A stretch of DNA of 63,651 bases, filler included, from Atractiella rhizophila (Eukaryota): assembly GCA_021432655.1 (NCBI GenBank). It is 7 parts of 7 records of this genome, joined end to end, with 100 filler letters (N's around TTAATTAATTAA, not from the genome) between each part and the next. Parts side by side here need not be neighbours in the genome. Positions count along the whole stretch, not along the records: positions 1 to 11,170 come from MU272048.1; 6 more parts are not named here. One strand, written 5' to 3'. Made by a program: the position numbers and the translations under genes. Below the pieces are notes generated by a model. The model had not been told where the DNA came from and ran no database searches. It saw nothing but the letters and a program-made list of their open reading frames with translations. Shown one piece after another: positions 1 through 63,651 of the stretch (the stretch's first letter is position 1; every line of letters begins with the position of its first letter).

Positions 1-1035
1 TTTCCCACTTCATTCGCTCTGAAGGCATCCAACATCCAATCATTCCTTCATCAGGCAACGGAGCACTCGCTTGCGCTTACACTTCTCGTGCACTTAGACT
101 ATCAAAGTGCACCGTCATCATTCCCTTCACCACTCCATCGTCCATCTCCTCCCGTCTACAACTTGTCGGATCCTCTGCAACCACAAATATTGAAGTGATA
201 CGACACGGAGCCAGTTGGGAGAGCAACGAGCTCGCGAAACGACTGGTTCAAGAAAGGAGGGGAGGTGGAAAGGCAGTAGCATATGTGTCGCCTTTCGACC
301 ATGAGGTCATCATGCAGGGGAATGCGAGTATGGTGCGAGAGATCAAAGAGCAACTGGGGAAAGTAGGCTTGAAGCCTGATGGAATACTTCTCTCCGCAGG
401 AGGTGGTGGATTGCTTGGAGGTGTGCTTATGGGACTTGAAGAAGTAGGCTGGGGCCACGGTGCGCTACCATTCGTTATCCTCCTCTGCATGAGATTCACA
501 GCCGATTCGTTCAACCAAATGGACAGTACCAGTCGCTGCTGTCGAAACGAGCGGAGCCGCCTCTCTTCACGCCTCCCTCCTCGCCTCATACGCGGATCAC
601 AATGCGCCGACTCCACAACTCGTGTCATTGGAAGCAATAACTTCCATTGCCGGCTCGCTAGGCGCAAAGACAGTCTCGAAAGAATGCATAAGACGTTGTC
701 TTACTTACAAAGGAGGCGTAACGAGTGTGGTAATTGAAGACGCAAGGGTAGTGGACATGATTGAACGGTTTGCTAGTTCGTCTTCCTACCTTCTTGCTTT
801 CATCAACAAAATCGTCTATGCTTACAGGGATCGACAGATGACCATCAAATCCTCATTGAACCCGCCGTCGCAGCTCTAGCGCCTTTCTATGCAGATATGG
901 CGCCGGAACTGTTAAAGAAGATATTCAAGGACCTGCCCAGGGATAGAGCACCAGTGTTTGTGGTTATCGTTTGCGGAGGCAATCAAGTGTCGATGGCGAA
1001 GTTGATGGAGTGGAAGAGACAGTTTGAGGATGTGG
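1..1035 (+). CDS. L-serine/threonine dehydratase (PLP-dependent, fold type II), partial, spliced
   Basis: Exons translate to IPSSGNGALACAY, YVSPFDHEVIMQGNASMVREI, ILLSAGGGGLLGGV, VETSGAASL, TSIAGSLGA, DHQILIEPA. GT-AG introns near 460-525 and 776-837. Runs off the window start and into the 25-N gap. Confidence 0.85.
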
Positions 1036-1060
1036 NNNNNNNNNNNNNNNNNNNNNNNNN

Positions 1061-3224
1061 AGCCTCGGTGAAGGATACTTTCTGGGAAGAGGCGTCCTAT
1101 CCACGTCCTGCAAGCACGAGAGATCGATAGTTCGGTCGCAACAGCAGAGGTGCCTCTACGCGTGGATGCTGTAAGTAGTACGACCTAGATGGAGAGTTAG
1201 GCGCAGGGGTATAAAGCAGACCGTTCGGCGTTCCCGATGCAGACGGACAGGAGGAAAGAAAGGAGGGTACTTGCTTCTAAGGTGGCCGATATAAGTCGAA
1301 TCGCGGTTGTTGGGACGTAGCCATCGACAGCTGCTTCGGTTCGCCCAAACCCCTGGGTCGTCACTCTAACGGACAGAACACAGAGAGCCGAGCCCTCAAC
1401 GTGCCCGACAGTTAAACTCGGTGTAAGCCCCACTGTAGGTTCTTCGTGACTTCCGCTATCAGCGCTTAACGTACTTGCAAAGCTTCATGCACTTCCACGT
1501 CTACGTCCTGGCACTCTACCCAGTAACAATAGTAGCGAAGAGCCAACTATGTAAACCTCTGAAGTTCACCCTCCTTACCCTCGCTTTCCTCCTGCAACAC
1601 CCGACGTGCTCCGAATGTACCTCCGTTACTTAGTACTTCACAGTAGGCGCTGCTCCAGCGAGCACGTTTCATAAGAGGAACAACGCACTAACTACCGTCG
1701 TACGACTGAACGGGAACCAATCCGACATTTGTTGCGTAACGACACGGGTCTTTTGAAGGCAACGGAGTATGTCCTCTAACAATACCTTCTCTACTGCTTC
1801 AAGCCTGTCGTTAGTTCACGTAGCAGTGGCTGTTTTTTGTAGAACGTTAGTAGCCACCACGACCTTTACCCTTCAGATGACACCGGGCTGTTTAGAATGT
1901 ACGCTTTCTTCACTTTCTACGTAAGTGCTGTTAACGCCTACCACTCCTCCTTCTGAAAGCCAAGACCCGGGCTACGCTACGAAAGAGATGTAAAAGTAGT
2001 GAACGGTGTATACAAACGGCCGTCCAGAAGCGTTATCGGGGAGCTGGTCCACTTTCACTTGAACCACGACAACGAGCTATAAAAGTGGCAGTGTTCACAG
2101 AGGAATAGAACCTGTTAAAACTTTGGTGGCGTCTCGCACTGTGCCTCGTGGACGTCGGTAAGAAAGTTCGAGAAGAAAGACGTTTGTTATGTGACCCCAG
2201 GTAAGAGTAGCACCGTGTAGCCCCCGTAGCTTAGATAGCTCACTTGCACTGTCTACACCTTAAAGCTCTCGACTGTTAATCTCCGAATAGACTGCGACGG
2301 ACCGACCTGAACAAGTTCGTGGACATGTGCCCTTCTTTCTAAACATGCCTTGTCCACGAGTTCTGGTAGAAGCGATTCGACCTAGTAGTGTGAAACAGCT
2401 AGTTCGAGAAACAAGAAGCACGGTTGCGTCTCAGTTGCTTTGTATAAAGTTGAGACAATCTCCTCACCCTCCGTTTCTTCTGTTTCCACGATACCCTGTT
2501 CCTGTCGCTCCTCTGAGGTTGAGAACGTTGTAGCTAGAGAAAAAGCGAATCGAATGGAGAAGAGCTTTACGTAGTCCTGGATTCGTCCAAATATGAACGG
2601 CGAGACAGGACCTGTGGCCTACCCGAAAACCTGTTACTGTAACACCGTGAACGTCTTTTTAGGTCAGAAGGACTAAGTCCCGTCAGGATGCTCCAGTAGT
2701 GGAGTTAAAAGAGGCAGCCTGAGCGACTTTGACTGCTTCTGCCGGACTGTTTGAGTTGTGCTAACGCGCCTACGAACACCGGTTAAGCACTTGTACAGTT
2801 GATGAGTCAGAATGTACGGCTAGGATCAAAATTTTAGTAACATGGGAGGGAACTCGGACAATGACTCGCAGAGTACGTGTTTCGAGCCCTGTTATAGGTT
2901 CCTAAACTTCAAACTCCCGTTTGCCTATCCCGACAACACAAAGGCGTTGCTGGTAGGTTTAGAACTTATGCACGAAGACCGACCAAACCTCGTAGAAGTT
3001 CTGGGTTTGTTGGTACCAAATAAAGTACCCTCTTTATACCATGAAAGTCATAGTCGTCGTGGAAGATAGTTAGCTTAATGACGTAGCACGAGACAGGTAG
3101 TTTGTCAAATACTCAAATGGTCGCTTTAACTGACGGTTTAACTGATACCGATACCCTAAGCGTCAGGCCGTCTTCGTCCGTGGTGTCGTCCGTAACTTTG
3201 TAAACTTCCTACGCTTCCTCAACA
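1061..3224. CDS. Mirrored segment: C-terminal half of patatin domain + NB-ARC/STAND NTPase + start of helical (TPR-like) region of an NLR; readable only as the complement read left-to-right
   Basis: The complement of 1061 onward gives SEPLPMKDP...VWQAARATSACPPFFPP...ANNP...EAKRVWG...LVSLGSG. It contains a 53-nt GT..GCTGAC..AG intron (1670-1722), Walker A GGAGNGKST (1854-1880) and Walker B LLILDNFET (from 2100), with ~395 open codons after the intron. A few single-base indels (~1612, ~2910, ~3020). Confidence 0.9.
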
Positions 3225-3647
3225 AGCATCTTCAGGCGGGGGCGTGTGTCGCTGGATGATGGAGATCAAAGTCTCTTCGAGCTTCTTCGCCGAGAACAAG
3301 TACTCGCCAGTGGGGTCCGGGTCCTCTTCAACAAATCCGTCTCGCACGATCTCTTCGTACGCTGTAATGCACTGACGTACCGTCATCCCGAGCCTCCCGA
3401 GCATAAGTGCGATCCAACCGCCAGTAGAAGTCCCACAAATGAGATCGAAAACATCGCAAGGCCGAAGCTCTTCGTCTTCCGGGACTTTGAGAATATGTGC
3501 GGCTTGATGTATGATGCGTTCGAGCATGTAGGCTGCTGAGAAAGTACCGACGCCTCCACTGTCGATAGAAAGAATCCGTAGTCCGAGTGGGTTCGCTTTC
3601 TTGATCTCTTCAGGAACTTTGAATACCTTGACGGAATTCGAGGGCAT
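3225..3647 (-). CDS. N-terminal patatin-like phospholipase domain of a patatin-NB-ARC NLR (continues in the mirrored segment)
   Basis: LRILSIDSGGVG, RPCDVFDLICGTSTGGWIALMLGRLGM (GxSxG nucleophile). Ends HTPPPEDA and joins in frame to SEPLP from the complement of 1061. Confidence 0.9.
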
Positions 3648-6600
3648 GTAGGGCAAAATAACAGATTGTTTGATTGTAGTATTAATGAGGAAGAACAGCG
3701 ACTGGTATCGTGGTTAACGGTGAAAAGGAAGGAGCTGCCTGAGTCTGGTACAATCTAGTCAAACTTTTGTTAGCCTTGCTTCTGTGCGTTTCTTGGATAC
3801 AATAGAAATGAATCCAGCTTTGTTAAAATTCGAGAGAGCGATTGGTCGCAACTTCGCCAAACGCAGTGCTTTGCTACTCAGTTCGTTCCCTTGACCCGTC
3901 AAAACTGGCACTGTACCTTTCTCTGAACTGTGCATAGGAGTTCTTTCCCTTCGTAGAAGGAATTAAGTCCTGCTAAGTCTTTTTGGAACTCTGCCAGCGT
4001 ACGTGCGCTTTGGAAGCAGACGAAATCAAGAAAGCGAAATCGCAAGTGCTCCTTCTCTCTCTTTTGAAGAGCAGTTTCGAGACAACGGCAAAGCCACATC
4101 GCTATAATTTCTGTGCTTTTCCTGGGGCGAAACGAGGAAATACTCACATCCAAAAGAGAATTTATGAAATCACACTTCAGCTCTTTCCAGCCCAGAAGCT
4201 ATCGTCGCTCAATGTTATAATATCCCAAACAACTTGTTCCAATTTTTCGGACTTCTTGAGCTGCCTTGGACTTTCTCGATAAATTTCCAACTCTTTCGTC
4301 TCCATGTCTCCATCATCCACAACTGACCCTAACTCACTGAGACGCGTGACGCGTGAACCCTACTTCTTGATTCGCCTCGACTTCTTCTGCCTACGACGAA
4401 TCCTATGAGGAACTCCAGTTAGCCAACCCTACTCCGTCCCGCTGCCACTGCTCGTACCCGATTCCTCTCTGCTCCATCAGGCGACAGGATCGAGTCACCA
4501 GTACTTGCGGCTTGAGGCACTAATGCTAGCCAATCACATGGGTGGATAGCGATATTGGAGACTAAAGCAGACGACAAACGTCAAGGATAGCGGGTATATT
4601 TGGATCACATCCATCGATTTGTCGTTTCATCACCCTTTGGCAATTGAAAACACATCCAAAGGCCAAATTGATACCTGGAGGGACAGAGAGTTAATCAGCA
4701 CAATTTCGTCACATCCTAAGAAGAGTTGAACGCACCTGCGTCTGCGACCGAGCAGCACTCTTCACTTTCAAAATGCGACTGCCAATTGAACCACCTCTTG
4801 CTGCTCGTTTCAACCCCTTCCTGTCAAAGGCCCCTCTTCACCCATTTTCAAGCACACAACCCCTAACTGGTATTCGTGCTTTCTGATGGGCATCCTTGAA
4901 GGGAAAGGTAGTGTGCATTGATCCTGAACTCGGAGGCCAGTAGCAATTGATTTCGCTGATCAACGCGAACGCCTACATTGACGCAGTGCCATTCAGGGGA
5001 ATAGGACATACCTCCCGGCGGACGATCGAGGACGAAATGAAGGTAGGACGTCAATTCCTGTCGAGTGCAAAGGTTCTAGCGCAGCAAGTGCGGGCGTGCA
5101 TCCCGAGAAGCGAGATATGTGAGTAAGATATGAATCACGGAGGCTCAGTGTGCCTCCTAACTTCCAGAGATTATGATGACGGGAGAACCAGAGGGTTTGC
5201 ACACAACATCCGAAATCGTGTCTGTGAAATAACTTAAGCCCTGCTGCCTGATTACGATGCAGTCTCCTGTTCGAGGCAGAGGTCAGGAAATGTCCAATAC
5301 ATAAACCTGAGCAATGTTTCCTACCAGAGAAGGGCCCTGCATGCGAAGTCTTCCTCCTATCACGACGGCTGGTGCGGGTTTTGAGGGACTGAAGAGTGCC
5401 AGTTGCCGCGGTGAGACGATTAAGTGAAGGCAAAAAGGTCTATTACGTTCGAAAAGACCGCCGTGGCTTTGTCCTGCGGTGCAGCCATGGCGGAAGGGAA
5501 GCTGACATGTCGATTGAGCACCAGTCTGGACTGCGCGCAAAGGAAGAGCCGGAGCGGGGCACTATTATCGTCTTCTTAGCATAGGCGAGGTCTAATGGCC
5601 GATGTAGTTGTAAAAGAGCTTGACGGAAACGAAGGGTACTGTATCCAAATCGGCTATGTTCGCCGCCAACAAGGTAGTGACGACGCGTCCTCAATTTGAG
5701 CTGTGGTTAATCCCATGTCTCATCCACACAGGTCTCTACGGTTCCTATTGTTTCAGTAGTGGGAGCCAGACTGATTAGAGGTCATGGTGGTTCTCGTCGC
5801 AGTTATTGTGGAGTCCTGAAAGACTGGACGCGGTGTTTCCAGGTGTAGGTGTAAAGGTGCTGGAATACCTGCACTTCATAACGATCAGAGTTATCAGCGA
5901 ACGGCTCCAGGTTGCGGAGCAACTCAGTTTTGGACTAATTGGGCCACTGGCAATATGGCAATCGATATACTTTGTGAACCACTCGCCCTTCAAGGATGTC
6001 TGTAAACCACAACAGGTTGCAGGGGCTGCTAAAGGCGTTTAATGCAGAATCAACAGGGATGTAAAATGTGCTGTGGTTGCGTCTCATGTCAATACACTCG
6101 CACATGTTGAATGCCCAGAAAGACTGACTGCTGTGTTTCCAGAAGCAAGGAGCGAACCCTGGACAACACACACTTTGAAAGAGATCCAAAGTTGGCGGAA
6201 AAAACTCCCCAACTCAACCTCCACCGTCGATTTTACATTGTCCTGTGCTCAATCCCTCGCCCTCAGCACACCATCCTGTAGTAGAATTATTTGCCCCGCC
6301 TGCCCCTGTAATAGGTCAGAACTGGTCCAAATCCTCACAGCAAGGGGTGAGCGTTCTGCCCTGTCCCTTTATGTGTGGTCTTGCCTGTTGTCTTATGCGA
6401 GCTCTTGGGCCCTGCCTGGACGAAAGCATTCAATCCAGGCTCAGGCGCAAACAGGATCTCCGCACGCCAACCAACAGGCATATACCACAACATCTTGTTA
6501 TTATAAACCATTGCATTGCAAGGTCACTGGAGGAGCTGCTTGCAAAGACTACATTGAAGGAGAAGATATTTGAAACAATAAGGGGTAACATTTTATTACG

Positions 6601-7744
6601 CCCCACAATTAGTGAAGTGCATTTCTTCACACCTGCTCGATCATATCCAAAGAGAATAGACGAAACATGTCCCCAAAGGGACCTAAAATTTACTCACATC
6701 TGGCTTCTTCCCGGTCATCAATATATACCAACGTCAGCAGCGGCCCATAAGGACGGACTGACCACAGTGGTTCAACTGTTTGCGTGAATATGATATGTCA
6801 GCTACTGAGTGACATTCCTGAACACCTCAAACGTCCTTGTTTCAGAAGAACTGATCATATGCTGCTCATTACGGGGAATCATGGAAAATGTCTGTTACTC
6901 GAAAAATCTGCGACGGACTTGCCGCAAAATATACGAACACTCGAGCTGTTGCAAGCGCCCCAACTCCCCGTTACAAATTGCAAGACGGTGAAGCAATGTG
7001 TCTAGGATCGATTCTAGCCATAGACACAATTGGACTATCTTTCGCCCACCGCTGAACGGATGCCAACTACGAACCATCCGAGGAACACACCCCTCAAAGG
7101 TCAAAGGAACCATTGTTCTCCAGCGCTCCTTCCGTCTCAACATTATTGAGCTACTGGTCCGTTTCTTTGTTCTTTGAGGTTTGGCGAAACCGCGAGAGCA
7201 GCGCACGCATGATGTAGAAAATATAAAAGCTCTCGATCCTGGCTGCTTCAGGACCAAGCATTTTTCCGGTCAGAAAAGGGTACTCAACAGTCCAAAAGAA
7301 AAAGTGCAATTCTCTGCAATTTTCTACAGCCTCATGGCATTTTCCTTGATATCCTGCGGTTCATCTGCCCCGGCAGTTGGTAGTGCTGGTCCTATCCTGG
7401 TTTCCGAAGAGGAGTTTCTGCTTCCATCGACCCATTCAGAACTGATAGCCAAGCCAAGTTTTGGACTAATTGGGCCACTGGAAACTTGACCATTGACACT
7501 GCTTGTAAGTCAAACTTCGACTGCCTCAACGTTGGCTGAAATATCTCCACAGGTTGCGGAGCGTGTTCCGTGGTAAGCATTTTCATAATCTGAATTGCGA
7601 ACACCAAAACGATCTCGACAGAGTTATGGTAAATGCTGCTCTTGCTTTACCTGCCAATGCACCGGAACTTGTTAAGAAATCTCGGGAAATCCTTCTTTCT
7701 AAATTCCAGATTTAGCGCGTCTTGTGTTCTTTCATTGGAATCCT

Positions 7745-9564
7745 TTAATGTACAACGATGGCTAGATTTCTTGCCTCCTGATCAAGCAGATTCCACAATT
7801 CCAGCCTAAGCTCCTTGCCCGCATTCTCGTCTACAGCCAGTCGCTCTTGCAACAGCAAAGCAAGCCCGGTATATCTCTCCAACACAATAAAGCTCTCCAA
7901 CACTGGTCCGAGAAGACATCTGAGTTTCCAAAAGAACATAAACGTCTTCTCGAATCCTTCCCACTCTCCTTGAGCTTCAAGTCGTGCAACATCATTCTCG
8001 TTGAGATGCATCTTCTTCAACGCTTTTGAGCGAAAGGTCTCGTATGAAAGAAAACAAGAGTCCGCCAGTCTACCGACCCTGTTCTCAGAAGGAGAAGGAC
8101 CTTGAGATGCGTCGAGCTCTACTTGTAGACGTGCTCGATAGACAAGTTTGCGCATAGATAGTTCGGCGGATTCCCAGGATGACGCTGAAGACGACCACAG
8201 GATGGAGATTGAGTAGCGAGAACAAGGTGGTTGTGAGTGAAAGTAGGAGAAACATTGCACGTATGAAATGGGAAGTCTTGGAAAAGAAATATGAGACTAT
8301 TCTACAACAGATTGACCGGAGAGAAACCCACTGGAAGAGGAAGTAAGATTGTAGCAACACCCAATCGCGATCAAGACATCTCGACATTCTGCACTCCCAG
8401 AGCTAACGAAAGCGCGCAACGTGTCGATAGTAAGATCTCCACAGGCGTGCAAAGCACAAACTAGCCTTCCCTCTTCCTTCTCCGCACGTCGTTCCTGCAG
8501 AATTTTCCTGATACCGTTCTCATCCAACACTTCCCTTTTCAACGTCAACATCCCTCTTTTATGTTCCTCTTCCTCCTTTTTCTTATATTTTAAACGGTTT
8601 GAAACCAACTTCTCTGCTCCAGTGACTTGAGAGGAGCTGCCCTCGTTCCCACAAACATCACGAAGCAGTGGCTCTCTGGTCAACGCAGCGGAAAGGTGTG
8701 CTCGTCCGGCTCCAATATCAATTGCGCTCTTAATCTGTGGTTCATTGGACAGGAGCGTTTGGGCAAGTGCGATGAAGCGATCGACCTCATGCGCTTTCTT
8801 CGGAGACATGCCATGAGACAATCCGGTAGGAAACGTTTGCAGATGCTAGAGATGGCGTGTGAAGATGAAGCCGCTCTAATTCCTTTGCAATCGATTTCCC
8901 AGCTGAGAAGGGGTTTGCCGCTTGGCTTCCGAGGAAGAGAGAATTCACGACGACGGTTTCAGTGAAACGGGAGCGTCTGGCTAGGCGGCATTTCAGCCAA
9001 TATCTCTTGAAATGAAGATTAAGATTGCAAATAAATGTATGTGACAAGTTGAGAAGGGAATCTCCGGGAGCAGGGAAAGCCAATTCCTACATGCCCATTG
9101 ACGTTGTAGGGTTGGGACAAAGCCACCGCGTTGAATATTGGTCTAAGCCATTTAATAGCGAGTAGGAGAATGTCCAAGACGGTGCTCTGCCATTGGTAAA
9201 TAGACCCAAAATATCATCAAAGCGATTCGAGATGACAGGGATGTCCAATGAAGTACGACTTCTCTCAATTTCTTCTCAAGAGAGGAAACACACCTTCACC
9301 ACCCCCTTGACTCAGATTTTTGAACGTGGATTCCACAACACTCCTTGCGAGAATTCCGTCGTACCATCCCTCCCATTCGCTTGGGACCATTTCTGCTGCT
9401 TTGTTCACATCGAAAGTACCTGGATTGATAGGGGACTGTCTGGAAAAAGAATTGCTGGATGAGGAGCAGAGCCGAGTGATGGTGGAATCGTGAAGGAAAC
9501 TCGAGGTTTCTGCAAGTGAAAAGGCAGCGGTGGGAACATTATCGACATTCTCCGACGAGGTCAA
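7745..9564 (-). CDS. METTL25/RRNAD1-like SAM-dependent methyltransferase (Methyltransf_32), with frameshifts; 5' end uncertain
   Basis: MSPKKAHEV, AIDIGAGRAHLS, ALHACGDL, IGCCYN and the C-terminal LRCLLGPVLESFIVLER...RNLAIV occur in different frames. A probable N-terminal exon (VPSEWEGWY) lies at 9265-9564. Confidence 0.75.
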
Positions 9565-9699
9565 ATTGAAACTTGAACAAAAGATCCTAGCTGCAGTGCT
9601 GAGTCATGCCCTCTGCCCTGAACACGGTTCTTTGCTTCGCTCCATTTCCTCCGTTCCAACTCGGCGAGACGTTGCGGCATCGACCACTGCATCCGCTCA

Positions 9700-10740
9700 C
9701 GACCCAACGTATCCAAACATCGAAACACTCCTTCCTCCGACAAACGGTCTTGCCTGCGCCTCCAACCCGTGCACTCAGCCATTCGAGCACCATCGTTCCC
9801 GTCACCACTCCATCGTCCATCTCCTCCCGTCTTCAACTTGTCGGACTCCAATCACGACCGTCGACTTGAACGACACGTAGCCAGTTAGGATGCGAGCAAC
9901 AAACTGCTAAAACGACTGGTTGAAGAAAGGACGGATGTGGAGGGAGAGGGAGCGGCGTATGTGTCGCCTTTCGACCACGAGGTTATCGCACAGGGAAATA
10001 CCAGTCTGGTGGGGGAAATCAAAGACCAAATGGGAAAATGGGCTTCAAGCCGGATGGAATACTTGTCTCTGCTAGAGGTGGTTCATTGCTTGGAGGTGTG
10101 TTGATGGGACATGAAGCAGTACGCTGGGATCACGGTGCGCTTGCACTCCTTATTCTACTCAGTGCAAAGATCTACGACTGATAGATTCAACAAGATGGAA
10201 CAGTACCAGTCGCTGCTATCGAAGTGATCGGAGCGGCATCGCTCCACACATCCCTCTTTGCCTCATACACGGACCACAGTGCGCCGACTCCAAAACTCGC
10301 GTCATTGGAAGCAAGAACCTTCGTCGGCTCGGTAGGACCCAAAGACAGTCCCGAAAGAATGTATAAGGCGTTGCCTTACTCCCAAAGGAGGCGTAACGAG
10401 TGTGATAGTTGAAGACTTAAGGGTAGTGGACATGATTGAACGCTTTGCTGGTTCGTCTTCCTACCTGCTTGCTTTCATCAACAAAATCGTCTGGGGCTTA
10501 TAGGGATCGATAGAGACCATCAAATCCTCGTCAAACCTGCCGTCGTAGGTCTTGCACCTTTCTATGCAGATGGAGCGCCGGAGCACTTGAAGAAGATATT
10601 CAAGGGATCTGCCGAAGGACAGAGCAGCCGTGTTTGACGTTTTTGTTTGTGGAGGTAGTCAGGTGTCAATGGCGAAATTGATGGAGTGGAAACCACGGTT
10701 TGAGGACGTGCCGTTGGGGGATATTAAGGTCTTTGTTAAC
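9700..10740 (+). pseudogene. Degenerate second copy of the serine dehydratase gene
   Basis: Colinear nucleotide similarity to 1-1035, including intron positions. TGG>TAG at 9886-9888, frameshifting indels (e.g. near 10038), and the GGGG loop altered to RGGS. Confidence 0.75.
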
Positions 10741-11270
10741 TGGATCTGTGACGGTGGCATTTCGTTTCCACAAACCTGATCTCAACAAAATCTGGCTTAA
10801 CGGTATCGTTGTATCTCATTTGGACTTCCAGATACCAACGGATCCTGTTGATATGTCAAGGCACAAATGACACATCCTCCATTCAAGACTTTATGACAGC
10901 TGACAGCATTGCTTTGATGAAGAGTTACATCCTGCAATAGGAGGTCAGCTTGCACAAAGCAGTAGCGTCAGGGCACTACCTGAATCATTTTGACGCGTAG
11001 TCGTTGATCTCTCCGCTTCATCGATTTTCTGAAGCAGATTGTCGCAATTATGGACGTCGGAAGTGGCAAAACAATCCGAGTAAAGCTGACGGGCGCGACT
11101 AACTTCCTCTCGCGCGACGAGGTATTGGGACGTTCGGAAGAGGAGTTGGGCCAGGTTCTTTCTACTCCGANNNNNNNNNNNNNNNNNNNNNNNNNNNNNN
11201 NNNNNNNNNNNNNNTTAATTAATTAANNNNNNNNNNNNNNNNNNNNNNNNNNNNNNNNNNNNNNNNNNNN

Positions 11271-11818
11271 ATGATCCAGGTCTTGGAAGAGGAACCGCCA
11301 CCTTTACCGCCATTACCCTCACCATCCTGCGGTACAGGAGTCCCGGGAACACCCGTGGAGAAGGTAGAGCCATTTTCAGTCACGACGACTGTGACTACTG
11401 GAGTAGAGAAAGAGGTAGTTTTCTCCTTCGTCTTCGTGCTTGTGTCTGTAGACGAGGAAGTAGTCGAGCTGCTGGAAGAGCTCGTTGTACTGGTGCTAGT
11501 ATCGGAAGAGGTGGTCGAACTGGTGCTGCTGCTTGACGTAGATGACGAAGTCGACGTGCCTGTGGTGGTGTCACCTCCCGGAAGGACTCCGCCTCCATTG
11601 TCTCCACCACCAGTTGGGTCTGTAGGAGCTTGCCTCGCCACGAGTTCCCTCCAATCTCTCCTCTCGAATCGCCCATTCTCTCTCACATCCTCGTACCGCT
11701 CCTTCAACTCTGAGCGGGAAGAAGACGAACCAAAGTTCCTTCCCTGGACGAGGAGGAAAAGAAAGAGCGAAAGACCAATAAGATAGTGCCGTCGACGAAT
11801 AGCCATCGCGCGTGCCAT
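11271..11818 (-). CDS. Ser/Thr-rich secreted or single-pass membrane protein (Mid2-like), 3' truncated by linker
   Basis: Hydrophobic N-terminal segment YLIGLSLFLFLLVQG, a long S/T tract, ending SSSKTWI just before a presumed TM helix at the linker. Confidence 0.65.
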
Positions 11819-12165
11819 GTTCAAGAGAAAGTGCGGACTCGCTGGTGCTTTGGGCGTAAAGACAGACGTTTGATGAGGTTTTGATGAGGTCGGTTGGGAG
11901 GAGAAGAAAGGAAATGTTAAAGTACTCGGGGTTGCCTGCGAAATTGCGAGACTGTGCCCGGAGGGCGCTAATTACCTGTTCCAGAAGTACGCTCAATTAC
12001 CTCCACAGCACACGTGATAATGTTGCATTCAGCTGTTCCGTATATACTTCTGAAATACCTTGCAATAATATCTGTGGCCAGAGGTGTGACGCACTCGAGC
12101 ATGTATTTACACGTATTGTGGTTTAGAAACTGCAAGAAAAGCAAAAGGGCAGCGAGCAAAAGACG

Positions 12166-14757
12166 TCAGGATGGTGTGGCAGTTGCGGCAGGCGTTGGCC
12201 CAGGTTGCTGTAGTGAATGTGGATGTAAAGACGGAATCTGGAGGCCAGGATACCGTCTTTGAAGAGCTAGCGCTTCAGCTCTCACCTGCAGATATTGTGA
12301 AAATGTTGGCTATATGATGGTAGCAGACTCACATTTCGATCTGTGGCATACCTAATCGCCTTGAAAATCAGGACTTTGGCTCGCTCTCTTGCCTGTATAG
12401 ACCCCATCTGTTGCCATTTCGTAATGGCGTACTTGGCAATGAAGACTCTGCCTGCAGCTACGTGCTCTTCCTGTTTTTCCGGCTTCGTACAAACCCCGAA
12501 ATCCACAATGTCTGCGACCAGACTATGGAACTTCAGCGCTTCCTCGTACACGCCCAACTGCTCATAAAGTTTGGCGATTTTGATGGGCATTTGGACCTCT
12601 CCTGGTTCGCAGGATATGAGAGCCCGCTTGAAACACCGGATCGCTTCGTGATGCCTTGGCGAAATAGTTAGATGACGTAGGGAAAGGAGAGCAAAGCCAC
12701 ACCTCCCAAGCCTCGCATACACCTCACCCAGATTCTGCCACATTCGAACATCGTACGGCCTATCATGCGCTCGATCAGATTTCAGCATATCAGCTGCAAT
12801 CGGCGCACCGTGATGCTGTTGCTCGACTAAAATACCAAAGAGCATGGTGCGCCATGTCGGCCATGTACTCCTGTCCCAAGCCGAACCACGCACGATAATC
12901 CTTCAAGTTTGTGCCTGGAATTCCATTAACTGGTTGTCCTTCCTCAAAAAAACGTCTTACAGAGGGCTCGCCGGTAGCCCTCTACGCAGGCCGCTTTGTT
13001 CTTCTGTTCAATGAACTCGTGTCCCAGGAGAGTCCATGCAGAAAGGTAGTTGAGATCCATTTTGAGCGCATTCATAAACATATCCTTCGCAGCTGCGTGG
13101 TCGTGTGTTGCTGAGAAGTAGTTGCCTTTATTTAAATTAGCTCTTGCGCAAAGGGGACTGGAATGAGCTGCCAACCAATGAGGCAACTTGTCTCTGGTCG
13201 AGAAACATCGATCTCTGAATACTGTCGTGCAAGTTGTGCTAACTTCCCTTTCTGCTCCATCATGTAAAGAATGTTGGAGTAAAGGTCTACGTCGTCTAGC
13301 CGGTAAGGGTCAGATTTGAAGATGTCCTGATATATGCCAGCAGCGATTTCGAATTCTAGTCGTTTTAAGTCAAGATCAAAGATTCGAATGATGTGAGCTA
13401 ACCTCGCAAATGGTAGGCTGTCAGAGCGCTCATCCCTTCCAAGGTTTTACTTTTTGGGAATAATTTGATCAGGGCTACTAGGAACGGCCTCAGTAATTCA
13501 GAAGCAGAGTGAATCTCCATGGTCGCTTGAATTTGGTAAAAGACTGTAAAAGGCTCGCAAAGGGTGGGATTCGGAAGCGAGGCCTGGAATTCATGACACT
13601 ATTTTGTTGTCAGCACCTAGCCGACGAAAGGAAGCAGCAGAAGGCATACTTCTTGGGCGGAAGCGTATAGCTCACAAAGCTTCTCCCATGCTGACCAATT
13701 GTAGGAATAAGCATTCACACTCTTGACGAGGCACGCGATGGCGTCTTTCCTTCTTGAACAACAAACGCTGACAACCCCTTTTCTTCCCACTGCTAAGTTA
13801 GATGGCGTGTAATCTTAAAACAAGGGTGAACATACAAGTAGAGCAGAAAGCCACATGGTCGCTGAGCTCGCAATGCCATATCGTTTAGTTTCTTGTCAAT
13901 GTCGGCTATAATATCGATCATCTCGGGTTGGAACGTTGTGCTCCTGTCAGTTGGACTAAATAATTGTCCATGCTGGATCCGGCTCGTCTTCTCTAGCGCC
14001 TGTACCATATAAGTCAATGCATGCATCTGAAAGACATGAGGGCCTACTAAAAACCGCGAATAACAACGCAAAAAAATGCACTTCGCACTATGACAGTCTC
14101 GAAGGAGGAGAGAAGCGTTTTCAAACTCCTTGTCGTCAAAATATGCCTTCCCAAGCAAGTAAAAGTCTTCCTCCTGCTCTTCTAATATTCTTTCTACTTC
14201 GTCTGGACCCAGATTGCTCTTCTTCGGAAGTACAGGACTGAGATTGATATCTTCTGCTTTTCCTTCAGGTACTTGAATGATGTGGATACTAGCATCTCGC
14301 TTCCGAGTCTCGTCTTCAAACTCTGCCAAATCTTTCATCAAAAACTTCCCCGTCAGCTCTCTTGCGTCCATCATAGATGTATCTCCATCCTCTGACACCT
14401 CAGACGATGTCTCGCGAGGTATTTTCTGAATATTAGACGCGTCTGGATCGAGAACCTCCATGGATATGTCGGGTGCGAGAGGAGGACGCAATTCGTCGGC
14501 GGCACTTGCTAATGGTTGTGTGGGGTTTGACTCTTCATCTTCCATAGATATCAGGAGTTCTGCCGCCCTTTACGCGTATGTTTATTAGCGTCAACAGAGG
14601 TGGGGGTAGTAACCAACCATCGGGAGGCGACATGGAGTCCTCGTTCACTGCACAAGGTATGAGCAGCCTTCAACTCTTTTCGCACTTTAATTTTGATGCC
14701 AGGGTACATGTTGAAGTCCACTGGAGGAGGATTTGGGAGTGCTGGATAGGAAGTCAT
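12166..14757 (-). CDS. CDC23: Anaphase-promoting complex subunit 8 (Cdc23), multi-exon
   Basis: [46 protein letters not shown]...[33 protein letters not shown] motifs. Confidence 0.92.
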
Positions 14758-14950
14758 GTTGTTCAGTTGGCTGGTGTGTTAGAATAACAACCGCAGACAA
14801 GGGAAGTTAAAGCTAAGTTCTGGTTGTCATTTCAAATTGATACCAAAACTTGTGACTCCTAGTAGCGAAGCGGCGTTTGCGTTTTCCTTTGGTCTTCTCA
14901 GGAAAGGACAGGCAAACGTTGATCGCCGTAGGAGGTTGCAGGGCTAAGCT

Positions 14951-17419
14951 ATGGAGCAGAAAGTCCGCGCTATGCCACACCCTGTCAGCGTTTCCGACAA
15001 CAGTGACCGATCCAAGGGCTCCAGCGTTCTGACGAAGATATTAGCTATTTCTCTATTCGTGTGGCTGTATTTCGGATACAACAGTTATCACTTTTTGTGC
15101 CGAGCCCCAACAACCAATTCAGAGCACGCAAAGGAATTATTGCACAATGGTCGTCCCCTTCCGCCCATATGGACGCCATGTTTTGATTCTCCGAGACACG
15201 AAGCCAACTTGTTGTGCTCTATGATACCAGTGCCGCTCAACCACTTCGATCTGACAGACGAACGGAGCTATCAGATTGCCGTGTCCATGATTCCTGCGAA
15301 GACAGGAGAGAGGAAAGGAGCTCTCTTTCTTAGTTAAGAAGTTTTCTTCTGCAAATATTATAACTCAACCTATTGTAGATCCTGGAGGTCCAGGAAAGTG
15401 AACATTTGAGGAAGCATCGGCCGGAACTGACCTCCCTTCTTAGGTGGAAGTGGTACTGCGCAAGTACAAGGTGCGCAAATGATATCGATTTATGTTCTAA
15501 AAGAATGTACTCATCGGAACAAAGGTATGAGGGGACCTGCGATATGGAGAGTGTTGAAAGGTATGTTATTTTCGCAGCTTGACATGCGCTGACAGATCTG
15601 CAGGGCAATACGATATCGTTGGTTTGTCATGGTCATTGGAGCGGCGTACCCGCCTCACATTTCCATGAACAGGCTTTGATCCACGAGGAATCAATTTGAC
15701 TAAACCAGGCATAAGCTGCTTCGATACCCTTGCCGAACAGTATCTCTACAGTATCGCTGTACCTTCTAGTCTGGACATTCCCAGCAATCTGTCTCTCCTT
15801 CGACCGCACGACATCGATTCACAGTTGGGAATCTACCGTGCCAGCCTCACGGGAGTCGCAAATAAATGTATCGAGAAACATGGCGACTATCTCAAATATG
15901 TCAGCACAGCCGATGTCGTTAGGGACATCGACTGGATGGCTCGGGCTATCGGTGGTCAGGATGCGAAAGTGTAGGCTTGTCTTCCATTGCTGCTGTTCTT
16001 GTATTGATGGCGTCTCCAGAAACTTTTGGGGGTTTAGGTACCTTGCCTTGCAACTCCGACAATTTGGAACAGGCTGACATGAAGGCAGTTACGGGACGAT
16101 AATAGGCCAATACCTCGTGCAATTGCTCGAACCTTCACGTATCGGCCACGTCGTCATCGACGGTGTCGTCGATCCCAATCTCTGGGTCGATTATGGAATA
16201 GAGGAGATGGCTGACGGTTTGGACGATATTGACAATGGTTCGTTTCTTCTGTAGTTTTGCTTGCTCAAATCTATTCTAACTTGTCTGTAGTTTTATACTC
16301 TTTTGCTGAATCCTGCCTCTCAAATGGACCTTCGCTTTGTCCCTTGGCTGCACACTTCTCGAAGGCTTCCGACCTTTTGGAAGCAATGGATGCGCTCATC
16401 GATTCTCTTTACCTCTCTCCACAACCTTCTAGCTCCAAAAACATCCCTTCATTGATCTACCGCGCCGGTCATATTCGTCAGGCGTACTTCCAGATCACCT
16501 ACAGAACATCTCAGTGGAAATCCTTCTCAGAGGCATTGGAAAAAGCCCTATTTCCAAAGGAGAAGGAAGAACCGTTGAAAGAGCTTGTGGACATGTTTCA
16601 CTCGGGTCTACCGGCTAACGTTACTCTTGCGAATGCAACAACGATGCCGGGTAGAAGCGTATTTGCTGGGTGCGGATTTTCATTCGATGTTGCCTAGGCA
16701 CCTTCTAAACCTGAACCCGTTCTCAGGAATTGCGTTGTGTGTGCGGATTCCCGACCATACGACGAAGAACGGCCTCCTCCAACAACGGAGGAATTTGCTG
16801 ATTATCTTCTGAAGACGTTAGAGAAGTATTCGAGCAGAATGGGAGACGGGTTTCAAACCACGGCTCATTGTGACTTGTGGAAGATAGACTGGCAGAACCG
16901 GTTTGTGCTCTCCTCAATACATCGCAGCCAGTTAATGCATCAACGAATAGATATCCTGGCCCATTCGGTTTGCCAAATAACACTTTGGAACTACCAATGC
17001 TCATAACCTCTCAGCACTTTGACCCTGTTTGCCTCTCCACACAGCTGTTGATTAATATTAAGCTGAATTCCACTGTCTAGGTCACCCCTCTCTTACACGC
17101 AAAACGAGCATGGAATCGCCTTGGTTCAAACGCACGCCTCCTGGAGCAAGTTGACGGCTGGGGACATTGCGCAATTGGACAGACGAGCTATTGTACCGCC
17201 AAAGTGCTCCAGAACTATTTCACGGAAGACATCATCCCCGAGCCTTACACGACATGCAAGGTGGATCAGGTTCCTTTCCAACCGTGGAACGATACCCAAG
17301 TGGCAGAGAGTTTGAGGGAGGTCGCGCTCGTAACGCCGGGTCAGGAAGATGATACGGCTCAGTTATTGAGGGACTGGAGTTTGATAGGTGAGGGTATTGG
17401 ACTGCCATGGAACATTTAA
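14951..17419 (+). CDS. TAP-like alpha/beta hydrolase (tripeptidyl-aminopeptidase-like) with N-terminal TM anchor, multi-exon
   Basis: PGGPG, GFDPRGI, STADVVRDIDWM, WGFSYGT nucleophile elbow, VIDGVVDP, DPVTPL, GWGHCA. Confidence 0.85.
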
Positions 17420-17488
17420 AAGGGATAAAGGGAAACGTTCCCATGATTAGTACAAAATCGAATTATGAGAGCTTTGTACTGGATCGAA

Positions 17489-17955
17489 TCATGATAGCTC
17501 AGGGGAATAAAATGGATGCTGAGATATACTCGCAATTAGTCGACATGTTCATATTCCTTAACTAGAGAATACGTACGACTTGCATGCTGTCCCACTTTGA
17601 AGAGAAGTCTTCTCGTGACGGTAAAAGTCCCATCGAATTGGCCTTGTAGAATCCCACACCGACTAAGAGCAGTTGGCAAATCACGAACATTGCCTTTTGG
17701 GGAAGCAATGATTGTGTAGGTTGTGGTGTGCCCTTCGAGCCTGGAGCATGTATCGGTGCAGCAAGCGGCTGAAAAGCTGCTTACCCCCACACGTCACCAC
17801 TTCCTTCCACCATGAACAAGGCAAAGGGAGAACGACACACTCTTATTGACGCCCATGACACCACCAATAACATTCTTGAACAGCATATAAAGCATGAACA
17901 AGCTGTAAATCTGAATCGAGTTTCCCGACATGTACATCATGAACCCCTGCATTGG
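17489..17955 (-). CDS. EMC4: ER membrane protein complex subunit 4 (TMEM85), 5' truncated
   Basis: Reverse strand reads PMQGFMMYMSGNSIQIYS and QKAMFVICQLLLVGVGFYKANSMGLLPS. Confidence 0.8.
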
Positions 17956-18055
17956 NNNNNNNNNNNNNNNNNNNNNNNNNNNNNNNNNNNNNNNNNNNNT
18001 TAATTAATTAANNNNNNNNNNNNNNNNNNNNNNNNNNNNNNNNNNNNNNNNNNNN

Positions 18056-18401
18056 CCCGATAATGCTAGCCAAAAGCTGAGCCGAGGACACGAAGCTATA
18101 AAATTGCACATACACATCTCTGACTACTTCCGGCGCGATGAGATTACGCTCGTCTTCCCCTTTCAACTCTTTGCAGCATACTTTTGTGGGGCGATTGTGC
18201 TTGTCACACTGAGCAGACAACTGTCATTGTCTCGTCTTCTAGGCAATAGTAATAACACACCTTCATATTCAAAGGCTCCTCAATGTCGTCCAGCCCTTGC
18301 CTCTCGTTTAGCTCCCAAATTGGCCGCTTCCTTGCTTGCTGTTGCACCTCCTTCGACCTTGGAGGCAAAGTCAACGAACTGCTGCCATTGTTGGAGTCCA
18401 T
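18056..18401 (-). CDS. CCC1: VIT1/Ccc1 vacuolar iron/manganese transporter, 5' fragment
   Basis: Spliced: MDSNN...NMK|CDKHNRPTKVCCKELKGEDERNLIAPEVVRD|xIIG, the lead-in to the IIGLSDGL motif; cut by the linker. Confidence 0.7.
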
Positions 18402-18821
18402 TATTTTGCAACGCTTTGGTGTATCGAAGTCGTCTTATTACGTTCACGTTGAGCTTAAGAGGACAGAATGTGGCAAGTTATTTGGGCTTTTATATGACGA
18501 AGATGACAAACAAAGTACTTCTATTGGTCAACCCAATCTCGTTCATTATTGCTGCGTAACCATGTGCCAGCTTTCCTTCTTTGGAATTGTGCAGCAAGCC
18601 CCCAAAGCTTGCAGTTTCACCCTTAGCCTGCTCCTAAACAGTCGTTGAGGAACGACGTCTCGATTCAGCGAAGCGAAGCCTTTTAGCAAGTCCAAACGCC
18701 CGATAAGCAGGAGCCAAGGAATATAAATTTTATTGTGGTTACTTTTGGTATGTAATTCAAGCATTGTTGTCTCAAATTTCTTAAGGGTTGGTCGGTTGTG
18801 TTGCTTCCAGTGAGCATTACG

Positions 18822-19877
18822 ATGGCTACTCTGATAGCTCGGACCCTGCCGCAGAAGCTTTCTGCCAAAATTGTTATCCGCACATTTTCGAGTGCTCCCA
18901 AAGGATGTCGTGTTGCACTTCCCCACCTCGCCGCCAACGCGTTCAAGACTTCAACTCGAACTTTCTCGGTTGCCAGTGTGCAAATGACCGCTCAGAAAAC
19001 CACGGACGTCAAGAAGACGAGTGCTGCAGCGACCGAAAAGGCTGGAAAACGTAAGAAGGCAACGCATCCGGATCAACCTAAGAAACGTGCGTTCCTCAGT
19101 TTCTAACAATGCAGTTGTGCTGAATGGAAGCGTACATATAGTGAAATCGGTTGTGAAACCACCTAAGGTTCCAGCAAGCGCATCAATGCAGTTTGCGAAG
19201 GAATTTGCTGCCGTATGTCTCCTTTGAGTCAAAAACGCAACAGCACTGACTACCATGGGCATCGGTAGATATCAAAGGCGGAAGGGAAGAAATACAACAT
19301 GTCAGAGATGCACGCTGCATGGAAGAACCTCTCTCCAACGGAGCGTGAAGTATGTTTCTGTCTTTCAAGTTGCATCTAAGCAACTTGGAACAGGTTTACA
19401 AACAACGATCGCTCCAAGCCAAGCGAGATTACGAGGTGGAACTCCAGAGGTTCATGGCGTCTCTTTCTCCAGCTGAGATCGAGTACGAGAATCGAGTTCG
19501 AAAACAAAAGGCCAGCAACAGCAAGAAGAACAAGCGAGCTTATCTCTTGGTTGACCCTCGAAAGCCCAAGCGGCCTATCAATGGCTATCTACGGTTCAAT
19601 GACGCTGCGCGTGCCGACCCTGCCAAGTTCAACCTCACTCTGTCGACCGAACCAGCCAGGCAAGGAATCATAGCCAATCAGAGATTGTTTGCAGAAAAAT
19701 GGAGGACTATGTCGGATGAAGAGAAGAGGGTATGCTCGTCTCTTCATTTCCCAAAAGGCAGAAATTGACTTGGGCTCGTAGCCTTTCGTTGCCGAGGCGG
19801 AACAAGAATTGGCGAAGTACGAGATCCAGTTGGCAGAGTATAAGAGGGAGAGGGGTACAGATACCGAACATAAGTAG
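18822..19877 (+). CDS. Double HMG-box protein with mitochondrial-targeting-like N-terminus (Abf2/TFAM-like)
   Basis: Basic, Ser/Thr-rich presequence. Box 1 PPKVPASA...WKNLSPTEREVYKQ; box 2 DPRKPKRPINGYLRF...AEKWRTMSDEEKRPF. Confidence 0.8.
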
Positions 19878-20130
19878 AGGTTTTGGAGAACAACCCCAAT
19901 TTTCTTCGCCTTCGTGACTTGCGATGTTTAATCATCGATGTGTCCACCTCTTTTCGCTTTTGTTATTTCATGAACCACGAGCCAACGTGGTTTATTGTTT
20001 GAGATACCTTGCAACTACTCAAGTTTCCGATTCCGTGTTCAACAAGGGCCGTACGAGTGCCAATGGACTATAAAGAGCAATGAAGAACAAAATCACTCAT
20101 TAAGGGGCAAGAACAGGTATCCAAATAGTT

Positions 20131-21632
20131 TTAGGATCGGTAAAGGGCACGTTTAGCGACTTTGACAATGACCGAGGTCTCAGGGAAAGCCATTCGCTCC
20201 AAGTTAGCAGCGTAAGGTGTGGGCAGGTCAGCTCCCGTCACACGCTCTACTGGCGCATCCAAACTGCCAAAAAAAAATATGAGAAATGGACGCAGGAAGG
20301 TAAGGGGACGCACTAATCGAATGCCTCGCTCTCAAGAATTTGAGCTGCAATTTCTGCTCCGACACCGAACATGGGGAAACCTCCTTCAACAGTGACCAAC
20401 CTACCCAGCGAAGTCAGATGGGAGGAGAATAAACGAGTGGAAGCATACCGGTTGGTCTTTTTGACGCTGGCAACGATGGTATCCATATCAAGAGGTCTGA
20501 TACTCCTCAGATTGATAACCTCCGCCTTCACGCCTTCCTCCTTCTCCAAAATCTCCGCCGCCTCCATACAAAGCGAAACCATCCTGGAGTGCCCCACCAG
20601 GGTGATGTCTTTGCCCTCTCGCTCAACCTTCGCCTTGCCAATGGGGATGAGGAAGTCGTCTTTGAGCGCCTCCTTGGAGACGGGGAAAGAGGCACCGTAG
20701 AGGATTTCGTTTTCGAGGACACAGACTGGGTTGGGATCACGGATGGCGGACTTCAGGAGACCCTTGCAGTCTTCCGCTGACCAGGGGGAAACAACTTTCA
20801 ATCCCGGGATCTGGCCGTACCTGATGCAGAGTAAGCTTCACGAAGAGTGCAATGTATGTGCAAGGCAGAGACGGACCAAGCGGCATAGTCTTGAGAGTGT
20901 TGAGCGGCCACACCAGCAGCTGCTCCGTTGGGACCACGGAAAACGATTGGGCATGGAACGTTTCCGCCAGACATGTAGTACGTCTTTCCTGCTGAGTTGA
21001 CAATTTGGTCAATAGCCTATGTGTCTATGTAAGCTCCAGCCGCAAAGTGGGAGGTAAAACACACACCTGCATGGCAAAGTTCCAAGTCATGAACTCGCAG
21101 ATTGGGCGAAGACCAGCGAAAGCAGCTCCAACTGCAAGACCCGCGAACCCCATCTCGGTAATTGGCGTGTCCACCACACGCTTGTCGCCATATTTATCCC
21201 ACAAACCCTTTGTTACCTGACAAGAAACAGGGATGAGGCGAAGTCCATCAACTAAAGGACGCGCCATACCTTGTAAGCTCCGTTATACTGAGCCACCTCC
21301 TCTCCAAGAATGAAAACATTCGGGTCTCGGGTCATCTCCTCATCCATAGCCTGGTTCAGCGCTTCACGGCAGGTCATCTTCCTCCATCCAAAACAGTTGC
21401 ATAAACGTCAACAATTCCCTTCCCATTCGTCAAACGATAGAATGCGCACCTCCCCACCCTCTTGACTAGAAGCCGACCTCTTCTGTCCGACTAACGAAGG
21501 CCTAGCATTGATCATAGCAGCCTTAACACCGACCGTCTTCTGCCATGCTGGAGAAGGGATGGACAGCCGGCTCGAGTTGGAAAATTGGCGGAGAGTCGTG
21601 GACACAGGGCGGAGTAATGAGCGGCTGGCCAT
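20131..21632 (-). CDS. PDB1: Pyruvate dehydrogenase E1 beta subunit
   Basis: [64 protein letters not shown]. Confidence 0.97.
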
Positions 21633-21986
21633 GATGTTGATAAAATTATTTGGAGGGCGAAAGACAGAAAGGAAGCGAAGAACGACACGCGGTGGTTTGG
21701 TGAGCTTGGGGTTGGAAATTTTTGGGTCAACTCAACTCGGCACCCCGGCCCAGTCGCATTTTTAGAGATTGTGACATTCCACATTCCACCAAATACTCTC
21801 TGTCTTTGGACAAAGCTGTTGATATGAAGCAAAAAGACGAAAGCATGAAAGTACTGATCAGATGAATGTTCACGAACTTGAGTCTATATACAGGTGCTTC
21901 CAGCAAAAGATTCTTACACTCCAACATGAAATCTGGCTCATTCAATCTGGTACCAACGAGCGATTGATCCTCTGAATCAAATATCT

Positions 21987-23852
21987 CTATGCGACAACTT
22001 TCTTCACATCATCCTTCCGTTCCTCCGGTACCTCATCAGGGAGAAGCGGCGTCTTCGTAACACGGGGAGTAGTGAGATCGCTGAGGGCTTCATCAGTATT
22101 AGCGTATCCATTAGTTTTCAACGAGATCTCCTGAATCTGCTTGACGACCTTCCTATTCTCATCTTCATCGACGTTGGACGTGCTAGACCGCCTCGAAGAG
22201 AATGAGGACGGCGTGTTCGTGCCGCTGCTCCCTCTGAAGATAGAGCTTTCCGGCGTCTCAATGGTGTTCGGATCGGGAGCTTGATCCCCCATTACGTCGT
22301 CGCCACAGTCGTGTGACGCCGTATCTTTCCTAGAAGGCCGACGCGGTCGTTCTTCTTCCTTCAAATCCTCTTCAGAGACATGGGTGTGTTCCGCCGCGGC
22401 GGTGCCATTCACCATCTCTCCATTCGGTTTAGTCTCTTCCTGCTCTACTTCTCCGCCCTTGATGATCCACTCATCCTCTCCCACCCTTCCTCCAGCCTTC
22501 TTCCACCGTTCGAACTGCTCCTCCCTTCTCTGCTTACACAGCTTTGCAAGGGCGGGGTAGAATTCTTCATGCTTGTATTCAAAGTCGAGGTCTCCTTTGA
22601 ACATTGCCTTTTCGAGTTGAGAGGGAGGAACGAGTGCACGGACGTCGGGATTGAAGCGGATCTTATCCTTCGTGATTGGGTCTATGAACGGACCTAGGAG
22701 CTTGTAAAATCCCCAGAAGAGCATTGGAACTGTGTTTCATTCACACCATCAATCAGTCTTCCATCCGTCTCTGGAAAATAAAAGGGGACGTAATAACGGA
22801 CCATTGATGCAAACTGCTCGTCCTAGCCTTTCACAATAATACGTTTGCAGAATCTCCAACACCTTCTTCGCCTGTCCCGGTGTCGTTGGTTGACCGCCAC
22901 CACCTACTCCAGACCCGAAATCGATCATGAGACAGAGATTCTCAACACCGGGAGGCATGAGATCTATTGCCCGTTCTAGTGTCCAGACCACGAACTGGAT
23001 CTGGCGGGGAGAAACTTTGGTATTTTGTCGGTAAGGATACATGTAAAGGCATGGCCGCCGATCTAATTCATTTGTCTTTCAGTCATTATAAGGAAACAAA
23101 GTAATGAAGAACGTACGATTGTCGTGTCCCAGCACCATCTGTTTACCGGTCTTGCTCTGTTAACAAGCAAAATCAGCCCCTTTCATTCTGCTGACAAGGC
23201 CCAAACGAGAAGCGCTGATGTAAAGCAGATGCGAAATGACAGGCATTCGCATCAAGTGCTTTCTGGCTCAACGATCCCAACAGCAAAAGTGTAGCAAATG
23301 ACATACCTCTTCCTCTACCACATCCTCTGTAAGCTCATCCACTCCATACTCCCTCCTCCAAGTCGTGGTGACTTCGGCCCGTTCCAACGTCCTGAATTCA
23401 TCACCCTTAACAGCCCTGAGGAATCGTCCAAACTGCTGACTGGTGAGAAACCATTTCTCCCACTCCGTAAGGGGACGCCAATCCTCTGGATGTTTTTGCT
23501 GCGCTTCGAGCGCTGCTTTTCGATATGAAGAATAGGACGGCGAGATTTGAGGAGAGGGAGAGTACCGAGAGGGTATGAATTTTGATCGAGATTTTTGAAA
23601 AGCCTTCAGCGCCTTCACGCTCGTGGCTGCGATGTCATCAATACAGCATCCGTTCCATTTCAAGAATCAATCAGAAAATACACTCATGACGGTTAAGACG
23701 GAAGACTCACGCAGGAGAAAGTCCGGGCTTCCAAAGTGAACAACAAGCGTCGCGATGATCTGTTCGTAATTCGGGATGGTCTGTATGGCGGGCGGAGGAG
23801 GAGGCAGCTGGGTGGTTGGATCTGGCTCAGGGATGGGAGATGAGACTGCCAT
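21987..23852 (-). CDS. CRAL-TRIO/Sec14-family lipid transfer protein (Pdr16/Pdr17-like)
   Basis: RFLRAVKG, TTWRREYGV, QIQFVVWTLERAIDLMPPGVE, ILQTYYCERLG, PFIDPITKDKIRFN. Confidence 0.9.
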
Positions 23853-25338
23853 GATGCTTGGAGGAGTGCAGCTGGTGGTTTGACGTAGAAAGAACTTGGA
23901 ATGGGATTCCGCCTTGCCTGGGCTTGGCCTTAGATAAACGCAAGCCATTGGCCGGGAGCTGTGAGACCGATCTGTGTCATAATCCAGCCCGACATTGGAC
24001 GACCGACATTTCACGTCCAAAGCTGTTCAATCATCAACACAGTCAAGCGGAATGTGAGGGTCATGCTGAGAGCCGTAGGAGGGTTGATTTCAAAGCAGCC
24101 CAGATTCGGAGGACGTGACTAAGGATGCTGACTGCCTGTCGCCAGTCGTAAGAATAAAGGTGTGTAAATCGCGTCCTAAAGTGCAGTGGGGAGGGATGGC
24201 GTGAAATGAGCAGAGGGCGACGTAGTAGGCGTTTCACGCACAAAGTTGCTGTGAAACGACGCGTTCAGCTTGTGAACTCCAATTTCAGACTCTACGTGAA
24301 ATATTGAACACGATATTTTAAACCATCTCAGTTTAAGGTCGCTTACTTGGATATATTATATTCAGTGCAACACATTTTGGTGCACGTTTCTTGAAATTAT
24401 CGAAGCAGTGTGTAAATTTGTGTGAAATATTACACATAAATAGTATGTGCCCTATGATGCCGTTTTGTTTTGAAAGTCACATGGAAATTCTGTCTTTTTC
24501 GTCGAGTAATGTGGCAGGCTATAGGTTATCCCTTCACGTCGAAGGTATTTGGCTGAAGTTCGGCGGAAAGAAATGGTACTGGAAATTCAGAAAATGAATA
24601 TACGTTTGTTCGGACGATTATATCGCTCAACATATTGCTAAGTACTGTATGCGGGCCGCATGCGAGCTTTACGAAGTAGGCCGGTGCCGATTAAACACAA
24701 AACAAAGAGAAAAGACGCGTTTTTCACTATCTTTGTGAAATTCTGCCTTGTTTGTTCATTTCTAGGTCCAAGTATTGGAGTTCGTGTTTTCTGATCACTG
24801 ACCAAAATTGTGAACGGACATTGTGAACGGAATCATTAACGAGTCTTTAAAAACCTAATATGCAAATGGAAATCGAATCGAAGTTGATGAAGAAGCCGAA
24901 GCAATCTGTTCCTTGTCCCTAAGCTCTCCCGAGCAAATCTTTCCGATTTGCCAATGTGCTGGATATGCTCGATGATAAGGCGTACGACGCTGAACTAGGA
25001 GTAGCAAATGCTCAGTCAGTATTATCATCAGAAGGAAATGACAATCTAACGTGGTATGACAATTATGTCAACCTGTTCTTAGACGAGTATGCGAATGTTA
25101 TGCAAGAGCATTGTCAGTTTGAGTGTCAAGCACAGCGTACACTTTCAATGCGGAAGATGATGGGCCGAAGGATTGCTAGTGGCCTCGATTGATCATGCCA
25201 CTATGATAATAAACACAAAGTATTGAGCGACAAGTCTATCTACATCACCAAATATTCCTATATTTTTCTACACTACGACAGTAAGACAGTTGGCTTGGAA
25301 AGCGTAGGAATGGCGGACCGTTTCTTCCATACGTACAT

Positions 25339-25881
25339 TCATGACTGAAGCGCAGGTCCTTCATCTCCATAAATGGGATCTCTATCAAACCACTTTAGTT
25401 TGCTGATCCTCTCCGTTACCTCCTCCAGTTCCGCTTCGTCTCCTTTACAATTATCCCAATTTGTTCCTTTTGGATAGCTCCCCACCATTTCATAACCTCC
25501 CTCCAAATCTTCCAACAGACGATGTGCCACTCCAGCAGGGACAATGATTACATCACCCTTCTTCACCGTCGTTTCCACACGCCCTGGATTCTCTTCACCC
25601 CCAAAACAGAGGGACGCGCTGCCTTGCGAGACGCAGAGGACTTCATGTGCTGTGGAGTGGAAGTGCGAGAAAGAATACATCGTATAGGTCCATTGCGGAG
25701 CGACCACTCCGATACTGGAAAGGTGGTTGGCGATTTCGGAGGAGGAGGTGGTAGAGGGGAAGACGGAGCGGTAGATTAGGAGTGGTTTTGAGAGGATGGA
25801 AGTGTTTGGGAAGCCCTTGAACAGTGGAATAGGGTGTTTCTCGACTCGGATGTCGTTCACGTTGGAAATTTGCACAGCCAT
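25339..25881 (-). CDS. YjlB-like cupin protein, intronless
   Basis: FSHFHSTAHEVLCV and GDVIIVPAGVAHR cupin motifs; VGSYPKG and DPIYG. Confidence 0.85.
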   Translation of the reverse strand: MAVQISNVNDIRVEKHPIPLFKGFPNTSILSKPLLIYRSVFPSTTSSSEIANHLSSIGVVAPQWTYTMYSFSHFHSTAHEVLCVSQGSASLCFGGEENPGRVETTVKKGDVIIVPAGVAHRLLEDLEGGYEMVGSYPKGTNWDNCKGDEAELEEVTERISKLKWFDRDPIYGDEGPALQS

Positions 25882-26118
25882 TTTCTGGTATCGTGAGCGA
25901 ACAGATGGCAATGGGCAAAGGCGTAACAACTTGAAAGTTAGGAAATGTTTGCAGCTGGCAAAATGACGCAGTTGATGCAGGTTAATGCAACTTGCTACGG
26001 ATGATGTGTATAGGGTTAGGGTCCTGATCTCTAAAATTTCTTTTCTTGCTGATCGGGTTGCCCATCGAATCAATCTCATCCATCCTTTTGAGCTCTTCAG
26101 CGCCTGTTCCACTACGCG

Positions 26119-26959
26119 ATGTTGCTATATACCGATGTTGTCTCAGGTACTATCCTTTGAAGCTCAAATTGAGCCGATGCTGACTTGTGATGCGAAACAG
26201 GCGATGAGCTGATCTCTGATGCCTACAAGGTACGTCTTTCATGTCCAATTAAAAGGAAACAGGGTATTGATAGACTCTCATGTTTCCTTCTTGATTAGCT
26301 TATTGATGTTGATGACATCGTTTACGAAGTCGATGCGGCGATGGTGGTTGTCAAAGAAGGAGAGGTCGACATCGGAGGTTAGGCTCCCATCACCAAAGTT
26401 TTCGCCCGCTCAATTTGTGCAATGCAGCAAATCCTTCCGCCGAAGAAGCGGAAGAAGGCGTCGATTCTACCGAGGAGAAGGTGAACAACATCGCTCACTC
26501 TTTCCGGCTTACATCTACTGCCTTCGACAAGAAGAGCTATATGACTTATCTCAAGGTAGTTTCTGGGTGCAGTTATGTGGAGCAATGTCTAACGAGATCT
26601 GAAGGGATACCTCAAGGCTGTCAAGGCCCACCTTCAGGAGACCAATCCTGATCGTATTCCTATCTTCGAGAAGAAAGCTCAGGAATTTGCCAAAAAGTAC
26701 GCAACAATCCTATCTGTCTGACTTTCACGGCTTGACAGCATTCGGCGCCAGAGTGGTCGCAAATATTAAGGACTACGAATTCTGGACCGGAGAGACCATG
26801 AACCCTGATGGCATGGTGCCTCTCATGAACTACCGAGTTAGTCATCCTGTTTTCTTCGTATGTTCCGACCTCACTCAATGTCTACTCTGATACTAGGAGG
26901 ATGGAGTCACTCCCTACTTCATTTTCTGGAAAGACGGCATGAAGGAGGTCAAGCTCTGA
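26119..26959 (+). CDS. TMA19: Translationally controlled tumour protein (TCTP)
   Basis: Spliced: MLLYTDVVSGDELISDAY, VYEVD, ANPSAEE, FDKKSYMTYLKGYLK, WTGETMNPDGMV, FWKDGMKEVKL. Confidence 0.95.
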
Positions 26960-27678
26960 GCAACCCTTGTCCGCCGCGTTGCATTTTGGATTGGGCCCCG
27001 ATTAATTCATATATCTGTATCGCTGTTGTTTATTCCTCGTGGTATGGTCTGGGAAATGGTCTGATAGAGGCTTTGGAAAATGTTGTTGAAAAGAGCGTGT
27101 CGATTCAGCTAGCCGAATTGCATCATCCTGTCTACACCATCACTCTGGTTGGAAGAAGTTGGGAACAGTCAGGAACAGCTATACGAGACCAGTCTCGTGT
27201 CACGCAACTGTATAAAGTCCGCAATGACAGCTATCAATGCCCCTGGCAGGTCCTGAGCATGAAACCTCTTGAATAGCACACAGCAGTCTATAGTGCTGAG
27301 AGTAGTGTTGAAGCATTATGTTAACTCGAGCGATTTATTTGCTGCCAGACCCATGTCACGGGGTCGATTCTGGGCTGTTGGAGTTGTTCGTATTTATATG
27401 TTAAGGCCAAAGGTATGATAGCTCACGACTTGCGATCATGTCGAGTACGTTATCCTAAGCTTCCACATCTTGGCTCGGGTCAGTTGTGGGTTGCTTTTTC
27501 AAGGGCACACTCCCTGGCCGCCATGACATGGTGCGGCAGAAATCTTCTCCAGTATCTCAACTCCCCGCATACGACGGCAAGAAGATGCCTGCTGTCTACC
27601 GAGTGGAATTATATAAATACTCCATGCACCTAGCCCTTGAAGCCCATCTAGGCAGTCAATCAAGCTAAGGCATTCCTC

Positions 27679-29161
27679 ATGAAAGGCAAAATCATACTCG
27701 AGGAAGCTTTTCAACTTCCTGAACTGTAAGTGTTCTGATCATTAGTCCGTTGTGATGTTCGGGAAGGCTGTAATGACGAGCAACAGGCGCGAAGAAGCGA
27801 AAGGTTATGCTGGTCCTAATGGTGTAGACCTCTTGGAGACCCAGCTTGTCGAACTGGACAATCGGCTTGCTATGATGGACGAAGCTGGCGTGGAGTTCCA
27901 AGTCCTCTCCCTCACCTCCCCTGGTCCGCAAGGCATTACGGATCCTGAGAAAGCAGCCGCTCTTGCAGTGAGAGGAAACGAGTGCGAGATTTCGCCCGTT
28001 TCGCGTATTCGATGTTAATATGTGCTAACAGTTACATTGCTGAATTCGTGGCCAAGCACCCCACTCGTTTCTCTGCTCTGGCTAGCCTCGCGATGCATGA
28101 CCCGCATGTTGCTGCCAAAGAGGCTCGAAGAGCGATCAAAGAACTTGGTCTTTGTGGAATCATTTTGAATGACTTCCAGAGTGCTGGTGATGGAAACGAG
28201 ATGATTTTTTATGATGATCCAAAGTGAGTGTTACCTATGACAGGTCACTTGAAAACTAAAGGTGGTAACTAGATTTGATCCATTCTGGTAAGCCACGCTT
28301 GTGATAAATGACAGGAACCGTAGTTTAATATTTATTTGTGCTAAAGGAAAGAGATTCAAGAACTCGACGTCCCAGTGTACATGCACCCACGAATTGCAAC
28401 ACCTTTGATCTTTAAGGTAAGACTCGTGGTTTCCTGCCTTGACGAAGCTAAGCTGAATCACTGCCGTGATTTAGCAACTATATGCGAAACGACGATGGTT
28501 AGCTGCATCCGCATGGGGTTTCGCATCACAGCTTTCTCTGCACGTTCTTGGTATCATCACCTCAGGAGTCTTCGACAGATTCCCAAAGGTTGGAATTTCC
28601 TCCATGTGACATGTTTGCAGCAAATTTGTTCATGATTCCCGGTAATCCATCAGGTTCAAATGATTATTGGGCATCTTGGAGAACATATACCTGCGGACTT
28701 GGAAAGACTAGACGTAAATTTCGATCCCTTGATGTTACGATGAATGTTCATTGTTCGACCAGCATCGACTCGATAGAGATCGCTTTCAAGACCTTCCCAT
28801 GAACCCCCACAAGCTGGTGCGCGACTACTTCGCAACGAATGTCCACATCACGGTATGGTTCAATATACTCGCTTAGTGCAGCCTCTTAATTAAATTGTGA
28901 AGACTTCAGGCAATTTCTCAACGCGAACACTTATCTCTTGCATGACTGAACTCTCCAGTGACCGTTGTATGTTCTCCGTTGATTATCCTTATGGTGCGCT
29001 TTCTTCGTCCGTCCGTTGCATCTGTTTGATTAATTCTCCGTCATCACAGAGGACAGCCTGCTGGAAGGCTGCACATGGATGGATGAGCTTGAAATTTCGC
29101 ATATCGACAAGTTGAAGATCGCTCGAACGAACGCCATCAAGCTGTTGAAACTTGATCGCGC
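27679..29161 (+). CDS. Amidohydrolase-2 family, 2,3-dihydroxybenzoate/gamma-resorcylate decarboxylase-like; 3' end at linker
   Basis: KIILEEAF, MDEAGVEFQVLSLTSPG, DVPVYMHPR, SGVFDRFPK, IIGHLGEHIP, TSGNFST, FSVDYPYE. Confidence 0.88.
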
Positions 29162-30751
29162 NNNNNNNNNNNNNNNNNNNNNNNNNNNNNNNNNNNNNNN
29201 NNNNNTTAATTAATTAANNNNNNNNNNNNNNNNNNNNNNNNNNNNNNNNNNNNNNNNNNNNACAGGGCTATCGTTAATCAAAGTCATAGCCATTATCTGC
29301 TCTTACATCGCCGGCATCGTTGCTTTCACGGCTGGTATGGTCGGATTTGTGCACACAAGGGAATTCGTTTATTGGCCAGCGCTCCTTTGATCTCTTTCAG
29401 TCTTGGATTCAATTCACTTCAAGCGGTTTTTGTTACAGTTTGTTTCACAACGCAGCGGTACATCTGATAATATATAAACAAAAAGATGAGGCAGCACGAA
29501 ATGAGAAGAATATGAGCTACCGCTTCAGCTCGTGCTAGCCAGGATCAGTCCTGATCATTCTGCCTGTATCAACGCTTACTCCAACAGAAGTTTGAATATC
29601 TTGTTCTTTACCGCTAAAGTAGAAGTTTTCAAGAGTGGCGAAAGAACCTTTTGCATCAAATGTTGGGGCTGAGCCACACCGATCATCGAGTCCCTTGCTA
29701 GAATCCTCAGTAATTGTAATGGGCTGGCCATCAAGTTTGCCTCAGGGATATCCTCCGCATAACTGTACTCCAGATCTTATGCAGACAATTGCTCGAAGTC
29801 GAGAATGAGGGCTTGTTCAAGCTCGAAAAGTTTCCGGTCAGCGGGACTACAATCGCACAGCCCTATCCTACCTGACACATCCTCAAGTATTCCTTTGGGA
29901 TGACGCACTGTATGACAACGCGGCAAGCAAGAACGTGTTCATCACTCCAACCTGACAAATCTACTTCGAAATTCTTTGCCGTACGGTGAGGTGAGATTGC
30001 GCCGTGTAAGCGCAGGCAGTGTTGATGCGTCACCGATATATCTGCGATAAAACCTGTTCTCGAAAAGTTCTGGTTTGCGAATGGAACGAGGCTGTCGAGT
30101 GATGAGGTGGCGGGGAGACACTTGGCGTGCTCTTGCAGCGTTACGGCGTGCTTTGCGCTTTCCATTGGCCCTATTCGAGGTACGAGGGCCGCTCAGCTTC
30201 AATGGCGTGTTTGCTGGCGAGGAAAAACTGTCGACGGAGGTATGGGTCGTCGCTGTCTGTGTCGTAGGATCATCATGATGTTACCTTTCGAACTGTGTTC
30301 TTATTAGGATATTTTTGTTGTTCGTGACCACTGTAATTGGACGGGCTACGAGCATCCTAACAGGAGGTGGAACGGAAGAAAGTAGAAACGAAACATTCAA
30401 GCCGTACCTACATTTATTACTCGAACATGACAGCACACGGTGCACTTCTCAGTCGATCGCTGGAATATTGGAAATGGCTTGAAGAAAATAGTGCGGGAAT
30501 GATACAGTGCAGGTGCGCGAAACCTTGTCGATTTCTGTGAACGAGACAGGAGCAAAGCTTAGGTTGAAACGGGTTGAAAACCCAAAGGTTTAAGCAACCC
30601 TTCCCGCTCTTTTATTCCAAGTTGCCCCTCAGTTGCCTGGAGTTACTATAATTCTAGTTATGCCTTCCTTTGTGATATCCAACTGAACATAATTGCGCCG
30701 CAAAGTATACACAGAGAAAGACGAAAGACCTCAAGTGGATAACTGCGTATG

Positions 30752-31328
30752 TTATCGCCTCTGCTCGCTATCATGATGACGAGCTTTCAATTCCTTCGCA
30801 AATTTCTTCATCCTCCCAATCTTCGCTTCACCTGAAAGCACATATTTGAATAGTGCTATAAGCGCCTTTAGGCCATCCCTTCTTCCCTCTGGCAGCGCAA
30901 GGTCAAACTCCTCACTCTGAAGAAAGTAGACCAACGAGTCTGTTGGGAGGACGGGATTCTTCATTGCTCCTAGAATGGTTCTGAAGGGAAGAAAGCCGAA
31001 GAGATGTGCATCCGAGTGTGATTCATGCCAATGATGAATGCCTTAGCAGGGTTGAGTGAATCCGTATCTAATCGGCGAACAAGCATACCTCATGATCACC
31101 AACTCCATAAACTTTGCCGTTCGCCGTGAGCTGCCCCAACATCATGCCAAGCTCTTGCGCATGGGAAGGAGGACTCGGAACATCTTTTCCCTTCAAATGT
31201 AGAGATTCTGACGGCCGGGGGGGAGGTGTTGGTGTTGATATGATCGAACTGACATCCGAGTCAGGGTGCTGGCGCTGGTGTTCGCGTTTCTCTTCGTTTT
31301 CTTCGTGAAAATGATGACGATCTGCCAT
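30752..31328 (-). CDS. Small protein homologous to the C-terminal domain of the divergent neighbour; one frameshift (possible pseudogene)
   Basis: Exon 1 ends ...VGDHE, intron 31042-31088, exon 2 AFIIGMNHTRMHISSAFF. A frameshift near 30975 is followed by QSEEFDLALPEGRRDGLKALIALFKY. Confidence 0.55.
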
Positions 31329-31742
31329 CTCCTCCGACCAACGCCGCCCTTCAGCAAAGGACCGACGATGCTAAAGGACATTCAGTTCAACTGGAGCGTG
31401 CGACATAAATGCTCTTACTTGGAAGTAAAATCCAATCACTGGCACATGTTCTTCTTTGTCGAAAAGAACACTTTCATATTCAGTCAGATTTTGGAATATA
31501 ACTGAGGCATAACTCGATAGCTTCCAATTCGTTTTGCCTCCCAGGGTAACGCTTTTTTCCACATGTTCCTTGGTGCTGCTGGAAGCGTGAGTGGTGAGTT
31601 TGTTGAGTATAATGCTTACCTCAAGCGAAGTTTAAACTTTTTCTCTCCCACTTCTAACTCACACTCATTACAGAGACCCCAAATAATTTGGCCGATCAGT
31701 GATTGCGCAAGGCGCACACCAGACATCGACTCGGAACGCAAT

Positions 31743-33775
31743 ATGGACTTCAGAGTCACCAAAGGGGCGGCCATCAACGTGCCCGTTGGAAGTGTTGCCT
31801 CATAGCCGTATTCTAGCTCTTCCAAAGAGGGTCGTTCAAAATCTTCTATAATCTGGTTCTCGATCTCTGCACCCCTACTGATTTAGCTATTTTCCCTTTC
31901 TGCCATGAAACACACCTGACAGATGATCAAAGAATTCCGCTGGAATCACCCGCCGTATCGGTAGTGCTGTCAAGGGCACAACCCAATACACGTTGGATAG
32001 GTGCGGTCCTCTCAAATGAGACTGCTGGCGAAGCAGTATACAAGCCATGGCCAGAGGTCAAGGACGGCGCGGAGGCTTGGATCACAGCGTACCGTGGAGG
32101 GGATCGCAGAGTCCTCCTCAACGAGAAAGTCGTCCGGAGTGGAAGTAACTGGACTCAGCTGAACCTTCGAGCGTTGCACGTTATTCCATACTGTGGACAG
32201 GATATGTCTGCGATGGTGCCAGATTCTGAAGAGTTTGACGCGGCTAGAGGGTCAGACTGTTAGTATCATATCATTGACAGCATAAAGTAGCTACTGAGTG
32301 CGATGTAGTGTTCAAGGAGATTACAGCCGCGATTGCGGAAGAAGACTCATCAAGCGAATACTTGAAAGATTTTCGAAAGGCTTTAATTTTCGCTACGCGA
32401 AAAGGTTTCCGTATTCCTGCAGTTCGCTACGACAAATCTCGACCTCCAGCTGAGGATCCCGATCTGCAGTCCGAGCCAAGCACCCAGGGTTCCCCCCCTC
32501 CTGTTCCGGAAGGAGCGGGAGAAGAGACATCTCTTTTTGCAGTTCTCGAAGTGGACTTGGAAAAGCCGCTTGTCCTCGAACGCAAGAAAACAATCGTGCC
32601 CTCCACTTCCTCAGTCCGAGCTGGCTCGTCTACTAAACCGCCCAAAAAAATCACCCAGGTCAAGGTTCCAGAGCAGGAAACTTCGTATGAGGAAGTCGCA
32701 TACGCGTTCATCCGCCTTGCCTTATTAGCGTGTGGAGCCGTCCCTGGAGAGGAAGCAACGAAGAAGAACATCCTGGCTTGGCCTAATCTGAGGACCAGGG
32801 AGGAGAGGAGGGCGAGAAGGTCTTCCAGAGTGGCAAGGCTTCCGCTGGGGACAAAAAGTCCCGAAGAATTTGTTTGGCTAGGACTGAGGTAGGTGCTGTC
32901 CTAACTATGAGGTGCAGCAGCTGATGCAGCCCAATCGCTGCTGCAGTCGACATCGTCAGGCCACTAATTGGGTGATGGGGGGCCAAAGGAAGGGTGGTCA
33001 CGGCAAACCAGACCAACTATACGTTTCCAGGACTGATGGAGCCATCGTAGTCATGCTGCTTGCGCCGGAAAGTTCTTCCAGGGCGCAACCAAGCCCAGTT
33101 ATTCCGAAAGGGGAAGAAGCAGAAGTCGAAGCTGAAACGGAGGACAACAAGGAAATCACGGTTAAAGATGCCCTTGCACCATTAAGAGATGCGACTCCAG
33201 AGGAAAGGGTCGTTCACCATCAAGGCAAGGAACGGTTGGTGGTGGCTGCAGAGTCGCAACCTGTCATCCAAATCGAAGTACGTTCTCACTGATTCTGGTA
33301 TCTCCGTTGACGCTCGACAGACCAAAACGAGTAAACATACTCCGTATCAGATGCTGCCCCAACAAGATGCAGAACTGATCGCCAGGGCACTGAAGCCATT
33401 AAAGGACCAGAAATACATCGATTTGAGCAAGTGTACCGACTTTTATCCCCAAGACGAAGTGAGTGACGGATTAACCTTCGTCTCAAAAAAATCTAAGCCG
33501 ATGTATTGTCTTAGGCTTGGCTAATTTCCTTTCGAGGTTTACACATGCACTTCGTGAAGACTATCTTCACAGCAGACTACCTCGCTGCTCTGGTGAGAAA
33601 GCAAGACCTTGAAGATCTCTATCGAGACGATTTCCAGAGCAAAGAACTAGATATTCTAGACCCAGGGGAGCGCGCTGATGCTTTCTATTATCTAACCAAG
33701 CTTTTGTGTTACCATAGATCGCCCAAAGCGAGACAAAACATGCGTGTGCTTCATAATGCATACAAGAGTCTGTAA
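31743..33775 (+). CDS. Multi-exon protein with a putative PD-(D/E)xK restriction-endonuclease-like C-terminal domain; exon 1 interrupted
   Basis: Spliced motifs ETSYEEVAYAF...YVSRTDGAIVV...PVIQIE|TK...PQQDAELIA...PQDE|AWLIS. Introns 33278-33320 and 33459-33514. In-frame TAG or indel near 31803. Confidence 0.55.
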
Positions 33776-34031
33776 TCGTTCAGTTCATATGGTCTTCTGT
33801 CCTCGTTTCCTCCTTCGTGGATACAAGTGGGCACCCTCATGATTGGTTCCCTTTCTTCACTACTCCATCGATGTCGAACAACATTCTTGTTATGTATTTA
33901 CCAGATTCCTCGACTGTGTTGTAATGCGTCATAAGTGACTTTACATCACAGGCTGAAATTGGACAATCAACAAACATTGAAGTAAAGAACGAAATTAAAT
34001 CGAGTCCATTGTCCATCCACAATTCACAATA

Positions 34032-35356
34032 TTACTCCTCAGCGAAGGGGCTGGGGTCGATCCTATATTCCCTCTTCTTGGGATAAGCGGATCCAGCGAT
34101 GGAAGTTGTCGTGGTGCAGCTGTACGTCTTAGTGGTCGGGTGGGCAGCAGGAGTGGTTTTGTCACCCTGGTGGAAGGTTGACGTTCCATAAACACCGGGA
34201 GTGAGAGGATCAGAACCCTGGCACTTGTCGAAGTAGCCGACGTCGTAGTTTCCGGGGTCGTTCCATTCACTGCCCAGCTCGTCGTAGATGTGAGGACAGT
34301 AAGCCTTCTCTCTGCCAGTTCCGGGAATGCACACCTATCCATTCATGCCTTGTCAGCTTAACAGCGCAAAAGCGGACATGGGGGGTGGACAAACGCGAAT
34401 GGAAAGCGTGTTGTAATCGATGAACTCGTGCCATTCCGCATATTGGACTTTCTTGCCTTTAAGAGAACCGATGACGAGGCCGCCTATTCCACAGGGTAAG
34501 ACAAGGTGGCATCAGACCTATCGAAAAGAGCCGGAGTAAAGGAAGGAAGAAGGTGGACGGACCAATGGGATTGCCCTTGCCGCTGGGACCATGAGGATCA
34601 AGCTCTCCTCCCTCGTCGCCCTTCAACACGTTGACTTTGGTGAAGTCGCCGGTACAGGTGATTTGGAGGAATGACTTGGTTTGCAACCAGTGGCATCTAT
34701 TTGAAAGAGATAGTGTTAGAGGAGACGGCTGATACTGGGAGGAAAAGCACGACATACCCTTTCAAAGTCCCGGCAGGAATGAGCCTCGCACCGTGACCTA
34801 TTCAGTCGAATCTTTATCAGGGATGTACTGTCACATTCAAAGCACGAACCAGGTTTAGTGCACCAAGCTACCTGTTCACAAATCACTCATTTAAGCCTTC
34901 GTTCCGACTAAAAGGTAAGCAAGGAAGACGCACAACAGTCTCTTCGACGTCGCCGATTGTCTTACCCTTGCTCTGAGGAGCGAACATGCCTGTCGCGACC
35001 CCAATCAGCTTGAGCGATGGGGGATGGGAAGAGAAGGCACGGACACCAATCGTCGATGCTGTATATCCAGGCAGTTTGACACTTGCTATCAGACAGCAGA
35101 ACGCTTCAGTAACTTGCCGAAGAGGAGTATACCAGAAACAGACCTGGAAGCGCTGTCAACAGTCCCACAGTCGTTGTACCCGCTTTGTCCCTTCCCACCA
35201 GGAATCATCAGTCCCCCTTGCTCCATGGAAACACCGCCTGAAACTCACTTCTTCGCTCTGATGAGGAAGATTGTTGGGGTCGACAATTGCACCGGCCTTG
35301 ACGAAGTTGAGCAGTGTGCCCGCGAGAGCAACAGTTAGAAGGGTGGATTTGAACAT
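34032..35356 (-). CDS. Secreted Cys-rich glycoprotein of the MP88/macrophage-activating glycoprotein family
   Basis: Signal peptide; CQTAWIYSIDDWCLFAP, VAWCTKPGHGARLIPAGT, GGELDPHG, CPHIYDELG. Confidence 0.8.
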
Positions 35357-35694
35357 GTTTAGTGGGTTGAGGTAAAGAATGTGAGGCTAACGAGTGTTAG
35401 ATTATGAAGAATTAGGTAGATTCCCAGGTTCAAAGCTGAAAGAGTCGAGAGAGGCTCGTGAGCTCGATCGAAGGGAATGGAGACAAATCAGAACGACCTG
35501 ATGCTTTTTATATCCTCAGCGATCGGTAGAAAGAAAGTTGAAATTTTGAAACCCCGCTTTCCATCCGATCTTCCCAGTTCACCTTCTTATTCGACTCCCT
35601 TTTACTGCTTCTTTTCCTTGTTGTAGGCTGAGCGCTGAGCAAGAACCTTGCGATAAGAATTATTGCGAAGTCATTCGAGCCCAAGAGAAATTGA

Positions 35695-36099
35695 ATGTCC
35701 ATTTGTAAACCAACTCCCTCGACACTTCGTCTCCTACTACGCGTCACTCCAAACGCTCGCCGTACCTCCATTTCTGCTCCCTCAAGTTTTGAAAGGGCAG
35801 AGGCGGTCGCGCTACGCGTAGCGGCACCTCCAAGGGATGGAGAGGCGAATGAAGAGGTCATCAAGTTCATCTCCAAGGTAAACCTTGTCGCCTATTCATC
35901 ATTTCTAGAGGAAGTAGAAAGGTTGACGCGTTCTTGGATGGTTGGGGCGCACCGGTTCCATTAGGCGCTCAGTTGCAGCAAAGGATCAATACAGATTGTC
36001 AAAGGTTTGAAGGGGAGGGATAAAGTTGTCCAAATTGAAGGTGTGCACAAAGAGGTGGAGGAGGTTCGGAAGCTCTTGGAGGGATTAGTCGACAGATGA
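35695..36099 (+). CDS. DUF167/YggU (UPF0235) protein
   Basis: LRVTPNA...VAAPPRDGEANEEVIKFISK|AL...IVKGLKGRDKVV, one intron. Confidence 0.85.
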
Positions 36100-36649
36100 G
36101 TCTGAAAACAGTTCAAGTGTCAATGGCTACTACGTCCACAAGATAACGAGTCGGAATACGAATGAAATGCATGAATGATGTTCAACTACTAGTATAGATA
36201 GATCTACTTCTGTGCTACCATGAGGAAGATGTTTTGGTTTGTGATGACACTGCGAAAACTCTGCAAAAACACCATGAGACGAAACATTGTTAAGAACATG
36301 ATCTGAGAGAGAGTTTGAGTCAAGTAAAGGCAGAAGAACATGTAGTGAATGCTGCAAGAGCAATACATATCTTAATCGAACGAGAAATGACGACTATCAC
36401 AAAATTAGACGAAAAATAAGCACAGCATTCGAATGTTAGAAGAGACAGCTTTCGTCTGTTCAATTAACAGAGGCAATGCGCCAATGTCCAAGAAGGGAAA
36501 AGGACATGATATGGCTGAGCCGGCGTAGGCCAAAACTAGCTCCAATTTTGGGTCGACGTTAGGCTGTTTTGAGAATAGATTTTCCCTGACGAAAGAAAGC
36601 AGATGGGAGAGGGGCACACTGGAGCGGTCTGGATTGTCCAAGTGTACGG

Positions 36650-38300
36650 TCATGTGGCTACCTCTTCTTCAACCCCACCTCCTTTTCGAGATGAATCTAA
36701 CTTGAAGCCCATCCATCCCTCATCCCCTTCCTCTGCTTCTTCCGCACTAGATATATTCGACATTTGATCCAGCGAGGCGTCATCCCTTCTCAAGACAGAG
36801 CTAAGGTCACCGTCACCAGTAGAAGTTTCCATCGGTGTAAATCGACAGGTGACACCAGCAAGTCCACAAGCAGAACACCGATTACGTGTGCACACTCGGT
36901 TGAAGCGGCTGTTAAAGAACGCACATCTTCAGTCAGACAAAGAAAGGTCGAAGGCACATGGAGTACATAACATACCGACAGGCATTGCAGCTCTCTTCTT
37001 TCTCATCCTCGGCGCCTTCACGTCGAGTCTGGGGGTTCGTCACGCTCACTGGCCAACTGCACGAGGTCTTGTTCCATACGCAGGGAATACAGGACGCCGT
37101 ATCCTGCGGTCTATTGCCATGTTCCGGTCCACAGTACTTATTCAACCGCCTAGAGGCTCATCAGCCTCTTTAAAGTACTAATGCCTCAGACATTCAGTGG
37201 GAAACGCACCGGCAACGATCACACTTCTCCTCTAATGATTGTACCCCACGAGCTTTACGAATACCCTTGGCACTGTGTCATTCCACTTAGCTCTAATTCC
37301 CGAGAGCAGACACCTGAGGACGCTTACCCTTGTTTAGAAGTTGTTGCGGTGCGTTTCTGTTTTACTAAGGTTTGCTTCTGGTTAGAGCGGCGACGCTTCG
37401 GCGAAGGTCCGGGAGAAGGTTTGGGAGGAGGAGCTTGTGAAGGTCGTGCTTCTTTGAGAAGTACATCGATCCAGTCCAACGGAGGGTTCCGAGCAGTCTT
37501 CGGCGCAAGCGGAAAGCTGAACCTCGGCTCAGAGGTTGCAAGAGGCGGTAGCAAGTGGGTTTGAGCAGCAGAGGATGTCGACGCCCCAACTAGTGGGAGA
37601 CGCAAGGACGTTTTCGCTTGAACCCACTGGTTATTTGGACCTGGCACCTGCGAAGGAGCAACGGGCTCAGGACTACGCTTTCGCTTTCCGAGGACCGATT
37701 GGTGTAGAGTCGCCGTCGTGACCTGTGACACCCTCACTGTATAAAGAGCGATTAGGGAACGAACGAATGTTGAGAAAGAGGGACGGACCAAGAGGCGGCC
37801 ACTCTCTGTCTTGCTCCATCTCTGAATCCAAATTTTCCGTATACCTGCCATGATAATCACTTCACCAAGACGAACTTCTACTCCGATAAACGCCTACCCA
37901 TCTGGAAAATCGCTCTCGCTGTCGGTTTCGCTGGACGATAGAATGTATGGAAGCCCGCGATTTTGCCCCGGGTGCAGCATTCTGTCTTTCGATGAGCACA
38001 ATTCTCATATTGAGGAAAGCTTAAATACCCGATTCCCTGCAGGTTCATTATTCTGCGCTCTTCCAAGTGCGACGGGCAGGTGTACAGTCGGCCTCCCCAC
38101 CAAGACGGCTTGCAGGTCCGCTGTGCTCAAGGATGAGTGCCCCACCTCTGGATTTACAACTAAAACCAACCTGATTCGCCACACATGACCCTTAATACAA
38201 GCTCAATCAGTTTTTATCAGAGATCGAAAGGCAACGAACCGCAGGGTGATTGTTCCTGGAAGGTGCAACGGGTCTTTATGGTGGCGCAAGCCTTGCAGGT
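36650..38300 (-). pseudogene. Degenerate multi-exon gene of unknown function (Pro/basic region and Cys-rich segment)
   Basis: Coding-like stretches (LGKRKRSPEP, CTRNRCSACGLAGVTCRF) broken by stops; no family recognised. Confidence 0.3.
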
Positions 38301-39431
38301 CAATGAATGTACGTCCGTAACCTCGCATTGAAGCTATGTCAGGGAATAAACGTCAGGTTAAGCTGTTCCTATCCTACTAGACCTTACCTGTCTGCTGATG
38401 CAGGAGTCTAGTGCAACATCAGGCATCAGGCTCCATCCCTTGATTAACAGGATGTCGACTTACCACATTTCAATTGGTTTGGAAGTGTGCAGTCTCGTCC
38501 AAGTTTACACTGAGCGCTCTCGTGAGCCTTTTCTTACAGCGTGGAGGAGCAGAAGCCCACGCATTCTTCACAGCGGAAGCGATCATTTGCCAATGGCTTG
38601 CATATTAGCTAGAGATATGCCCATAAGCAAAGTACCAAGTGAATACACGTAGATGCACTAGCCTTGTTGGCAACGCAAAAGCCTGCCAGGGGAGAACCCA
38701 CATTACCCAAAGCCATTCTCAACAAAGAAACGGCTCACCGCAGGACTGGTTTGGCTCTCCACGCTCCATCAAGTATCCCCTGAACCTCTAAGCTATAGCG
38801 AGACGTGCGTAATCATCAGCTGGATGAGGTGAAAGGAAGAGCAGATGAAACGAAAGACAAAAGGGTCAAGGCAAGCAAACAATAACAAAGCAAAGTTTAG
38901 CAGGATCTAGATCCAGATCTCGATCAAAGTTCCGTCCGAAACTTTGAAAATAAACCTTACTGTAAACATCTTTCGACCAGACCATGCTTCATCACAAATT
39001 TGCTGGTTGCGCTCAGTTACCAAGAAGCGTCGTCAGCGGATGAAGGATACACAGATGGAGATCGTGTATTGGCAGATCAAATGTGAGTTATCGAAGCTGA
39101 ATAAGACTCGAATTAGGATTTATCAATACTGGACCAAAGCACAATCAACTAAACCCCATGAAAACATTGTTGGAATTGACCTAGCATCCCATAGCAGACA
39201 TTCACCTATTATTACCAAAAGCAATTAAGAAAATAATACTAATTAGTTCTCGAAATTGTGTACAGCTGTTACCATGATTGAATGGATTGGCATTATGGAA
39301 AACCACTCATAGCTCACGCACTTATGTACAGCGGATGAGCATGTAACAGCATAAGGATACGAGAATGGTGGTATACCCAAGATCCGCAAGTTGGTTGAAT
39401 GGCAAAGTGCGCTGATACCTTCGAATTCTGT

Positions 39432-40020
39432 CTAATCTTCGAACATCACTTGATTGATCAGGCCAAGCGGCAAATCATGCGTGGGCGGAATGCCCCCTCT
39501 TTGTAGCAGTTTCACATCTTCAACAAGCTCGTCGAAAGAGGGAATCACCGCATGGCAGTCTGTCTCACCCCATGCATCAGCTGAACCACTTTCGTGAGCC
39601 AGGAATGGAAAAACGAACCCGTGACTGTGCATATATCGTCAATAGCGGGAGTATGCATGATGTTGATGCCCAAGTACCAAACATATACCATACCAAAAAA
39701 GACGACCGTCCATGACGGAATCAGCAAAGCCCATTCCCGAGAAGGATAATATTGGATACCCAAACTTCTCAGGAAAGAGTCAGGAGCAAAGGCCCAGAAA
39801 AGGTAGAGGTAGAATAGGGACAGTGAAGCGAGGTAGATGAAGAAACCGAGTGATTCGGTGCGTAAAGACTCGAGGGAACGAGGAGGACGTGGATGGGGAC
39901 GTGTCGAGGGGATTGTGCGTGGCGGTGGCTCGAAGAAGGAGAATGAACTGGAGGTCGAGGGCGAGGGATCCGAGCCGTAATCCCTCTCAATCGATGGTGT
40001 AGAGGAACGAGGAATTCTTC
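39432..40020 (-). CDS. GPI19: GPI-GlcNAc transferase subunit PIG-P; start codon not located
   Basis: ESLGFFIYLASLSLFYLYLFWAFAPDSFLRSLGIQYYPSREWALLIPSW...DLPLGLINQVMF. Confidence 0.85.
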
Positions 40021-40412
40021 GTCTGTAAAAACTGGTTAATGAATTGGACAGAAAAACGTCTCAACAGTAAAAAAGAATGCGGACACAGCTCCTGATTGTG
40101 CTAAGGATGTAGAAGATTGCTTTTGAGAGTAATGTTAACCCCATATCTACTAAACTGGACAAAATTAATGCTAGTATGGTTCCGTATTTGAGTAAGGATT
40201 TCGTCGCAACTTGTAGAATCATCTAAAGCAGGACTCGCAAGTTGTCAATGGAACACACCTTTGCTTTCGAAGCTTCAAGGCACTCATGCCTCCGGCATTT
40301 AACACCCAATTANNNNNNNNNNNNNNNNNNNNNNNNNNNNNNNNNNNNNNNNNNNNTTAATTAATTAANNNNNNNNNNNNNNNNNNNNNNNNNNNNNNNN
40401 NNNNNNNNNNNN

Positions 40413-41228
40413 TTTTAGCGCACTACCTCTGGAGCTCGTAGATGAGATTTTATTCTTCCTCAAGCTATTATCTTTTTCCTTCGACTCCAACTTTGATGCC
40501 AAAGCTGCCGATAATTTGGGCAGAAGACACGGGCTGGCCTCCTTCATTCGATCTGCCAAAAGGTTTGTTGATATCGGAAGACGACATCTTTACGACACAC
40601 CGTGGCTGAAAGGATGGTATCAATGGGAGGACCAGAACGATGAAGTCTTGTTTCTGCAGACTTTGAAGCGGAGTCCTCAACTGCGCAATGTGGTCAAAAA
40701 TATTAGCTATGACTTGGCTATCGGGCTCCACGGTAGGTTAGCGAGCTTGTCCAGGATTCTGCAGGAAGCAAAGCATATTAAATCACTGTCTCTGCAAGGG
40801 GTGTTCCTTCCTGCAACCGCTTGCCTTTGGTACTAAGTTTTCCGTATTCAGGGTTAACTTCAAACGCCTGCGTTTACATCATGATGCATTCGACTAGTCT
40901 TTACAGTCATCTAAAGCTTCATGGGGTCCCAGACGAGCACCCGCTTCAAATATCTGACTCAGTCGACTACCTCTCACGATTTCGTTCGCTTCGCGAGCTT
41001 GAGCTTCGTCATGCGACATTTGACCGTTTTGAGCCTTCGTTCGGGAACCTACCGAATACTACTACTGCCACTGACTATTGCTTTGACAAACCTGATTTTA
41101 GACTTACAGTGTTAGCCGGCATAATTGGGCCTGACTTTATGCCCATACCCTTCCAACCTTGCAGACTCTTGTCTGGGAAGAGGTTGTATGTAAATGTACC
41201 GAAACCATCGGTACTTGGAGGAACCTGA
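40413..41228 (+). CDS. F-box-like / LRR-like protein, 5' truncated by linker
   Basis: ALPLELVDEILFFL...FVDIGRRHLY...FLQTLKRSPQLRNVVKNI, followed by LxxLxL repeats. Confidence 0.65.
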
Positions 41229-41448
41229 CTCGGGAATCTCCGTGGGAACATGTCCTTTCGTTAGGAGTTGAACTGCCATGTCCCGAATGTTACATGTTGA
41301 CAATTCGGAATGCTGAAATGCGCTGATCACAGACTTATTTTCTTTCATAGCTGTTGTAACCTTTCGTATCCTGCAAAGTGTGCTCTCTCCTCTTCTTCCA
41401 TCTTATGAGTATGGGTCCCTGAGGACTGCCATTTTCCCCAAAAGGCGA

Positions 41449-42302
41449 TCATTTCCAAACAACCCTCACACGGACGCCATCGAGCTTTCCAGCCTTGATC
41501 CACTCGCTCAACTTAGCGGCTAGATCCTCCTTCCCTCCTCTCATCCTCCACTCATGTTCGGACTCATCCATCTCTAACACGACCTCCTCCAATCCCTTCT
41601 TCGCCAACACCTCCAACGTGTTCAACCTCAAAATTCCCGGTTCGCTCCCAGGAACTGGCTGACGGGCGAGAGCGGCAGACACGCTGAAACGCAGTCTTCT
41701 CACCCCTTCCAGAGCGCACAGGGACCGGTCCAGCTCTGGGTCCCCATTGAGACCTAGAGGCGGATTGGATATTCCGCTCATCATGAGTTGTTGCCTGAGC
41801 GTGTAATCCAGATCGACTGGACGGGAGGAGACGCTTATCCATATGTTGACCACTCGACAGCTTGGGATGTGCAAGAGGGTTCGGAGGACGGCGACTATTG
41901 AGCTGGTGTGGTTTTTAACGAGTAGAGTCGTGAGTGATCCGACTGTGTATTCCCCTTCTTTTGGTGCGAGAGAAGAGCGTAGTAGACCTGGAAGGCATGG
42001 TGCGATTTCGCAGTATTCGAGTTCGAGACGACGGAGGCGAAAGGTCGGTTCGGTACCCTCTTCCCAGACATATTCTTTCGAGCGTAGGATGGTAGGAAGG
42101 TTGACTCCGTAGAGGGAGAGGGAGAGGAGGGAAGGAAAGTGACGTAGGCGGGAGAGGTAGGCTGTGTTCAAGGACGCATTGGTGTGTGCGCGGAGGGAGA
42201 GGCGGATCAGCTTGTGACTGGCCAGAGCGTCGAGGGCTGGACGGAAGGTGACATTGGTAAGCCCTGCGATGGATAATCGTTTCTGGATCAGTTGCCTGCT
42301 AA
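41449..42302 (-). CDS. LRR/RNI-like C-terminal part of an F-box-like protein; open into the N gap
   Basis: Frame open from the gap edge; LRHFPSLLSLSLYGV, FRLRRLELEYC. N-terminus probably in the mirrored segment. Confidence 0.6.
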
Positions 42303-42658
42303 NNNNNNNNNNNNNNNNNNNNNNNNNNNNNNNNNNNNNNNNNNNNNNNNNNNNNNNNNNNNNNNNNNNNNNNNNNNNNNNNNNNNNNNNNNNNNNNNNN
42401 NNNNNNNNNNNNNNNNNNNNNNNNNNNNNNNNNNNNNNNNNNNNNNNNNNNNNNNNNNNNNNNNNNNNNNNNNNNNNNNNNNNNNNNNNNNNNNNNNNNN
42501 NNNNNNNNNNNNNNNNNNNNNNNNNNNNNNNNNNNNNNNNNNNNNNNNNNNNNNNNNNNNNNNNNNNNNNNNNNNNNNNNNNNNNNNNNNNNNNNNNNNN
42601 NNNNNNNNNNNNNNNNNNNNNNNNNNNNNNNNNNNNNNNNNNNNNNNNNNNNNNNNNN

Positions 42659-43470
42659 GTTGGGGCGAAAGCGAAGTGAGTGTTACGTTGAACTTGACAG
42701 CTTTAGTCCTTCAGTCTCAGAACCCTGAGAAATAGACCGAAAAGAAAACAGACGATAAAGGCGGAAATAACATTTCAAAAGACACGAATAGAAACGAAGG
42801 AGGTCTCGACGTGGTTCGAGGCTTACTTTCGCTAGCATCTAAAGTTACGTTACTACGTCATGGAGCGAAAACACATGAATATCTGATCGCCCCGTACTAT
42901 ACGAATAGTAAGAAGTAACAGTCCTAATGACCTATGTGGTATTGAATGGGAGACGTGTAGATAACAGAACTAATACGATCTCCTCCTACGTCATCTAGGT
43001 CTACAGAGTCAAACGTCATAGCTTCGTCGTAACATCGTTCCACTAACGTTGGGACAGCTGCACCGGACAGCTGCACAAGACGCGAAGTCTACCCAGCGTT
43101 CAGTGCGACGACACGTAATACGGTATAGACCTAAGACCTCGTGGCTTTACCACGTATTTTCCGCTCCCGTGCTATAGGAACGGTTCGTGGTGCTTCCGTT
43201 GAACTTTCTTCTACCGTTTCTGGTGCAAGGAGAGGGAGGGGCGCTTTAGGTAGCTGTCTAGAAGTTAGTGGAGGAGGGTATGTGGTAGTGGCATAGGAGT
43301 TTGCGAAGGCTGAAGAGGTGACGGAAACACAACGCTGGAACAAAGGGAAGAAGACATCCAACTATAGCAGTCGCCGCCACAGCCGTAAATACTTCCGGCG
43401 TTTAGCAACGTTGAGGAAATTCAAGCAACGACCCAGAGCAAGGGTGCCTCCCCTCCTCCCTGGCCTACAG
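42659..43470. other. Second mirrored (complemented, not reversed) segment containing promoter and F-box N-terminus
   Basis: TA/TAG-rich as given but natural-looking as the complement. The complement from 43212 reads MAKTTFLSLP(+1 C)REIHRQIFNHLLPY. Right boundary approximate. Confidence 0.75.
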
Positions 43471-43682
43471 GCACTCCATCGGCACGTCCATTCAATTCCC
43501 ATCGAGATTGCCAGGCGGATCGCTGCAAAAACAACTCCACAACCTTTCTAGACGCGTTCTTGTTTGCATTCGAGAAGTCGGCTTATTCATTCCTCACTTC
43601 CAAAATCTTTTGACGCGGGAGAATATCTGCAGGATTCGGTCTTGGGTCGTTGTCAATACCCTTAAAAGCCAGAAACGGGAAG

Positions 43683-45247
43683 ATGGCAGATTTCGATTTC
43701 CTCAATGGAGAGATGATGCAGCAGAACGACGCAGACCAGATGTGCGCTTCTCCCTTTCTTCTCATCCATGTTCCCATCTGACCATCCCAACCCTCGTATT
43801 CGCAATATCACATCTTGTTTCTTCTGTGGCAAATCCGGAAAACAGCGTGAGATGGACTCTCGAGATCGTGCAGCAGCCACAGAGGGCACGGATGTGTGGA
43901 TTCGGAGACAAAGTGCCTCTTCCTCTCGCACACCTCCTCCTATTTCATTCCCGCAGTCCTCACGTCTTCGTTCTCTGAACTACAGGATCGTCGTCCGATT
44001 TCTCCACCAGTGATGGTCAAGTTGCACGCCTGGAATGCGGACGACGAAGAAGTACCTTGCGAGTGCGTTCCACATCTTCTCTCTCCTCCCTCCTCATCTG
44101 AGTCCCGTCGCGGAGGAGCTGATAAGGCGGAATGGATGGTTGAAGTGATATCGAAGCTACATTCTTCGTCCTCAACGCTGACATCTGGGCTGAGAACCTC
44201 TCCACCGACCTCAACATGGTCATCCATCCTCACGGCATGAGCACCTCTCCAAACGTTTCTCATCTCCTGAACCCAGCCAGCGGCAACGGAGGAGGGTCCT
44301 GGAACGGATCGGGGGGATCTCCATATGAGAACGGTGCCGGTGAATCGTCAGCTACAGTCAGTTCCTTCCTCGCCACCTTCTCACCTCTGTTTGAGTCAAT
44401 TCTGACCATGTCTTCTGCTTTGTTTCCTTTGGAAGGACTTTGCGCTCCACCAACACCAAGCGCATCCCCAAGCACAGGGAGGATACGGACCGCTCCCTCC
44501 TCACTACTCAAGTACCCCGCCCACCAACCCGTTATTGGAAGCGATCAACTCGGAGCTGGACAACGAGAACCCACAGGGCGAGGGCCCGTCTTCTTCACGA
44601 CAACCATTGCAGCCGCAGCAACAGGGACAAGGACTCGTGTTGCCTTCGACGCAAGGGGACGCGCCAGAGGCGACCGCTAACGTGGTGGGACATTTGCAAG
44701 CTAGTAATCATAAATTGTACGATTTGGAAGGCAAGAGTGGTATCTGGTTCATCTTCCACGACCTTAGGTTCGGGTTCCTTCTTCTCATCCTCTCAGTCCT
44801 TCCTTTGTGGCTCGCTGGACTAGAATGACGAGTTGACTTCTTGTGACCTGATGGATAGTGTGAGGACGGAAGGAACATACAGACTGAGATTAATGCTCTT
44901 CAACATCGGAGTTCAGGGAGAGTAAGTGCTTCTTCCTCTGGTTGCCATGACATCATAACTGACTCCTAACGTGGGAACAGGAATGGATGGACCACCAGCA
45001 ATGGAATGACGAGAGCTGTGTGCACCTGTCACACGCAGCCATTCACTGTATACACGGCAAAAAAATTGTGCGCTCTCCATCTGCATACAACACTCCAACT
45101 TATAGTTCATCATCATGGTCATACAGCCCAGGAATGGTCGATCCCACTCCACTCTCTAAACATTTCGCAAAACAAGGAGTTCGCATACCGACGAGGAGAG
45201 GAGCGAAGCGGAAGGACGAAGGGGAAGAAGCTAACGAAGGAGACTGA
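43683..45247 (+). CDS. Velvet-domain transcription factor, VelB-like (split velvet domain)
   Basis: WTLEIVQQPQRARMCGFGDK|DRRPISPP, a low-complexity insert, then LYDLEGKSGIWFIFHDL|SVRTEGTYRL, FTVYTAKKFPGM, HFAKQGVRIPTR. Confidence 0.92.
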
Positions 45248-46802
45248 TCGATGTAGTTCCCTTCGATTCCACTTCAGTGATGTTTAGTGTTTGGCTCAAA
45301 CGACGTTCTACTCACGGTAACGGTTAATAGTGGTATGTTTTGGTCGCTAGATTTGCGCGTGTTGGGGGGCGGGCTCATATCTTCCGATTATCTTCTCTCC
45401 CTCTTTGCTCTTGTCTTCTCCCTCTCGATCTCTTGCAGTTTGCTTCGGCTAGATAGGTACAGACGTTCAGGTTCTTCGGCTCTCTCCTCTCCTCTCTCTT
45501 CCTCATCGAGTCTTCTTTCTCCATTCTTCTCGTTTCAGGATCCATCTTTCTCCTCACGTTCTTCATCTGAAAGTGCCACATCCATCAGCCTCCGCTTCAG
45601 TGCTCTACCTCTACCTCACGAGGCTGCAGACTGTATCAGCCTCCTAGCTCCCTCTCTCCCTTTCAAATTACATTACATTTCCCTTCCCTTACGTTCTCGT
45701 CCTCTCTCTCTCACTGCTGTAACCCTTCGTGCCCCCGATCAATCGAATGTAGATTACGGCAACACCCTTCTCGCAATTCGAGTCTTAGGCAGTGCTTCTT
45801 TCTTTAGGTTGCTCCATATTCTTTGACTCTCAGTGCTCTTTTCGATCAGCTCAGTATCCCCCTCATACTAGCAGTGCTCCCTCTGTATATAGTTGTCACG
45901 AATCCTGCTTGAACCTAAAACCACAATGCTCACCCAGCGACATACAAGTACTTAGCAATATAGAGTAAAATCGCGAACGAGAAATGCATGGGAGCATAGG
46001 ACATTGCGTTGCAGAAGAGAGATGTATTGTAAAAGGTGACCAACTGAATCTGAAGCGATCAAGGAGGAACAGGACAAGCAAAGGAAAACCGAGAAGCAGG
46101 GAGATGAAGAAAGTGGGTACAAATATCACATGCTGGAACTGAAAATCAACCAGAGTACAAATTAGGGGCAACAAATCTCGAAGGAAGAGGCGATGGCTTC
46201 CAGAAATCGAACGGAAGGAACATGGGAATAATTCGTTGGGAGGATGAAGCGAAGTACGAGATCTGCTCGAATATCTGGTACAAGGAACTGGATTGCCTTT
46301 GATTGATTGTGGCTGTATTGTTTNNNNNNNNNNNNNNNNNNNNNNNNNNNNNNNNNNNNNNNNNNNNNNNNNNNNNNNNNNNNNNNNNNNNNNNNNNNNN
46401 NNNNNNNNNNNNNNNNNNNNNNNNNNNNNNNNNNNNNNNNNNNNNNNNNNNNNNNNNNNNNNNNNNNNNNNNNNNNNNNNNNNNNNNNNNNNNNNNNNNN
46501 NNNNNNNNNNNNNNNNNNNNNNNNNNNNNNNNNNNNNNNNNNNNNNNNNNNNNNNNNNNNNNNNNNNNNNNNNNNNNTGGTACAAGGAACTGGATTGCCT
46601 TTGATTGATTGTGGCTGTATTGTTTGATGTCGGTTGATCGTCAGATGAGTAAAACGTCGTCGAGAAACTCCTCGTGTGTTCAGTAAGTCGGACCATATCA
46701 CATGCAAAAACCATTAACTAAACAACCTTAAACAACCTTTGCCACATAAAAATGCATTTAAACCCATTCATAAGGTAAACAACAAAAGCAACAGACATAC
46801 CT

Positions 46803-47708
46803 CTACCTCCGATTCAACCTCTTGAACGGCCGTTCGCCCCTCACTTCGGCCCACTCATTGCCATAACTACCTCCTTGTTCCGTCATACCCTCCTCATTCT
46901 CACCCATCAGAATCTCCGTGACCTTCATATCCGAATCAACCAGGGTAGGGACGACGGGAACGACGTCAGGACTCCTCCGTCGCTTGTGTCCACTCGCGGT
47001 ATTCTCCACTAGCTCTCGCTTTCCTATCCCCTTCCTGGAGTGGGGAAGAGCGGGTGGAGGGGGGACGTCCGTCTCGGCGCTGATACAGAGGGCTTGGGGC
47101 GAGAAGAGGAAGCATTTTCGGCTGCGGGGGCGGGAGGAGCTGCAGATTTCGCAGACGGAGCTTGAGCGGGGACGTGCGCCATTTCAGTAGGTCGTGCAGA
47201 TTGATGAGGAGCCACTGGCGGTTCGCCTCCGAATTGTTCTTCCCAAAGCGAGCGAACGGTTTCTTGCCGTGCCTGCAGACAGCAACGCAGTCAGGTGATG
47301 TCAAGCCTCGTTCCCCTTGAAAATGGAAACACGACCTCAATGTAATCTATCACTCTCTCAATCGTGATGGCGTTGTGGTCCGCCCTTGATCTCCCCCGAG
47401 AACTGTGAACATGTTGGGGAGGCCGATGGTCTAACCCATGCTGAAGGAACTCGAGGACATCCTTCATCGCAGAAGCATAACCGGTGCTGTAAGCTTTAAC
47501 AAAGCAATATCAAGAAATATCCTCGGATCATAACAGACAAGAGCAAGGACATACCTTTCTTCGATGCCTTAGCAGCCTCAGTGTAAAGCACGCTGATTCC
47601 TGCTGCCGCCTGTTTGAACTGATTCGTCAGATCTTGTGGCGTATAATCGTGTCTTCCGCCCTTGTCCGCGGCACTGAGAGAGTCTGAGAGGTGGGAGAGT
47701 GATTCCAT
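46803..47708 (-). CDS. Conserved protein resembling HAPSTR1/C16orf72 N-terminus; one homopolymer frameshift
   Basis: LTNQFKQAAAGISVLYTEA...YSTGYASAMKDVLEFL; C-terminal NLS-like GHKRRRS. Frameshift in a C-run near 47060. Confidence 0.55.
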
Positions 47709-48229
47709 GAGGCTCGAGAATGAAAGTGGTGAAAGAGGGAGGCTTCTAAGCAGATCTCGTCGTTCCTTGCCTTGAGTTTTCAGCCAACAGCCACAGGTGT
47801 GAGTCACGACTCAACAATGTTGTTTATCTTTGGTGTGGTAGACTTAGTGGCGGAAACAGATGAACAGGGCGGGCTGTCAAAAGATGTATATGTGGTGGGA
47901 AAGAAGATACATCTTAGTGAGTCTTTTGGTGAAATGGGAATTTTTGGGAGCGGCTCTTGTCGCCTCTTCTCCTTGTTGCGCATAGAAAGTTTCTCTTTAG
48001 TAACCATGAAACGCATTTGAAGTATTCACTCTTCGACTAGCAAGTAGTCGACGAGTATATGAAGGCTCACGAGTTGCTACCTGTTTCAGCGTGTCCAAAA
48101 CGCGGAATCAAAGAGCAAATGACGATGGGAAGGAAATCATGGATGGCGATTGTCCACTCAGCTCCGGGGTTCGTTACAACGATACCTCCTCCAATGGTAT
48201 TATTTTGTCACCGTCAAACTTTTAAACTG

Positions 48230-49156
48230 TTAAATAATGTGCCAGGACCAAAGGAGGGGACTCACATAATTATAAGTAAAGATCCTCCACTTGTTCCGGT
48301 GCATTAGCCCCAGTCCATCCTCTTTCAACTGTGTTGTGACTTTCGTCCATGCCCAATAAATTTCCACTTCTTGCAAGGTCGGAATAACTTGTCGTAAGAC
48401 CTGAAAGTTTGCTTCTTCCATCCATCGAGGCTGCTGGGCCAATATCCTCAATCGCTTCAATTTCTTCATTCTCGAGGCATAGCGTGGAACTTCGGACAAC
48501 TGAATAGCGAGCTCTTCCAAAGTTTCTCCCCATGTCTCAGGAAGGTCCACCAAATCCTCTGGGGTGAACCACGAGAGTCCTAACCCTTGCCAGCCAACGA
48601 CATGAAGACGTGCGGTCTTGAGATTCCATCCCGCGAGTGCCTTATGGATGGCTTGGTTGTAAGTGTCGTATGTCTCTCCTTGATAACCTAAAACGAGATG
48701 CTTCACACTCGAGAGCTTTCCGAAAAGGATCAACTAAAAGATCTAACTGCGCATTTGTAACTCGATCCACTTTCCATAACACGACGAGCGTTCCGACGTA
48801 TTTGAAAGGTACCAAAGGGTTTTGTCCTTCTATTCCCACCCAGTTTCGAACTTTTCCTCGAAGAGCAAGAGCGTTGGGGATGGATAGGAAGTTGCGAACG
48901 AGAGCGGTGTAGGTAATGAGACGGTTTGGTAAAGAAATGGAGTGCAAAGGCCGCAGACAAAACGATTGACTAGGCGTAAACTGAGATTGGAACGGTCTGG
49001 AAACACAGGTGCAGTGGTCGAGAGGGAGTTTGGATCCGAAAGCGCCTCACAGGAGCTGGCGATAGCTACCTGAAAGATCAGGCGCAAAAGCTCAACTGGG
49101 AGAGTCAGCAGAGCACGACTCGGAGCTTGGGCAGCAGGAGAAGGGGAAATGGACAT
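48230..49156 (-). CDS. F-box-like protein (frameshifted in this assembly)
   Basis: LLTLPVELLRLIFQV...LRLVNRFVCGLCTPFLYQTVSL; downstream LRR-like segments in other frames. Confidence 0.65.
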
Positions 49157-49344
49157 GTTTCAATATGCTTTCTATGATCGTTTGTGATATTATGTCAAAA
49201 GCCAATCCCCCTCTATTCGACAATAAGTGGCGCCGTGTACCACTCTAAGTAATTTCCGCGGCAGTGTTCGTGGGCTCTCCCACATATCCGCCGCTGCAAA
49301 GGAGTCCAACTTTGGCTCTGACTTGATGTGATGATGTGAACGAC

Positions 49345-50755
49345 ATGGCGTTTATTCCTCCAGAACTCATCCATCGCATCTTGGAGGAGCTGTTTGAGCT
49401 TTACGGCCACCCTAATCCATCATTGCCGCAACGCGCGCAAAACAATGGTTTACCAGCAGGACGGGTAATTGTGCCCTTAGAACAGAGGCGAATGGCGGAA
49501 CGAAAGTTCGTACGTCTGGCATTGATGTGAGCAGTTGACCAGTTTACGACTTGCATCGCTAAATATACCGCATTCGCACGGACATGTTTCTAGTTGTAAG
49601 GCATGGATAGAACCTGTACGAAGGATAGGATTCGCCAACGTCAACATCCACGTCGGTCCAGAGAACAGCGGCTATCCTTCATCCCTCGCCTTCGAGAGCG
49701 CCTGCCAAAGATACGAATGGCTCCGCCATGCCATCGTCACCCTTTCGATCACGACATATAGTGGGGACCCAGTCGCTTTCGAAACGCTGAGGAGGCGTTT
49801 GTTCAGTCTGGAGCGTCTACGGAGGGTGAAGATCGAAGGTCCTTATTCCGCACCCGTGCCATTGGTCGATACCTCGAATTGTGAAATCGTGCCCTCCCAC
49901 GTCCTCGAATCTCTCAAGGGCTTGACGTTCCCCGTTTTGCATCTCGACTCTGGATATTTCAAGACTCACCAGGTGTTTGATCTCGTCAACAACGGGAGGA
50001 ACCTTAAGGGATTGGTATTAGAAGATTTATTCTTCGAATGGACGAACGACTCCGAGATTATCGACTTTCGAGAGGGCTCGGAAAGTGAGAACCTGCTCAT
50101 TGAAGACCTCACGCTCCGATGTTCAGATCGAGAGATCTTCGGTACCATATCCTGGATCCTCGGATACATACCCAGCGTCAAACGCTTGCGTCTCTTCGGC
50201 GGACTAGACTTTCCCCGTCTTCCCGCCTACCATTTCCAAGCTCTCTCGCACCTGGAGATGTGTCTCAAAGGAAAAGGCACCTCTTCGGACTGTTTCACGG
50301 TCCTCGACCTCGTTTCCTCTTCCCCCAACCTCCATTCTCTCATCGTGGGAGGCGATCGATTCGACCAACACCTCTTTCATGCTTTGCCGGCGAGTCTTCG
50401 AGCTCTGGAGGCTCGGATTTCCTGTCCTTGGTGGGATGGGAAGGACAAGATCGGACCTTCTGTGATTCGAGAATGTTTCGTTCAAAGGTACGAAGCAGAA
50501 CGTTATGTCCCGGCTTTGGTGCACCTCGCTCTTTACGTCGACGTTCTAGTTAAAGGCGAAGATGACGACGAGGTAGAGGGAGCTGAAGTGGATGAAAGCA
50601 TGGAAGAAAATTGGAAGAATGAGCAAGGTGAATTGGTGAGAGAGTTGGAAGGATGTGGACGGAAGTGGAACGTGTGCTTTCTCGAGGTCGTAGAGAAGAT
50701 AGGAAAGCGACCTACACCTCAGCAGGGTGCGAGGGAAGAGTGTAGGATATCATAA
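49345..50755 (+). CDS. F-box-like / RNI-like LRR protein
   Basis: MAFIPPELIHRILEEL...LALI|CKAWIEPVRRI, then ~390 aa with LxxLxL repeats. Confidence 0.75.
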
Positions 50756-50929
50756 CACCTCTTCAACATTCATGGACGCTTCTTTTCTTGGTTAAATGGT
50801 ATCAAATACGTGTTTGTTCTCGCGTCGCTTTTGCGTCATGGCCCATATAAGAGTCTCTACCACATCTAACTAGAATAACCCAGCAAAGCAAGAACTCGCT
50901 GCACTCGAACGCGTCTCGACAACTTAATA

Positions 50930-51434
50930 CTAAGGTTTCGCCTCAGCCTCCACCGGGACAGCACCAACCATTCCGAACCCTCCAGTACTCCCAAACCCGT
51001 CCTCTCCTCTAACGGTCTCACTCAGTTCCTGCACCTCGACGACTTCGGGAGTGTAAATCCGTTCAAGCACAAGCTGAGCGATGCGATCGCCTCTCTTGAC
51101 TAACCACACTGACATCAGGTCCATTTATTCGAAAGTTCGAGGAAGGGAAGAAGGCGAACTCGAGAAAGATTGCGCGGACAAGTTGAACAACAACACGCGG
51201 ACTTCGCCACGATAGTCTTCGTCCACCACGCCCGCTCCAGTCGTGATCCCATGTTTGACAGCTTCACCATCCATTCCCTCCATCAGATGACCGGATTCTT
51301 TGGCAAGAGGGAACATACCAAGACCCGAGCGCGGCGCGACGCGTCCATAGCATCCAGACGGGACGGCGATGGCCATTCCGGTTTTAACGAGGTGTCTAGC
51401 GCCTGCCGCTATCTCCACATCCTCATCCCTTCTC
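50930..51434 (-). CDS. DUT1: dUTP pyrophosphatase, 5' truncated, two introns
   Basis: [45 protein letters not shown]. Confidence 0.95.
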
Positions 51435-51663
51435 NNNNNNNNNNNNNNNNNNNNNNNNNNNNNNNNNNNNNNNNNNNNTTAATTAATTAANNNNNNNNNN
51501 NNNNNNNNNNNNNNNNNNNNNNNNNNNNNNNNNNTCGAATGGAGAAAGGTTCGGGATCGCCCATATTGGTGATACCCTAATCACACTCCAGGCGAGTTAT
51601 CTACCTGCATCAGCACCCCTCTCCAAAGAACACACGACCGTTCCTCATACGTCTTTTATCGCA

Positions 51664-54600
51664 GTGCCTCTTCGTATATGGCATCAACGCCTAGCACACC
51701 CCAGCAACGAACGACTGCGACTAGCGATTAAAAATGAAATTGTGTCTCCCTCACATGTAAAGGATAGCTGCAATGCATCCCTTTTAGACAATTGCTTGAC
51801 ATGTGCAAGAGGAAAAGCTACGTACGGAAGGAGTAAGGGACCTGCGAAGATTAGAGACCATAGACCAGGGAGGACGTTGGGATTCGATACATGGGGTCCA
51901 TCGACAGTTGCGAGTATACAAGGATTCCGATACGTTTTCAGCGTCGTCGATGAGGCGTCCAGATATATGATAGTAGGAGGAATGAAGCTCAAATCCGAGG
52001 CACCATCAATCTTGGACGGGGTCAGAGCAGCTATCAAAAGGGACCTTGACGTAGACGTCCGTAAGATACGCCACGACCAAGCCATGGAATTCATGTCGCT
52101 TGCAATGAAAAATTGGTGTGACAAACATCAGATTTCAAACATGAAGACCATGCCGTATGCACACGATCAGGGCGGAATGTGGGAGCGACAATGGTATACT
52201 CTTTTCAACATGGTTCGATGTCTCCTCCTCGACTCCGGACTCCCTTTGTACCTTTGGTATGAGGCGTTGAAAGTTGCCGTCCATATGAAGAACATTATGC
52301 CTACGAAAGCGAACGAGAGAAATCAATCACCCTACGAAAAGTTTCATGGAAGAAAGCCTGATATGACGCACATCAGGGTATTTGGTTGTCTCGCTGCAGT
52401 TACCATCATGCCTGAGCAAAGGGATTCAAAGCTATTACCCCGAGCAAAGCTGATGTATTTCGTTGGATATGTCCCTGACGGTTACGGATGGCGATTCTGG
52501 GATCCCGCAAGGCGGACGATAGTAGAAGGCAAATCTGCTAGATTCTTCGAAAACAAGTTCTACTCAGAGAGAGGCTATCAAGAAACAGAGAGAATACGGA
52601 ACCTGGAGCCTGACGATTTCTTTGACATGCTGATACCACGGAGCGATAAGGAAGAGGGAGAGAAAGGGAGGATAGAGGGAGAGCTGGGTGGACAACGTAT
52701 AAACACAACCGAGATGGAAGCGGGCGATCTTCGAACATCAAGTCCTACGGCACCTGATACACCGGAATCTCCTACACTGTCAAGAAAGCACTTAGACAAA
52801 ACTCAAGCGGCAGTAGAACAAGGGGGAGAACCAGCTACCACTGACGTGCTAGAACCTCCAGAAGGGGACCCCTCGTTTGTCCAAGATCGAGTTGCGGAAA
52901 TCGAAGCATCCATACGGAAGGCGAGGGTCCACGAAGAAGAAATTGCCAGATTCTCCCCTCAACGACAACAACGGCTGGGGAGAGGGATACGTCGCGCAGG
53001 GCAAAATAGATGGGATTACAAGAAACTTCACGAGCGAGGTCTATATTACGCTCAAGTGTACGGAAATGATGAAATCGTCGCGCCTGCAAGGGAACTGGCG
53101 GCGGAAGTGAAACGAAACCCATCAGTCTACAAGGTTACGCTTGAGGACGAGACGGACAATTACGAAGAACACGAGGTCTACTGGACAGGCAGCATCGATG
53201 AACCAACGTTCAAACAAGCAATAGCTGGACCTGACCGTGATAAGTGGTTAGCTGCGATGGTGGCGGAGATGGCAGCGCTCGAGTTAATGGGGATGTGGAA
53301 AGGTGGATTGAAGGAGTTGCCTGAGGGGAGAAAGGCTTTAGGAGTTAAATGGGTGCTTACGGTAAAGCGTGATCCGAGAGGGGAAGTGATAAAGTACAAA
53401 GCACGCCTGGTCGTACGAGGGGATCAGCAAAAGGCGGGCCTAGACTACACGGAGACTTGGGCACCAACCGTGCGGACTGCATCTGTCAGAGCAGTACTGT
53501 CCATCTCAGCCCAAAAGGGATGGGTCCGGCGACAATTCGACGTCAGCAACGCTTTCCTGAATGGCGATCTCGAAGAACAAGTATTCGTTAAACAGCCACC
53601 CGGTTTCATCGACGAGGAACGCCCGAAAGGCGTTTACGAATTAGGGAAGGCGCTCTATGGGTTGTGTCAGGCAGGGCGACAATGGTGGAAGAAGATTCAT
53701 GGAGTACTTACTCAGTTGGGTTTCGTACGGTCTACCGCGGACGAAGGCGTGTATATTCTGCATGAGGACGGCAACACCCTCATCCTCTGTCTCCACGTTG
53801 ATGATGGATTAGTCGTTGGAAACTCACATGCCCTTATGGACTCCATCTTTCAAAAACTGGGCGAATTCTTCTCCTTAAGGGCTGGAACAGCATCCGTGTT
53901 CTTGGGAATCCAGATCGAGGCAGAAGATGGATCCGGTATGGTCAAGATACACCAAGGAGGCTACGCTAGGAAAATAGTGCAGCGATACCTGGGGGACAAC
54001 GTATCGCCAGTTCAGATGCCATGTGACTCCAACAAACGACTGTCCCCCGAAATGTCACCCAAATCTTGCTGAAGAACGAGAAAGGCATGCGACATATACC
54101 TTACCGAGAGGCCGTTGGAGCACTCATCTACCTTACGACATGCACTCGCCCTGATATCGCTTACGCCGTCTGCGAGGTTGCGCGTTACTGCGATAACCCG
54201 GGACTAGACCACTGGCATGCAGTCAAACGTATCTTTCGCTACGTCTCCGGCAGTCTAGATCACGGATTAGTATACGACGGATACATCTTCCCGCAACCAT
54301 CACTGGATGCGTTCGTCGATGCGGACCATGCAGCGGACCCTACGACGCGACGCTCTGTCTCTGGCGTACTCTTCCGGAATGCTGGTGGGGCGATCTCATG
54401 GATATCGAAACGACAGTTGAGCGTGGCTGTCTCCTCGACGGAAGCCGAGTACATTGCCATGTCCATTGCCACTCGGGAGGCGGTATGGCTGCGCAGGCTG
54501 TTCTCCGACCTGGGATTTCCGCAAGTGCAGCCAACACTGATACGGGGCGATAATCAGGGAGCGATACGGCTGGCTTCACATCCGACAGCACATGCACGGA

Positions 54601-54818
54601 CGAAACACATCGCTGTACACTACCACTTCACGTGGGAGAAGGTCGACGATGGCACTGTTATTCTTCGGTGGATACCGACTCGCCAACAAGCCGCCGATGT
54701 ACTTACAAAAGGATTGGCGGCGTCGACTCACTGGCGTTTCTGTTCCACCATGGGGCTCACGAATGAGACGGTATACGGTACGGGGGTTATGGGAACGAAT
54801 AAAGCGGGAAGCGGATAA
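51664..54818 (+). CDS. Copia Pol (HHCC-integrase DDE, reverse transcriptase, RNase H); frameshift near 54066-54085
   Basis: WHQRLAH...CLTC, DTWGP / RHDQAMEF / ERQW, YKARLVVRG, FDVSNAFLNG, KALYGL, HVDD, DADHA, SSTEAEY, RTKHI, ADVLTK. Confidence 0.92.
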
Positions 54819-54850
54819 AGCGGGTAGCGGAGCGGCGAAGTGAGGTGGAG

Positions 54851-55523
54851 TGTTGGAGATCCGGGGATGACACTTGTTTGTTCTATTTGCATTGCGTTCC
54901 GGATGCCGTGCCAAACATGTGCACTTCACCGCTAGTCCGGACTTATAAGTATGCTTGATGTGTTTTCTTTCCTTTTCTTCTTCCCCAATCACATATTCGT
55001 TTATACCATTTGCACTCACTAATAAGTGATTGGGGATTGTTAGGTATGTACGATTATTTATACTGAAATCACATATTCGTTTATACCATTTGCACTCACT
55101 AATAAGTGATTGGGGATTGTTAGTGCAAAGTGGCAGAAAGTACATTTCTCACTGATTTTATAGCCAGAGGGAAAACCGGCGGACCTTTTTGTTAGTGGTC
55201 TCTCTTCGATCTGGAGGAGCGACTGCCTAACAAACTTTGGCTAATTCTCTCAAGAGAGGTCCCGGTGAGCCTTCGGTTGAGCCGCTGTTGAGTGCGACTG
55301 AATAAGAGGCGTCATGATTGCTTCCCCTCGGGATTGTGCTGTTGGGTTCTCACTTGATCAAGAGACCCGTCAGGAGCAGCGAACTCTTGGCGAGGATACT
55401 ATTTCTCCTCGAAAGTGCTCGAAACTGCGAGGGAACAGGAGGGAACTAGGCATGAAATTAAGTTCGGTTTAAAATTCCGACGGGAAGTCCCCCAAAAATG
55501 GAGGCTTGCCAGAATGTGTGACA
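54851..55523 (+). repeat. Putative 3' LTR (end at 55232 CCTAACA or ~55523 GTGACA)
   Basis: TG start immediately after the polypurine tract; contains a 57-bp direct repeat. The 5' LTR is absent, so the end cannot be fixed. Confidence 0.55.
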
Positions 55524-56592
55524 ACTCTCAAGACGAAGAAAATAATATTATATTAGGGATCTGGGCTTGTCGCTAATGAGTTTAAAACACTTCGAAATCA
55601 GTTCGGAATCACCCTCCTGTGTCCCAGAACGTTGTGCAGTCTTCTTGTTGCTAAAAAGCAGAAACCATGAGAAAACAATATCACGCTGTCATGTATATAA
55701 CTTGAAGTTGAAGGGCTGCAATCGCATCCTGTGACCCCATGCTGAGATTATGCTCGAATTCTGTCCTGCAGTAAGATTGAGAAGTACGACCATTCGCGCT
55801 CAAATCAAGGATCAGAGAGATAATGCCCTTGGGGAACGGAAGCGGCTAATATGGCTCATGGAATATTCCAAGGTGTGAATGAGTTGGAGAGGGGAGAGCA
55901 GGACAGCATTCAATGTTCAACGATATCAACTTTTGTGTGAGCACCAGCTGAGCTTCCCTCGTCTCCATCTCAGCTTTCTGCCTGGGACAATCACTCAGTC
56001 ATCGGCTTTCTGTACACTTTCCCTTGCAGCAACCATTGAGGTTACACCCTCTTGACAGATAAAGTTACGCGGAAGCCTCGTGATTAACTATCGTATCCAG
56101 CGATGTCCCGATTGATTTTGCGAGCATCGAAGCTAGCGTGGAGACCGAATAAGGGCTAGTCCCAAGCCCAAGTGCTTTGAACTGAAGTAGTTCAAAAATT
56201 CTGCCTATACTGTGGTCAATAACACCAGTATGTTACATTTAAAAGTAACAAGTTGAATTACTGAAACAAATAAAGAATGTGGGACAAGAGACGGGTGTTC
56301 GAAGATTGACAATTAGTCCTAGCATGCAAAGCTTTGGGAGGAGGACGGGTGTTGATCCTTTATTCCATTCATCATCTTCCAGAACTGGATGAATAACTTT
56401 GACGATCTTTGGGCTACCAGCGACATCAAGCGACAGAGGAGCAACATAAATCCCCTTTCAATTCTTTTTACAACAAGAAGCTCGACCACACACCTCCATC
56501 AAGTCCCTGATCCATCCCACAACTCTCCACCTTAATCTTCTTGCCTCCTTCGCATTTATCGCATCCACAGGTTCTTCGCACCCATAGTAACG

Positions 56593-57032
56593 TTATGCAG
56601 CTTGCATGAGCGTGATATTTTCTCCTTTGAGGAGGAGTCGCCCTGTTCGTGCAAACGAGTCAGGTGCAATTCCTCATTTATCCCCCTAAGAGTGCATAAA
56701 AGCTCACCCAAATCAGTACGTGCACCAACCTCCTTCCCCCGTTTACTCTTGATCACCACCTCCTGCGCCTCATCCAAAACAACATTCATAAACTCGTCAA
56801 ACCCAATCAGCTTTCCTTCCAGTCTCATGTCAAGATTATCATAGAGCCAAATCTGGATGCGAGTGCCGGTTTGAAGATATTTGAAGATGACATTCTATAA
56901 GTCTCTCATAAACATCAGGCCCAGCAGGCAGAGGGGAAAACACACGATGGGCTGAACCATCACGCGTTGTTGACGACCTGAAAACACGTTAGTTTTGCTT
57001 CAAAAAAGCGCAAAAAAGGGTGTACCGCTCAT
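56593..57032 (-). CDS. SME1: Small nuclear ribonucleoprotein Sm E
   Basis: Spliced: MSGRQQRVMVQPINVIFKYLQ...IWLYDNLDMRLEGKLIGFDEFMNVVLDEA...GRLLLKGENITL. Confidence 0.95.
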
Positions 57033-60000
57033 TTTGTAAAGATCCGAAGCGAAACACGAAGAACAGAGGTCGAAAGACTGGCTGAAAGAGAGGCTGGTGG
57101 CGGTTTTGTTGGTTTTGGTACCTGGGCGTTGGTCCTGCGTACGTACCTCGAAACATCCTCAGAAAAATTTTCCAAGTTTTGGCGGATTGCAAGAGGCGTC
57201 TGTAGCTGTCTGTAGAGCTGTAGTACTGGAAACGGGCACTGGCATTGGAAGTAACGACTGTTGTCAGCGTTGTAGCCTTTCAAAGTGAGTGTTTGTTTTC
57301 AAGTGTGGAGCAGCCTGGGTTGGATGATCGCAATTCTGTTTTTCACTGCTGAGTTCTCAGGATGGTTGTGCGCGACCTCAGTACCTCTTTGGAGTGAAAC
57401 GACTCCTTGTTTATATTCTCATAGAGCCTCTTTGTTAATGTTTTATAAGATGGCTCTACTGAATCTGCCGTATTTTAAAGAAAGATGAGACTGGGACCTG
57501 TTCGGTATCCTTTCCGTACAGAATTTTCGGCAAGAAAAGTGCCAAAAGGGTGAATTTAAGGCGATCTACTAGATCAGCTTCCATTGCTCTCATGAAATGA
57601 TGGCAAAGATTATTTGTGGATCAGTAGCAACACACACACTTGTCCCTGCTGCAAGGAGCTGACATTCTGCTTCTAGATGGCTCCTCCTCCACCTTCAGCA
57701 AAAATGAATGGCAAGTTGAAGTCACGCAAGGCACCGACGTCCACTCTCCATCGGGCTTTTGTGCCCCACTCTCTCGCAACCGCTAGCACCCCAGTCACAC
57801 CAATACATCGATTTTCACCTTCTTGTTCGACCTCATCACAGCCTTTGTATGCGTCGCTTACCCGTAATCTTGATTCCCAAATTCTGCGCATCTATGATGT
57901 GAAGACAAGGAGCGTGTTGAGTCGCTGGGGAGCTAGCGTGGAGGAAGGAGCGGAGTGTGTCGAGTGGGGTGTGGTTACGGGAACAGGAGAAGGGAAGGCG
58001 AAGAAGAAGAAGAAGAAGAAAGGAGAAATGAACGGGGTCGTGGCTGATGAGGCACAGGAAAGTGGGAAACTGGTTCTCTTCATCGGAATGAAAGAGGGCA
58101 GCGAAAGTGGAAAAAAGGTCATCGTCCTTGACCCATTCAGTGGACTAGAAATCGCCAGTTTACCATCTGCGCCTACAGCTGGAGAGAAGGAAGGCGTTCA
58201 TGCACTTTGTGTCCTCCCTCACGATGACTCAAAATTCCGAGACACGTCCACGCTGCTCTTCACCCTCTCCAAAGATGTTATCAAGGTGTTCAAGGTTCAA
58301 TCGACCCCCTCTATCATCTTCCAGCACGTCTTTTCCATCCCCACAAACGACTTGCCCTGCAAACCTCTCAATCTCACAGCGCGCTACTCGAATTCAGGAG
58401 AGGCGGACCGCACGCTTCAATTGGTTCTAGTCACGGCTGTTACCGCTCAGCCATGCACTACCTCCTTCACGCTCACTCACCTGCTTTCCCCAACCCAAAC
58501 TATCCTCTCCCTGCGTCCTTTGTCCACGGTCCCTGCAAACTTTTCCACCTCTTCGAAAGCGCTAGAACAGCCTTTTGTAGGGTGGTGCCAAGATGGGTTT
58601 GTTGTTGCGGAAAGGGGAGGAACAGAAGTTTCAGCGTACACAATGGAAGGAAGGCTTCGTGAATCTTTCACTGTGGAAGGTGTGCGAGATGTATCGTTTG
58701 AAGAAGGTTTGTGGAAGGTAGCCCATGGTGGAGGTGTAAGTGTGGGACGTTCTATGGGAACAAGTGAGAAGGCGGTGACGAAGGTTGTTGAAGAAGGGCG
58801 GGGTGAAGAAACCCAATCAGCTTTCCTTCCAGTCTCATGTCAAGATTATCATAGAGCCAAATCTGGATGCGAGTGCCGGTTTGAAGATATTTGAAGATGA
58901 CATTCTATAAGTCTCTCATAAACATCAGGCCCAGCAGGCAGAGGGGAAAACACACGATGGGCTGAACCATCACGCGTTGTTGACGACCTGAAAACACGTT
59001 AGTTTTGCTTCAAAAAAGCGCAAAAAAGGGTGTACCGCTCATTTTGTAAAGATCCGAAGCGAAACACGAAGAACAGAGGTCGAAAGACTGGCTGAAAGAG
59101 AGGCTGGTGGCGGTTTTGTTGGTTTTGGTACCTGGGCGTTGGTCCTGCGTACGTACCTCGAAACATCCTCAGAAAAATTTTCCAAGTTTTGGCGGATTGC
59201 AAGAGGCGTCTGTAGCTGTCTGTAGAGCTGTAGTACTGGAAACGGGCACTGGCATTGGAAGTAACGACTGTTGTCAGCGTTGTAGCCTTTCAAAGTGAGT
59301 GTTTGTTTTCAAGTGTGGAGCAGCCTGGGTTGGATGATCGCAATTCTGTTTTTCACTGCTGAGTTCTCAGGATGGTTGTGCGCGACCTCAGTACCTCTTT
59401 GGAGTGAAACGACTCCTTGTTTATATTCTCATAGAGCCTCTTTGTTAATGTTTTATAAGATGGCTCTACTGAATCTGCCGTATTTTAAAGAAAGATGAGA
59501 CTGGGACCTGTTCGGTATCCTTTCCGTACAGAATTTTCGGCAAGAAAAGTGCCAAAAGGGTGAATTTAAGGCGATCTACTAGATCAGCTTCCATTGCTCT
59601 CATGAAATGATGGCAAAGATTATTTGTGGATCAGTAGCAACACACACACTTGTCCCTGCTGCAAGGAGCTGACATTCTGCTTCTAGATGGCTCCTCCTCC
59701 ACCTTCAGCAAAAATGAATGGCAAGTTGAAGTCACGCAAGGCACCGACGTCCACTCTCCATCGGGCTTTTGTGCCCCACTCTCTCGCAACCGCTAGCACC
59801 CCAGTCACACCAATACATCGATTTTCACCTTCTTGTTCGACCTCATCACAGCCTTTGTATGCGTCGCTTACCCGTAATCTTGATTCCCAAATTCTGCGCA
59901 TCTATGATGTGAAGACAAGGAGCGTGTTGAGTCGCTGGGGAGCTAGCGTGGAGGAAGGAGCGGAGTGTGTCGAGTGGGGTGTGGTTACGGGAACAGGAGA

Positions 60001-60818
60001 AGGGAAGGCGAAGAAGAAGAAGAAGAAGAAAGGAGAAATGAACGGGGTCGTGGCTGATGAGGCACAGGAAAGTGGGAAACTGGTTCTCTTCATCGGAATG
60101 AAAGAGGGCAGCGAAAGTGGAAAAAAGGTCATCGTCCTTGACCCATTCAGTGGACTAGAAATCGCCAGTTTACCATCTGCGCCTACAGCTGGAGAGAAGG
60201 AAGGCGTTCATGCACTTTGTGTCCTCCCTCACGATGACTCAAAATTCCGAGACACGTCCACGCTGCTCTTCACCCTCTCCAAAGATGTTATCAAGGTGTT
60301 CAAGGTTCAATCGACCCCCTCTATCATCTTCCAGCACGTCTTTTCCATCCCCACAAACGACTTGCCCTGGAAACCTCTCAATCTCACAGCGCGTTACTCG
60401 AATTCAGGAGAGGCGGACCGCACGCTTCAATTGGTTCTAGTCACGGCTGTTACCGCTCAGCCATGTACTACCTCCTTCACGCTCACTCACCTGCTTTCCC
60501 CAACCCAAACTATCCTCTCCCTGCGTCCTTTGTCCACGGTCCCTGCAAACTTTTCCACCTCTTCGAAAGCGCTAGAACAGCCTTTTGTAGGGTGGTGCCA
60601 AGATGGGTTTGTTGTTGCGGAAAGGGGAGGAACAGAAGTTTCAGCGTACTCGATGGAAGGAAGGCTTCGTGAATCTTTCACTGTGGAAGGTGTGCGAGAT
60701 GTATCGTTTGAAGAAGGTTTGTGGAAGGTAGCCCATGGTGGAGGTGTAAGTGTGGGACGTTCTATGGGAACAAGTGAGAAGGCGGTGACGAAGGTTGTTG
60801 AAGAAGGGCGGGGTGAAG
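56799..60818 (+). repeat. 2010-bp head-to-tail tandem duplication (56799-58808 / 58809-60818)
   Basis: Sequence and ORF track repeat at offset 2010. Copy 1 has a truncated UTP5 and copy 2 a truncated SmE. A few substitutions near the right ends. Confidence 0.95.
57408..57635 (+). ncRNA. Candidate intronic box H/ACA snoRNA (second copy at +2010)
   Basis: Hairpin TAGAGCC/GGCTCTA, H-box-like AGATGA 57483-57488, 3' hairpin CTACT(A)GATC/GATCAGTAG, ACA at 57630-57632. Lies inside an apparent 392-nt 5'-UTR intron. Confidence 0.35.
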
Positions 60819-62023
60819 CTTATGGGGGAGAGGTGGAAGCGATTGGTGGAAGCTGGGTTGCGCTCACTGCTGAAGGCAGGACTCAATTTCTGACTATTGT
60901 GGGTATTCTGGTTCTCTCACGGACAGTAGCTGATGGATCTCTTTTAAGCAATGGTTGGACGAGACTGGGAAGATCAAAAAAACGATCGAGCTCAAACCTC
61001 TTGAGAAAGATGGAGACGTAGCCATGGACATAGATTCTGCAAGAGTACGTATCTCCTGCTGCATGTGTGGCACGTCGTTGACATAGGTGATCACAGCCCA
61101 CCTTGCCGTCAAGGTACAAGGAGGACCAAGCAATGGCTGCCTCCAGCTCCTTGCTGCCTTCTACATTAGGGCTCCCGTCCCTCTCCGATTCAGAGGGCGA
61201 ACCAACACTCGGCTCCCTTGCTGCTCGACGGCGTCAACGCCGCTATTCATCTTCATCTTCTGGGTCTTCAGCTTCCTCCTCGACCTCTCGCCGGCGTCCT
61301 ACAAGTATTCCTAGCACCTCCCTCTCATCCACGCTCATCCAGGCTTTACATTCGGGAGATGCCAGTCTTCTTCATACTTGCCTTCAGGAAGGAGATCCTC
61401 GCATCATTCGTGAAACTGTTAAGCGGCTACCATCGTCCTCCATAGTTCTCAAACTGCTCGAAGCACTCATGGAGCGTTTGTCGAGCGGAGGAGAGGGGAA
61501 GACGCGCAATTCGATTGAGTGGTTGCGACAAGTGTTGTTGGTTCACACCGGCTATCTCATCACAATACCTAGGCTTGTGGAACGTTTCGCAGGCTTGAGT
61601 CGAGCGTTGGAAGAACGGTTAGAGTGCCGTAAGCGGCTTGAGAGCTTGAACGGACGATTAGAGCTCGTCATGAGCCAGATGGAGCTTAAGCGAGAAGGAC
61701 GGGGAAGGGGAAGGGAAGAGAGAGAGAAAGCGGAACGTAGGTTTGTGGAGGCCGAAGAGGAAGAGGAGGATGAGGAAGAGGAGGGGGAGACAGAGGAAGT
61801 CCTGGCTCCGGAGTCCGAAGACTTTGTGATGCAGAATGGAACAGAGGGGAGCACGATTGCAGGTGATGACACTTCTGAGGATTCAGAAGAAGACACCGAT
61901 TTTGACGAAGACGAGGGAGAGGAGGAGGAGGAGGAGGAGGAGGAGGAGGAGGGAGATATCTCGATGGGCTTTATAGACGACGAGGCCATAGAGAGTGATG
62001 GATCAGAGGATGAGTCTACCTAA
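59687..62023 (+). CDS. UTP5: SSU processome protein Utp5/WDR43-like (Dip2/Utp12 domain, acidic tail)
   Basis: SLSSTLIQALHSGDASLL, IRETVKRL, WLRQVLLVHTGYL, LNGRLELVMSQ, long D/E tail. Confidence 0.82.
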
Positions 62024-62607
62024 CGTCTTGCCTATCCATCCAAAAGTAATGTTCATGATCCTGTATTCCTTCTAATCCTCACTTTTGCCGTGCTGGCCAG
62101 CCTTGCTTTCATCCAACTCCTCGTTCCCTCTCTCCAAGACGAAAGCTTTTTATTTTTCATCCCCCGTTCCGTCCTCAAAATTTGCGATGACAACATCGTG
62201 CCCACGAAGTCATGGCAGATCCCTGCTGCTGACGCCGGGAAAAATGTATGGCGATGGTTGTGAGCCAATAATTCACCGGTCCGCCCACCTCGAACGCAAT
62301 AGCATTGTCGCGCTACGGCATGTGATGATCCTTAAACCGCCCCAAGGGATTGGGAATTATCTTCGATTACCAAAGGTCCCATTGCCCGTTTCGACTAGAT
62401 ATTGCGTGAAGCGAGCGCGGCCATATGGTCAGCGTCATTAGTAGCATACCCCGCACGATGATGGAGTGAGCAAACTTCTCCTTCATCTCATCTCAGGATT
62501 GGGGAAGNNNNNNNNNNNNNNNNNNNNNNNNNNNNNNNNNNNNNNNNNNNNTTAATTAATTAANNNNNNNNNNNNNNNNNNNNNNNNNNNNNNNNNNNNN
62601 NNNNNNN

Positions 62608-63651: not shown

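Follow-up and report, generated by a model that had tools for sequence, protein, structure and literature searches.

A stretch reversed without complementing beside a scaffold gap very probably hides a patatin/NB-ARC-type NLR-like gene of an Atractiella-related basidiomycete

PLP-1 of Neurospora crassa is composed of an N-terminal patatin-like domain, an NB-ARC domain and TPRs. Two reports (PMC12881547, PMC10197012) describe its recognition of SEC-9, its interaction with itself in the course of cell death, and a requirement for both the patatin domain and the P-loop. The counterparts of PLP-1 are HET-Z1 of Podospora and those of Botrytis and Cryphonectria, and the likeness of the locus described here to this system is one of architecture, not of compared sequences. 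Its closest relatives are the Atractiella rhizophila proteins annotated as 'FabD/lysophospholipase-like' and 'TPR-like' (P0001-P0010, P0013, P0033 and P0034), which display 39-57% identity across the patatin domain and the NTPase taken together. In the window, by which we mean the whole stretch of 63,651 nt that was analysed, positions 1061-3224 are very probably a data artefact, reversed and left uncomplemented, lying over a minus-strand patatin/NB-ARC-type NLR-like gene of an Atractiella-related basidiomycete. The window also contains an exon of the pyruvate dehydrogenase (PDH) E1-beta gene (20316-20837, minus strand), the gene used as a control. It shares 90% identity with Atractiella rhizophila, and no other named match exceeds 76%; an identity of only 90% in a housekeeping exon was taken to indicate a different species.

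What is written normally of this gene is a minus-strand ORF (3219-3656) of 145 aa counted from a TTG, with an ATG at 3647, which halts abruptly, as the initial annotation had noted, with the tail ...HTPPPEDA followed by a C and a stop codon. The deposited fragment (3222-3713, minus strand) scores 40.4 bits against the Pfam family Patatin PF01734 (cut-off 27.7) and matches only profile positions 1-108 of 191. The block 1061-3224 starts directly after the N run at 1036-1060, and at its other edge, 3224/3225, the record carries neither gap nor linker.

Within the block the longest open stretches are 81 aa on the plus strand and 95 aa on the minus strand, in agreement with the six-frame nonsense reported initially, versus 425 aa when the complement is read from left to right. 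Dinucleotide-preserving shuffles of the block (n = 1000) gave a mean of 126 (sd 30, maximum 312), and none attained 425. Composition was assessed in 500-nt windows by scoring the written against the reversed letters under a strand-symmetric Markov model (log-likelihood); all six from the block favour the reversed sequence (mean -13.8 for K=3 and -15.5 for K=4), and 226 leave-one-out 500-nt windows outside it have a mean of +9.7 (sd 4.9). Once a script had un-mirrored the block, 29 of the 32 homologues crossed 3224/3225 in a single HSP (for example P0001, residues 105-422, 57% identity, E 3e-122); with the deposited version none of the 32 passed gene position 476, which is the junction. The three relatives that fail to extend (P0008, P0025 and P0027) stop short of the junction whichever version is used. 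Both the 425-aa stretch and the homologues crossing the junction thus support the earlier proposal that the complement of 1061-3224, read from left to right, restores the protein. The true minus strand of the block is this complement of the deposited letters, so read; in the organism base 1061 would adjoin base 3225, and the reading frame is unbroken when these two bases are joined. A 2164-nt piece beside the scaffold gap would have been inserted reversed but uncomplemented or, in an equivalent view, a reverse-strand extension would have been complemented where reverse-complementing was due. The step at fault may have been the assembler or gap filler, a script of the submitter, or some later processing of the record.

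Contigs from public sequencing runs that lie on the deposited sequence from 3224 or 3228 onward have leftward loose ends, which match the reverse of the first bases of the block. Compared by eye, contig consensus letters against the reversed block string, a contig of run X2 at 3224 agrees with the reverse of 1062-1088 in 26 of 27 letters, and the loose ends at 3228 agree in 24 (X1), 23 (X2) and 25 (X3) letters of 30. Runs X1 and X2 contain contigs without differences over 4402-5400 and 4734-5140, and must therefore include this organism or a strain very close to it. Since the loose-end contigs are partly paralogues (23-25 of 30 letters) and the closest match (26 of 27) comes from just one contig, in a run labelled with another organism code, they demonstrate the natural orientation of the gene family more firmly than that of this exact locus. 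Run depth is 0 in all 14 bins of 1061-3090 in each of the three runs and cover begins with bin 3091-3235, the uncovered part proving nothing.

The features of the locus are listed below in deposited coordinates; those inside the block are read as the complement from left to right.

1036-1060, no strand: 25-N gap, which in the true order adjoins deposited base 3224, the 3' end of the gene remnant
1061-3224, no strand: mirrored block of 2164 nt, reversed and not complemented (ORFs and shuffles, k-mer likelihood, homologues, run-contig loose ends)
3225-3647, minus strand: normally written 5' part of exon 1, with the ATG at 3645-3647, DSGGVG at 3546-3563 and GTSTGG at 3417-3434
1061-1609, in block: rest of the patatin-like domain by alignment to Pfam-positive relatives, with YIQLSANNP where relatives outside the clade carry the DGG catalytic-Asp motif
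1220-1246, in block: WQAARATSA
1289-1315, in block: YIQLSANNP, the full string of ..SANNP
1376-1396, in block: LVSLGSG
1610-1614, in block: first frame break, one base fewer than in homologues at a GG run, the frames overlapping by one base
1612-1669, in block: end of exon 1, read in the shifted frame (AYMEAMNHEV..SLVQ) and shared with P0001, P0005, P0007 and P0034
1670-1722, in block: 53-nt phase-1 intron, GT..AG, with split codon AGC
1723-2912, in block: exon 2, predicted NB-ARC-type STAND NTPase
1779-1802, in block: CYGRDDEV
1854-1880, in block: Walker A, GGAGNGKST
2100-2126, in block: Walker B, LLILDNFET
2202-2225, in exon 2: ILIVAHRG
2379-2408, in exon 2: GLPL-like LDHHTLSIKL
2532-2549, in block: SISFSL
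2913, in block: second frame break, an extra T in a TTT run giving a stop after ..GFEV, homology resuming in the next frame
2914-2982, in block: linker following the NTPase, EGKRIGLLCFRNDHPNLEYVLLA, which aligns with residues 506-529 of P0034
2983-3013, in block: zone of the third frame break, a single-base shift near CCC, AAA and CC runs
3014-3224, in block: last 70 codons before the gap, aligned to P0034 residues 529-609 and ending ..QQALKHLKDAKEL (3185-3223)

All motifs quoted in the initial annotation are present in the block, and the canonical 53-nt intron that it described is found at 1670-1722 with GT..AG borders; introns of the control gene measure 35-56 nt. The conceptual product of 836 aa, written with an X at each of the three frame breaks, aligns end to end with the Atractiella proteins (P0004, 55% identity, E 1e-162) and with residues 1-609 of P0034 (41% identity, E 1.6e-141). 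As predicted from scripted comparison of the mirrored translation with relatives, on which all domain calls inside the block are based, the real locus is a minus-strand NLR-like gene that encodes an N-terminal patatin-like domain followed by an NB-ARC-type STAND NTPase and is interrupted by one intron of 53 nt.

The Walker A consensus GxxGxGK[ST] and the hhhhD of Walker B are both present, with the G, G, G and K of the former invariant in the alignment. A profile of 12 Pfam-verified patatin-NB-ARC proteins recognises residues 359-607 of the product (33.7 bits, E 1.2e-12), which cover profile positions 4-244 of 340, versus 2.9 bits for a NACHT/NPHP3_N-type profile; on the NB-ARC profile, controls of the NACHT type reach 0.3-16.9 bits. 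This discriminating test and the hit of the family profile on the ZAR1 NB-ARC (see below) assign the predicted NTPase to the NB-ARC type. The NB-ARC label proposed earlier accordingly holds on our own profiles, but Pfam NB-ARC (PF00931) stays below threshold in the closest NTPase-bearing relatives (P0013, P0009, P0033 and P0034: no match), which score 19-20 bits for nSTAND1, under its cut-off. P0034 lies marginally over the NACHT threshold (27.9 versus 26.7 bits), and among more distant relatives P0037 and P0035 score 34.6 and 23.8 bits on Pfam NB-ARC. In the Atlas neighbours of the P0034 NOD, nSTAND1 is annotated in 94% of members and NB-ARC in 65%.

The string that had been proposed as a TPR-like helix towards the gap is present, but the window contains no TPR domain of this gene, and the sequence stops where the TPRs of P0034 begin. 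TPR-family matches of P0034 start at residues 581-594, and the alignment of the block to it ends at residue 609; TPR_12 follows the NTPase in P0033 (61 bits) and P0034 (166 bits). On the left side of the gap a PALP gene encoded on the opposite strand has its 3' end, so no TPR-coding DNA is located there, and the TPR-coding part should lie in or beyond the gap 1036-1060.

As written, the frame of the gene is not intact, with three single-base indels. The protein had been said to continue exactly in frame, which is correct across the junction but not inside the block, where the three breaks lie. Consensus errors of a low-quality gap extension and true pseudogenising mutations are about equally likely as the origin of the breaks. 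The best surviving alternative, its probability somewhat short of one half, accepts the same artefact and takes the gene beneath it for a dead pseudogene, a decayed copy of an expanded family in which both the breaks and the lost catalytic Asp are real. Three breaks in approximately 1.4 kb, one of them yielding an in-frame stop, versus none found in the five exons of PDH E1-beta, argue for it; as the control gene has none, the breaks are not general to the assembly. Many run contigs that are 90-95% alike (in X1, 83 of 169 contigs) also point to a large family of paralogues, a setting where pseudogenes are frequent. On the other hand, all three breaks fall at short homopolymer runs (GG, TTT, CCC/AAA/CC) and inside a block that evidently stems from a faulty gap extension, which fits consensus errors, and the breaks aside, the product contains no other stops and keeps 41-57% identity throughout. 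Nor does the loss of the Asp motif speak for decay of this copy, since it is common to 10 of 10 Atractiella relatives and is therefore a trait of the clade.

The catalytic Asp of patatins sits in a D-G-[GA] motif before NNP and forms a Ser-Asp dyad. The nucleophile elbow G-x-S-x-G is present here as the GTSTGG given above and 22 of the 24 relatives in the alignment keep it (GVGTGG stands in P0029, and a GTSTGG-like context in P0026). In the alignment with these 24 relatives the canonical DGG motif is absent from the gene, which displays YIQ--LSANNP instead; D[GA]x is present in 13 of the 14 relatives other than the ten of Atractiella. In the BLAST alignment with P0097, the D of FIDAG stands opposite the Q of this gene. 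The oxyanion motif DGGGxRG appears as DSGGVGT here and as DNGGIxT in the Atractiella clade, with the glycines kept and the basic residue absent. A regular-expression count of the Asp motif over the conceptual product and 161 relatives, those of 180 proteins that span the Ser-to-Asp region, was set aside for the 24-relative alignment. A D-S-T or D-G-A further upstream made it score this gene and P0006 as false positives, and three cases of D-G/A-Q escaped it. As the Asp motif is missing in the clade, the effector chemistry is uncertain. It is possible, though on the unlikely side, that a lineage-specific Atractiella-like patatin-NB-ARC-TPR clade lost both the Asp of the dyad and the basic oxyanion residue while keeping the elbow and that, separately, gap-adjacent mirrored blocks are perhaps systematic in the assembly. 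If the clade reading is true, the death-executing domain would use a different chemistry or act as a non-enzymatic adaptor. The clade-wide loss of the Asp motif is a modest lead for research on NLR effector domains.

Mirrored blocks beside gaps may be systematic in this assembly and hide further genes. A candidate second block, 42659 to about 43430, shows reversed-like composition (by composition alone) directly after an in-scaffold gap. Un-mirroring it gave no junction-spanning ORF of at least 120 aa for boundaries from 43300 to 43559, and the mirror-reading ORFs inside it (96-112 aa) look unconvincing. Mirror ORFs slightly longer than the normal ones were seen in 4001-6000, 9001-11000, 28001-30000, 33001-36000, 46001-48000 and 56001-58000. 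Inspection of the ORF-flagged region 46578-48200 and of the composition-flagged regions 36600-38200 and 40413-41600 yielded no protein-like reading. When the window was compared by BLAST with its own reversed sequence, 0 matches resulted, and there are consequently no mirrored duplicates to confirm other blocks.

That the mirroring was introduced after public assembly, for example by file handling or preparation of the window, with the archived record free of it, is improbable. In its favour, the window gives no clue to the step at which the error was made, and the record has already been through post-processing, its scaffolds being concatenated with 44N-TTAATTAATTAA-44N separators; a similar separator is given for pseudomolecules in one report (PMC539331). 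Against this, the block lies exactly between a scaffold gap and contig sequence, and the second reversed-like block begins right after another in-scaffold gap, at 42659; this gap-edge placement of both fits a gap-extension bug better than random later damage. Natural inversions yield the reverse complement, and we know of no biological process that reverses a strand without complementing it. The reading of the deposited letters as genuine DNA, a 145-aa patatin remnant beside unrelated sequence with mirror ORFs due to coincidence or natural rearrangement, agrees with the seamless record at 3224/3225 but has a negligible chance of being right given the shuffles, a mirror reading 41-57% identical to real proteins over some 830 residues, run contigs that quit the deposited sequence at 3224/3228 to follow the reversed one, and the lack of such a mechanism.

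For data quality the finding weighs more than for biology. A mirrored block is invisible to six-frame annotation and BLAST, and here it shrinks a gene of at least about 840 residues to a 145-aa fragment; the two screens used, mirror versus normal open stretches and Markov likelihood of written versus reversed sequence, could flag such blocks assembly-wide. A narrow phrase search of the literature found no description of a reversed-but-uncomplemented assembly error, which is weak evidence of absence.

Compared with known systems, the gene shares with its Atractiella relatives a 2-residue deletion, the loss of DGG, the retained GTSTGG, and the same Walker A, Walker B and HPLSI-type motifs, and in P0033 and P0034 TPRs follow the NTPase, P0034 additionally carrying a C-terminal BAG domain. 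Unlike them, the copy described here is cut off at the gap, its frame is broken three times, and the record gives it in mirrored form. The Pfam-verified patatin-NB-ARC-TPR proteins (among them P0097, P0144, P0049, P0076, P0141, P0157 and P0170) are collinear with it over patatin and NB-ARC (product residues 23-635 versus P0097 residues 12-646, 27% identity, E 5e-40), but they keep the DG[GA] Asp motif (FIDAG in P0097 versus YIQ--L here) and, unlike the Atractiella-type clade, exceed the Pfam NB-ARC threshold, with 33-59 bits. The best non-TPR structure match of the family profile is the plant NLR ZAR1 (PDB 6j5t, chain 6j5t_G, residues 185-305, E 2e-9); it spans the nucleotide-binding subdomain only, and ZAR1 has a coiled-coil N-terminus and LRRs instead of patatin and TPRs. 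A Pfam scan of 41 of the 51 ORFs of at least 130 aa (10 ORFs overlapping others were omitted) found ordinary housekeeping families only, with no other NLR parts and no SNARE-family match at E 1e-4, the latter being a weak test of linkage to sec-9. Unlike the PLP-1 system, this gene is without the canonical patatin Asp motif, and its TPR part is missing from the window. Of the basidiomycete patatin-NB-ARC-TPR NLR proposed initially, the patatin domain and the P-loop NTPase are thus restored, but the TPRs are absent from the window and the frame is broken three times. By analogy with PLP-1, the TPRs would sense a ligand, the P-loop NTPase would drive oligomerisation and the patatin domain would trigger cell death. 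Truncated and possibly broken, the locus adds one more NLR-like protein of the known patatin/NB-ARC/TPR class, from a little-sampled basidiomycete lineage.

The DNA at 1061-3647 had been read in the initial annotation as a patatin-NB-ARC-TPR NLR hidden mostly in mirrored DNA. The core of this interpretation stands, in that mirrored DNA does lie over an NLR-like gene, but it was over-optimistic in detail: an artefact of assembly or file handling covers an NLR-like gene that is ordinary, truncated and possibly broken. The window itself is comprised of separate scaffolds chained together, not of one chromosome stretch. Separators of 44 N, TTAATTAATTAA and 44 N, which are linkers with stops in all six frames, are located at 11171-11270, 17956-18055, 29162-29261, 40313-40412, 51435-51534 and 62508-62607, so that the sequences on either side of a separator do not adjoin in the genome. 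A similar six-frame-stop separator for pseudomolecules of unfinished genomes is described in an excerpt of PMC539331. The first scaffold is organized as follows.

Features of the first scaffold
Up to 1035, plus strand: gene of a PLP-dependent enzyme, 3' portion (PALP family match)
1036-1060, no strand: run of 25 N
1061-3224, no strand: mirrored block, between the 25 N and normal sequence
From 3225, no strand: normally written sequence

As deposited, the minus-strand ORF at 3219-3656 ends in HTPPPEDA, as had been stated, followed by C and a stop; Pfam Patatin matches it over profile positions 1-108 of 191 only, and the domain is therefore cut mid-way. The block at 1061-3224 is indeed nonsense in all six frames, its longest normal open stretch being 95 aa, while the complement of the deposited letters read from left to right (the mirror reading) displays an open stretch of 425 aa, a length reached by none of 1000 dinucleotide-preserving shuffles (mean 126, maximum 312). 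All motifs quoted initially are found in this reading, and the frame is unbroken from base 3225 into base 1061. A strand-symmetric Markov model, trained on the rest of the window and used to compare each sequence as written with its reverse, preferred the reversed block in six of six 500-nt windows (the log-likelihood differences averaging -13.8 for order 3 and -15.5 for order 4); outside the block, 226 leave-one-out windows gave a mean of +9.7 (sd 4.9).

Homology leads to the same junction (3224/3225). The N-terminal 141 aa, used as query, retrieved 32 longer relatives, the top ones being Atractiella rhizophila proteins with 55-63% identity. On the deposited sequence the tblastn alignments of all 32 end at or before the junction. 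When the block is reversed in place and rejoined to 3225 onward, as had been proposed, 29 of the 32 cross the junction in a single alignment (for example residues 105-422 of relative P0001, 57% identity, E 3e-122), and the remaining three end before it in both versions.

Three public sequencing runs (X1, X2 and X3) contain part of 1061-5400. Their contigs that match from 3224 or 3228 onward have leftward loose ends that follow the initial bases of the block in reverse order: compared by eye, the loose-end consensus agrees with the reversed string in 26/27 letters at 3224 (X2) and, at 3228, in 24/30 (X1), 23/30 (X2) and 25/30 (X3) letters. A number of these contigs clearly represent paralogues. 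Further right of the junction, X1 and X2 also contain contigs that show no difference at all, which places the organism itself, or a strain very close to it, in those runs. We know of no biological rearrangement that reverses DNA without complementing it; together with composition, homology and run contigs, this identifies the block as an artefact, whose mirrored state is not biology. Over the patatin N-terminal region (3236-3670), many distinct contigs with 90-99% likeness were observed in X1-X3, suggestive of a large family of paralogues in the source organism; in X1 there are 169 contigs, 83 of them at 90-95% likeness, their depth, single or summed, not being readable as copy number.

The block sits exactly between the remnant of a scaffold gap and the contig body, as expected from a faulty leftward gap extension. 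A tool extending the contig leftwards into the gap would work on the reverse strand, and the extension would then have been pasted back complemented instead of reverse-complemented. Long-read gap fillers commonly take 25 N as their minimum gap, and the consensus that these tools insert is prone to homopolymer indels. A phrase search of the literature found no similar case of a mirrored assembly block.

A possible second mirrored block, from 42659 to approximately 43430, is a lead only. The layout matches that of the confirmed block, with a gap (356 N, 42303-42658), a reversed-like block and normal sequence. The first 400 nt right of this gap (42659-43058) score -7.7 in the Markov comparison (background +7.8, sd 4.4, with 4 of 140 windows below 0), and overlapping 300-nt windows from 42659 score -4.4 to -10.3 up to approximately 43430 and are positive beyond. 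For 42659-~43430, the search yielded neither a convincing protein in the mirror reading nor an ORF spanning the junction. An ORF at 43415-43975 (plus strand), with no upstream in-frame Met, covers no more than positions 1-23 of the Velvet factor profile (at its residues 148-170), and the remainder of the domain was not found in downstream ORFs of at least 130 aa (E 1e-4). Introns may account for this partial match, or it may have to do with the suspect block adjoining upstream. Three weaker compositional outliers, 11271-11670 (-4.2), 37200-37599 (-3.9) and 40813-41212 (-4.6), are within the range of the four negative background windows and thus probably reflect chance.

With the block corrected, the minus strand carries the following gene model.

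Gene model on the corrected minus strand
3647, minus strand: start codon ATG (corrected minus-strand reading)
Through the junction to deposited 1609, corrected minus strand: patatin-like domain (reading and homologues)
1610-1614, mirror reading: frame break 1, one base missing at a GG run compared with homologues
1670-1722, mirror reading: intron of 53 nt, GT..AG, phase 1 (corrected reading)
1723-2912, mirror reading: exon 2, encoding the NTPase (corrected reading)
2913, mirror reading: frame break 2, an extra T in a TTT run, leading to a stop after GFEV
Within 2983-3013, mirror reading: frame break 3, a single-base shift
Up to the gap (deposited 3224), mirror reading: final 70 codons (corrected reading)

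The predicted canonical 53-nt intron is present, the introns of a control gene measuring 35-56 nt. Continuation exactly in frame holds at the junction but not inside the block, where three single-base breaks occur; homologue sequence (VVGxTKAYME) resumes in the next frame after 1610-1614, as does homology to P0034, another relative, beyond 2913. The control gene, PDH E1-beta (5 exons, 20134-21377), has zero frame breaks, so that the three breaks are either errors specific to the low-quality block or real pseudogenising mutations. One of its exons shares 90% identity with Atractiella rhizophila, against 76% or less for the named fungi that come next, which places the source among the basidiomycetes of the Atractiella lineage but apart from the proteome deposited for that species.

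The conceptual product (836 residues, with X at the breaks) aligns with several Atractiella proteins, including P0004 (55% identity, E 1e-162), P0009 (46%, E 6e-157) and P0034 (41%, E 1.6e-141; product 229-836 to P0034 1-609). As TPR-family matches in P0034 begin at residues 581-594, the end of the product sits where its relatives start their TPRs; the TPR-like helix reported towards the gap is correctly located, but the TPR domain itself is outside the window. The annotated N-terminus of P0034 (MAITESKRIWG) corresponds to the final third of the patatin domain encoded at the corrected locus, the P0034 gene model being either cut at the 5' end or left with a patatin remnant only, and a BAG domain is found at its C-terminus, beyond the TPRs.

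Assignment of the NTPase to NB-ARC was sustained by our own profiles, but not by Pfam, in which the close relatives receive no NB-ARC call: the matches of P0013 and P0009 are restricted to sub-threshold nSTAND1, AAA and NACHT, and P0034 clears the NACHT threshold by approximately 1 bit. Collinear relatives at a greater distance are Pfam-verified proteins with patatin, NB-ARC and TPR (NB-ARC at 44.5 bits in P0097 and 42 bits in P0144). Among 24 long relatives scanned, 12 combine patatin with NB-ARC, seven patatin with NPHP3_N/NACHT and two patatin with ankyrin only, and three have no family at 1e-5. The product obtains 33.7 bits (E 1.2e-12, residues 359-607) with a profile based on the 12 NB-ARC-type regions, compared with 2.9 bits with one based on the seven NACHT-type regions; NACHT-type control proteins reach at most 16.9 bits on the former. 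The top non-TPR match of the Atractiella-type family profile to solved structures is the NB-ARC domain of ZAR1, a plant NLR (E 2e-9), and Atlas neighbours of the P0034 NTPase are annotated nSTAND1 and NB-ARC. Based on these profile scores, the ZAR1 match and the Atlas neighbours, we accept it as a putative NB-ARC-type STAND NTPase, divergent enough to miss the Pfam threshold.

The patatin head retains the nucleophile elbow GTSTGG and lacks the catalytic-Asp motif D-G-[GA], the gene reading YIQ--LSANNP (1289-1315, mirror reading); in pairwise alignment, the D of FIDAG in P0097 faces a Q of the product. The 2-residue deletion and motif loss, with GTSTGG kept, are common to all ten Atractiella relatives aligned (P0001-P0007, P0009, P0010 and P0013), whereas the Asp is retained in 13 of the 14 other relatives. 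It is consequently doubtful that the Atractiella-type clade uses canonical Ser-Asp phospholipase chemistry. Among the more distant relatives, approximately ten have lost the Ser as well (GxGxGG).

The architecture is already known, and the gene is a further member; the finding has low value for biology and moderate value for curation. The patatin-like domain is followed by the NB-ARC-type NTPase, with Walker A and Walker B intact, and, judging from its relatives, a TPR sensor would come next. By analogy with Neurospora PLP-1, the repeats would sense a ligand, oligomerisation would be nucleotide-dependent, and the N-terminal domain would execute cell death, the last step being uncertain because of the missing Asp motif. 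According to excerpts of PMC12881547 and PMC10197012, PLP-1 binds SEC-9, self-associates, and requires its own patatin domain and P-loop.
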